Below are positions 1-35,875 of a DNA stretch of 35,875 nucleotides, piece by piece. The translations under genes and the position numbers were made by a program. The stretch comes from Candidatus Micrarchaeota archaeon. GTDB lineage: Archaea > Iainarchaeota > Iainarchaeia > Iainarchaeales > JAGVWC01. The notes under the pieces were generated by a model. That model was not told the origin of the DNA. It saw only the letters and a program-made list of their open reading frames with translations, and searched no databases. The stretch covers positions 1 to 35,875 of the forward strand of contig JAHJAQ010000117.1 of NCBI GenBank assembly GCA_018813975.1, in the 5' to 3' direction. The first letter of the stretch is position 1; the number at the start of each line of letters is the position of its first letter.

Positions 1-156
1 CATTTCTGGCAAGGTTTTGTAAATCAATTCCACATCTTCTAACTGCACGTTTTCCAGTCCTGTTTTTTTGTTTCGATAATTAACATCTTGGTTTCGCACG
101 GTTTCCAAATGCTCTATTTTTCGATTTTCCGTTATTTTCGCATCAATGTCTGGCAT
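1..156 (-). CDS. fni: Type 2 isopentenyl-diphosphate delta-isomerase (IDI-2), N-terminal 52 codons only; the gene runs off the left edge
   Basis: Not in the ORF track because it is truncated. A reverse-strand ATG at 156..154 opens a frame that stays open to base 1: MPDIDAKITENRKIEHLETVRNQDVNYRNKKTGLENVQLEDVELIYKTLPEM. The RKxEH ... TGL ... LPE pattern resembles the IDI-2/Fni N-terminus. TTTAAAA at 182..188 lies 26-32 nt upstream of the ATG. Confidence 0.55.
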   Translation of the reverse strand, partial: MPDIDAKITENRKIEHLETVRNQDVNYRNKKTGLENVQLEDVELIYKTLPEM

Positions 157-220
157 GGTAATCACTTTGGGGGTTTATTCCTTTAAAATTCATCGGACAA
201 GACAACAGCAAAATTGCCTG

Positions 221-260
221 AAAAAGTGAAAAAAATCATGGAAAAACTCTTTTAGTTTTT
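221..260 (-). terminator. Hairpin plus oligo-U terminator candidate downstream of the HAD gene
   Basis: On the minus-strand RNA, AAAAACU-AAAAG-AGUUUUU (242..260; 7-bp stem) is followed by CCAUGA, U7 (229..235) and U5 (221..225). Confidence 0.35.
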
Positions 261-296
261 CTAAGACTCTTTTTCTGCTTTTTGGTTTTTTAGGCA

Positions 297-1004
297 TTAT
301 CCTCTCCGTGGTCGCGTTAAAATGGGTTTTCCAACGTTTTTTCGCGGTTTGTTGAGTGCTTTAGTCAGTTCGCGGTCTGGATTCATGGGGTCAAACCGTA
401 TGCGTGCTGCCGTGGCTGAGCGGAGGTCGCTGAGGGAATCCCCCACCATACGAACTTGGTTTTTGGGTACTTTGAACCGTTTTCCTAATCTTGCCAAAAA
501 ATCTTTTTTGAATTGGTGGGCGTTGCTGGCATTGGTTTCTCCGGTGTAGTGCCCACCGCGACTTTTGAACCAGCTGCCCTGATAATAATCGAATGGAATC
601 TTGAGCGTTTTTCCCATGGCCGTAATCAGTTCGTTGGATGAGAGGCTGAGCAAGGCAATTTTTTTTCCTTGTTTTTTCAAGCGGCGAAGTAACTCGATGC
701 TCTTTGGAAAAAACTTTTTTTTATTCTTTCTAACAAACGCTTGGGCGTCATCAAAAATCTGGGTAGTGGATTGGCCTTGAATCCCTTTTCCAAACAAGTC
801 AACCGCGGCTTGAGCGGCTTGTTTGTAGGGCCTCTTTCCGGCCCGATATTCTGCTAGGTTGTGTAAAAATTCTTTGTGAACATTTGGATCAAATCGTTTT
901 CGCGCCACTAAATAAGCAGCAAAATCTACTAGGAGGTGTCCATCATAGATTGGGCCGTCCACATCAAATGCAAAAACTTTCGGATTTGCCATATTAAAAA
1001 CCAT
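297..1004 (-). CDS. HAD-superfamily hydrolase (subfamily IB, SerB-like phosphatase fold)
   Basis: Motif I is FAFDVDGP (DxD nucleophile). A conserved S/T region follows (LLSLSSN), then K ... GDSLSDL (motif IV). The second ATG at 992 (MANPK...) is the more likely start: a TATA-like CTAAAAAAG on the coding strand lies about 19-29 nt upstream of it. Confidence 0.7.
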   Translation of the reverse strand: MVFNMANPKVFAFDVDGPIYDGHLLVDFAAYLVARKRFDPNVHKEFLHNLAEYRAGKRPYKQAAQAAVDLFGKGIQGQSTTQIFDDAQAFVRKNKKKFFPKSIELLRRLKKQGKKIALLSLSSNELITAMGKTLKIPFDYYQGSWFKSRGGHYTGETNASNAHQFKKDFLARLGKRFKVPKNQVRMVGDSLSDLRSATAARIRFDPMNPDRELTKALNKPRKNVGKPILTRPRRG

Positions 1005-1102
1005 AAAAAGACTTTTTTAGAATTTCAAACACTTTTTTTCCTTTTTGGGGTGTTTTTTCCTCCTTTTATGCTCCTTTTGGGCTAGGGGCCTTGCAGAACG
1101 AA

Positions 1103-1131
1103 TGAAAAGACCAAAAGAAAGAATCTTTCGG
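1103..1131 (-). terminator. Weak hairpin plus U-rich tract downstream of the PMK gene
   Basis: GAAAG-AUU-CUUUC (1117..1129, extendable to CCGAAAG/CUUUUGG with one mismatch), followed on the minus strand by UUUUGGUCUUUUC. Confidence 0.25.
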
Positions 1132-1154
1132 AATTTCTAACACTCTTTTTCCAT

Positions 1155-2279
1155 TTATTGGGTGGCTTTTTTGGCAATATTGGCTTGTACGGGTTCAATG
1201 CCAGCTTTCTTCCACTCGGCTTCAATCACTTGACGGGTGTGAGAATCAAAACAAATTCCAATTCCAACGCCACCGCCGCCCCCACCGGAAAACTTTCCGG
1301 CAGCATTGTTTTGTTCTGCAATATCTGCTAGTTTAGCTAGGGCGGATGTTTCTAATTCTATGCCAGAGATGTGTGCTAGTTCCTGTAAGGCTCTTCGGTT
1401 TTTTTGTAATTGTGCAATAATCTTTTCTTTTTCGTTGTTTTGCATGGCCGGAACCAATTCTTCTACAATTTGTTTGATTTCATTCATTGTTTTCCAGTAT
1501 GCTTCTTTTTGCTCTTCTTTACACGCGTGTACTTTTTTAATCATTACTTTGGTGCTGGTATCTGGACCAGTATATCCAATAAGTAATTGAAAGTCTGGGG
1601 GTATTTCTAGCGAGTCCAAATGCAGGCTTGGCCAATCAGAATCAGCAATTTCTGCAATGTTTTTTCCTGAATTGAATTGTTCTTGCAACCATTTGGGATC
1701 AAATCGCTTGTACAAAACAATTCCCTCTACAGTAGAAGCGGCAATATCCACACTGCTTCCTACTTTTCCTTGGGCTTCAAAGTGAGCCATGCAGGCAAGT
1801 TTGAATACAAGTTCCACTCCTTGTTTGCTTTTGATTTCAGTTTCATGCAAGCTTAAAATGGCTTTTACAATAGCAACCACTGCCGCCCCGCTACTACCAA
1901 ATCCGAGTGTTTTAGTGGAACCATCCGGTAATTGTACAAATGATTCTTCCGAGCTAGTAGAAATACTAAACTTCTGAATCTTTTTTTCTTTTGCTTTTAA
2001 ATATTGCAGTGCTGTTGTAATCGCATATTGGGCCATTAACAATTTTTCTTTTTCTTCTTCACGCAAAGCACTTTTCCACTGGAGTTTTTCCCCATCAAAA
2101 ACGGCTTCTTTTTTTTCGAGTTTCAAATCTGGTGCAAAAACCGAGATGATTTCACTGGGTTCTAATTTAACTTGTACTTTTTTGTCAATTGCCATGACAA
2201 TGCCAGGAATTCCCAGTTCTAAACAGGCCCATTCTCCCGCCAGCATTAGTTTTCCGGGTGCTTCTGTTTGAATAGTCAT
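1155..2279 (-). CDS. mvaK2: Phosphomevalonate kinase (ERG8/MvaK2-type GHMP kinase)
   Basis: N-terminus APGKLMLAGEWACLE; GHMP motif II LGFGSSGAAVVAIVKA; GSSVDIAAS; C-terminal Gly-rich loop SGGGGGGVG. GGAGG (rc of 2287..2291) lies 7 nt upstream of the ATG. Confidence 0.8.
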   Translation of the reverse strand: MTIQTEAPGKLMLAGEWACLELGIPGIVMAIDKKVQVKLEPSEIISVFAPDLKLEKKEAVFDGEKLQWKSALREEEKEKLLMAQYAITTALQYLKAKEKKIQKFSISTSSEESFVQLPDGSTKTLGFGSSGAAVVAIVKAILSLHETEIKSKQGVELVFKLACMAHFEAQGKVGSSVDIAASTVEGIVLYKRFDPKWLQEQFNSGKNIAEIADSDWPSLHLDSLEIPPDFQLLIGYTGPDTSTKVMIKKVHACKEEQKEAYWKTMNEIKQIVEELVPAMQNNEKEKIIAQLQKNRRALQELAHISGIELETSALAKLADIAEQNNAAGKFSGGGGGGVGIGICFDSHTRQVIEAEWKKAGIEPVQANIAKKATQ

Positions 2280-2290
2280 TTTTTTACCTC

Positions 2291-3289
2291 CTAAAACAAG
2301 TGCTCTTCAATTATTTTTGCTGCTGGCCCTGGTTTGCACACTTCAATTTTTTGAATTCCTTTTATTTCATGCAATCGCTTTATCAATTCGGATTCGTCTT
2401 TTGCCAAACACATTACTTTTACTTGGGGCCCAGCATCCATTGTGAAATAACTTTCCAGCCCTTCTTCTCGCCACAAGGCAATGTTATGCATGATTTCCAC
2501 TGTAGTGGGTTGCCAATACAGTATCATGGGCTGCGTGGTAATCATAGTCGCGTGCATTTTGAGGGCATTAAATTCTGCTAGTTCCCCTACTTTAGTGAAG
2601 TCTTTTTGTTTGATAAATTCAGTCATTTGTTCGGAATCGTTTTGCGCGGTTTCTTTCCACATAGGATAATACGGGCACGTAGCGACTGTTTGAGCCATTC
2701 CAGCCCGGCTTTTCCATTTTTTTTGCTGGGTTCCCACAATATTTACAATCATTCTGAATTCGGACCATGCTTCCGGCTTTAAAATTTGCTCTGCAAAAGA
2801 ATCTTTTCCTTCAGAGTCTTCTCCTCTTAACCATTGTACAAAACCGCCTTCAATACTCCTAGAAGCAGAACCAGAGCCCCTCCTGGAAAGAATGGATAAT
2901 TCTTTTTTATCTAGGTTTAATCCTGCAGCTTTTGCTCCCGCCATGCTTAAAGCAGCCAATCCGGAAGCACTGCTTGCTAAGCCTGCTGCAGTTGGAAAAT
3001 TATTATTGCTTGAAACTTTTGTCTTAGTGGAAATGCCCGCCATTTCTCGAATTAAATCCAAGTGTTCACGGATTTCTTTTCCTTCTTTACTGTCCGCAGC
3101 CATTTTCTCTCCATTCAAAATAATTTCATCCGTCCCATATTTTTCATCAAACTCTACTGTGGTTTGAGTATAGAATTTGTCCAAGGTCATGGACGTGCTA
3201 CCATTATTGGGTAGCATCCATTTTTTGTCGCGTTTTCCCCAATACTTGGTTAACGCGATATTCGAGTGTGCTTGTGCTGTTGCTTTCAT
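2291..3289 (-). CDS. mvaD: Diphosphomevalonate decarboxylase (MDD family)
   Basis: SNIALTKYWGKRD, PTAAGLASSASGLAAL and RRGSGSASRSIEGGFVQW are classic MDD motifs. Its ATG overlaps the stop of the upstream HD gene (ATGA at 3289..3286). Confidence 0.85.
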   Translation of the reverse strand: MKATAQAHSNIALTKYWGKRDKKWMLPNNGSTSMTLDKFYTQTTVEFDEKYGTDEIILNGEKMAADSKEGKEIREHLDLIREMAGISTKTKVSSNNNFPTAAGLASSASGLAALSMAGAKAAGLNLDKKELSILSRRGSGSASRSIEGGFVQWLRGEDSEGKDSFAEQILKPEAWSEFRMIVNIVGTQQKKWKSRAGMAQTVATCPYYPMWKETAQNDSEQMTEFIKQKDFTKVGELAEFNALKMHATMITTQPMILYWQPTTVEIMHNIALWREEGLESYFTMDAGPQVKVMCLAKDESELIKRLHEIKGIQKIEVCKPGPAAKIIEEHLF

Positions 3290-4062
3290 TTTTTTATCAA
3301 CCTCTCAAATAATTTAAACTTCTTTCCAGTTATGTATAAGAGGGCTTCTTTTTTGTATTTTTTGCCCTTGCTATAAGTGGGATTAAAACTTTTTATAATT
3401 TCATTGATTGTTTTTCCTTTTTTTTGAACGTTTTCCGTGCAATGCTCAATCAATTCTAGTAACCAGGGCTCTTTTTTTTGGGTTGCTTCTAGGGATTCTT
3501 TAGACCATGCAAACTGGTATTCCGTTAATTTCCTGAATTTTTCCTGAAAAACGCTTGGATTGAATTTTTTGATGCGAACCGAGTGTTGGTATTCCATTGC
3601 GTCTATTGCATTCCAGTCTTTATAATCATCTACTTCTTGTACAAAGAGCGCTCTTCGAAATACTACTTGGGCCCCCATTTGTTCTAAGATTTTATCCGCC
3701 AAAAAAACCACTTGTTTTTGCATGTTCTGTTCTCCTTTGAGGTGCATTGCAACTAATTCAACAATTTTTCTTTGATCTTCTTCTGCCAATGAGAATTTTT
3801 TTAGTAGCTTTTTTGAAAGGAGGATTGAACTTTCTGTATGATCTTTTTTTTCGGTTTTAGGCCTGCCTAAATCATGAACTAATCCCGCAATGTACGCGCG
3901 TTCTTGTTCGTGCGAACTCATTCCTAATTGCTTTGCAAACCATTTGGCTCCGATTGCCACTCTTTTTGCATGTAAAAAATCGTGGCTTTTAAACTCCGTT
4001 TTGCTTTCCCGCTCTTTAACTGCTTTTTCAATTTCTTGAGTGGGTAATTTTTTTTCTTTCAT
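3286..4062 (-). CDS. HD-domain metal-dependent phosphohydrolase
   Basis: H...(FLHAKRV) then LVHDLGRP (HD dyad), plus downstream H/D residues. Translationally coupled (ATGA) to the MDD gene. Confidence 0.7.
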   Translation of the reverse strand: MKEKKLPTQEIEKAVKERESKTEFKSHDFLHAKRVAIGAKWFAKQLGMSSHEQERAYIAGLVHDLGRPKTEKKDHTESSILLSKKLLKKFSLAEEDQRKIVELVAMHLKGEQNMQKQVVFLADKILEQMGAQVVFRRALFVQEVDDYKDWNAIDAMEYQHSVRIKKFNPSVFQEKFRKLTEYQFAWSKESLEATQKKEPWLLELIEHCTENVQKKGKTINEIIKSFNPTYSKGKKYKKEALLYITGKKFKLFERLIKK

Positions 4063-4106
4063 AGCTTGCCTCTTAATTTGGTTAATATTAAAAATCAGTT
4101 TTTATG

Positions 4107-4973
4107 TTATGGTTTAACTGCTTTCATGATCATTACTGGATAGGTTATCTCATAGTGGTCTCCACCCACTTTTTTGATTTGGTATGCTCTTCGTGCATCG
4201 GGAAATCTTTCGAGTAATCTTTCTAGTGCTTGAACATATTCTCTTACTTTTCCGGCCGGCATTTGGTTGCTTTTTACCCAATCTCTTGTATTTACTTTAG
4301 AAGTCGTCATTTCTACTTCCGTCACGTTAAAACCGGCCTGTTGCATCATTTTTCTCCATCCTTTTTCAGTGGGTACATTGTTTCTAGTAAAAAAGTCTCC
4401 TGTTGCGTGGTTTTTGGCAATGCGTTCTGCATTTTGGAATTCTTGTAATCCTTCTGGTGAAACCATATCCATTAGCACAAACACCCCGCCACGTTTCATG
4501 ATACGATTGGTTTCGCGTAGGATTATCATTTGTTCTTTTTGCGGAACGTTTTTAACCGCAAAACGCGAAACCGCATGGGTATACGTGTTTTCCCATCGAA
4601 GGGTTCTCCTTAAATCTGCGGCATGGGTTGCTCTAAGGGGCCCTCTGGCCACTTCGCTTAAAGCGCCCGGAGAAAGATCAATAAAACTGGGAATCACACT
4701 GGCGCCTCTTTTTCTTAGAGCTGCAGCTACTTTACTTCCAACCAATCCCCTTCCAGACCCCAAATCAACTAGTTTTACCCCTAATTGTCCGCGTTTTACG
4801 CCCATCATGCGTGCTATTGTATTATAGACATCTGTTCGTCGATAAATCGCGGGTCCTTTTGCGTGAACAACCGTAGCATACTTTCTTGCAGTTCCAGTTC
4901 TAAAATCGGTTCTTTTTCGCCCTTGTTGTCCGGCTCTTTTTGGTCCGGTTCCGCTACCACTAGTTTTCAGCAT
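4107..4973 (-). CDS. Class I SAM-dependent methyltransferase (UbiE/Methyltransf_11-like) with a basic Arg-rich N-terminal tail
   Basis: Motif I VKLVDLGSGRGLVG; post-I acidic FIDLS; motif RIMKRGGVFVLMDM. C-terminal W...R...F...A-K-P extension as in YcgJ-type methyltransferases. Visibly higher GC than its neighbours. Confidence 0.7.
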   Translation of the reverse strand: MLKTSGSGTGPKRAGQQGRKRTDFRTGTARKYATVVHAKGPAIYRRTDVYNTIARMMGVKRGQLGVKLVDLGSGRGLVGSKVAAALRKRGASVIPSFIDLSPGALSEVARGPLRATHAADLRRTLRWENTYTHAVSRFAVKNVPQKEQMIILRETNRIMKRGGVFVLMDMVSPEGLQEFQNAERIAKNHATGDFFTRNNVPTEKGWRKMMQQAGFNVTEVEMTTSKVNTRDWVKSNQMPAGKVREYVQALERLLERFPDARRAYQIKKVGGDHYEITYPVMIMKAVKP

Positions 4974-5006
4974 TTTATCCCTTGTATATTTGGGTTTCTG
5001 ATTTTT

Positions 5007-5579
5007 TTATTCTTTTTGTGCCACTACCATCCAGTTCACATTTCCAGTGTCTTTTTCTCCTGGTTTGGCAAAAGGATATTCTGCTCCGTCAGTGTTAAAA
5101 CCGTATTGTCGAGCACCTTCTGCCATGGCTTTTCCTTCTCGATACGCTCGATTTCGATAGCCCGCTACATTCAAAAGGCGTGGTTGGTCTTCTCTTTCTC
5201 TTTCCATCCAATCCCTGTTTTTTCGGCACCACGTAAAAAAATTAAATTCCTTTGAGTTTTCAATATCTCGCCATAGTTTTTGTTTAACGTGTTCTGGATA
5301 ATCAAAATAGCGTGGTCCCATCCAAAAATTCAGGAACGAAACATATGCATCAAATATGGTTACTGGTCTTCCTTCAGCACGGGCAATTACTGTTCTTTTT
5401 AGCTCTGGCACTTTAACTGTTGGGCTGGTGGCTTCTGCACTACCCCATTCCCAATCCACAAATACTCCTTTTGGTTTTAGTAGGCGTCGCACGCTTCTTA
5501 ATAAGGGGGATAAATCATTTGCAAAGTTGATGGTGGAAGCGCCGGCAGTAATCATATCTACTTTTCCGATTAAATCCAA
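5007..5579 (-). CDS. SAM-dependent methyltransferase, C-terminal part (motifs IV-VI plus C-terminal extension); same frame as 5610..6335
   Basis: VDMITAGASTINFA and LLKPKGVFVDWEW are the later Rossmann-fold methyltransferase motifs. There is no own SD or TATA. Possible starts are TTG 5579 or ATG 5555. It is probably half of a disrupted or recoded single gene spanning 5007..6335. Confidence 0.5.
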   Translation of the reverse strand: MDLIGKVDMITAGASTINFANDLSPLLRSVRRLLKPKGVFVDWEWGSAEATSPTVKVPELKRTVIARAEGRPVTIFDAYVSFLNFWMGPRYFDYPEHVKQKLWRDIENSKEFNFFTWCRKNRDWMEREREDQPRLLNVAGYRNRAYREGKAMAEGARQYGFNTDGAEYPFAKPGEKDTGNVNWMVVAQKE

Positions 5580-5609
5580 GAATTGTTTGGTGTATCGTTG
5601 CTGTCCTTT

Positions 5610-6335
5610 TTAATGAAAGGGTCTTCTCATTTGTTTGAATGCAACTGCCGCACTATAAAAGCTGGCGGGCAGCACTAGAATGTTTCGCTTTGGAATTCCC
5701 AATCCCACTAGTTGGGGAACCGCATGTTCTCGCACCACTCGTTCGTTTATATCCACTAAAACCACTTTCAATTGTTTTCTTTGCTCGGGACTTAATCCTT
5801 TTACCGCACCAACAATAGTTCCGCCTGCAAACGTTCCAATATCCAAAATGGTTCTGGGTTTTATTTGATTTCCAAAAAATCGTTTTGTAATCCTTCCGAC
5901 TCGATCGTTCATGAGATTGGGATTTCCTTTTCCCGCCTTAGCAATAGTATCAATGTATGCTTTTGGAGCAGTTGCCCAAAATTTGCTTCCTTTGATTCCC
6001 CTTTCTCGAATAGCCTCCCATACGGTTTTTTCGAATCCCCTTGCCAGACTTGGATAGCGCTTTAACAATCGAGTAATGGGTGGAAGACGTTGCAATTGTC
6101 CAATTACCGCCGGAATGTTTACAAAACTAGCCACGTTTTCTCTTGGCAATTTGGATAACTCGTGTTCAATATGATAGAGGGGATAGCCTTTTTTTGGTCC
6201 TTGGTGTGAGTGGGGATGAAAGCGTGCTTGAATCATTGGATGGCTTGCCTCTACAAGCGGTCGTTTGTTGCTTGTTCCCATTGCTTGGGCGATTTTTCGA
6301 GCTAATTGTCTTTTTCGGACCGTTTTAGAGGGCAT
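5610..6335 (-). CDS. SAM-dependent methyltransferase, N-terminal part (unknown ~165 aa domain plus Rossmann motifs I-II), ending at an in-frame TAA
   Basis: ILDIGTFAGGTIVG (motif I) and VVLVDINERV (motif II). The frame continues directly into ORF 5007..5579 after a single TAA (5612..5610). Confidence 0.6.
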   Translation of the reverse strand: MPSKTVRKRQLARKIAQAMGTSNKRPLVEASHPMIQARFHPHSHQGPKKGYPLYHIEHELSKLPRENVASFVNIPAVIGQLQRLPPITRLLKRYPSLARGFEKTVWEAIRERGIKGSKFWATAPKAYIDTIAKAGKGNPNLMNDRVGRITKRFFGNQIKPRTILDIGTFAGGTIVGAVKGLSPEQRKQLKVVLVDINERVVREHAVPQLVGLGIPKRNILVLPASFYSAAVAFKQMRRPFH

Positions 6336-6365
6336 ACAACAAAAAACCGTTTCTGCTATAAAACA

Positions 6366-7292
6366 TTATCCAACCGTGGTTTGAACGGTTGTGAATCCTT
6401 TTTCTTGCATTGCTTTTGCCACTTTTTCTTGTAATGCTGCTCCTGGCGTTAATGCAATCATATACCCTCCGCCACCGCCACCCGTCATTTTAGCGCCGAT
6501 TGCGCCGTTTTCGCGTGCAATTGCAATCAATTCTTCTAACTTTGGATGCGATACACCAATTTCTTGTAACAATTCGTGATTGCGGTTCATTAGTGTTCCC
6601 AATTCTTCAATATTTCCATTGGCAAATGCTTCTTTTGCTTTTAGTGCAATTTGTTCTGCTTCTTCAAATAATGGATTGTATTTTGCTGGTTCTTTTTCTT
6701 TTCGTTCTTGTACGCCCAACACCAATTTTTTAGTATCCCCCACGACTCCAGTGTTTCCCATTACAATTTCTACTGGACCAGCGCTCTTCATTTTTTCAAA
6801 AGTGGGGGGATTTCCGCGCTGATACCACAATAATCCGCCAAACGTGGCAGCTGTATTATCAATTCCGGATGGTTTTCCATGGTACCCCAATTCCCCTTGA
6901 AACGCAACCTCATTAATCTGATCATTGTTTAATCCTTTTTTGAAATGCTCGTTTAGGGCGCGTGCAATGGCGGCACAACTCGCGGCACTGGCCCCCACCC
7001 CACTAGCAGCTAACAAATCCCCTGTCAAGGTAATTCGAATAGGGGTTTCTTTTGGGTTAATTTGCATGGCTTTGAAAATATATTGTAAGGATTCTTTTTG
7101 CTGTTCAAATTTTTCTTGTTTGTAACCGGGTGTTTCCGGGCGTTTATCCACTAATTCATAATTTTCTCCTTCAATTGCTTCTACGATTGCAGTGGTTTTT
7201 GAATTGATACCGCACACTATTGCGTGGTTTCCGGAAACCACAAAGTGTTCGCCAAACAAGATTACTTTTCCAAATCCTTCTCCGTATGCCAT
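6366..7292 (-). CDS. mvk: Mevalonate kinase
   Basis: MAYGEGFGKVILFGEHFVV; GHMP motif DLLAASGVGASAASCAAIARAL; GKPSGIDNTAATFGG; C-terminal MTGGGGGGYM. The tracked ORF extends to 7493, but that extension overlaps the DUF35 gene and has no MVK similarity. The ATG at 7292 matches the MVK N-terminus. Confidence 0.85.
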   Translation of the reverse strand: MAYGEGFGKVILFGEHFVVSGNHAIVCGINSKTTAIVEAIEGENYELVDKRPETPGYKQEKFEQQKESLQYIFKAMQINPKETPIRITLTGDLLAASGVGASAASCAAIARALNEHFKKGLNNDQINEVAFQGELGYHGKPSGIDNTAATFGGLLWYQRGNPPTFEKMKSAGPVEIVMGNTGVVGDTKKLVLGVQERKEKEPAKYNPLFEEAEQIALKAKEAFANGNIEELGTLMNRNHELLQEIGVSHPKLEELIAIARENGAIGAKMTGGGGGGYMIALTPGAALQEKVAKAMQEKGFTTVQTTVG

Positions 7293-7351
7293 AAAATCAC
7301 TATCAACTAAGATAACAAATTTTTTTAAGAACAAAAAGTTATGTAGCAATA

Positions 7352-7753
7352 TTAACTTACTTTGAACTTGTAACCGTAGGCAATCGCGCCTTCGTGGTCG
7401 GTGTCTTGGATTTTGCGGAACACTTTTTTTACTTGGGCCCCGGTCTTGATTTTTTCTTTTGGTGAATCCACGATCTGGCTTAAAATCATGCACTTGTTTC
7501 CCAAGTCAATTAACGCTAAAAAGTATGGGGTTTCGTGCTGGAATCCAATCGGTCCTACAAATACCTCTGTGAAAGAAACGATTTTTCCAGTGCGCGGCAT
7601 TTCTTTTGAAACCATTTTTCCTTTTCGCCTGCAATTCGGACAAAACAATCGGCCTGGAAAAAAATCGGTTTTACAGGTTTCACAATGACAACCGCGTAAT
7701 AAGTACCGCTCCGGATACCGTCTCCAATGAATTGCAATTGCATTATCTGCCAT
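7352..7753 (-). CDS. DUF35 OB-fold/zinc-ribbon protein (scaffold of the archaeal thiolase/HMG-CoA synthase complex)
   Basis: Rubredoxin-like CETCKTDFFPGRLFCPNCRRKG followed by an OB-fold-like C-terminus. It starts 1 nt after the thiolase stop. Confidence 0.8.
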   Translation of the reverse strand: MADNAIAIHWRRYPERYLLRGCHCETCKTDFFPGRLFCPNCRRKGKMVSKEMPRTGKIVSFTEVFVGPIGFQHETPYFLALIDLGNKCMILSQIVDSPKEKIKTGAQVKKVFRKIQDTDHEGAIAYGYKFKVS

Positions 7754-7754
7754 T

Positions 7755-8924
7755 TTATTTCACCTGTGCTTTTTTGAAAATGTGCACGACCGCAGTTGCA
7801 CCGCTACCACCCACATTATGGGTTAAACCAATTTTAGCATCTTTTACTTGTCTTTCTTTGGCCAATCCATTTAATTGAAAAAACATTTCTACTGCTTGTT
7901 TGATTCCAGTCGCCCCCACGGGATGGCCGCAAGCCTTTAATCCGCCAGAAGGATTGATTGGAATTTCTCCTTTCAAACTTGTTTTGCCTTTTTCAGTTGC
8001 TTTTCCCCCATCTCCTTTTTTAAAAAAACCAAGATCTTCTATGGCAAGAATTTCTGCAATTGTAAAACAATCATGTACCTCTGCCAAATCAATATCGCTT
8101 GGTTTGAGGTGGGCTTCTTCAAAGTCTAGTTTGGCGGCTACTTTTGTTGCCATTAATTCTGTTAAACTCTTTCTTCCCGTTAAAGCCAGTGAATCGGATG
8201 CTTGGGTGCTTGCCAATATTTCAATGGCATTTTCACTGATTTTTTTGGCTTTGCTGGTTTCGCACAAAATAACCGTGGCTGCGCCATCGCTAATCGGAGA
8301 ACAATCTAATAATTTTAAGGGAGAAGCCACATAGCCCGAGTTCATAACATCTTGTATTGTAATCTCGCGGTGAAATTGGGCATTGGGATTAAACATGGCA
8401 TTATAATGGTTTTTTACCGCTACTTGTGCCATTTGTTCTTCTGTGGTTCCAAACGCTTCCATGTGCTTTCTGGCCAGCAACGCATACAAGGCCGGAAAGG
8501 TTGCGCCGTGAAATAATTCGGTTTCTTGGTCTCCAGCCCCCCCTAATGCAAAGCCTGCTTCTTCAACTGAAATTTCTGTCATTTTTTCCACGCCACCAAC
8601 CGCGACTACATCGTACAATCCACTTGCCACTGAAATGTACGCGTTTCGCAAAGCAACGCCACCCGAAGCACACGCAGCCTCTAATCGCGTAGCCGGCAAG
8701 GGAGTCAATCCTAATTCATCTGCAATCAAAGCGCCAATGTGTTCTTGTCCTACAAACCTTCCGGATGCCATGGTGCCGCCATAAATGGCTTGAATGGTTT
8801 TGCCTTCAATACCACTGGATTCTAAGGCCATTAAACCTGCTTTTCCAATGAGGTCTCTAAAGCTTTCATTCCAGTGTTCTCCAAAAGCCGTTTGGCCAGC
8901 TCCAATAATACTAACGCTTCTCAT
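7755..8924 (-). CDS. Acetyl-CoA C-acetyltransferase (archaeal thiolase)
   Basis: Active-site Cys context LEAACASGGVAL, plus GHPVGATG and NVGGSGAT near the C-terminus. Confidence 0.85.
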   Translation of the reverse strand: MRSVSIIGAGQTAFGEHWNESFRDLIGKAGLMALESSGIEGKTIQAIYGGTMASGRFVGQEHIGALIADELGLTPLPATRLEAACASGGVALRNAYISVASGLYDVVAVGGVEKMTEISVEEAGFALGGAGDQETELFHGATFPALYALLARKHMEAFGTTEEQMAQVAVKNHYNAMFNPNAQFHREITIQDVMNSGYVASPLKLLDCSPISDGAATVILCETSKAKKISENAIEILASTQASDSLALTGRKSLTELMATKVAAKLDFEEAHLKPSDIDLAEVHDCFTIAEILAIEDLGFFKKGDGGKATEKGKTSLKGEIPINPSGGLKACGHPVGATGIKQAVEMFFQLNGLAKERQVKDAKIGLTHNVGGSGATAVVHIFKKAQVK

Positions 8925-9313
8925 GGTTTTCCCTTTCGCTTGAATTTATTTGGGTCTATTATTATCCTATTGCTCTTCGCACCTTCAAATTTTATTCCAA
9001 TCAGGGTACAACAAAGTTCAAACTTTTCTCTTACCCTGTTTGCTCTTTGTGGATATCCATTTTCTTCGAGCCACCGTATTGTTTGAATAAATGTTCCAGT
9101 AATTTCTTTTATTTTGTTTGCCGCCCTTTTACTAGTATTTAAATTTTTACTGCCTAACTCCCTTCCAATTGCTTCAAGTCCTTCCATTGATAATCTTCCT
9201 AGTTTGGAGTTGACATACCTTGATACAGCAGCTATTTCCTGGTTTGTTTTTTTATTTTTTTTTCCCGTTTTTTTTGTTGTTTTCTTTTTTCCAAACATTT
9301 TTTTTCCTTCCAT
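8921..9313 (-). CDS. Hypothetical small basic protein (130 aa) with Lys-rich termini
   Basis: The ORF fills the whole gap between the HMGCS stop (9 nt upstream) and the thiolase ATG (ATGA overlap at 8924..8921). I recognise no motif. Confidence 0.5.
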   Translation of the reverse strand: MEGKKMFGKKKTTKKTGKKNKKTNQEIAAVSRYVNSKLGRLSMEGLEAIGRELGSKNLNTSKRAANKIKEITGTFIQTIRWLEENGYPQRANRVREKFELCCTLIGIKFEGAKSNRIIIDPNKFKRKGKP

Positions 9314-9322
9314 TTAGTTTTT

Positions 9323-10372
9323 TTATAAACTCTTCAGTTTTTTTCGGTGTTTTGCGTATTCTGAATAACTAATGTATTCTTTTTCTTGTATCATTTCTAA
9401 AACCGATATGGGCGCGCGTTTTGTTGAACTGTTTTTGGTTGTTGTTAAAACAAATGCATCGCTTCCGGCTCCACTACCATAACTAACCGCTAAAATCTTT
9501 TCTCCTGGTTTGGCAATATCTAATACGGATGCCAATCCTATCATAGTAGAACCGGAATAGGTGTTTCCAATTAAGGGCGTTATTAGCCCTTGTTTTAATT
9601 GTGCTTCTGTAAAACCGAGTTTTTTAGCCGCAATGCGAGGAAACTTTCCATTTGGCTGGTGAAAAATAACGTGGCTGAATTCTGTTGGTTTTAATCCTGT
9701 TTTTTCGAGAATTGCGTGGGTCGCGCCAAACACATGTCTAAAATAAGCGGGTTCTCCTGTAAACCTTCCGGCGTGTCTGGGAAATTCTGCGTGTTGTCTT
9801 CTCCAAAAATCCGGGGTGTCGGTGGTAAATGAAAAAGTTTCATCCAAGGTCGCGATTATTTCGTTTTTTTCTTTTCCCACAATAAAACCGGCTCCACCGC
9901 TTCCGGCAGTAAATTCCAGGGCATCGTTTGGTTTTCCTTGGGCAGTATCGGCTCCCACACTCAAACCATAGTTTATCATGTCACTTTTTACGAGTCCCAT
10001 GCACACTTGTATTCCGGCTGTTCCTGCTTTGCACGCAAATTCTAAATCTGCTGCCATAAAAGCAGGTCCGGCATTAATCGCATCGCCTACTATTGTAGCG
10101 GTTGGTTTTACAGCGTATGGATGGCTTTCGCTTCCCACAAAAATAGCCCCTATTTTTTGGCTGTCCAATTTTGCAGTTTCCAATGCCATTCGAGCTGCTT
10201 CTACACTAATTGTGGCGGTATCTTCGTCCCAGGCAGCCACTGCTTTTTCTTGTAAGCCCAAACCAGCACTAGTCTTTTTGCCGTCTTTTTTCCAAGTTTT
10301 AGCAATTTCTTCAATGGTAATGCGTAGTCTGGGTACAAAAAAACCATAGCCCACTATTCCGGCTTCTTGCAT
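9323..10372 (-). CDS. Hydroxymethylglutaryl-CoA synthase (archaeal type)
   Basis: GSESHPYAVKPTA; catalytic Cys context LEFACKAGTAG; HQPNGKFP; GNTYSGS. TTTTAAAA at 10396..10403 lies 24-31 nt upstream of the ATG. Confidence 0.85.
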   Translation of the reverse strand: MQEAGIVGYGFFVPRLRITIEEIAKTWKKDGKKTSAGLGLQEKAVAAWDEDTATISVEAARMALETAKLDSQKIGAIFVGSESHPYAVKPTATIVGDAINAGPAFMAADLEFACKAGTAGIQVCMGLVKSDMINYGLSVGADTAQGKPNDALEFTAGSGGAGFIVGKEKNEIIATLDETFSFTTDTPDFWRRQHAEFPRHAGRFTGEPAYFRHVFGATHAILEKTGLKPTEFSHVIFHQPNGKFPRIAAKKLGFTEAQLKQGLITPLIGNTYSGSTMIGLASVLDIAKPGEKILAVSYGSGAGSDAFVLTTTKNSSTKRAPISVLEMIQEKEYISYSEYAKHRKKLKSL

Positions 10373-10395
10373 ACTTTTCTTGCGTTTGCACGGGC

Positions 10396-10403
10396 TTTTA
10401 AAA
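10396..10403 (-). promoter_or_regulatory. TATA-box-like element (TTTTAAAA) for the HMGCS-led transcription unit
   Basis: 24-31 nt upstream of the HMGCS ATG with no SD in between. The same spacing recurs upstream of IDI-2, GGPPS, the KaiC-like gene, the RecJ-like gene and MVK. Confidence 0.4.
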
Positions 10404-10607
10404 GGCTTTATTCTTCTCTTTCAATAATTCGACAAATGCCGGTTATTCTTTTGTTTTGAAGGGATTTTTTGGGTTTTTTTTGTTTTTTTAGGGGCTTTTG
10501 GCGACAATTGTCTATTTTAGGGGAAATGAAGGGCGATTGTTTTTTATTGGGCTTTGAAAGTATGCTTTATATGCTTTAAAACAGGGAACAAAAAAATAAC
10601 TTTTTTT

Positions 10608-10640
10608 TCGGTTTTTTTTTTGGTAAAAACCGATTTTATT
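10608..10640 (+). promoter_or_regulatory. Terminator-like hairpin plus T-tract in the PPDK 5' leader (possible attenuator)
   Basis: TCGGTTTTT (10608..10616) pairs with AAAAACCGA (10625..10633) across an 8-nt loop, followed by TTTTATTT and then GGAGG. TATA-like TTTATATG/TTTAAAAC lie at 10566..10582 upstream. Confidence 0.3.
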
Positions 10641-10654
10641 TGGAGGAATTTTAT

Positions 10655-13303
10655 TTGACTGAGCAATTAGTATGGTCTTTTCGCGAAAACAATAAATCAT
10701 TAGAAGAAAGTGTTTTGTTGTTGGGAAACAAAGGCGCCCAATTAGTGGAAATGACGCGCATTGGCTTGCCTGTTCCCCCGGCTTTTACAATTTCAACCAA
10801 TGCCTGTAGAAGCTATCTTTCGAATAAGAAAAAATGGCCGGCTGATTTGGAAAAACAAGTCAAGCAAAAGATTGTTGAATTGGAAAAAGAAATAAATCGA
10901 AAACTAGGCGATACCGAAAATCCCCTATTGGTTTCGGTGAGAAGCGGTTCTTTTATTTCCATGCCGGGCATGATGGAAACCATTTTGAATCTTGGTTTGA
11001 ATGATGCTACTGTAAAAGGGCTGGCCCAAAAAACCAATAATCCGCGAATGGCTTGGGATAGTTATCGAAGACTTATTCAAATGTTCGGGGATGTTGTGTT
11101 GGGAATCGATAGTGCTCTTTTTGAAGGTCTTTTAACAAAAGCCAAGCAAAAAAAAGGAACCGAATTTGATACCGAATTAGAGGAAGGTGATTTGAAAGAA
11201 TTGGTATTACACTACAAAAAATTAGTGAAAGAAAAAACCAAAAAAGAATTTCCCCAAGATATTTGGGAACAATTGCGCTTAGCCATTAACGCGGTATTCG
11301 ATTCCTGGAATGCTGATAGAGCTATTGCGTATCGTCGCATTCACAATTTGCAAGAAGGTGCTGGAACCGGGGTAACCATTCAAGCCATGGTTTTTGGAAA
11401 CAAAGGAGAGCACTCTGCAACGGGCGTTGCGTTTTCACGCAATCCCAGTACGGGAGAAAAAGGATTGTACGGAGAATTTTTAGTAAACGCGCAAGGAGAA
11501 GATGTGGTGGCGGGAGTTAGAACGCCGCAACCAATCGTGGAATTGGAAAAGTTTAATCTTGAGCTTTTTGAACGCCTAAAAAGAATCGCAGTTTTATTGG
11601 AAAAACATTATAAAGAAATGCAGGATTTTGAATTCACGATTGAAAATGGAAAATTGTTTTTATTGCAAACCAGAACCGGAAAGAGAACCGCACAAGCAGC
11701 CATAAAAATTGCTATTGATATGGTAAAAGAAAAATTGATTTCCAAAGAAGAAGCCGTTCTACAAATAGATGCTAATCAGCTAAACCATGTCTTGCACAAG
11801 CAATTAAAACCAGCAGCTAAAAAGAGTGCTCAATTATTGGCAACTGGTTTAGCGGCTTCTCCGGGTGCTGCAATTGGAAAAGTGGTTTTTTCGGCCCAAG
11901 AAGCCTTGCATGAAAGTGAAAAAGACCCTTCTACTCCATTGATTTTGGTGCGACCCGAAACTTCTCCGGAGGATATTGAGGGCATTAGTATTGCAAAAGG
12001 AATCCTAACCAGTACGGGTGGTTTAACATCTCACGCGGCGGTTGTAGCGCGTGGAATGGGAAAGCCTTGCGTTTCGGGTTGTGACGCCATTGTAATTAAT
12101 GAAGAAAATGGTTCTTTTTTCGTGCAGTCTAATGGCGATTCTGTTACGGTTAAAGCAGGAGAATGGCTTTCATTGGATGGGGGTATGGGAGAAGTTTTTT
12201 TGGGAAAACTGGATGTTGAAGCGCCATCTCTTTCGGGCGATTTTGCTACTTTAATGGATTGGGCGGATTTTTTTCGAAAACTAGAAGTGCGAACCAATGC
12301 CGATACCCCCAAAGATGCTAGCGTTGCCAAGAATTTTGGAGCAGAAGGAATTGGATTGTGTAGAACCGAACACATGTTTTTTGATAAAGACAGGCTGCCC
12401 ATTATGCGACAAATGATTATGGCGGATTCGCCTGAAAAAAGAAAAAAAGCCTTGGAAAAGCTATTGCCTTTTCAACGAAAAGATTTTGAAGGATTGTTTG
12501 AGGTCATGAATGGCTTGCCAGTCACCATCCGATTATTGGATCCGCCTTTACACGAATTTTTACCCAAAACAAAAGAAGAAATGCAGGCATTGGCAAGTGA
12601 AATGAATGTTTCCATTGAATTTGTTCGAAAAATTAATAATAGTTTGAAAGAGTTTAATCCCATGCTTGGGTTTAGAGGTTGTAGATTAGGAGTTGTTTTT
12701 CCGGAAATAACCAAAATGCAGATTAGAGCGGTTTTTGAAGCCGCTCTAAATGCCCAGCGAAATGGCATTAAAGCAACTCCCGAAATCGAAATTCCGTTGG
12801 TGGCATTTGAAAAAGAATTTGATATAATCTTGGAATTAGTAAAAAAGATTGCACTAAAATTAGATCCAAAAGAAAGCGTGGATTATAAAATAGGGTGTAT
12901 GATCGAGGTTCCACGCAGTGCATTAATTGCAGATAAACTAGCGAAAAAATCCGATTTTTTTTCATTTGGAACCAATGATCTAACCCAAACTACTCTGGGT
13001 TTTTCACGAGATGATACTGGAAAGTTCATTGCTGCCTACAAAGACAAGAAAGTGTTTGATTGGGATCCTTTTGTTTCCATTGATGAAATCGGGGTGGGAG
13101 CTTTAATGCAAATCGCGGTTGAAAAAGCACGAGAATCCAACCCCGAAATTGAAATTGGTATTTGTGGAGAACACGGGGGCGATCCCCGTTCAGTAGAATT
13201 TTGTCACAAACTAGGATTGGATAATGTTTCTTGTTCGCCGTATCGCGTTCCCATTGCACGGCTGGCAGCAGCACAAGCGGCCATTAAAGAAAAACTGGCT
13301 TAG
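10655..13303 (+). CDS. ppdK: Pyruvate, phosphate dikinase
   Basis: LGNKGAQLVEMTRIGLPVPPAFTIST; phospho-His loop GGLTSHAAVVARGMGKPCVSG; C-terminal PEP/pyruvate domain GLCRTEHMF ... FFSFGTNDLTQ ... CGEHGGDP. The tracked ORF starts at TTG 10640. However, GGAGG at 10642..10646 followed 8 nt later by TTG 10655 has the same geometry as the pilin gene start, so 10655 is preferred. Confidence 0.85.
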   Translation: MTEQLVWSFRENNKSLEESVLLLGNKGAQLVEMTRIGLPVPPAFTISTNACRSYLSNKKKWPADLEKQVKQKIVELEKEINRKLGDTENPLLVSVRSGSFISMPGMMETILNLGLNDATVKGLAQKTNNPRMAWDSYRRLIQMFGDVVLGIDSALFEGLLTKAKQKKGTEFDTELEEGDLKELVLHYKKLVKEKTKKEFPQDIWEQLRLAINAVFDSWNADRAIAYRRIHNLQEGAGTGVTIQAMVFGNKGEHSATGVAFSRNPSTGEKGLYGEFLVNAQGEDVVAGVRTPQPIVELEKFNLELFERLKRIAVLLEKHYKEMQDFEFTIENGKLFLLQTRTGKRTAQAAIKIAIDMVKEKLISKEEAVLQIDANQLNHVLHKQLKPAAKKSAQLLATGLAASPGAAIGKVVFSAQEALHESEKDPSTPLILVRPETSPEDIEGISIAKGILTSTGGLTSHAAVVARGMGKPCVSGCDAIVINEENGSFFVQSNGDSVTVKAGEWLSLDGGMGEVFLGKLDVEAPSLSGDFATLMDWADFFRKLEVRTNADTPKDASVAKNFGAEGIGLCRTEHMFFDKDRLPIMRQMIMADSPEKRKKALEKLLPFQRKDFEGLFEVMNGLPVTIRLLDPPLHEFLPKTKEEMQALASEMNVSIEFVRKINNSLKEFNPMLGFRGCRLGVVFPEITKMQIRAVFEAALNAQRNGIKATPEIEIPLVAFEKEFDIILELVKKIALKLDPKESVDYKIGCMIEVPRSALIADKLAKKSDFFSFGTNDLTQTTLGFSRDDTGKFIAAYKDKKVFDWDPFVSIDEIGVGALMQIAVEKARESNPEIEIGICGEHGGDPRSVEFCHKLGLDNVSCSPYRVPIARLAAAQAAIKEKLA

Positions 13304-14394
13304 TTTTCTAGTATAATCGGATTGTTTCCGCTAATTTCTTTTATTATCACATCTTCAGAAGCCACCTGGCCCGCTTCATTGAAGGTTATAATATTAGAAT
13401 ATCCCTCATAATTCTCCACTTTTAAAAGAAACGCTCGAATCTCTTCCGTGGTTTTGTTTCCTTCTTTAACGGCGTTTAAAACAAGCGCGGTCATGTCATA
13501 GGTTGTAGCGGCACTAATGGCGCTCGGTTTTTTTCCAAATCGTGCTTCAAATCGTTCACTGAATTCTTGCATTTTTTCGCGTTGCTTGGGCGCGGCATAA
13601 ATAATACCGTCTGCGAGAGTTCCTGCTTGTTCCAAAAAAACCTCACTTTCTGCACGAGAAAAAGGAACATACATTTGCTGTAAAACGCCTAGCTCAAATA
13701 ATTGCCTGTTAAATAGAATCTGTCCGTTATCCGTTGCAATTACTGTATAAATAACATCCGGGTTTAGTTCTTTTATTTGCAATATTTCGGTTCTAAAATC
13801 AGTGCTGCCATCATTGAGCTGGAATTCCTTTAATGTATTTATCCCGCCACTTTTTTCCAGTTCATTCTTAAGAATTTCAATATGCCCTAAAGACCATGAA
13901 TTATTGGAATATACTAAAACAATTTTTTCAACTGCGTTTTTTTTCATATACTGTACGGCTTTTTTTATTTGGGAACGCTCGCTTGGAGTAGCACTGAAAA
14001 AATAGTCAGATTCCCGCCAAGGCTGTTCGCCACCCATCCATGGCGAAATAAACAAGACTTTTTTTTCTGCTGAAATGGGTGCTACTACTTCACTAAACTC
14101 CGCCCAAACAGGGCCAATAATAACCGGCACATTATCCACCTCAATCAATTTGTGTCCGGCAGTTACCGTTGTTTGCAAATCTGAGTGAAAATCTTCTATA
14201 ATATATTCTACTTCAAGTCCAGAGTCTTCAATGGCTAAGAGAAATCCTTCTTTTGCCGCTTCTCCTGCAAAAGCAGCATACCCCGTTAACGGAAAAAGCC
14301 CCCCAATTTTTAGTTCACTTGTTGGCGTGTTTTGCACGCATCCATTCAAAACAACAAGCAATGCAATAAATACAATTAGAAAACCTTTTTTCAT
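13300..14394 (-). CDS. Periplasmic-binding-protein type 1 (LivJ-like) ABC substrate-binding lipoprotein
   Basis: Signal peptide MKKGFLIVFIALLVVLNGC (lipobox-like Cys), then a Leu/Ile/Val-binding-protein-like fold pattern (GGLFPLTG...AG; VIIGP). The ATG at 14394 is preceded by AGGTG. There is no permease or ATPase gene in the window. Confidence 0.65.
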   Translation of the reverse strand: MKKGFLIVFIALLVVLNGCVQNTPTSELKIGGLFPLTGYAAFAGEAAKEGFLLAIEDSGLEVEYIIEDFHSDLQTTVTAGHKLIEVDNVPVIIGPVWAEFSEVVAPISAEKKVLFISPWMGGEQPWRESDYFFSATPSERSQIKKAVQYMKKNAVEKIVLVYSNNSWSLGHIEILKNELEKSGGINTLKEFQLNDGSTDFRTEILQIKELNPDVIYTVIATDNGQILFNRQLFELGVLQQMYVPFSRAESEVFLEQAGTLADGIIYAAPKQREKMQEFSERFEARFGKKPSAISAATTYDMTALVLNAVKEGNKTTEEIRAFLLKVENYEGYSNIITFNEAGQVASEDVIIKEISGNNPIILEN

Positions 14395-14412
14395 ACAAAA
14401 CACCTATGGAAG

Positions 14413-15690
14413 TTAATCATAAAACGCGAATTCTTTGCAAAATTCTTGTACGCCTGCTTTTATTTTTTTCAATTCACTATCGTCTTTTGCATGATCCAAG
14501 GCTTTTACTATAAATCGTGCAATTTCTTTCATTTCGCTTTCTTTCATGCCCCGAGTGGTTATGGCGGGGGTTCCAATCCTGATTCCGCTGGGGTCCCATG
14601 GTTTTCTCGTATCAAACGGAATCGTGTTTCGATTACAATAAATTCCAGCTTTTTCTAAGGCCTGTTCTGCTTCTTTTCCTGGAAGATTTTTGCTTTTCAT
14701 AGTATCCACGAGCATTAAATAATAATCTGTCCCCCCACTAACCAAGCGCAATCCGTTTTGCATTAGTTCTTCTGCCATTGCCTTGGCATTTTTTACAATT
14801 TGTTGAGCATATTCTTTGAAGCTTGGTTGTAATGCTTCTTTGAAAGCAACTGCTTTGGCAGCGGTAATGTGTTCGTGCGGTCCGCCTTGCAAACCAGGAA
14901 AAACTGCTTTGTCAATTTTTTCTTTCCATTCTTCCGTACAAAAAATAACCGCTCCGCGCGGTCCCCTAAGCGTTTTGTGCGTGGTAGTGGTTACAATATC
15001 AAAATATGGAACTGGATTTTCATGCACGCCAGCCGCACACAATCCAGCAATGTGCGCAATATCCGCCATACAAACAGCCCCCACAGAATCACAAATTTCT
15101 CTAAACCGCTTAAAATCAATCGCGCGCGGATACGCGGTATACCCTGATAGAATTAGTTTTGGTTTTTCTTTTTCCGCTAGTTTTTGAATGGCATCATAAT
15201 CCAATAATTCGGTTTTAGGATTTAAGGTATATTGAACCGCATTAAATAATTTTCCTGAAAAGTTTACGGGATGGCCGTGTGTTAAGTGACCGCCTTCGGT
15301 TAGTTTTAATCCAAAAAACTTATCGCCCGGTTCTAATGCTGCAAAAAAAGCCGCCATATTAGCCGGGCTTCCAGAAAGCGGTTGTACATTGGCGTGTTTG
15401 GCGTCAAACAATTTTTTGGCGCGTTCAATGGCAAGATTTTCAATTTCATCAATAAATTCATTTCCCCCATAATATCGTTTGGAAGGATATCCTTCCGAGT
15501 ATTTGTTGGAGAGGACGGTTCCCATTGCCTCTAGCACACTTTGGGATACTAAATTTTCACTGGGAATTAATTCTATTCCATGCATTTGTCGTTCTTGTTC
15601 TTTTATAATCCATTGGTATGCTTCTGGATCAAATTGTTGGAGTGCATTCAAATGCATGGAATGTTGCTTTTGTTTTTTTTGTTCAGACAT
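14413..15690 (-). CDS. glyA: Serine hydroxymethyltransferase
   Basis: ELIPSENLVS, GYPSKRYYGG, and the PLP-lysine motif TTTTHKTLRGPRG. Confidence 0.9.
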   Translation of the reverse strand: MSEQKKQKQHSMHLNALQQFDPEAYQWIIKEQERQMHGIELIPSENLVSQSVLEAMGTVLSNKYSEGYPSKRYYGGNEFIDEIENLAIERAKKLFDAKHANVQPLSGSPANMAAFFAALEPGDKFFGLKLTEGGHLTHGHPVNFSGKLFNAVQYTLNPKTELLDYDAIQKLAEKEKPKLILSGYTAYPRAIDFKRFREICDSVGAVCMADIAHIAGLCAAGVHENPVPYFDIVTTTTHKTLRGPRGAVIFCTEEWKEKIDKAVFPGLQGGPHEHITAAKAVAFKEALQPSFKEYAQQIVKNAKAMAEELMQNGLRLVSGGTDYYLMLVDTMKSKNLPGKEAEQALEKAGIYCNRNTIPFDTRKPWDPSGIRIGTPAITTRGMKESEMKEIARFIVKALDHAKDDSELKKIKAGVQEFCKEFAFYD

Positions 15691-15691
15691 A

Positions 15692-16087
15692 TTATTTTGC
15701 TTCCTTAAGTCCCAATTTTTTTAATGCTTTTACGACCTTGTTTAGGTGCTCTTTTCGGGCGATTACATAATCCTTTGAATAGGTGGAAACAATCAAGGAG
15801 TTTGTTTTTTCCTTGGCGATGGCGCTTGTCACGATTGCCAAAAATCCAGCCGTGAACGGTGCCGAAAGGTTTAGTGCAATGAGTTTCCAGTCTTGTGGGT
15901 TTTTTTTAATTATTTCCAGTTCTTGGACATTTTCTTTCTTGGTCAGAACGGTTATTTCGTCTGAATCCTGCGAAATCATAAAATGTTTTTTTGAGTCTGG
16001 AAATTTGGAAACCTTTACATACCAGAATTCGCCTGGTTGGACTAAAAATGTGCTCGTGGAAATAATTTTTTTCATTTTTGAATCCAT
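15692..16087 (-). CDS. ACT-domain (ACT_7/CASTOR-like) small ligand-binding protein
   Basis: The C-terminal half, LSAPFTAGFLAIVTSAIAKEKTNSLIVSTYSKDYVIARKEHL, matches the ACT_7 pattern (G.LA.I...LA...I....ST...DY.L). It ends 1 nt before the SHMT ATG. Confidence 0.55.
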   Translation of the reverse strand: MDSKMKKIISTSTFLVQPGEFWYVKVSKFPDSKKHFMISQDSDEITVLTKKENVQELEIIKKNPQDWKLIALNLSAPFTAGFLAIVTSAIAKEKTNSLIVSTYSKDYVIARKEHLNKVVKALKKLGLKEAK

Positions 16088-16099
16088 TTTTTCACCTTT

Positions 16100-16855
16100 T
16101 TACGTTTTAAAGGAAAACATTTTTGTTAGGTCATATTTTGGGTTAATGTGGATAATGCCCTTGGGCAACCTATTCTCTAGTTTGTGAAGCAAGGTATTAA
16201 TCGCCAAATAACTTCCACTGATTCCCAATGCAAACAAGCACCTTTCAAGGGCCACAATTGGAATTAGCAAGAGCCATAACTCTGGCGTACTGGGAAGCGC
16301 ATACAACCAAATCACGCTTCCAACCGAATGGGCCATAAAGGTAGCGCCCAGGCTCTTGAAAAACAAGCGATTTGGGGCGAATACTCGAACTCCAATAGGA
16401 ATCAGCCAATACAAGGCATACATCCATGCCTGGCTTCCTACTGGATGAAGCATAAAAAGCGCCATCGCAAAGACTGGCACTATAATGCTCCAGTCTTTTC
16501 GCTTGGAAACCCCAAAATAATAGGCCGCTACTAGCATTGGGGCCAATCGTGCTAGATTAATGAGACTCACTTCTTTTCCAACCATCAAAAAATTGGCGAT
16601 TTCAGCCAATAATACCGAGCCGGCCCCCACAATAGGGCCTAGGATGCTTCCCGCAATGGGTCCAAAAAACTGGAATAACGTGAAAAACTGGTTATTCGCA
16701 CCTAACACCTGAGAAAAGTTGATTTGCGATCCAATCAAGACTAGGCAACTGAATAAGAGCACAAAAAACAATTTGATTCTGAGCGATGTCATAAATGGCC
16801 TCTTTTTTGGAATAATATCCCAAACAATTTTTAAGGTTTGATTCGAAAGAAACAA
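16100..16855 (-). CDS. Polytopic membrane protein of unknown function (about 6 TM helices)
   Basis: Hydrophobic segments throughout. Alternative ATG at 16792 (MTSLRIKLFF...); 16855 is a TTG. It sits between FolC and ACT/SHMT. The transporter role is inference only. Confidence 0.45.
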   Translation of the reverse strand: MFLSNQTLKIVWDIIPKKRPFMTSLRIKLFFVLLFSCLVLIGSQINFSQVLGANNQFFTLFQFFGPIAGSILGPIVGAGSVLLAEIANFLMVGKEVSLINLARLAPMLVAAYYFGVSKRKDWSIIVPVFAMALFMLHPVGSQAWMYALYWLIPIGVRVFAPNRLFFKSLGATFMAHSVGSVIWLYALPSTPELWLLLIPIVALERCLFALGISGSYLAINTLLHKLENRLPKGIIHINPKYDLTKMFSFKT

Positions 16856-16858
16856 ATT

Positions 16859-18160
16859 CTATTTTTTTTGTAGGTCCTTCTTTTTGAGAAATGGTATGGC
16901 TTCTCGAACCACAAAAATACTGCCACAAATCAGAATGGTTTCTTGGGGGCTTGCTTTTTGAATGGTTTTTTTAACCGCGGCATTCACATCAGCGATACTG
17001 GATATTTTAAAACTGGGAAACAATTTTTTGGCAATACTATTTAGTTCTTCTACCAGTGTTCCTCTTTGTGTGGATTGGCATAACACTAGCTTGTTAACAA
17101 ATGGCGCGAGTGCTTGGAGCATAGCAAAACTGTTTTTATCCGTTGCACTCCCAAAAACCAAGGTTATTTTTTGGTTGTGTAATGCGCTTTCCAGGGTTTC
17201 TGCTAGTGCTTTACACCCGCTTGGATTATGACACACATCCACTATTACCACTGGTTTGTTGCCCAAAATCTGAAAGCGTCCTGGCCAAGTTGTTTTTTTG
17301 AGTGCTTTTGAAATGCTTGCTTTGGTTAAGCGGATTTTGTTTTGTTTTTTGAGTACTTGTAGGGTGGCAAGAGCAAGGCCAGCATTGGTTGCTTGGTGCC
17401 TTCCCCTTAATCCCAATTCCATTCCACCCAACTCCAATCCAAGTCCTTTAAAGTTCATACTGGTTTTTTTCAAGGAAACTACTGGTGTTTCAACACTAAA
17501 ATCTTTTTCCAAACAATAAAAAGGCGCTTTTTTTCCATTCGCAATATCTTGAAATATTTTATTCAGTTCTGAATTGGTTTCCGTACAAATAATCGGGGCT
17601 TGTTCTTTGATAATGCCTGCTTTTTCCAAAGCAATTTCACGCAAGGAATTTCCCAACCATTCTTGGTGTTCCAATCCAATATTGGTAATAGCACTTGCAA
17701 TCGGGGAAACAATATTAGTAGCATCTAATCTTCCCCCCAATCCAACCTCTACAATAGCGATATCTACTTTTTGTTGGCAAAACCAGTTTAATGCCAAAGC
17801 AGTCAAAAACTCAAAATGCATTACTTCCAGTGCTTCTTGTTCAATCCTTTCTTTTAATGTTGCTACTTGTTTGGCAAATGCTTGATTGCTAATCGGCTTG
17901 TTATTTACTAAAATTCGCTCATTATACCGCGTCAAATGGGGGCTGGTATACAATCCCACGTTATACTGGTTTTTCAAGAGCAACTGGTTCAAAAAAGCAG
18001 TTGTGCTTCCTTTTCCATTAGTGCCGCCCACTAAAATAGAGTTAACCTGTTGGTGTGGGTTTCCCAGGGCGCGCATAATCGCCTGCATGCGCTCTAAGCC
18101 CAGTTTAATTCCCTTGTTTTCTAAGGAGTCCAAAAACTGTACGGCTTGTGGGTACTGCAT
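16859..18160 (-). CDS. folC: Folylpolyglutamate synthase / dihydrofolate synthase (Mur ligase family)
   Basis: P-loop VGGTNGKGSTTAF, SPHL, VEVGLGGRLDATN, and HNPSG in the C-terminal domain. Confidence 0.8.
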   Translation of the reverse strand: MQYPQAVQFLDSLENKGIKLGLERMQAIMRALGNPHQQVNSILVGGTNGKGSTTAFLNQLLLKNQYNVGLYTSPHLTRYNERILVNNKPISNQAFAKQVATLKERIEQEALEVMHFEFLTALALNWFCQQKVDIAIVEVGLGGRLDATNIVSPIASAITNIGLEHQEWLGNSLREIALEKAGIIKEQAPIICTETNSELNKIFQDIANGKKAPFYCLEKDFSVETPVVSLKKTSMNFKGLGLELGGMELGLRGRHQATNAGLALATLQVLKKQNKIRLTKASISKALKKTTWPGRFQILGNKPVVIVDVCHNPSGCKALAETLESALHNQKITLVFGSATDKNSFAMLQALAPFVNKLVLCQSTQRGTLVEELNSIAKKLFPSFKISSIADVNAAVKKTIQKASPQETILICGSIFVVREAIPFLKKKDLQKK

Positions 18161-18269
18161 AGTATAGGTATTCGGGGAATAGAACGCTTAAAAAACCAAA
18201 AAGGTTATGTAGACATCTTGAATTGGGTTGTGCTTTTAATGGTTTTTTTAGAAAGTTTTTTTAGATACC

Positions 18270-19949
18270 ATGGTAGAATCTTTTTCTGAATCCGAAAAAA
18301 AAATCTTGTTGCGTTTTTGTTCAAATATAGACAAGCCTATTTTTGTGCTCAAAAACCTGCCAGAAGCCGTTAAAGGCGCTTTATTTTCACGATATTCGCG
18401 TAGTGCCAAGGGCTTGCGCAGATTGTTATTGGATGAGTTTATTCAAAACCCGGATTTGGATTTTCAAGATATTGTAGAAAGAGAAATTGGCACTGGAATG
18501 GATGCCTTAGTAGCCACCAAAAAGGCCGATACCTTTTATGCGCGTGTGTTAGATGGTTTTGGAGATGATTCGGTTGGAGAGTTAGGGGGGGCGCATGTTG
18601 CCATTGAAGATGTAAGCAATATTGCCACTAAAGTATTGGAAGATGCACGATTAGGCGGTTCTCCATTAGAAAAGTCTTCGCGCTATGTTTTTTTTGATCA
18701 AAAAGAAAACGGAGAATACCGTTTTTTGCGCGAACCAACCATTATGGCTTCCGAGTTTGCAGATGATTACCTTCAAGTTAACAACTTGTTGTTTGATACC
18801 TATTCCAAGCTCGTCCAACCAGTTTCTCATTTTTTTGAAGAACACTTTCCAATTGAAAACTTTTCTTTTATAGTGGATTATACTACTAAAGAAGAACAAA
18901 AGTTTCCTACTATTTCGGATGAAACCATTCAAAAAAGAGCCCAAAATGCCTATCATGCCAGTATTCGTGCTAAAACCTGTGATGTATTGCGCTATTTACT
19001 GCCAGTTTCTACTCTTACGAACTTAGGTATTTTTGGAAACGGTCGTTTTTTTGAATACTTATTGCGCAAGTTGTATTCTAATCCTTTAAAAGAAATGAAT
19101 CAAATTGCGGACTGCATGCACACGGAACTTAATACGGTTATTCAACCTTTTGTTCGAAGGGCTAAACCCGATTCTTATCTTTCTGACTTGTACCAAGAAT
19201 CAAGAAATCACATTCAAAAAATCGTGCCACCAGAAAAAACCCCTTCCAATAGTGTTTCGCTCGTGCATTTTGATCCAAATGCAGAAGAAAAAGTATTGAC
19301 TCATGCATTGTTTGAGCACTCGCGTCTTTCCTTGGAACAATGCCAAAAAATGGTTTCTACTCTTTCTTCTGAAGAAAAAGCAGTATTACTAAAAACCATT
19401 GTGGGAAAGCGCAGGACTAGAAGGGATAAGCCTTCTCGTGCATTTGAAAATGCGTTTTACACGTTTAGCTTGTTAGGAGATTATGGCATGTACCGCGACT
19501 TGCAGCGCCATCGGGTACTAACCCAACAACGCCAAGAAATAACAGTTGCTCATGGTTTTGAAACCCCTGCAGAATTGATTACCGCTGGTTTTGAAAAGGA
19601 TTTTGTAGACGCCCTTAAAAGTGCGGAAGACTTGTATAATCGCATGTATCCCAAACTGTCGCTGGAAGCACAGTATGTTGTTCCCTTTGCCTATCGCATT
19701 CAATGGTATATTACCATGAATTTGCGCGAAGCCTTTCATTTCATGGAATTGCGTTCTAGCAAACAAGGCCACCCATCCTATCGTAGAATGACTCAGCAAA
19801 TGTATCATGAAATTGAAAAAGTGCACCCCACTTTAGCCAAATTATTGCAATTCGTTGATTTGAATTCCTATGATTTGGCCCGAATTGACGCGGAAATGCG
19901 TTCACAACACAAAAAGGGCGATCGTGAAAAAGAATCCAAGGCCGCTTAA
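18270..19949 (+). CDS. thyX: Long (two-domain) ThyX-family FAD-dependent thymidylate synthase-like protein
   Basis: The C-terminal half carries YRDLQRHRVLTQQ (the RHR of the ThyX motif). The N-terminal half carries ARLGGSPLEKSSRYV, which aligns with the ...ELSGRY part of the ThyX motif. At 559 aa it is about twice a canonical ThyX. Confidence 0.55.
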   Translation: MVESFSESEKKILLRFCSNIDKPIFVLKNLPEAVKGALFSRYSRSAKGLRRLLLDEFIQNPDLDFQDIVEREIGTGMDALVATKKADTFYARVLDGFGDDSVGELGGAHVAIEDVSNIATKVLEDARLGGSPLEKSSRYVFFDQKENGEYRFLREPTIMASEFADDYLQVNNLLFDTYSKLVQPVSHFFEEHFPIENFSFIVDYTTKEEQKFPTISDETIQKRAQNAYHASIRAKTCDVLRYLLPVSTLTNLGIFGNGRFFEYLLRKLYSNPLKEMNQIADCMHTELNTVIQPFVRRAKPDSYLSDLYQESRNHIQKIVPPEKTPSNSVSLVHFDPNAEEKVLTHALFEHSRLSLEQCQKMVSTLSSEEKAVLLKTIVGKRRTRRDKPSRAFENAFYTFSLLGDYGMYRDLQRHRVLTQQRQEITVAHGFETPAELITAGFEKDFVDALKSAEDLYNRMYPKLSLEAQYVVPFAYRIQWYITMNLREAFHFMELRSSKQGHPSYRRMTQQMYHEIEKVHPTLAKLLQFVDLNSYDLARIDAEMRSQHKKGDREKESKAA

Positions 19950-21040
19950 TGAGGAATGTGCCTTCGATAAATGTGCTTGTGTTTAAAGGATTCGTTTGCA
20001 AGGCTTTTTTGAGGACAATGCAATCCATTTATTTCTCTTTTTCCGGTTCTTTTTCTGAATCCTTACTCCAAGAACTTGCCGAGTACATTAAAAAATCGCT
20101 ACAATCCTTTGAATTTAACTCTTTTTTAGTGGGGTGTTCTTTTCCCTATTCATTATCCGAGGATGAAAAAAGTCTTTTAAAAAAAGAGTTCCACTTTGCA
20201 CTCGTAAAAAAACTGGAAAGTGTTTTAGAGAAAAAACCCGATTTTTCCAATCCCCACATCTCAATTACCATTGATTTTAATGCGCGCAAAATTAATTGGG
20301 AGATTCGCTCGGTTTTTATTGAAGGAAACTATAATAAGTTTTCAAGAAAAATCGCACAAACTATTTTTTTTTGTCCGAAGTGCAAAGGAAATGGGTGTGC
20401 TTATTGTCGCCAAAAAGGAAAACTTGGTTTGGAAAGTGTGGAAGAACTAATTGGAAAACCGGCCCAAAAATTGTTTCAAGCCAGTTCTTTTTTGTTTCAT
20501 GGTTCGGGGCGAGAAGATGTGGATGTGTGCATGCTGGGAAATGGGAGGGGTTTTGTTTTAGAATTACTGGGGCCTAAAAAACGTTTGGCGGATTTAAAAA
20601 AACTAGAAATCGAAATTAATAAAACCGCTAAAAAAAAGATTTCGGTTCATTCTTTAGTTTTTTCAAACAAAAAAAGAGTAATTGAATTAAAAGAAAAGCG
20701 TTCTTTCAAAAAATATCATTGTATTATAGACTGTTCAAAACCAATTTTAGAAACCAAACTAAAAGAACTCGTGGGAAAAGAATGGGTGGTGCTACAACAA
20801 ACACCACTGCGCGTAATTAAACGAAGAAGCGATTTAGAAAGAAAACGAACCGTAAAAATTGTGTCCATTCAAAAAAAATCTAAAAAACAATTTGAAGTAA
20901 CTGTACTGGCTGAAGCGGGTCTTTACATCAAAGAGTTTGTGAATGGTGATTCCAATCGCACGAAACCAAATTTTTCTTCTCTACTGGAAAACGATTGTTC
21001 GTGCACTCAATTGGATGTAATAGAAATTTTAGATCCTTAA
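19949..21040 (+). CDS. pus10: tRNA pseudouridine synthase Pus10
   Basis: Zinc ribbon CPKCKGNGCAYCRQKG and catalytic-Asp motif GSGREDVDVCMLGNGRGFVLEL. The ATG shares its A with the ThyX stop (TAATG). The alternative ATG giving MQSIYF... is at 20018. Confidence 0.75.
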   Translation: MRNVPSINVLVFKGFVCKAFLRTMQSIYFSFSGSFSESLLQELAEYIKKSLQSFEFNSFLVGCSFPYSLSEDEKSLLKKEFHFALVKKLESVLEKKPDFSNPHISITIDFNARKINWEIRSVFIEGNYNKFSRKIAQTIFFCPKCKGNGCAYCRQKGKLGLESVEELIGKPAQKLFQASSFLFHGSGREDVDVCMLGNGRGFVLELLGPKKRLADLKKLEIEINKTAKKKISVHSLVFSNKKRVIELKEKRSFKKYHCIIDCSKPILETKLKELVGKEWVVLQQTPLRVIKRRSDLERKRTVKIVSIQKKSKKQFEVTVLAEAGLYIKEFVNGDSNRTKPNFSSLLENDCSCTQLDVIEILDP

Positions 21041-22119
21041 ATTTCTCTTTCAATCAGATAATCTGCAAAAGATTTCAAGGTTTTCTTGGCTTGACTTTCT
21101 TCTAGTCTAGTATCAAGCTGTTGCCATGCATTTTTAACGAGGGTCCGGGCTTTTTCTTTGGCATATTCAATGGAATTATTTTTTTTCAAGATTAAAATAG
21201 CTTCTACTATTGTGGCTTGGTCTTCCGGATGGCTGTTTAGAATCTCCAATAGTCTTTTTTTGTCTGGTTGGCTTTCTTGGTGCAAGGAATGAATCACCAT
21301 TAGGGTTCTTTTGCCTTCGTGAATATCTTCTCCAATTCCTTTTCCTTGTTGGAACTTTTCTCCCGTTAGGTTTAGGATATCATCTTGGATTTGAAAAGCA
21401 ATGCCAATGGTTTCTGCAAACTTTCCCAGTGCTTCGAGTTGTTCTTGGGTGGCATCTCCCAGTACGGCGCCAATTTTGGCAGCCAGTCTTGCGAGAGTTC
21501 CGGTTTTGTAGGCACACATTTGCAAGTATTCTTTTTCTGTTACATCATATTTTTGGCCGCGATGCCAGTAGATGTCCATGGCCTGGCCGGCATGGCACTT
21601 TAACACTTCTTGTGAAACCAAATTATTTAGTTTTAATAACTTTTTTTCTTCTAAGCCATAATAATTGTTGTACAAGAGGGGAGTGGCGAGAAAGCACATG
21701 GCACTTCCCAGGTTTACTGCAATATCGATTCCAAAAATCTTGTGAATGCATGGCTTTCCCCTTCTAACTTCTGAGGAATCCTCTATGTCATCTGACACTA
21801 GTGTTCCATTATGAATAATTTCCACTAATGGCGTGAACTTGAGAGCAAGTTCTTTTTTGCCTCCTAATGCTTCACAAGACAGAATAAGTAAGCCTGGTCT
21901 CCATCTTTTACCCCCTCGATCCAATAAATCCCAAATAGGTTTGGAAAGAGCATTGGAAAGAGATTCCGGGTCATACACAAAATCGGCTTTTCCCAGGGTT
22001 TTTTCCAGCCATTCAGGAGAAAGAATTCGAGGCACGATTTTTTCGATTTCCCGATCCACCAATGGAAGGATTTCTCTCAAATAGGCTTCAATCGGTTGTT
22101 TGTTGGTTTCTTTGGGCAT
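21037..22119 (-). CDS. idsA: Geranylgeranyl diphosphate synthase (trans-polyprenyl diphosphate synthase)
   Basis: First Asp-rich motif LVSDDIEDSSEVRRGKP and second Asp-rich motif FQIQDDILN. A TATA-like TTTAAAAAA at 22142..22150 lies 23-31 nt upstream of the ATG. Confidence 0.85.
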   Translation of the reverse strand: MPKETNKQPIEAYLREILPLVDREIEKIVPRILSPEWLEKTLGKADFVYDPESLSNALSKPIWDLLDRGGKRWRPGLLILSCEALGGKKELALKFTPLVEIIHNGTLVSDDIEDSSEVRRGKPCIHKIFGIDIAVNLGSAMCFLATPLLYNNYYGLEEKKLLKLNNLVSQEVLKCHAGQAMDIYWHRGQKYDVTEKEYLQMCAYKTGTLARLAAKIGAVLGDATQEQLEALGKFAETIGIAFQIQDDILNLTGEKFQQGKGIGEDIHEGKRTLMVIHSLHQESQPDKKRLLEILNSHPEDQATIVEAILILKKNNSIEYAKEKARTLVKNAWQQLDTRLEESQAKKTLKSFADYLIEREI

Positions 22120-22210
22120 ATTTTATCTTTAGTCCCAATCATTTAAAAAACGCTTTTTTTCCGGTTTTTGAAAGGACATATCCCCTAGATTTTTATACTG
22201 CTATTGTCTT

Positions 22211-22456
22211 TTGTATGCTGTTATGAAAGGAAATGGAAAGTTTGCTGCCCTGGTTCGAGCGTACTTTTTTTTAACAACTGCGGCTTTTTTGATTGCGATT
22301 ACGTGTTTTTCATTGGTGCAAGGCCTTTTAGTGCATTTTGGGGGGGCTATGACAGATGCTTTTATATTTTATTTTTTGGGCTGGGTTACCTTAGGAGCGG
22401 GTTTGCTTCTTTTTGCGCATGGTAGAAGCAAGTTGCGTGTTATTTCTATTTCCTAG
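22211..22456 (+). CDS. Hypothetical small membrane protein (2 predicted TM helices)
   Basis: ORF only; two hydrophobic stretches; no recognisable motif. Its stop overlaps the stop of the convergent RecJ-like gene. Confidence 0.3.
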   Translation: MYAVMKGNGKFAALVRAYFFLTTAAFLIAITCFSLVQGLLVHFGGAMTDAFIFYFLGWVTLGAGLLLFAHGRSKLRVISIS

Positions 22457-25257
22457 TGTTCCTGGAATTGGCTTTCAATTTTGTGTTCTAACAACTCTAA
22501 AAACAATTCTTGGTTTTGGGCTTCAATCTTGGCACCGGCTGCAATGCGATGTCCGCCACCAACGTTTTCTTTTCCTTTTAATTCCGCACAGATTTCTTTG
22601 AATGCGTTTCCAAGGTTTAATCCTTTTCGAATGAGTTCTTGGGTGGCCCGTCCACTCACTTTTATTTGACCTTCCGGATAGCGTGCCAATGCAATAATGG
22701 GTTTTTGAAATCCAATAGTGCCGCTTCCATACAACATGCCCGCTACAATTCCCACAATGGAATCACTGATATTGGTTTCAGCGTCAAAAAAATAGTATTG
22801 TTTTTTTTCCTGAATGCCTTGTTCTTGTAAAAATTGAATTCCTTCTCGCAATTGTTTTCGGTGTTGTGCCAGCAAGGACAATGCTTGAGCATACGCTTCT
22901 TCTCGGTCTCCCAAACAAATCTGCAAACCAATTTCTGCCCTATTATGTCTTCCAGTAGAATTTAATAGCGTGGCAAATTCTTTGACATCATATAAAGGAG
23001 ACCGGTTGTTTTCATGCGGTAAGGAATACACTTCTCCAATGAGTTTTTGGATTTTCCATTCTGGAACCCGGTGTTCATACAAGTGCACTATTAAAGCAGA
23101 GCTCAACACTTTTTTTTGATTTGGTGATAGCATTTCATAGGAAACCCATTTGTCACTTTCTCTTAAATCAATTTTCAGTTCTTGTAAGAATTGTATACAA
23201 TTTTTTTCATGGGCCGTTAATTCGGGTAATATCGGGTTAGAAGCAAACAATAAGAATTGAGTGAGAGGCCTGGAAATCCTGCCATACAATCGCAAGTCAA
23301 TTCTTTTTTCAAGAACCTTTGCGTTAATCCCGATTTTTGCAATTTTTTGGTTCAATCCAGTTAGAGAACCGTGCTCATCCTGCATATCCCCCACCGCCCC
23401 CACAATCGCCAGTGCAGCAAGATCCATGTTTTTGGGATCTACGGTTTGAGAAAACAAAAAAGCCATTCCACTCGCGGAAACTTCTTGGCCGCCATCAAAT
23501 CCATACAATAATGGATTACAATGAAAGGCATGTTTTATGAGTTGGGATTGGTGGTGGTCTAAAACAAAAAAATTGTCTCCAAGAGTTTTTTGTAAAAAAT
23601 CCAATTGCCCAGAGCCAAAATCCAAGAAAAAATAGTTTTTTCCCATTTCTTGTATTTCCGGAATGGTTTCCGAATACAATTGTTTGAGTACTTTTGTTTG
23701 AAATCTTTTGTTCAATCGTTGCAGGGTTTTGGCAAGAATAGCGCCTGCCGTAATTCCATCCGAGTTTTTTAGGACTATATTATTGCAGATAAAATTTCCT
23801 TCCTCAGTTTCAATATCATAGACTGTTGTTTCCGTTCCATTGGATACCGTTCTACATTCCTTTTTTGGTTCAAATTCGAGATCTTGTTCAAAAAGAGTGG
23901 AAAAGCGTTGTTCTAGTGAGGAATCATTACACTCGGAAACAATTCGTTGCAACATTGGCCGAGTAATTTTTTCCGCTTTTTTTCTTCGTAACAATTCATC
24001 CCAGAATTGCTTTTTTCCAGTTTTTTCATACAATAGTTGCAGGGTTTTTTTTCCAATCGGAACAATTGATGTTGGATGCTCAACAGCAGCAAACTTAATT
24101 TTTTCTCTTTTGTATTCTTGCAAAAATCCAATCTGGTTGTAAAATATTCTTTTGTAGGGAGTAGCGTTTATACTTATCTTATATCCGTCGTTTCCATTTT
24201 TGGAATCCATTCGAACACAACTTCGAATGCCAAAAAAAAGCAACAAAGTTTGAATATCCCTACAAAGCCCTTCCGAAAAAGTAGTTGCATTAATATCTCC
24301 CTTACTGACGGTACCGTCTCCAGAAAAATAACCGCTCAAAAGGGCTGCGATTAATTTGGGATGCATTCCAAAGACCCATGGGGGTATGCGCTTGGTGTAA
24401 CTTTTTCCCTCAAAACCAAGATGCCTCATGGTTTGATATAATGTCTTTGACTGTACAATTGCTGTAATTCCACTATCCACTATGGTGGCCCCTTTGGAAC
24501 CAAAACGCTTGAAAACCGATTTAATGATATTAGCGCATTCATGGTCTCCATAAGCCGAAACATGAATTCCCGTTCCTCCTTTGGTGTTATGATAGCAACC
24601 ATCGGCTACCCATAATCCAAAAAAAGTCATTAGTTCTTCATCAACTTGCATGTTTTTTTCAATAATTGATCTTCCACAAAGCACAAAAGTACCGTTTCTG
24701 TTTTGGACTAGTTTTGAAAAAAGCCTGTTGGATTCTAGGTCAATAATTTTTTCTTTGTTAAATGGTGGAAAAAAGCGGGGCGTACAAACCCAATTAATGG
24801 TTTCTGGTTTTTGTGCTTCTAATCGTTCATTTTCAAGCCCTATAATAGAATGGTCTTCCGTAACTTTTATACTTCCAATCCGTGTTTTTACTTCTAAAAT
24901 CTTTTTGGTGGTGGTATTTTTCAACAACGCTTTAACTTTACTCAACTTTATTTTTCCTTGTGGTGTTATTGAAAAGACACGAATATTTTTTGGAAGCACA
25001 ACTACTTTTCCATCTGTTCGAAGCGAGACTCCACACTCTTTAGCTAATCGGGTGAATAGTTCTTCAATTGTCTGTCGTTTTGCACCATCGGGCCATTCTA
25101 CAATAAGTTCTGCATCGCCCAAAACACTGTCATAATTCGTAACAATCACCCACTCATCGCGTTCTTTGAAAGCCATTGCCATTTTCACTAGTTTTTCATG
25201 GAGTCCTGTCCAATCCCCTTTTTTTGGTGGAATTTGTGTTGAGTGCGTCTGATGCAT
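22453..25257 (-). CDS. DHH/DHHA1 phosphoesterase, archaeal RecJ/GAN (Cdc45-like) nuclease, interrupted by an intein
   Basis: Extein motifs: I VIVTNYD|...|SDGITAGAIL; II FFLDFGSG; III FFVLDHHQS; IV VGAVGDMQD; DHHA1 GGGHRIAAGA. Residues 44-498 are an intein (see next feature). Confidence 0.8.
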   Translation of the reverse strand: MHQTHSTQIPPKKGDWTGLHEKLVKMAMAFKERDEWVIVTNYDSVLGDAELIVEWPDGAKRQTIEELFTRLAKECGVSLRTDGKVVVLPKNIRVFSITPQGKIKLSKVKALLKNTTTKKILEVKTRIGSIKVTEDHSIIGLENERLEAQKPETINWVCTPRFFPPFNKEKIIDLESNRLFSKLVQNRNGTFVLCGRSIIEKNMQVDEELMTFFGLWVADGCYHNTKGGTGIHVSAYGDHECANIIKSVFKRFGSKGATIVDSGITAIVQSKTLYQTMRHLGFEGKSYTKRIPPWVFGMHPKLIAALLSGYFSGDGTVSKGDINATTFSEGLCRDIQTLLLFFGIRSCVRMDSKNGNDGYKISINATPYKRIFYNQIGFLQEYKREKIKFAAVEHPTSIVPIGKKTLQLLYEKTGKKQFWDELLRRKKAEKITRPMLQRIVSECNDSSLEQRFSTLFEQDLEFEPKKECRTVSNGTETTVYDIETEEGNFICNNIVLKNSDGITAGAILAKTLQRLNKRFQTKVLKQLYSETIPEIQEMGKNYFFLDFGSGQLDFLQKTLGDNFFVLDHHQSQLIKHAFHCNPLLYGFDGGQEVSASGMAFLFSQTVDPKNMDLAALAIVGAVGDMQDEHGSLTGLNQKIAKIGINAKVLEKRIDLRLYGRISRPLTQFLLFASNPILPELTAHEKNCIQFLQELKIDLRESDKWVSYEMLSPNQKKVLSSALIVHLYEHRVPEWKIQKLIGEVYSLPHENNRSPLYDVKEFATLLNSTGRHNRAEIGLQICLGDREEAYAQALSLLAQHRKQLREGIQFLQEQGIQEKKQYYFFDAETNISDSIVGIVAGMLYGSGTIGFQKPIIALARYPEGQIKVSGRATQELIRKGLNLGNAFKEICAELKGKENVGGGHRIAAGAKIEAQNQELFLELLEHKIESQFQEH
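23764..25128 (-). mobile_element. Full-length intein (455 aa) with LAGLIDADG homing-endonuclease domain, inserted in DHH motif I
   Basis: Block A SVLGDAELIV (Ser1); block B KVTEDHSII (TxxH); LAGLIDADG motifs FFGLWVADGCY and LLSGYFSGDGTV; blocks F/G VYDIETEEGNFICNNIVLKN followed by +1 Ser (SDG). Removing it joins NYD to SDG, restoring a DxD motif. Confidence 0.75.
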
Positions 25258-25365
25258 ATACTATTACTTTTGGGAACAGGTGTTTTTAATCGCTATTCCG
25301 GTGAATTACCACTGAATGCTGCAAGTCGGCCTTTTTTAAGCCCTTTTCCACCTTTTAGTAAGTAT

Positions 25366-26688
25366 ATGGGTTTTTTGAATGGTTTGAAAGGGGTTTTTGG
25401 GGGCAGTTCTAAGCCACCAGAGGCCATTAGCCTTTTGTTTGAAGAAACCGAACAATGGATTCGAAAATCCACCGCATCCCATTTAGAGTCCCTCAAAAAG
25501 GCCACGCTAAATCGTTTTTCCGAGATTCGATTTTTGCTAAAAGAACTGGATTCCAATTTAACAGCACTTGAAAAAAAAGAAGTAAATGAAGAAGAAGCCA
25601 GTCAACGCGTGCAAAAAGTAGTTTCTTCTTCTCAGCATGCACTGGTCGGACGTTTAAAGGGATTGTTGCACAAAGTAGAGCCCCCGCAAATAGCGGAATG
25701 GCAACAAATGCGCGAATACGGTTTAAATACTTTTTCCGTACTCCAAAACGAAATGGCGTTGTTTGGCAAAAACATTGCCTATACCAGTATTTTATTGCGA
25801 AAAGAAGTCAAACAAATTGGCGTGCGATTAAGCGAACTTGAAAAGATTTTGAAAGAACTTTCCCGGTCTTTTGATACCAATTCTTTGTTTGAACAAAGTC
25901 AAAAGAGCCAATCCATCCACCAAGAGCTAGTTCAACTACAACAAGAAAACACTTCACTCCGGCACCAAGCAGTTCAAGTAGAAAAAGAACTACAACAAAC
26001 CAATCAAAAACTACTGGAACAACAAAAAACCCTTACCGCGGTTCAAGACTCTAGAGAAGCAAAAGAACTAGAATCATTACTGGAACAAACCAAAGAATTG
26101 GATGAAAAAAAACAAGCATTAAGTCGAGAATTATTCGAGCTTATTGGGGGGGTTGACAAGCCATTAAAACGATTTAACCAGTTGGTGGTTTCCAAACACT
26201 GGCATTTGGAAAAAAACCAGGTTCTTTTTTTGGCATTGCTTGTTAAAAATCCTGCTTCTGCTTTTGAATCCGATCCCAAAGCCCAGTCTTTTAAAGCAAT
26301 TTTAAAAGAAATGCAAAGCGCGATTCAAGACCAAAAAATTTCTTTCAAAGATGGAAAAGAAAAAGTCAAGCGATTGGCTTCTTTAAACCAATTATTGGAA
26401 TTTGATTTTTTCTCCAATTTTTTTTGGAAACAAAACGAACTTGAAAAAAAGAATCAACAAATCGAAAAACAAATTCACTCTAATCATTTTTCCAAAAAAC
26501 TAAAAGAAGAAACCCAGCATTTACAACAAGCACGCTTAGCTGCCAATCAATCTAAAGAAGCGGTTTCCCAAAATCAGTCCGCCATCCAAAAAAATATAGG
26601 GATTCAACAAGAAAAGAAAAAAGCATTGGAAAAAATATTGTCCAAGATTGCGTCTGCTTCTGTTACAATTTCTTTTTCCAGTGCATAA
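25366..26688 (+). CDS. Long coiled-coil protein of unknown function (about 440 aa)
   Basis: Start chosen at ATG 25366 (MGFLNGLKGVFGG...). The tracked 5' extension overlaps the RecJ-like start codon region. The protein is Q/E/K/L-rich with heptad-like sequence over most of its length. A TATA-like TTTTTTAAG lies 26-34 nt upstream. Confidence 0.5.
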   Translation: MGFLNGLKGVFGGSSKPPEAISLLFEETEQWIRKSTASHLESLKKATLNRFSEIRFLLKELDSNLTALEKKEVNEEEASQRVQKVVSSSQHALVGRLKGLLHKVEPPQIAEWQQMREYGLNTFSVLQNEMALFGKNIAYTSILLRKEVKQIGVRLSELEKILKELSRSFDTNSLFEQSQKSQSIHQELVQLQQENTSLRHQAVQVEKELQQTNQKLLEQQKTLTAVQDSREAKELESLLEQTKELDEKKQALSRELFELIGGVDKPLKRFNQLVVSKHWHLEKNQVLFLALLVKNPASAFESDPKAQSFKAILKEMQSAIQDQKISFKDGKEKVKRLASLNQLLEFDFFSNFFWKQNELEKKNQQIEKQIHSNHFSKKLKEETQHLQQARLAANQSKEAVSQNQSAIQKNIGIQQEKKKALEKILSKIASASVTISFSSA

Positions 26689-29086
26689 GCTTTTTTTCTT
26701 CTAGTGCAATGATTAGCTTGGTTTTTAACACACTATCAGGATTTAGGGAAATACTATCAATGCCCTCTTGTACTAAAAAAGCCGCAAAATCCGGAAAATC
26801 ACTGGGGGCTTGGCCGCAAATACCAATTTTTCGTTTGTGTTGTTTGCTTCGTTGAATGACTTGTTGTACCAATCGTTTTACAGCTGCATTGCGTTCATCA
26901 TACAATCCCGCTACCAATTCAGAATCTCGATCCAATCCCAAGGTTAATTGGGTTAAATCATTGGTTCCAATGGAAAAACCATCAAAAATCTGGGCAAACT
27001 CATGTGCTAGTATAACATTAGAGGGCACTTCGCACATTACAAAAACTATTAATCCATTTTGGCCTTGTACAAGCCCATTTTTTTTCATTTCTTGTAACAC
27101 TTTTTTTCCTTCTTCCACAGTCCTACAAAACGGTACCATGACTTGAACATTTTCAAGTCCTTTTTCTTCTCGTACCATCCGAATGGCTTGGCATTCCAGT
27201 GCAAAAGCGCCTTGAAATTTTTTTGAATAATACCGTGAAGCACCTCTCCAACCCAGCATGGGATTTTCTTCTATTGGTTCAAATTCTTTTCCGCCAATCA
27301 GATTGGCATATTCATTGCTTTTAAAATCGGAAAATCGCACGATAACCTGTTTGGGGTAAAAAGCAGCGCCTAACAAGGCAATTCCTTCTGCTAGTTTGTC
27401 CACAAAAAACTGTTTTTTGTCTTGATATCCTGCTGTTAGTTCTGTAATGCGCTTTTTGGCAGCAACATCTTTTAGGATGTCAAAATGAATAAGAGCAAGG
27501 GGGTGAATTCTAATATGGTCACTAATAATAAATTCTTCTCGAGCCAATCCAATACCATCACACGGCAAAAAACTATATTCAAACGCTCTGCTGGGATCGG
27601 CTAGGTTTATCATTACCTTGGTATGGGTTTTTGGAATGGTTTTCAAATCCACTACTTTTTTTTCAAATGGTAATGTTCCCTCATAAATTTTTCCCGTGCT
27701 GCCTTCACAACAACTCACGGTAATTTTTTTTCCGTTTGGAATAGTTTCAGTGGCATTATTGCATCCTACTATTGCCGGAATACCCAATTCTCTACTTACA
27801 ATGGCGGAATGGCTGGTCCTTCCTCCTCGATTGGTTACAATGGCGGCAGCTAGTTTCATAATGGGTTCCCAATCAGGGTCGGTGGTATCGGTTACTAGTA
27901 CTTCTCCTTTTTGAAACGTACTAATCTGATTAACATTTTTGATGATGTGTGCTTTTCCAATTCCAATCTTTTCGCCAATGGATTGTCCCGTTGCCAGTAC
28001 GTTTCCTTTTTTTTTGAGAATATAACTTTCTAACAGGTTTTTGGGGCGCTGGCTTTGAACGGTTTCTGGCCTGGCTTGTACAATAAACAACTGATTGGTT
28101 TTGCCGTCTTTGGCCCATTCAATATCCATTGGTTTCCTGTGGCCGGCTTTTTTAGAATAATATTTTTCGATTTCCAATCCCCACTGTCCCAATTGTAGGG
28201 CTTCTTGTTCACTAATACAATATTGTTTTTGTTCTTGGGAAGAAACCGGAACACTTTTGGTGCTTTGCTTTTCGCCTTGTGCGTAAACGATTTTGGTTCT
28301 TTTTTCGCCTTTTTTTTTGCTGAGCAATGCATTTTTTCTTTTTTCCAGGATTGGCTTGAACAAAATAAATTGATCCGGATTTACAATTCCTTTTACAATG
28401 CTTTCTCCCAAGCCATAAGAAGCATTGATAATAATCGCGTTTTCAAAACCGGTTTCCGTGTCCAAAGTGAATAGCACGCCACTGCTGGCAAGATCAGAGC
28501 GCACCATTTTTTGCACGCCAATCGACAAGGCCACAGAAAATAATCCAAATCCTTTGTCCTGGCGATAGGATATGGCTCGGTTTGTGAATAAAGAAGCAAA
28601 GCATTTTTGACAAGCCTCTAACAAAGGTTCTTTTTCCTGGATATTCAAATAGCTTTCTTGTTGACCAGCAAAACTAGCTTCCGGCAGGTCTTCTGCGGTT
28701 GCACTGCTTCTAACCGCGACATCAGGATTTTTGCCATATTGTAATCCTAGCTTTTGATACGCTGTTATAATGGGCTCTCTAATTTCGCTTGGAATAGTGG
28801 CATGTAAAATCATTTCTCGAATTTTTTTCCCTTTCTCTGCTAATTGGGAGAAATTTTTAGTATTCAATCCTTTTAATTCGCTTTGGATTTTTTTGTGTAA
28901 ACCAGTTTTTTCCAAGAATACATGATAGGCGTGTGCCGTAACACAAAATCCATTGGGAACTCGGATTCCTGTGGGAGTCAAAAAACGATACATTTCTCCT
29001 AGAGAAGCATTCTTACCGCCCACAATGGCAATATCATTCAAGTCTATTTGATCAAACCACAGTATAATCGCATCTTTTTTGGACAA
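26663..29086 (-). CDS. ppsA: Phosphoenolpyruvate synthase (pyruvate, water dikinase)
   Basis: GGKNASLGEM; phospho-His loop GGRTSHSAIVSRELGIPAIVG; C-terminal GIGLAREEF ... FSIGTNDLTQ ... CGQAPSD. Confidence 0.9.
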   Translation of the reverse strand: MSKKDAIILWFDQIDLNDIAIVGGKNASLGEMYRFLTPTGIRVPNGFCVTAHAYHVFLEKTGLHKKIQSELKGLNTKNFSQLAEKGKKIREMILHATIPSEIREPIITAYQKLGLQYGKNPDVAVRSSATAEDLPEASFAGQQESYLNIQEKEPLLEACQKCFASLFTNRAISYRQDKGFGLFSVALSIGVQKMVRSDLASSGVLFTLDTETGFENAIIINASYGLGESIVKGIVNPDQFILFKPILEKRKNALLSKKKGEKRTKIVYAQGEKQSTKSVPVSSQEQKQYCISEQEALQLGQWGLEIEKYYSKKAGHRKPMDIEWAKDGKTNQLFIVQARPETVQSQRPKNLLESYILKKKGNVLATGQSIGEKIGIGKAHIIKNVNQISTFQKGEVLVTDTTDPDWEPIMKLAAAIVTNRGGRTSHSAIVSRELGIPAIVGCNNATETIPNGKKITVSCCEGSTGKIYEGTLPFEKKVVDLKTIPKTHTKVMINLADPSRAFEYSFLPCDGIGLAREEFIISDHIRIHPLALIHFDILKDVAAKKRITELTAGYQDKKQFFVDKLAEGIALLGAAFYPKQVIVRFSDFKSNEYANLIGGKEFEPIEENPMLGWRGASRYYSKKFQGAFALECQAIRMVREEKGLENVQVMVPFCRTVEEGKKVLQEMKKNGLVQGQNGLIVFVMCEVPSNVILAHEFAQIFDGFSIGTNDLTQLTLGLDRDSELVAGLYDERNAAVKRLVQQVIQRSKQHKRKIGICGQAPSDFPDFAAFLVQEGIDSISLNPDSVLKTKLIIALEEKKLMHWKKKL

Positions 29087-29113
29087 GTTCCCACCTTTTT
29101 TTTTGAATAATTT

Positions 29114-29734
29114 TTATTCGGTTCTGGATTCGTTTTCAGTAATTTCAATGGTGTGGTCGCAAAACTGGCTAATCACGCGAATCGTGTCCTGGTTTTCTTT
29201 GAGTCGGACCATTAGAAAAATGCCTAGTGCTTGCAGGCCACGAATTTTTCCAACCAACTGGTGCACGAATTTTTCCAGGGGTTCTGGTTTGTTGTACAAT
29301 AACAAGGTGGATAGAGAATCCAAGATTAAAAATTGTTGGTTTTTCGGGTTTTTCTCCAATGCTTGTTCTATTTGCATGGTTAATTCTAACAAGTTTTTTG
29401 GACTTTCCAAATAATGTACATTCTCGCCAGAAAGCTTTTCAGTTCCCGCTGTCTCACTCACTAAATCCACGAAAACGGTTTTTTGATCTTCCAGCACTTT
29501 TTGAGGGGAATCAAAAAGGTTTACCAGTGCTTTGTTAACCGAAACAAAAACGCCATTATCGGATCGCTTTTTCAAAAAATCGAGTAATCCGGTTTGAATG
29601 GCAGAATAATGGTCACTTTCAATAACCACTAGTACTACATTAGGTTTTTTGATTTCACTTAAAGCGCTTTCTAATTTTACTTCTACTCTTTTTTCCGGGT
29701 CCAATAATGATTCTAATGATTCTTTTTTGTCCAC
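29114..29734 (-). CDS. Degenerate KaiC/RecA-fold protein lacking a P-loop (pseudo-ATPase partner of the upstream KaiC-like gene)
   Basis: By-eye alignment with the neighbouring ATPase: NVVLVVIESDHYS vs NLLVVTGDPGSGKT (Walker A lost); GVFVSVNKA vs GVYISLEES (catalytic EE lost); FLILDSLSTLLLY vs RLVIDPGVVFRLF (Walker B strand kept). Confidence 0.4.
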   Translation of the reverse strand: MDKKESLESLLDPEKRVEVKLESALSEIKKPNVVLVVIESDHYSAIQTGLLDFLKKRSDNGVFVSVNKALVNLFDSPQKVLEDQKTVFVDLVSETAGTEKLSGENVHYLESPKNLLELTMQIEQALEKNPKNQQFLILDSLSTLLLYNKPEPLEKFVHQLVGKIRGLQALGIFLMVRLKENQDTIRVISQFCDHTIEITENESRTE

Positions 29735-29746
29735 TATTGTTCCCCC

Positions 29747-30496
29747 TTATAGTTCTTCGAATAATTCTTGTTTGGATAATACTCGAAGCCCATTCGCGCC
29801 AATTTCAATGGGGTGTAATTTTTCACTGATTTTGGTTCCGCGCATTTTGAGTACGCCAATACTTCGAATAAAACGATTTTCGAGTTTAGTATGATATAAT
29901 AGTATTACTCCATCTGCCACAAACTCTTCCAATCCAAACAAAGAACTGATTTTATCCAGGCTGAGCTCATTGGTGATGATTGTGGTTACATTAATGCGCT
30001 TGAGCATTTTTCCCAGTATTAAAATGGTTTTTCGTGCTTCTAACTCTCGTTCAAAAAACAACCTAAAAACCACGCCAGGATCTATTACCAGTCTTTTGGC
30101 TTTAATGCGTTCTACTGCTTCTTCTATCGTGTTTTTGAGTTTGTCAAAATCATAGAGCGAAACAGTTTCAATCAATAGTTTTCTTTGTTGAATTAGAGTG
30201 GAAAAATCATATCCATAATAAGCCGCTTCTTTAATGATTTCCGGTTCGCTTTCTTCTAAGGAAATATATACGCCTGGTTCTTCATAGTCATTAGCCCCTC
30301 CATACAAGAATCGATAGCAAAAATTGGTTTTTCCGCTACCCGGATCGCCTGTTACCACCAATAAGTTTCCTTCCGGAACCCCTCCTCCAACAAGCTCGTC
30401 AAATCCCGGAACGCCCGAGCGAATGCGCTTGGGATGCAAGTGAATGGTGTTGGTACTGGTTTTAGAAGCGGTTTTAGCAGTGGTTTTTTGGGCCAT
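29747..30496 (-). CDS. Single-domain KaiC-like (RecA-superfamily, ArlH/FlaH-like) ATPase
   Basis: GVPGFDELVGGGVPEGNLLVVTGDPGSGKTNF (Walker A), YISLEES (catalytic Glu pair), RLVIDP (Walker B), VLKMRGT. A TATA-like TTTAAATA at 30521..30528 lies 25-32 nt upstream of the ATG. Confidence 0.75.
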   Translation of the reverse strand: MAQKTTAKTASKTSTNTIHLHPKRIRSGVPGFDELVGGGVPEGNLLVVTGDPGSGKTNFCYRFLYGGANDYEEPGVYISLEESEPEIIKEAAYYGYDFSTLIQQRKLLIETVSLYDFDKLKNTIEEAVERIKAKRLVIDPGVVFRLFFERELEARKTILILGKMLKRINVTTIITNELSLDKISSLFGLEEFVADGVILLYHTKLENRFIRSIGVLKMRGTKISEKLHPIEIGANGLRVLSKQELFEEL

Positions 30497-30596
30497 GATA
30501 TTTTCTATTATTAATCATTGTTTAAATAGATTCGCTCAATACTGCCTGTTTTTTTGCTAAAATCGAGTTTTTAGTTCAATTCTCGTTCCCGATACC

Positions 30597-30604
30597 TTTA
30601 AATA
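30597..30604 (+). promoter_or_regulatory. TATA-box-like element (TTTAAATA) of the pilin gene
   Basis: It lies 68 nt upstream of the TTG start, predicting a ~40-45 nt leader that contains the 30637..30652 palindrome and the GGAGG. Confidence 0.35.
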
Positions 30605-30636
30605 TCAAAAATACTGTATTTCGTTAGCTTTTAACT

Positions 30637-30652
30637 GTTAAAACGTTTTAAC
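30637..30652. promoter_or_regulatory. Perfect 16-bp palindrome GTTAAAACGTTTTAAC in the pilin leader (operator or RNA hairpin candidate)
   Basis: Verified by hand to be self-complementary. A third TTTTAAC copy lies at 30629..30635. It ends 6 nt before the SD. Confidence 0.35.
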
Positions 30653-30671
30653 TAAAAAGGAGGAATGAAAA

Positions 30672-31112
30672 TTGAGATTCAATCAAAAAGGACAATCCGC
30701 CCTTGAATACCTAATGACGTATGGATGGGCACTTGTTGTGATTGTCGTAGTCGTAGCAGCCCTAGTCTTACTAGTCGGAAACCCAGCAGAAGCAGGCGAC
30801 ACTTGCTCCGGACCCGGTGCAGGCCTTAATATCACCAATCAAGAACTCGGTACAAGTGGTTGGGACTTGGTTATAAGCAACATTTCGGGCCGATCCATAA
30901 CTGCAGTTACGCCAACTGGTGTTAGCTCACCCACCCCAACCGTTGAAGGAACATACACGCCTTTTACTATGACCCCTGGTGAAGAAGTCACGCTAACAAC
31001 CGCAGCAGGAACTTTTGTTGCTGATACCCACTATCGAACAGAATTTAGTGTAGACTATCACGACGGAGACTTTACTAGAACCGTTACATTCTCTTGCAAC
31101 GGAACAGCATAA
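30672..31112 (+). CDS. Archaeal type IV pilin (class III signal peptide, Gln at +1, DUF361/Epd-like)
   Basis: MRFNQKG|QSALEYLMTYGWALVVIVVVVAALVLLV has a charged leader, a KG|Q prepilin-peptidase site and a hydrophobic helix. The mature domain is Thr/Gly-rich, with 2 Cys and N-x-S/T sequons (NIT, NIS, NGT). TTG start 8 nt after GGAGG (30659..30663). Confidence 0.8.
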   Translation: MRFNQKGQSALEYLMTYGWALVVIVVVVAALVLLVGNPAEAGDTCSGPGAGLNITNQELGTSGWDLVISNISGRSITAVTPTGVSSPTPTVEGTYTPFTMTPGEEVTLTTAAGTFVADTHYRTEFSVDYHDGDFTRTVTFSCNGTA

Positions 31113-31239
31113 ATCAGCTAACTTTTTTTCTATTTCTTTTTTTTTAGTTTCTTAGCAGCTAATGCTATCTTCTGCTTTTTTTGAATCAGTTAAGATAGCT
31201 CAGAATAAGGGCTGGCAAAAAGCATTCTTATAACTGAGA

Positions 31240-32241
31240 TTACAACAGGGTTCCGAATACCTCTGTTAGCACCAATCGGATTACATAAAACAAGAGCAAG
31301 CTAATCACGAGAATAATAGGAAAAAACTTTATTCCGGCTTTTTCTTTTCCACTATTGATTACGCCAATGGTCATGGCAGCGAATACCGCTGTAAAAAACA
31401 TGGCCACTATCGAAAAAAACACGACAAAATCCGGCGTAATTAATATTTCTCTTTCTCCACTCGGAATAAAACTGGTTATTTGCGATACTCTTCCTCCTGC
31501 TTGTTGGATCATTTCCGGGTCAATAGTGGGCAGGTCTTGTAATTGGGTCGTAAGAATTTGCGTGATAAAGCTCGAAACACCAAACAATACCGGAGCACCA
31601 AACGCCGCTGAAACCAAAATCAATAGAATGTACAAGCTCATTTCTGCTTTGCCTTCATCTTGAATGGCGCGTTGTTCGCGCAAATCATCACTTAGTTGGG
31701 TTAGCAAATCCGCGATTTGGCCTCCGCTTTGAATTCCTTTTGCAATCAGCCATAACGTTCTTTCGAATACCACGGATTTTACGCGCGAACTCATGTTAAT
31801 CAGGGCGCGTTCCATGCCTTCTCCTGCTAAAATTTCTCGGCTGGCATGCTTGAGTTCTTTTTCCAAGGGACCAAATTCTGGTCTGGCTGAAACAAATAAT
31901 GCGCGTTCCGTGGTTAAACCGCTTTTAATATTAGAGGCAATTAATTGCAAGGCGTCTGGTAGCATGATCTCTACTTTTTGGCCTTTGGCTTCTGCCGCCA
32001 TGTTGAGCCACATGTAAATGCCACCCACAAATAATACAAAGGTTCCAAAAAAGCCGAACAAAAAGTGCAAGTCAAATAACAACCAAAGGTTTACCGCTAT
32101 TCCAATGCTAATTGCAAAACCAAAGGCGAGTAAAAATCCAAGAAACTTTTTTTCGTCGATAGTAATGCCTAGATAATTGAGGGATTTGGTTATTTTGTCT
32201 CCAAATCCTTTGGGTACAATTGCGGCAATGCGTTGGTACAT
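31240..32241 (-). CDS. Type II secretion system F-domain platform protein (TadC/FlaJ-like)
   Basis: T2SS-F pattern LPDALQLIASNIKSGLTTERAL ... IAKGIQSGGQIADLL, flanked by TM helices. Confidence 0.7.
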   Translation of the reverse strand: MYQRIAAIVPKGFGDKITKSLNYLGITIDEKKFLGFLLAFGFAISIGIAVNLWLLFDLHFLFGFFGTFVLFVGGIYMWLNMAAEAKGQKVEIMLPDALQLIASNIKSGLTTERALFVSARPEFGPLEKELKHASREILAGEGMERALINMSSRVKSVVFERTLWLIAKGIQSGGQIADLLTQLSDDLREQRAIQDEGKAEMSLYILLILVSAAFGAPVLFGVSSFITQILTTQLQDLPTIDPEMIQQAGGRVSQITSFIPSGEREILITPDFVVFFSIVAMFFTAVFAAMTIGVINSGKEKAGIKFFPIILVISLLLFYVIRLVLTEVFGTLL

Positions 32242-32245
32242 TTTT

Positions 32246-33142
32246 TCATCCTTCTGCTAGCAAGCTGGGTCGCTTGCTTTTTAATAATCCTACAAACATT
32301 ACTTGTGCTAGAATTAATCCTCCTAAAAAAGCCCATAATAGTTCTTGGGTAATGGGGATTTGGGGAAAGGTTGAAAGAATAATCATAAATGTTAATCCTA
32401 ATGCCGGAATGATTACGCCCAGCATCATATACATCAAAGATAATAAGCGCAAAGAAGCACTGTATTTTTTAATTTGAATGATTTGTTCTTTGGTCATGGC
32501 TCGAACCAATTCGCTTAAAACCTTGGTAATATCTGCACCAGCTTTCATGCCATTTATAACCTGCCATAAGGCTCTTCGATAAAACAAGGAAGGATTGCGC
32601 ATGACTGAATGCTGTAAGGCTTCTTCTTCTGGAATTCCAGTATTAATTTCATCCACGACTCTTCGAAACTCCGTGCTCAAATATCCATACGCGCCATCTG
32701 CAACTAGTGAAAGCGCGTCAAACAAAGTGACGCCAGAGCGAATTTGGACGGTAATGGTTCGCAAGCCAAATATGAGGTTTTTTTCCAAATTTCGAATCTT
32801 TTTTTTGATTCGAACTCTGGGATAAATCGATACTTGTACTAGGATTAGAATAGCAAAAATAAATCCAATTATGGGTCCGATTAGCAATCCAAGGGTTGGA
32901 TCTACCTCTAAAATGCCCTTGGTTTGGGCTATCAAACTAATAATACTGATTAGAATGGTCCATATTATAAAATGCGATAATGCTACAACAAAGCCCATGG
33001 AAACGTATTCATCTACATCCATGTCAATATCGGCTTGTTCTAGTTCTAGTTTTAAATAGGGTAATAGTTTGCCTATGAATGCGCCAATTCCCATGGTTTT
33101 TTGGCTCAAGCGTTGTAACACCTGAGCGGGCAAGGGGCTCAT
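32246..33142 (-). CDS. Type II secretion system F-domain platform protein (TadB/FlaJ-like)
   Basis: LRTITVQIRSGVTLFDAL ... INTGIPEEEAL ... VINGMKAGADITKVL with N- and C-terminal TM helices. It ends 4 nt before the next T2SS-F gene. Confidence 0.7.
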   Translation of the reverse strand: MSPLPAQVLQRLSQKTMGIGAFIGKLLPYLKLELEQADIDMDVDEYVSMGFVVALSHFIIWTILISIISLIAQTKGILEVDPTLGLLIGPIIGFIFAILILVQVSIYPRVRIKKKIRNLEKNLIFGLRTITVQIRSGVTLFDALSLVADGAYGYLSTEFRRVVDEINTGIPEEEALQHSVMRNPSLFYRRALWQVINGMKAGADITKVLSELVRAMTKEQIIQIKKYSASLRLLSLMYMMLGVIIPALGLTFMIILSTFPQIPITQELLWAFLGGLILAQVMFVGLLKSKRPSLLAEG

Positions 33143-33181
33143 GGGAATTTTAATGGGGCCGCGGTTTCTATGGGAAATGGG

Positions 33182-34894
33182 TTATTCCTCCTTTGGCTTG
33201 ACTAAAGCGCTTTCTTTTAAAAAATCCGGGACAAAATCTTTTTGCATCCAATCCACTACTTTTTCTTCATCCATATAATATTCCGCCATAATTCTTCCCA
33301 CTAATTGTACATTGTGAATATTGTGTTTGACCATCCAATCCAATATTTTTTGTTTGGTATCCAGTTCTTTTTCCATGGTTTGTTGATTCATGCCCGTATG
33401 CAAGCTTAATTCATCCAAAAATCGAATGCTATCTGCGTTTTTTACAATTTCATCAGTAGCCGGTTTCCAACGATACAATACATTGGCGTGTAATACATCA
33501 TCCGCTCCTCTTTTTTCAGGTACTAATTCGGATAGTTGGAGTACTCTTCTAACTCCTAGTCGTCGGTTTCGAAACATAACTAGGTTTAAGTGAACCGCTT
33601 CGAGCATGGTGGCAGGTACATTAACAGGTGGATTAATAAGCCTTCGAATGGTTTCTTGAGAAGTATTCGCGTGAAACGTAGTATATACCGAGTGGCCCGT
33701 GTGCATTCCCTCAAACATTACTTCTGCTTCTTTTTGTCGCCTAACCTCTCCCACAATTAGTCTATCGGGGCGCATGCGCAAACTATTTACAAGCAAATCC
33801 AGCATTTCCACGCCTCCTTTTCCTTCTGCGCTTGGTTCTCTGGTTGTCATGGGCACCCAATGCAAAAATTCCGGGAGTTGAATTTCTCTGGTGTCCTCTA
33901 TGGATATAATTCTATGATTGGGTTGGACAAAGGGCAGCATTACATTTAGAATGCTGGTTTTGCCGCTAGCAGTTCCCCCTGAAATCAGAATGTTCATTTC
34001 GTATTGCATGGCCAGCCAGACTAAGGCCATGATTTCGCTGTTAACGGTTTTGTTTCGAATAAAATCGGTTACGGTCCAAGGATCTCTGCGAAACCTTCGA
34101 ATGGTAATGGTATTTCCCCTGCTTGAAATGGGAAACAAGGTAGCGTTTGCTCGGTCTCCGGTTATTAAGTGGGCATCTAATAAGGGATTGAGGGTAGTGA
34201 TTTGTTTTCCCACTCTTCTTGCAATAATGCTTGCAAAGTTTTGAATTTCTTCTTCTGGTTGAATAAAAATATTGGTTTTTAACCATCCAAACTTTTTGTT
34301 GTACACCCAAATTGCTTCGCGCGCTGAATTCACTACTATTTCTTCTAGGTTTCCATCGGCTAATAAGAATTCTATTTTGCCCAAGCCCAGCATTTCGTGT
34401 AACAAAATAGTAATGAGAATTTTTTTGGTGTCGTTATCTACGTGGGGTAATTCCTGTTCGAGGATTTTACTGGCTCTTCCTTCAAATTTTTCTTTGAGGG
34501 CGCGAATAAATTTGGGGTCTAGCATTTTTTCGGTTCGAATTGTGGCATCACTAATAATCGTGTTTTTGAGATTGTTCAATAAGGCGCGCGTTCCAGGACC
34601 GTATTCGGGGAAATTCAAAAAATATTCTAGTACAAAATCGCCCGGGCGTTGAATAATATCAACCTCTATATCCACACCATCTACCACATTTTTGTAGGAT
34701 TCAATTACAATTTCTGGTTTGGTGAGAACAGTTCGAATAAGACCTTTTTCTTCTCTTCTGCCTGCGCTTAATAATTGTTGCGCGGTTTTAGCATCTACCC
34801 CGAGCTCTTTTAGGTTTTTGAGAATGCTTTCATCACTAGCACCTTTTTGAATCATCGCGCGAATGATTGGAATCGTGTTTCCTTGGTCGGTCAT
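33182..34894 (-). CDS. Type II/IV secretion-family assembly ATPase (TadA/CpaF / ArlI-PilB-like)
   Basis: Walker A ISGGTASGKTS; Asp box IISIEDTREI; Walker B RMRPDRLIVGEVR; His box TGHSVYTTFHA. The start is taken at ATG 34894 (MTDQGN...), which forms an ATGA overlap with the upstream gene stop. The tracked start at 34906 is the alternative. Confidence 0.85.
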   Translation of the reverse strand: MTDQGNTIPIIRAMIQKGASDESILKNLKELGVDAKTAQQLLSAGRREEKGLIRTVLTKPEIVIESYKNVVDGVDIEVDIIQRPGDFVLEYFLNFPEYGPGTRALLNNLKNTIISDATIRTEKMLDPKFIRALKEKFEGRASKILEQELPHVDNDTKKILITILLHEMLGLGKIEFLLADGNLEEIVVNSAREAIWVYNKKFGWLKTNIFIQPEEEIQNFASIIARRVGKQITTLNPLLDAHLITGDRANATLFPISSRGNTITIRRFRRDPWTVTDFIRNKTVNSEIMALVWLAMQYEMNILISGGTASGKTSILNVMLPFVQPNHRIISIEDTREIQLPEFLHWVPMTTREPSAEGKGGVEMLDLLVNSLRMRPDRLIVGEVRRQKEAEVMFEGMHTGHSVYTTFHANTSQETIRRLINPPVNVPATMLEAVHLNLVMFRNRRLGVRRVLQLSELVPEKRGADDVLHANVLYRWKPATDEIVKNADSIRFLDELSLHTGMNQQTMEKELDTKQKILDWMVKHNIHNVQLVGRIMAEYYMDEEKVVDWMQKDFVPDFLKESALVKPKEE

Positions 34895-35875
34895 TTCTTT
34901 CCCCATTTCTTTTTTCTAGTTCTAGCGTACTCCAAATCTACAATGTGACTGGGCCCAAAAGCCGAGTATTCTTGAATAAGCAAGTTGCTTTCTTCTAAAA
35001 TATCCACAACTTCTTTTACGCCTCTTTTATCCATTTTTAGTTCTTTGGCCAGTTCATCCAGTTTAATGCTTCCTCTTTCTCGAATAATCTCTAATATCTT
35101 GTCGAAATCGGTAATTAATTCTTTCTTTTCCAGTTCTTTTTCAATTCCCACTGGTTTTTTGCTTTTTTTCATGGGGGAAAACGGAATTTCAAATTTTTCC
35201 GGTGTTATTCGAATAGTTCCACTCGAGGTAGCCGGCTGGATTAAACCCACTAGCTTGGTAAACCCTTCTAACACGCGATTGGCGTCAATCGCACGAATGT
35301 TTTGTTCTACCTCGCTTCTAGACAACATATTTTTTTGCAATAACTCTTCAATCATAGATTGTAATTGTTTTATTTGTTGCGGATCTACTTTTCCAGCCGA
35401 TTTGTGATCAATCAATTTTTTGAGTTCTTCAATATCTTCTTTTCGAATGTGTACGGGATCGCTTGGAACCGAAATCCGTTTCACTACTTTTGTTTCTCGA
35501 ATTGGATGGGAAACGGGTCTTTGTTCTTTTTCATTTTTTGGTTTCATTCCGACTACTTCTTTTTCCATTTCTTGGAGTTGTATTTTTTCCACTTTTCTTG
35601 CCAATTGTCGTTCTTTTTTGAGTTGTGCCCTAATTTTATTTTCTTTTTTGGTTGGGGGTGATATGGGCGTTTCTTTCGGTTCTTCTATTTCCGGTTCTGT
35701 TTCTCTTGAAGGCAATTCTATTACTTGGCGTCTTTTAATTTCTTCTAATATTTCGCGCTGAATGATTTCTCGCTTGGACAAAACGGTTTTTGGTTTTGGA
35801 ATTCTTATTTTTTGGACTGGTCTTTGATCGGAAAAAATTGGTTTGTATTTGGTGGTAGTAATAATTTTTTGAACG
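34891..35875 (-). CDS. Charged (K/E-rich) protein with C-terminal winged-helix domain; 5' end not defined within the window
   Basis: C-terminus DFDKILEIIRERGSIKLDELAKELKMDKRGVKEVVDILEESNLLIQEY looks like a wHTH. The tracked start (35781) is a TTG. I translated upstream and the frame stays open to the window edge (...VQKIITTTKYKPIFSDQRPVQKIRIPKPKTV-LSKRE), so the gene may begin outside the window. Confidence 0.45.
   Translation of the reverse strand, partial: VQKIITTTKYKPIFSDQRPVQKIRIPKPKTVLSKREIIQREILEEIKRRQVIELPSRETEPEIEEPKETPISPPTKKENKIRAQLKKERQLARKVEKIQLQEMEKEVVGMKPKNEKEQRPVSHPIRETKVVKRISVPSDPVHIRKEDIEELKKLIDHKSAGKVDPQQIKQLQSMIEELLQKNMLSRSEVEQNIRAIDANRVLEGFTKLVGLIQPATSSGTIRITPEKFEIPFSPMKKSKKPVGIEKELEKKELITDFDKILEIIRERGSIKLDELAKELKMDKRGVKEVVDILEESNLLIQEYSAFGPSHIVDLEYARTRKKKWGKK

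Follow-up and report, generated by a model that had tools for sequence, protein, structure and literature searches.

In the 35.9 kb of DNA that we analysed (hereafter the window), a contig from a Candidatus Micrarchaeota (DPANN) archaeon, two methyltransferase genes (MT2 and MT1) and an HD-domain phosphohydrolase gene (HD) lie within the mevalonate (MVA) gene cluster. Judging from sequence comparisons, we give a probability of roughly 55% to the joint reading that the three are native accessory genes of this cluster, with no foreign insert, and that they form a tailoring or overflow branch acting on IPP/DMAPP-type products. As conserved companions of the MVA pathway in many uncultivated archaeal relatives, they point to an undescribed methylation/dephosphorylation step. 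A first-pass annotation had proposed an undescribed branch of isoprenoid-precursor metabolism here, and the conserved linkage in DPANN genomes supports this at the level of genomic association.

The gene order is MVK, MT2, MT1, HD, MDD and PMK, on the minus strand throughout, with gaps of 30 nt (MVK-MT2), 33 nt (MT2-MT1) and 44 nt (MT1-HD). Open reading frames re-derived from the window reproduced the gene positions and 30-44 nt gaps reported previously, as well as the ATGA overlap between the HD stop and the MDD start. The features, all on the minus strand, are as follows.

297..1004, minus: HAD-IB family phosphatase (Pfam Hydrolase/HAD; TIGR01490/TIGR01488 below or near cut-offs)
1155..2279, minus: phosphomevalonate kinase, PMK (TIGR01220, 227 bits against a cut-off of 166)
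2291..3289, minus: diphosphomevalonate decarboxylase, MDD (TIGR01240, 314 bits against a cut-off of 171; Pfam MVD-like_N, MDD_C)
3286..3289, minus: ATGA overlap of HD stop and MDD start
3286..4062, minus: HD, predicted metal-dependent HD-domain phosphohydrolase (258 aa; PF01966, 40 bits, above 22)
4107..4973, minus: MT1, class I SAM methyltransferase, BH2331/YcgJ-like (288 aa; basic, poorly conserved N-terminal tail)
5007..6335, minus: MT2, class I SAM-methyltransferase-fold gene (single frame, 442 codons plus an in-frame TAA)
5610..5612, minus: in-frame TAA within MT2
6366..7292, minus: mevalonate kinase, MVK (TIGR00549, 252 bits against a cut-off of 163)
7352-7753, minus: DUF35/OB-fold gene (OB_ChsH2_C match)
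7755-8924, minus: thiolase (Thiolase_N/C Pfam matches in the orthologues of related loci L001 and L002)
8921-9313, minus: small basic ORF
9323-10372, minus: archaeal HMG-CoA synthase, HMGCS (ACP_syn_III_C/HMG_CoA_synt_N match)

The upstream half of the cluster occupies 7352..10372 (minus). MT2, MT1 and HD are probably co-transcribed with the co-directional MVK, MDD and PMK, as we infer from the arrangement; the MVK-MT2 gap holds a T6 run and a TTTATA motif, so that internal termination or initiation is possible. The HAD-IB gene, 150 nt downstream of PMK, is a possible further accessory phosphatase.

MT2 had been described as interrupted, and it does contain one in-frame TAA (sequence cat TAA aaa), but a single G-to-T change in a GAA codon for a conserved Glu accounts for this stop. 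The near-identical contig L002 (GCA_018824985.1) has GAA at this site and encodes an intact 442-aa protein; it differs from the window at 1 of 1329 nt in the MT2 gene and at 2 nt over the full 8727-nt overlap. By homologue alignment the affected codon is a nearly invariant Glu (E242) of a conserved HE motif. The nonsense codon reflects either a mistake in assembly or sequencing or an inactivation that happened very recently. MT2 is apparently frameshifted in a second locus (L011), and together the two cases could mean that it is dispensable.

The 33 MT2 homologues, of 420-480 aa, are all archaeal or DPANN, and on these sequences MT2 is a DPANN-only family. A family alignment shows the invariant motifs RERGIK, PRTILDIGTFAGGT, VLVD, RPLHE, GAATINFA, FV(N/D)W(D/E)WGS and RNRAYR. 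The assignment of MT2 as a methyltransferase is subthreshold in Pfam (22 bits versus 27), but its predicted class I fold is supported by an AlphaFold model of a 63% identical homologue (P0003, pLDDT 88.5) and by Foldseek, where the best matches are small-molecule class I methyltransferases, with GtmA, Coq5, the CurJ C-MT, CouO/NovO, UbiG, PMT and SgvM in the list. MT1 scores above the cut-offs for Methyltransf_23 (32.8 bits, cut-off 27) and Ubie_methyltran (24.1 bits, cut-off 20.1), and its PDB profile search returned 1vl5 (BH2331; E=1e-8, residues 57-292), matched along its full length, and, weakly, 1xxl (YcgJ). SAM-binding motifs are present in both proteins, and both have small-molecule class I folds. 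HD combines a YpgQ/2PQ7-like core with a C-terminal helical extension of ~65 aa. Its profile search found 2pq7 (E=1.4e-15), and its AlphaFold model (pLDDT 95.2) best matched Bacillus subtilis YpgQ (TM 0.70-0.72, normalised to target). A homologue search found 56 relatives of HD. In the family H27, H31, H63, D64, R67, H107, D123, K124 and E127 are invariant and H75 nearly so, and HD retains all metal ligands.

Synteny in relatives, which the first-pass annotation had set as a test of its proposal, was found for all three families. L001 repeats the complete MVK-MT2-MT1-HD-MDD-PMK order with an MT1 47% identical to that of the window, and its HD fusion (10895-12262) likewise overlaps MDD (12259-13254) by 4 nt. 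MT2 is at most one gene away from an MVA gene in every one of the 11 distinct loci that have flanks (the window and L002 as one, L001, L003, L004 with L010, L005 with L012, L006, L007, L008, L009, L011 and L020), at 45-67% protein identity and with varying non-MVA flanking genes. These clusters span the classical MVK/PMK/MDD, the archaeal AcnX+UbiD/UbiX+IPK and the Thermoplasma-type M3K/MBD/IPK pathways. In L006, MT2 overlaps MVK by 4 nt within a complete 13-gene archaeal-type operon, and in L007 it lies on the opposite strand, yet embedded in the MVA cluster. HD-family genes stand beside MDD or inside an MVA cluster in 13 lineages: the short form adjoins MDD in the window, L001, L013, L014, L015 and L019 and an MT1 homologue in L018, and a longer paralogue, identical in its ligands, occurs in the clusters of L003, L005, L009, L011, L014, L019 and L020. 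Relatives of MT1 are found in the order MVK-MT1-HD in L018 and adjacent to a fragment of PMK in L016; in L017 one is flanked by NUDIX and HAD genes, next to IPK/MBD/M3K-like genes. In all, the three families recur in or beside the MVA clusters of Micrarchaeota, Iainarchaeota/Diapherotrites, Forterrea and Aenigmarchaeota, and HAD phosphatases of other subfamilies occur in related clusters (L008, L009, L017 and L020). Methyltransferase and phosphatase genes are immediate neighbours in seven family combinations, among them the following.

METHYLTRANSFERASE-phosphatase pair MT1-HD: window, L018
Methyltransferase-phosphatase pair MT1-HisPhos::HD: L001
Methyltransferase-phosphatase pair MT1like-HAD: L017
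Methyltransferase-phosphatase set MT2-HDlong-HisPhos: L003
Methyltransferase-phosphatase pair MT2-HAD: L008
Methyltransferase-phosphatase pair HDlong-MT3: L014, L019

This linkage bears directly on the possibility that the genes are hitch-hikers, with MT1 and MT2 being RNA or protein methyltransferases, HD a hydrolase of the nucleotide pool, and genome compaction alone accounting for their position. The basic N-terminal tails of MT1 and MT2 would be compatible with binding to nucleic acids or membranes as well, the nearest characterised HD relative, YpgQ, hydrolyses (d)NTPs, and the MT1 family is broad: an exhaustive search returned 257 cluster representatives at E<=1e-3 (11 at E<=1e-30), and the family's hundreds of members are of unassigned function, some fused to protein kinases. 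However, we consider this explanation unlikely, given that MVA linkage holds for 11/11 MT2 loci, for every HD locus and for every informative MT1 locus. It is kept whatever the gene order, the strand or the pathway variant (three in all), whereas the other neighbours are not conserved. Domain searches found no RNA-binding domains, and the first RNA methyltransferase in the MT2 Foldseek list appears only at rank 44. RNA or protein methyltransferases, which the first-pass annotation had named as top matches that would count against its proposal, did not come out best: the structural neighbours of MT2 are small-molecule enzymes.

Acetoacetyl-CoA, HMG-CoA, mevalonate and the end products IPP/DMAPP (with their prenyl diphosphate derivatives) would be the sole metabolites shared by all pathway variants. 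Of these, the end products alone are phosphorylated as pathway metabolites (in CoA esters the phosphates are confined to the CoA moiety), so the accessory genes would most likely act on IPP, DMAPP or short prenyl (di)phosphates. HD, or elsewhere a His_Phos_1, HAD or Nudix enzyme, would remove phosphate or diphosphate, MT1 and MT2 would add a SAM-derived methyl group, and C5 units would thereby be diverted or modified. We saw neither a terpene synthase nor any other enzyme that would consume methylated units in the MVA clusters.

A related explanation places the substrate upstream, with MT2 (and the MT3 family) C-methylating acetoacetyl-CoA, HMG-CoA or mevalonate to open a methyl-mevalonate route to C6 units, and the phosphatases being separate. 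MT2 directly follows thiolase-HMGCS-DUF35 in most loci, an adjacency that an upstream substrate fits equally, and the three candidates are shared by all three MT2-bearing pathway variants. C-methyltransferase domains of polyketide synthases (PKS) methylate beta-ketoacyl thioesters; the top PDB profile matches of MT2 are the PKS C-MTs DisA and CurJ (E=0.03 and 0.5, not significant), and the CurJ, DszA, PsoF and AprA C-methyltransferases are among its top Foldseek matches, with the longest alignments. However, neither E-value reaches significance, the TM-scores are low, at 0.30-0.35, and on our reading of the alignment MT2 has Asn where the C-MT domain has its presumed catalytic His. L020 keeps MT2 with MVK/MDD/PMK although thiolase and HMGCS are not nearby, and the recurrent pairing with phosphatases is left unexplained. 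We assign an upstream substrate a low probability.

A regulatory role is less probable still. In such a scheme MT2/MT3 would tune flux by binding MVA enzymes, by methylating them or by sensing SAM, and HD would break down a signalling nucleotide or keep ATP and ADP in balance at the three ATP-consuming kinase/decarboxylase steps. The tight coupling of MT2 to MVK in L006 and of HD to MDD, the (p)ppGpp and c-di-GMP hydrolases known among HD-family enzymes, and an ADP complex among the YpgQ structures are consistent with such a role. Nonetheless, none of the clusters showed a signalling-nucleotide synthase, and the methyltransferases have small-molecule enzymes as their structural neighbours. Phosphatases of four unrelated superfamilies are moreover found in one and the same place, suggesting a simple catalytic function open to different enzymes.

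HMGR and IDI were not found within the 35.9 kb window, as would be expected if MT1, MT2 or HD replaced a missing canonical step (IDI, IPK or HMGR), but we regard such a replacement as very improbable: L006 has MT2 together with the full canonical set of archaeal-type enzymes (HMGR, HMGCS, thiolase, DUF35, MVK, UbiX, UbiD, AcnX, IPK and IDI2), L001 and L013 carry IDI2 alongside HD, and no methyltransferase or HD fold is known for the IDI, IPK or HMGR reactions.

The methyltransferase segment had also been called compositionally foreign and horizontally acquired. The hand counts behind this were exact (34/60 and 17/60 G+C), and with a GC of 0.428 the segment ranks in the top 1.3% of 2.2-kb windows, which average 0.397 (sd 0.013). 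Arginine enrichment, measured as R/(R+K), is real (MT1 0.58, MT2 0.53; neighbouring MVA enzymes 0.11-0.28; window gene mean 0.34, sd 0.15) but not unique, with ThyX and T2SE at 0.51. GC3, however, is below the gene mean (0.329 for MT1 and 0.327 for MT2 versus 0.353). The GC excess falls at the first and second codon positions and so reflects amino-acid composition. By a leave-one-out synonymous-codon score both rank with the contig's most typical genes, and their Arg codons, AGA and CGA, are those preferred by the host. With MT2 homologues in DPANN only, conserved Arg residues (RERG, RNRAYR) and the same arrangement in L001 at 47-62% identity, a horizontally acquired island can be set aside as the least credible origin, and neither earlier claim holds.

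Neither MT1 nor MT2 matched a characterised IPP/GPP C-methyltransferase in PDB profile searches, and in the MT2 Foldseek list the sole prenyl-diphosphate methyltransferase comes 48th, amid generic class I matches, so the suggested tie to those enzymes was not borne out. HD is similar in fold to YpgQ, a Mn-dependent NTP/dNTP diphosphatase (PMC8177086), but this closest characterised relative uses nucleotides, not prenyl diphosphates.

The mevalonate (MVA) cluster of the window is one with conserved, lineage-specific methyltransferase and phosphohydrolase components. Two class I SAM methyltransferase genes (MT1 and MT2) and an HD phosphohydrolase gene (HD) lie in the following arrangement:

9323-10372, minus strand, archaeal HMG-CoA synthase (HMGCS), in a tight same-strand run
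8921-9313, minus strand, small basic ORF between HMG-CoA synthase and thiolase
7755-8924, minus strand, thiolase
7352-7753, minus strand, DUF35/OB-fold protein
6366-7292, minus strand, mevalonate kinase (MVK), above the TIGR00549 cut-off
5007-6335, minus strand, MT2
4107-4973, minus strand, MT1
3286-4062, minus strand, HD
2291-3289, minus strand, diphosphomevalonate decarboxylase (MDD), above the TIGR01240 cut-off
1155-2279, minus strand, phosphomevalonate kinase (PMK), above the TIGR01220 cut-off
297-1004, minus strand, HAD phosphatase (HAD-IB) after PMK

Since MVK, PMK and MDD all exceed curated NCBIfam equivalog cut-offs, the pathway is of the classical (eukaryote-type) kind, a route previously reported in a few Micrarchaeota (PMC6107057, PMC11052028). 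Proteins identical to those encoded here carry source names that assign the contig to a Candidatus Micrarchaeota (DPANN) archaeon. The spacers around MT2, MT1 and HD measure 30, 33 and 44 nt, and the HD stop and MDD start share ATGA. On recheck, the gene calls, spacing, ATGA overlap, hand-counted GC and Arg enrichment of the first-pass annotation were all correct. The 30-nt MVK-MT2 spacer (6336-6365) has a T6 run and, some 25 nt before the ATG of MT2, the sequence TTTATA; either an internal promoter or terminator of archaeal type or AT-rich chance may account for them.

Several further features of the contig were recorded. Small, very basic ORFs (70-130 aa) without a Pfam hit occur between the HMGCS, thiolase and DUF35 genes in several clusters, at positions equivalent to 8921-9313 (minus strand) of the window (1312-1683 and 3697-3921 in the related locus L001; 3172-3522, 4658-5011 and 6230-6559 in L003), and a comparison of those in the window, L001 and L003 found no sequence conservation among them. 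The HAD-IB phosphatase ranks second among the analysed contig genes both in GC (0.451, behind a 146-aa ORF at 30672-31112) and in GC3 (0.445, behind a 251-aa ORF at 16100-16855), so that its composition is more unusual than that of MT1 or MT2; the related MVA clusters L008, L009, L017 and L020 also contain HADs, of other subfamilies. No HMGR, IDI or IPK gene was found on the 35,875-nt contig, and a gene for a GGPP-synthase-like polyprenyl synthetase (21037-22119, minus strand) is located 11 kb away from the MVA genes. The contig encodes two PEP-utilising enzymes, an 887-aa PPDK-like protein (10640-13303, plus strand), identified by its sequence and by what the L003 orthologue matches in Pfam, and adjoining the MVA cluster in both the window and L003, and an 807-aa PPDK_N/PEP-utilizers protein (26663-29086, minus strand). 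Other unusual genes are an intein with a LAGLIDADG homing-endonuclease domain inside a 934-aa DHH/DHH-CID/DHHA1 (RecJ/GAN-like) protein (22453-25257, minus strand) and an unusually long ThyX (559 aa; 18270-19949, plus strand), with its best Thy1 match at residues 331-521, a second matched stretch and an unexplained N-terminal half.

MT2 had been described as interrupted, which is true of the window to the extent of one in-frame TAA (5610-5612), but the near-identical contig L002 (GCA_018824985.1), a second assembly of essentially the same population that differs at 2 of 8727 aligned bases, has GAA there and encodes an intact 442-aa protein. The residue affected is the Glu in the conserved motif R-P-L-H-E, which hardly varies in the family, and the TAA stems either from a mistake in sequencing or assembly or from a nonsense mutation of very recent date. 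Recoding (as selenocysteine, as pyrrolysine or under an alternative code) was rejected because TAA is the normal stop of most window genes and because the sister contig has GAA at the conserved Glu. The other difference between the two contigs (window position 8125) is non-synonymous and falls in the thiolase gene (7755-8924; proteins 99.7% identical), so that both SNPs alter a protein and one creates a stop. A second interrupted MT2 homologue is found in L011 (96-1429, a 'Candidatus Forterrea' contig), where it is split over two overlapping frames, 96-974 and 971-1429, by either a frameshift or an assembly error.

When the related loci were compared, MT2 was found at most one gene away from an MVA gene in all 11 distinct loci with flanks, across different variants of the pathway:

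Classical MVK/PMK/MDD clusters with MT2: window, L001, L003, L004, L009, L011, L020
Archaeal-type clusters with MT2: L005, L006; L007 is mixed
Thermoplasma-type cluster with MT2: L008 (M3K, MBD-like and IPK genes; no MVK)

L006 (2920-15503) has a complete, tightly overlapping 13-gene archaeal-type MVA operon in the order HMGR, HMGCS, thiolase, DUF35, an unknown 231-aa gene, MT2, MVK, UbiX, UbiD, AcnX, a 138-aa ORF (probably the AcnX small subunit), IPK and IDI2. No Pfam family matches the 231-aa gene; near the same place L008 has an unknown gene of 438 aa, flanked by DUF35 and MT2, and L005 one of 240 aa, flanked by HMGCS and thiolase. MT2 stands before or after MVK depending on the locus and is on the opposite strand in L007, and in L020 it is kept with MVK, MDD and PMK while thiolase and HMGCS are absent from the neighbourhood. 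Non-MVA flanking genes vary between the MT2 loci. Linkage to MVA genes that persists through such rearrangement and changing flanks is the pattern to be expected of a functionally linked gene, not of a chance neighbourhood.

Similar linkage was seen for MT1 and for a third methyltransferase family, MT3. The L001 gene order around MT1 is that of the window, L018 has MVK followed by an MT1 homologue and HD, and a 1.3-kb contig (L016), the sole return of a metagenome scan for MT1 relatives, carries a PMK fragment beside the gene. A 37%-identical MT1 homologue in L017 lies between a NUDIX gene and a HAD phosphatase; the cluster is Thermoplasma-type, and its IPK gene and two MDD-like genes are next to the homologue. 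MT3 proteins (330-370 aa; motifs HHHA and ADWHN..WEHP) have a core distantly similar to that of MT2 (hhalign probability 85-92%), and MVA clusters without MT2 often encode them. The MT3 genes, paired in L014 and L019 with HDlong, a longer HD paralogue, are:

L014, 7816-8808
L015, 9082-10182
L017, 12646-13761
L019, 8962-10041

Across these clusters a methyltransferase and a phosphatase are immediate neighbours in seven combinations: MT1-HD, MT1 with a histidine phosphatase-HD fusion (HisPhos::HD), MT1like-HAD, MT2-HDlong-HisPhos, MT2-HAD and, in two loci, HDlong-MT3. Phosphatases of four unrelated superfamilies (HD, histidine phosphatase, HAD and Nudix) recur in these clusters. Among other genes of these clusters, a second, divergent MVK-like GHMP kinase (about 300 aa) directly follows MVK in L020 (9511-10404; classical) and L005 (10413-11345; archaeal-type), the two being 53% identical to each other and about 25% to MVK. 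Between UbiD and HDlong, the archaeal-type cluster of L005 encodes a protein of 365 aa (13749-14846) whose sole domain is a PEP-utilizers mobile domain.

The MT2 family is strongly conserved and narrowly distributed. Among 5.8 billion proteins, a word-seeded search picked out 33 relatives of 420-480 aa, unnamed or generically named, all from Micrarchaeota, Diapherotrites/Iainarchaeota or unclassified archaea, and a scan of GTDB species genomes gave seven loci, from 'Candidatus Iainarchaeum', 'Candidatus Forterrea' and unnamed archaeal MAGs. The family shares the motifs RERGIK, PRTILDIGTFAGGT, VLVD, RPLHE, GAATINFA, FV(N/D)W(D/E)WGS, SF.NFW and RNRAYR; LDIGTFAGGT, VLVD and LLKPGG are invariant or nearly so in the alignment. 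Invariant residues also include the basic R112, K115, R381, R396 and R399, as well as Trp and Phe positions. MT2 scored below threshold against Pfam methyltransferase models (22 bits, cut-off 27) and matched no NCBIfam model. An AlphaFold model of the homologue P0003 (which shares 63% identity with the intact MT2 of L002), made with the family alignment, is confident, with a pLDDT of 88.5 and a pTM of 0.89. In it a class I Rossmann core is preceded by a helical region of about 150 aa and followed by about 130 aa at the C-terminal end. In a Foldseek comparison of this model with the PDB (395 matches at E<=1e-3), the best 50 of the 395 were all class I methyltransferases, headed by small-molecule enzymes: the GtmA/TmtA thiol methyltransferases, Coq5, the CurJ/DszA/PsoF polyketide C-methyltransferases, CouO/NovO, UbiG, phosphoethanolamine methyltransferases and SgvM. 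MT2 is thus a protein of the class I SAM-methyltransferase fold, with putative SAM-binding motifs, and it lies outside every curated family.

MT1 passes the Pfam thresholds for Methyltransf_23 (32.8 bits, cut-off 27) and Ubie_methyltran (24.1 bits, cut-off 20.1) and keeps the VDLGSGRG and FIDLS motifs across its family alignment; by these thresholds and motifs it is a bona fide class I SAM methyltransferase. Its profile matches the PDB entry 1vl5 (BH2331, B. halodurans; E=9.8e-9, query 57-292 against chain 26-252) and, weakly, 1xxl (B. subtilis YcgJ; E=0.19), and MT1 is a member of the BH2331/YcgJ-like group, with homology over the full length including the C-terminal lid. These structural-genomics class I methyltransferases align with MT1 in core and lid, and MT1 and BH2331 have in common D-x-x-S/A-P-E after strand 5 and a W...K-P end at the C-terminus, but identity is low and MT1 adds a basic N-terminal tail and its MVA-cluster context. 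As BH2331 and YcgJ are without known function, the match supplies no substrate for MT1. Membership of the UbiE/MenG/COQ5 quinone C-methyltransferases does not hold for either protein, with MT1 far under the cut-offs (23 bits against 158 for TIGR01934; about 20-23 bits against 216-327 for the UbiE equivalogs) and MT2 matching no NCBIfam family; MT1 also missed the BioC and ArsM cut-offs by a wide margin. We set aside the NCBIfam matches of MT1 to 'DVU_1556 methyltransferase', CpaM and BioC, and of HD to 'DVU_1551 NTP transferase', as generic similarity (25-33 bits against 155-315). A word-seeded search returned a single MT1 relative; when 1.84 billion cluster representatives were searched exhaustively with HMMER, 257 came up at E<=1e-3, including 11 at E<=1e-30. 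P0143, P0145, P0159 and P0203, in which an MT1-like C-terminal domain is fused to a protein kinase, were judged too distant to inform on function (E about 1e-10 to 1e-6). MT1 and MT2 can be aligned to each other over the generic core only (hhalign probability 95%, 19% identity), and both carry Asn after strand 4 and D-x-x-S-x-E after strand 5.

The HD protein matches PF01966 (40 bits against 22), and in its homologue alignment H27, H31, H63-D64, H107 and D123 are invariant and H75 nearly so, residues that would fit the extended dinuclear motif H..HD..H..H..D described for the HD superfamily (PMC8177086). Its profile matches 2pq7, a structural-genomics hydrolase, at E=1.4e-15, and its AlphaFold model (pLDDT 95.2) is closest to B. 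subtilis YpgQ (5dqv/5dqw; target-normalised Foldseek TM 0.70-0.72, or 0.68-0.72 with 2pq7 included), a Mn-dependent diphosphatase acting on (d)NTPs, from which it splits off diphosphate with low catalytic efficiency (PMC8177086). On ligands, fold and homology, HD is a member of this YpgQ/2PQ7 subgroup of metal-dependent phosphohydrolases. It has the HD core and metal ligands in common with them, but identity is only about 19-20%, and HD differs in about 65 additional helical residues at its C-terminus, which the short and the long DPANN forms both conserve, in its fusion to a histidine phosphatase in two relatives (L001 and P0037) and in having MDD as a conserved neighbour.

That neighbourhood suggests a physiological substrate other than (d)NTP. 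We found 56 HD homologues (about 255 aa), and in each of four further loci inspected (L013, L014, L015 and L019, the last a contig from Aenigmarchaeota) HD is directly downstream of MDD; the HisPhos::HD fusions again show a 4-nt MDD overlap. The HD-MDD coupling, which the first-pass annotation had proposed as a test, is therefore conserved in the relatives L001, L013, L014, L015 and L019. HDlong proteins (300-360 aa) have the same ligands and C-terminal helical extension and occur within the MVA clusters of L003, L005, L009, L011, L014, L019 and L020. A 359-aa gene after MT2 in L003, considered as an MT1 homologue, turned out to be one of these long paralogues. A role for HD in supplying DMAP for UbiX/prenyl-FMN was also considered, which suits archaeal-type clusters such as L005 but not the UbiD-less classical clusters with HD, and was therefore not taken as the general explanation.

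Taken together, we consider it quite probable that MT2, MT1 and HD are functionally linked MVA accessory genes. The folds, the conservation of catalytic and cofactor motifs, the native composition and the lasting linkage to MVA genes in different pathway variants are shown, and what follows on substrates and chemistry is inferred. Because the association is indifferent to the mid-pathway variant, the substrates should be sought among the metabolites that every variant has, candidates being acetoacetyl-CoA, HMG-CoA, mevalonate and IPP/DMAPP or prenyl diphosphate products. Phosphohydrolases require a phosphorylated substrate, which singles out the end products, and the recurrent pairing of methyltransferase and phosphatase suggests two steps on one molecule. 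The reading we favour is therefore a branch that would methylate and (partly) dephosphorylate IPP/DMAPP-type compounds, yielding modified units or acting as an overflow valve; as a specific chemistry this is tentative and, in our view, rather doubtful. For the two statements combined, linked accessory genes together with IPP/DMAPP chemistry, we would put the probability at roughly 0.55. The isoprenoid-precursor branch of the first-pass annotation is supported as an association with MVA genes across pathway variants, not as chemistry. A bolder version, in which an MT2/MT3-type methyltransferase and a phosphohydrolase constitute an integral, previously unrecognised isoprenoid-precursor step producing C6 units from IPP/DMAPP or from acetoacetyl-CoA/mevalonate, appears unlikely. 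If true, uncultivated DPANN lineages would make non-canonical, methyl-branched isoprenoid lipids or other products, and their MVA route would rank as a fifth archaeal type.

As to mechanism, the chief competing idea is that a thioester or acid of the upper pathway is methylated. In its favour, MT2 usually follows thiolase, HMGCS and DUF35, and it weakly resembles polyketide synthase (PKS) C-methyltransferase domains (CurJ, DisA/DszA, PsoF and the MT2 domain of AprA), which have an N-terminal helical lid, a class I core and a similar overall size and are among its best matches by sequence profile and Foldseek. These matches are statistically weak (E=0.03-0.5; TM 0.30-0.35), those of the PDB sequence-profile search all being insignificant, and MT2 is a stand-alone protein with Asn at the putative catalytic His position; the phosphohydrolase partners, moreover, point to phosphorylated substrates. 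Unrelated housekeeping roles for MT1, MT2 and HD are less likely, given that linkage to MVA genes survives rearrangement, and a regulatory role is less likely too. The earlier alternative of RNA methyltransferases fared poorly: Pfam scans found no PUA, THUMP, S4 or similar domains, and the first RNA-modifying enzymes in the MT2 Foldseek list were CmoA (carboxy-SAM synthesis) at rank 18 and NpmB1, an rRNA methyltransferase, at rank 44. It is also less likely that one of these proteins stands in for a canonical step that is missing, as L006 has MT2 in addition to a complete canonical enzyme set.

Horizontal acquisition, which the first-pass annotation had proposed for a segment it called compositionally foreign, is contradicted by base composition. 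The MT1+MT2 segment does have a high GC (0.428, in the top 1.3% of 2.2-kb windows of the contig), but GC3 is 0.329 in MT1 and 0.327 in MT2, below the gene mean of 0.353, and in a leave-one-out synonymous-codon score both rank among the most typical genes of the contig. The GC excess lies in codon positions 1 and 2 and therefore reflects Arg/Gly/Ala-rich proteins, so that the foreign label falls and the origin story is wrong.

To our knowledge, the MVA pathway is the sole source of precursors for archaeal membrane lipids, and its variants (classical, haloarchaeal, Thermoplasma-type and archaeal) are central to debates on early lipid evolution. MT2, the HD family, MT1 and MT3, as persistent members of MVA clusters across several DPANN phyla and pathway variants, provide a testable lead. 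Modification of C5 units by DPANN archaea would mean new lipid chemistry and new biomarkers, and a methylation/dephosphorylation valve on IPP/DMAPP would bear on how tiny-genome symbionts control a costly pathway. The enzymes are also of interest to synthetic biology for non-canonical terpenoid building blocks. Should they prove to be unrelated housekeeping enzymes, they would counsel caution on guilt-by-association in compact genomes. Two surveys of archaeal MVA genes list DPANN clusters and mention no methyltransferase or phosphatase components (PMC6107057, PMC11052028), and our full-text literature searches, of limited coverage, found no published link of methyltransferases or HD proteins to archaeal MVA clusters.

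Known systems offer parallels. In eukaryotes, branches off the MVA pathway follow the same logic: past IPP, a phosphohydrolase is joined by a class I methyltransferase, or a phosphatase serves to regulate flux like a valve. In insect juvenile-hormone synthesis a HAD-type FPP phosphatase is followed by juvenile-hormone acid methyltransferase, and in plants Nudix and IPK enzymes control the IP/IPP ratio. This is an analogy only, as the proteins are unrelated and the juvenile-hormone oxidation steps are absent from the DPANN clusters. The bacterial prenyl-diphosphate C-methyltransferases are class I SAM-dependent enzymes acting on MVA/MEP end products (PMC8677530), for example the GPP 2-C-methyltransferase, the Streptomyces monomycini IPP methyltransferase and the sodorifen/chlororaphen FPP/PSPP methyltransferases. 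MT1 and MT2 show no homology to this group (GPPMT/IPPMT/BezA/SodC type) beyond the generic core: PDB profile searches returned none of its chains (E<=10 for MT2, E<=1 for MT1), neither protein matched a specific Pfam or NCBIfam family of such enzymes, and the only one in the MT2 Foldseek list, 9sm5 (gamma-PSPP methyltransferase), ranked 48 among generic matches. The bacterial genes adjoin terpene synthases in secondary-metabolite clusters, whereas the DPANN genes, with no terpene synthase nearby, lie in the primary archaeal MVA operon. The likeness is one of logic only, namely the class I fold of MT1 and MT2 and a genomic tie to the pathway that makes the substrates of the bacterial enzymes.

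Follow-up and report, generated by a model that had tools for sequence, protein, structure and literature searches.

What do a KaiC-type ATPase and a P-loop-less KaiC-fold protein, encoded side by side, do beside the gene cluster of a type IV pilus? The two genes that raise this question, referred to here as A and B, lie in the window, by which we mean the whole stretch of 35,875 nucleotides that was analysed. An earlier note on this DNA had proposed that the two proteins form an active/inactive heteromer that may gate the adjacent pilus ATPase. The features of the locus are as follows.

29114..29734, minus strand: gene B, 206 aa, iKaiC (inactivated KaiC-fold protein), DUF7504 type (PF24336 match, AF2 model)
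29735..29746, minus strand: 12-nt A-B spacer GGGGGAACAATA, from the TAA of A to the GTG of B
29747..30496, minus strand: gene A, single-domain KaiC-family ATPase, 249 aa (Pfam PF06745, intact motifs)
30497..30671, no strand: divergent promoter region of 175 bp between A and the pilin gene (from the sequence)
30672..31112, plus strand: pilin with a class III signal peptide (MRFNQKG/QSALEYL, then a hydrophobic helix), 146 aa (from the translation)
31240..32241 and 32246..33142, minus strand: two TadC-like platform genes with one T2SSF domain each (PF00482, 60 and 63.5 bits)
33182..34906, minus strand: pilus assembly ATPase, T2SSE/VirB11/FlaI-like, 574 aa (PF00437, 114.8 bits)
34891..35781, minus strand: K/E-rich protein with a C-terminal MarR-type winged helix (wHTH; PF01047, 27.3 bits)

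The two KaiC-fold proteins

Protein A scored 187.3 bits against the KaiC profile PF06745 in a Pfam profile search (cut-off 26.6). The intact Walker A, EE pair and Walker B that had been read in this 249-residue frame are all present, as GDPGSGKT at residues 50-57, E81 and E82 within SLEESE, and RLVIDP with D139. G50, G53, G55, K56, E81 and D139 are invariant across nine orthologues and paralogues. The best PDB matches were KaiC CI and PH0186, with KaiC matches reaching E 1e-55, while FlaH appeared at E 4e-7 only. From its sequence, A looks like a KaiC CI-type domain, not ArlH, and the ArlH framing of the earlier note does not hold. ArlH identity was ruled out for A (44.7 bits with the NCBIfam model NF052589, cut-off 215) and for B (no ArlH match, and E 0.02 only with a FlaH subfamily model); zero proteins genome-wide passed the ArlH cut-off. 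A was also ruled out as a circadian KaiC proper, being a single domain that scores 163 bits with NF006799 against a cut-off of 408, with no KaiB; a profile search of the genome, which is 84% complete, gave no KaiB match.

The translation of B agrees with what had been described for the 206-residue protein. Its P-loop position reads VVIESDHYS, the EE position has become NK within VSVNKA, and a Walker-B-like stretch (FLILDSLSTLL/DSLSTLLLYN) is kept. Three Pfam profiles matched B above their cut-offs, namely DUF7504 (PF24336, 46.9 bits; cut-off 27), DUF7090 (PF23365, 33.5; 27) and KaiC (PF06745, 27.7; 26.6), and DUF835 reached 19.1 bits, below its cut-off of 33.1. Among 20 homologues, DUF7504 matched all 20, KaiC 19, DUF835 12 (below the DUF835 cut-off) and Elong_Iki1 two. 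The AF2 model of B (pLDDT 87.9, pTM 0.85) predicts a KaiC/RecA fold. PH0284 was its top Foldseek match (E 4e-7, TM 0.66-0.68), with further matches to PH0321, KaiC, FlaH (4yds), RecA, Elp456 (4ejs) and a Rad51-paralogue complex (9q25); E was about 1e-5 for KaiC, FlaH and RecA. The fold check suggested earlier thus returned KaiC/RecA-fold structures and no sign of a different fold. At the P-loop site the model has a three-residue turn between the strand at residues 32-39 and the helix at residues 43-57.

Judged from sequence motifs, the loss of the P-loop and EE pair is common to the family of B, which comprises 3392 clusters, and is not a single pseudogene-like lesion. NK replaces EE family-wide, with N67 invariant and K68 nearly invariant; D90, P112, D139, S140, Y147, N148, H158, K163, R165 and D193 are invariant as well. 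The motif G(x)4GK[ST] was absent from the chosen B-like protein in 69/69 loci, and the sole Walker A in any B-like ORF belongs to the GTPase half of the L090 fusion. B-like domains also occur within larger proteins, where they are combined with KaiB-like plus V4R domains, with WD40 or with DUF835. The chain of B is shorter than that of A and stops at a strand that aligns with 'ADGVILLYH' of A, so it is without the segment that carries the conserved LKMRG of A. A trans-acting Lys/Arg finger in B, with the invariant GKxR (K163, R165) as the counterpart of LKMRG, was considered and ruled out; hhalign and the AF2 model place GKxR in the helix after Walker B, opposite GKMLKR of A.

The claim that A and B align strand for strand stands at the level of profiles and fold, but not of pairwise sequence. 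Pairwise BLASTP of A against B gave a non-significant E of 5.6, so the homology is shown through profiles and structure. Aligned with hhalign, the two families gave E 4.7e-5 and a probability of 68%, with PGVYISLEES of A paired with NGVFVSVNKA of B and KRLVIDPG with QFLILDSL. Searched against the PDB, the sequence or family profile of B found KaiC and FlaH marginally (E 0.085 to 0.4).

The pilus cluster and the divergent promoter region

The pilus cluster that adjoins the pair is not an archaellum operon. An arl operon was ruled out by a FlaI score of 283 bits against a cut-off of 550 (NF058587, which also rules out the pilus ATPase as ArlI), an ArlJ score of 24.6 bits against 400, a platform split into two TadC-like genes and a single short pilin. 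The pilin had no Pfam match; in relatives, a profile built from it finds genes that adjoin their pilus clusters. The wHTH gene lies at the 5' end of the cluster, and its own 3' end overlaps the ATPase gene. This position of the wHTH is kept in relatives, with a homologue upstream of T2SSE in 17 loci.

The pair had been described as divergent from the pilin gene across a 175-bp region holding two TATA-like boxes. The spacing is exactly 175 bp, and the octamer TTTAAATA occurs twice within it, at 30521-30528 and 30597-30604. Since the octamer is not enriched in the whole window (6 seen, 6.4 expected), its reading as a TATA box is plausible rather than proven. The first copy lies 25-32 nt from the ATG of A, which suggests a leaderless A mRNA. 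A GGAGG precedes the TTG start of the pilin, and between this Shine-Dalgarno site and the pilin TATA-like box lies the perfect palindrome GTTAAAACGTTTTAAC, at 30637-30652. The palindrome occurs once in the genome and is found, identical and in the same place, in the relative L001, whose proteins show no more than 55-80% identity.

Conservation of the pair and its linkage to pilus genes

The GTG of B lies 12 nt past the TAA of A, as noted earlier, and is preceded within the spacer by a Shine-Dalgarno-like GGGGGA. The two genes share a reading frame, so that reading the TAA as a residue gives an open frame of 460 residues; the same in-frame A-stop-B arrangement occurs in three related loci. B belongs to a clade of 19 sequences from Iainarchaeota (DPANN; support 98/97), in all of which B comes after a KaiC gene. 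This KaiC gene is intact and adjacent to B in 18 of them; in the nineteenth, L009, the contig ends within it. The distance from KaiC to B in this clade is usually -16 to +25 nt, and the stop and start codons often overlap. A Walker-A-positive KaiC was found within 2.5 kb of B in 43 of the 70 non-redundant B loci surveyed. By gene order, the A-B pair is a conserved unit with tight predicted operon coupling.

No fusion of a live KaiC to B or to T2SSE was found among the longer family members examined. The long ORFs were rejected as such fusions: L050 is a transposase read-through artefact, L005, L035 and L032 carry low-complexity N-terminal extensions, and the rest contain other domains. An AF2 model of A and B as one read-through chain, built on a partly paired alignment that included three naturally in-frame A-stop-B rows, reached a pTM of 0.53. 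It deviated from the KaiC CI-CII arrangement by an rmsd of ∼19 Å, and neither its domain arrangement nor an interface between A and B is confident.

T2SSE/T2SSF genes lie within 10 kb of B in 26 of the 70 loci and in 11 of the 26 loci of the long-flank subset (at least 6 kb on both sides). Given how densely T2SSE loci occur in this genome, the expected linkage is about 11% (binomial p 5e-5, with loci that are not independent). Co-occurrence with T2SS-E/F genes, for which a survey had been suggested, was seen in two gene orders. In Iainarchaeota, wHTH-E-F-F is followed by the pilin gene on the opposite strand and then by KaiC(-KaiC)-B. In Woese-/Nanoarchaeota, KaiC-KaiC is divergent from B, and B is convergent on F-F-E-wHTH. 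Two further loci show the linkage, L084 on a contig from Hydrothermarchaeota and L079, a variant locus of Iainarchaeota. Relatives thus do carry the pair beside pilus genes, and the family also occurs without them: none were present within 10 kb in the Methanocellales/ANME-2, Altiarchaeota/Aenigmarchaeota and Asgard clades of the B family. In the same genome, the 5.5-kb contig C11 has genes for a KaiC, for a double-domain KaiC and for two B-like proteins but none for a pilus, and the pilus locus on contig C90 has no KaiC. One subclade of Iainarchaeota has the pilin gene and the A-B pair separated by genes for CoA biosynthesis, a PIN gene and two glycosyltransferase genes. The pair there is directly 3' of the two glycosyltransferase genes and on their strand, 5-8 kb from the pilus genes.

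Function of the pair and its place among KaiC systems

As far as we know, none of the KaiC-like proteins encoded at archaeal pilus loci other than the archaellum has been characterised so far, and the control of surface filaments by KaiC/iKaiC pairs is an idea based on gene neighbourhoods only. In 2017 Makarova, Galperin and Koonin reportedly predicted KaiC-family and iKaiC proteins to be regulators of archaeal type IV pili. By sequence, the A-B pair is a member of this predicted class of pilus regulators (KaiC plus 'inactivated KaiC'), catalogued in 2016-2018. KaiC-family ATPases are described, in the available text of the 2016 survey, as strongly associated with non-archaellum archaeal pilus loci, with active and inactivated members listed (Makarova, Koonin, Albers 2016, PMC4858521). 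The claim that such a module had not been described for archaeal adhesion pili therefore falls, as KaiC with inactivated KaiC at pilus loci is already in that survey. iKaiC is a named concept defined in PMC5847659. Its arCOGs, given in the accessible portions of the sources as arCOG01171/01174/01175 and arCOG03793/DUF835, are predicted type IV pilus regulators (Makarova, Koonin, Albers 2016; Galperin et al. 2018).

Like the catalogued regulators, the present pair combines an active single-domain KaiC with a P-loop-less partner next to FlaI-like ATPase and TadC genes at a non-archaellum locus, and like theirs its function is predicted from gene neighbourhoods alone. Unlike the catalogued iKaiC, B has DUF7504 (PF24336) as its best family, not DUF835 or MEDS. 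The host, an Iainarchaeota-like DPANN archaeon, comes from a group that the 2016 census scarcely covered. The fixed A-B operon pairing and the wHTH-bearing pilus module are not described in the available text of the 2016/2018 iKaiC literature.

We favour, with a probability of about 0.62, the reading that A and B together make up a cytoplasmic signalling module of two genes, an accessory of one type IV pilus locus that couples a cellular signal to pilus production. The locus so served would comprise the wHTH protein, the assembly ATPase, the two TadC-like platform proteins and the pilin. A would be the putatively working KaiC-type ATPase and B its dedicated, catalytically dead KaiC-fold partner. 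A would oligomerise in a KaiC-like manner, and its nucleotide state, possibly with autophosphorylation, would control the binding of B. In a genome without KaiB, B may act as the adaptor or output, a role played elsewhere by KaiB or other partners. The most likely effect of the module would be to couple that signal to pilus production, with an output directed either at the pilus ATPase, as for ArlH, or at the wHTH protein and the pilin promoter, as for CirA and CsmR. A heteromer that gates the ATPase is no more likely than control by way of the wHTH protein of the operon.

In the transcriptional form, which we put forward tentatively, the pair would modify or sequester the wHTH protein, a putative binder of the pilin-promoter palindrome. 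The wHTH gene is predicted to be co-transcribed with the ATPase gene and is kept in both DPANN lineages, A-B is divergent from the pilin gene, and the palindrome is exact in L001 despite proteins that have diverged. A parallel is found in Haloferax volcanii, where the gene of the KaiC-like ATPase regulator CirA likewise adjoins filament genes in divergent orientation. CirA reduces transcription of the arl genes and may adjust CsmR at the post-translational level (PMC10983859, PMC13286277), a transcript-level action that possibly runs via a transcription factor. CirA differs in its targets, which are the archaellum and cell shape rather than an adhesion pilus, and no dead partner is described for it in those two papers. 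Against this route, the Woese-/Nanoarchaeota pair is not divergent from a pilin gene.

Gating of the adjacent pilus ATPase by a mixed active/inactive A-B ring that docks on it, in the style of ArlH and ArlI, is possible, though we think it improbable. ArlH is KaiC-like, and its binding to ArlI depends on nucleotide and phosphorylation (as cited in the available text of PMC4858521 and PMC12448462). ArlH (FlaH) also shares with the present proteins the RecA/KaiC fold, the single domain and a gene beside a FlaI-type ATPase; FlaH 4yds and the Elp456 hetero-hexamer are structural neighbours of B; and the linkage of the pair to the ATPase cluster recurs in two gene orders. However, A is far from ArlH by score, and the family of B is wholly without a Walker A motif, unlike ArlH. 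In place of the ArlJ and archaellins of an ArlH locus, the TadC genes here are split and the pilin is of the Gln(+1) kind. The missing LKMRG segment of B, the low-confidence fused-chain model, the lack of A-B or KaiC-T2SSE fusions among the longer proteins examined, and a family that often has no pilus genes nearby also argue against gating.

The pair could instead serve general signalling, for instance in surface glycosylation or as a global state switch, with the pilus synteny a coincidental or loose inheritance of gene order. The subclade with neighbouring glycosyltransferase genes, the second KaiC/B-like cluster on C11 and the many B-family clades without pilus linkage are consistent with such a role. 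We nevertheless consider it unlikely, because linkage persists across two DPANN lineages despite reshuffled order and strand, and again in L084 and L079, which inheritance alone is hard to reconcile with. More doubtful still is the reading in which A and B, joined in many relatives by a second KaiC, build a defined ring of mixed RecA-fold subunits where only part of the ATP sites are live, the ArlH-equivalent cytoplasmic component of a DPANN-wide adhesion pilus motor. If this is true, prokaryotes would have in the ring a counterpart to Elp456 or the Rad51 paralogues, the ring would switch the assembly of pili that small-genome archaea may use for host or surface attachment, and in-frame A-stop-B would be a KaiC whose two domains, a live CI and a dead CII-like one, have been split. 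The Elp4/5/6 and Rad51-paralogue complexes combine RecA-fold subunits with lost catalysis, and Elp456 and a Rad51-paralogue complex are among the Foldseek matches of B, but they are eukaryotic and unrelated in function, and a shared A-B ring is hypothetical here.

The locus leaves the existing picture unchanged and offers a clean minimal example of a KaiC/iKaiC pair at a pilus locus, with a single live KaiC and a single dead partner, in a genome that has no KaiB, beside one pilus cluster that carries a wHTH gene of its own and a conserved promoter palindrome. The module recurs in Iainarchaeota and Woese-/Nanoarchaeota in differing gene orders, and the DPANN host lineage has small genomes, for which pili may matter for attachment. 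The locus is a reasonable template for biochemical reconstitution.

Genes A and B

The earlier note had placed two adjoining open reading frames on the minus strand, and both were found at exactly these positions by ORF translation:

29747..30496, minus strand: gene A, a KaiC-family ATPase of 249 aa
29114..29734, minus strand: gene B, a P-loop-less KaiC-fold protein of 206 aa

A carries a canonical Walker A motif (GDPGSGKT), a catalytic pair within SLEESE and the Walker B strand KRLVIDP, and scores 187 bits on PF06745 in Pfam; by its motifs, it is predicted to be an active KaiC-type ATPase. Among solved structures A comes closest to the CI domain of KaiC and to PH0186 and PH0284, single-domain proteins of Pyrococcus; FlaH matched with an E of 4e-7 at best. 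On the NCBIfam ArlH model A received 44.7 bits, far under the cut-off of 215, which no protein of the window's genome (1.07 Mb in 144 contigs, 84% complete) passed. These scores ruled out ArlH, the frame in which the protein had first been read, and A is best classified as a generic single-domain archaeal KaiC homologue.

B starts with a GTG located 12 nt past the TAA of A and preceded by GGGGGA; this start is supported by the family alignment, in which the homologues begin at the same N-terminal point. The P-loop position is occupied by VVLVVIESDHYS, VFVSVNKA stands opposite VYISLEES of A, and FLILDSLSTLLLYN is retained. A strand-for-strand alignment of the two proteins had been proposed by eye; BLASTP detected no similarity between A and B (E 5.6), but the correspondence was recovered at the profile level. 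In Pfam, B exceeded the thresholds for DUF7504 (46.9 bits) and DUF7090 (33.5) and just cleared that for KaiC (27.7); hhalign matched the A-type family to the B family with an E of 4.7e-5, placing EE opposite NK and bringing the two Walker B strands into register. From an alignment of 20 homologues, AlphaFold2 gave a confident model of B (pLDDT 87.9, pTM 0.85). The model's top Foldseek match was PH0284 (E 4e-7, TM 0.66-0.68), and other matches included PH0321, many KaiC chains, FlaH, RecA, the Elp456 subcomplex and Rad51-paralogue complexes. The modelled fold is thus of the KaiC/RecA type, as anticipated. In the model, strand 32-39 is joined to helix 43-57 by a turn of three residues in place of the P-loop. 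B ends past the strand aligning with "ADGVILLYH" of A and therefore lacks the C-terminal segment bearing A's conserved LKMRG.

Clustered at 50% identity, the B family comprises 3392 clusters when E <= 1e-3 is required and 479 when E <= 1e-30 is, nearly all stand-alone proteins of 180-230 aa. No Walker A motif was present in the B-like domain of any member examined; the sole B-like ORF with such a motif, at locus L090, carries it in the GTPase part of a fusion. Other residues are invariant in the family (N67, D90, P112, D139, S140, T143, L144, Y147, N148, F156, H158, K163, R165, F191 and D193), and K68 is nearly so. Because the motif is absent from every member examined and another residue set is kept, the predicted functional loss is an old one maintained by selection, and B is read from its sequence as an obligately dead KaiC-fold partner.

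Some members are fusions: P0075 (456 aa) joins KaiB-like, ligand-binding V4R and B-like domains, P0134 (465 aa) a B-like domain and a WD40 propeller, and P0108 (329 aa) DUF835, an iKaiC domain, and DUF7504. Such domain combinations link the family with KaiC signalling and with roles in protein interaction. At L083 (1839-2891) and L090 (10536-11759), proteins of 350 and 407 aa combine an N-terminal degenerate RecA/KaiC-like domain with a small GTPase-like C-terminal half (GPxxxGK[ST] ... DxxG ... NKxD). Each of the two fusion genes is directly adjoined by a stand-alone B-like gene, and pilin genes are also among the neighbours at L083.

A and B share one reading frame, separated by the TAA and four codons, so that read-through would yield a natural 460-residue fusion. 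In three relatives, the ATG of B directly follows the stop of A (TAG, TGA or TAA) in frame:

L051, 9200-10555: in-frame A-stop-B
L060, 9239-10597: in-frame A-stop-B
L066, 9257-10597: in-frame A-stop-B

The arrangement resembles a two-domain KaiC, with a live CI and a dead CII-like domain, split by a stop codon, in a number of cases too small to be told from chance. The three relatives served as paired rows in the alignment for folding a fused A-B chain. Both halves folded well (mean pLDDT 81); the pTM was only 0.53, and superposition on two-domain KaiC gave an rmsd of ~19 Å and a TM of 0.43, a short linker and a monomer model being weak tools here. No confident A-B arrangement emerged from this one fused-chain model.

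Pilin promoter and head of the pilus cluster

The pair was said to diverge from a pilin gene across 175 bp, and the spacer is exactly of this length. It is flanked on the other side by the pilin gene, and the pilus cluster opens with a winged-helix gene:

30672..31112, plus strand: pilin gene, by translation with the class III signal peptide MRFNQKG/QSALEYL
34891-35781, minus strand: K/E-rich protein with a C-terminal MarR-type winged helix (wHTH), overlapping the start of the pilus ATPase gene

Two TATA-like boxes had been proposed for the spacer. TTTAAATA does occur there twice (30521-30528 and 30597-30604), but the octamer is not over-represented in the whole window (6 found against 6.4 expected), so that the two copies are plausible rather than demonstrated TATA boxes. 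The first lies 25-32 nt from the ATG of A, whose mRNA would therefore be nearly leaderless. Between the pilin TATA-like box and the Shine-Dalgarno site lies a perfect 16-bp palindrome, GTTAAAACGTTTTAAC (30637-30652), found once in the 1.07-Mb genome. It recurs unchanged and at the corresponding place before the pilin gene of the relative L001 (7015-7030), whose proteins are only 55-80% identical to those of the window. The palindrome is a candidate operator, perhaps for the wHTH protein, or a candidate 5'-UTR hairpin. The wHTH gene is conserved: it opens the pilus cluster in 17 related loci from Iainarchaeota and Woese-/Nanoarchaeota. In L001 (1-3069), the closest relative, the orthologue of the pilus ATPase measures 1749 aa and includes two intein-type insertions (Intein_splicing, LAGLIDADG_3), unlike the intein-free protein of the window.

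Gene neighbourhoods in relatives

The nearest named relatives of B come from Candidatus Iainarchaeum MAGs (DPANN archaea). We surveyed 70 non-redundant loci encoding a B-like protein, annotated with profiles made from the window's own proteins. A Walker-A-positive KaiC gene lay within 2.5 kb of B at 43 of the 70, and a T2SSE or T2SSF gene inside the fetched ±10 kb at 26. Among the 26 loci having at least 6 kb on both sides, KaiC was adjacent in 19 and pilus genes were present in 11. The chance of a T2SSE gene within 10 kb of a random position is ~11%, taking ~five T2SSE loci per Mb as in the window's genome; the binomial p comes to 5e-5, a figure that makes the enrichment look more significant than it is, since the loci, being related, are not independent.

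Stronger evidence than the count comes from gene order. The Iainarchaeota order is wHTH-T2SSE-T2SSF-T2SSF, an opposite-strand pilin gene, then KaiC (sometimes two) and B; in Woese-/Nanoarchaeota two KaiC genes diverge from B, which converges on T2SSF-T2SSF-T2SSE-wHTH. B-like genes also accompany pilus ATPases on the Hydrothermarchaeota contig L084 and at L079, a variant Iainarchaeota locus. The association of the pair with the pilus locus, for which a co-occurrence survey had been suggested, is thus a stable one.

In the maximum-likelihood tree the window's B falls in a clade of 19 sequences (support 98/97). Pilus genes and KaiC accompany 11 of these and KaiC only 7, mostly on short contigs; at the remaining locus, L009, the contig end cuts the upstream KaiC gene. 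KaiC therefore lies directly upstream of B in all 19, at a spacing of -16 to +25 nt, which bears out the proposed pairing, and A and B are expressed from one predicted operon.

Eight contigs with DPANN-type KaiC/B/pilus loci (L038, L039, L040, L051, L053, L057, L060 and L061) carry MAG labels of Methanosarcinales, Anaerolineales, Chloroflexi/Chloroflexota or Falkowbacteria. The B proteins they encode group inside Woese-/Nanoarchaeota or Iainarchaeota clades, which suggests mis-binning rather than transfer to bacteria.

In several Iainarchaeota-type loci, B is immediately followed by a convergent gene of ~430 aa without a Pfam family, whose position is taken by PEP synthase in the window and L001:

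L002, 8704-10011: ~430-aa gene, convergent to B
L005, 7012-8301: ~430-aa gene, convergent to B
L007, 2452-3771: ~430-aa gene, convergent to B
L009, 1144-2433: ~430-aa gene, convergent to B

Possible roles of the pair and known systems

A may oligomerise as other KaiC-family proteins do, its nucleotide or phosphorylation state may control the binding of B, and B would then be an adaptor or output. KaiB had no match in the window's genome (84% complete), which, together with the B-like fusions and the Elp456 and Rad51-paralogue neighbours, fits a partner role in KaiC signalling. A transcriptional route for the pair's action is at least as plausible as action on the ATPase: the pilus operon opens with the wHTH protein conserved in both DPANN lineages, the pilin promoter holds the unique palindrome kept exactly in L001, and in Haloferax arl transcription is reduced by the KaiC-like CirA, which may also modulate the regulator CsmR (PMC10983859; PMC13286277). 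The pair could also act on the 574-aa ATPase directly, in the manner of ArlH.

The earlier note, which is partly supported, erred in regarding such a module as undescribed for archaeal adhesion pili. At the level of comparative genomics, the locus tables of a 2016 paper already show, for Archaeoglobus, two inactivated families encoded next to FlaI-like ATPases (PMC4858521), and Galperin et al. 2018 term such domains iKaiC (PMC5847659). The window's pilus cluster is like the "euryarchaeal" layout of the 2016 paper, with two tadC-like genes per locus (PMC4858521). Particular to this locus are a partner of the DUF7504 type, the strict pairing of A and B in an operon, a DPANN host and the wider conserved module including the wHTH gene. 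In the literature searched, DUF7504 was not mentioned, and KaiC-like proteins, pili and DPANN appeared together only in passing. The pair thus adds to a kind of archaeal pilus locus with KaiC/iKaiC that is already predicted and uncharacterised.

The linkage has limits. No pilus genes were found within ±10 kb in the Methanocellales/ANME-2, Altiarchaeota/Aenigmarchaeota and Asgard clades of the B family. In one Iainarchaeota subclade the pair comes after two glycosyltransferase genes, with CoA-biosynthesis genes and a PIN gene standing between it and the pilin gene. In the window's own genome, the 5.5-kb contig C11 (1944-5532) encodes a 310-aa KaiC and a 507-aa double-domain KaiC together with two B-like genes in tandem, one for a 196-aa P-loop-less protein and the second truncated where the contig ends; pilus genes are absent from this contig. 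Another contig, C90, holds a second complete pilus cluster without KaiC. KaiC with a dead partner is therefore a general module, one copy of which serves the window's type of pilus specifically or, at the least, keeps a stable association with it.
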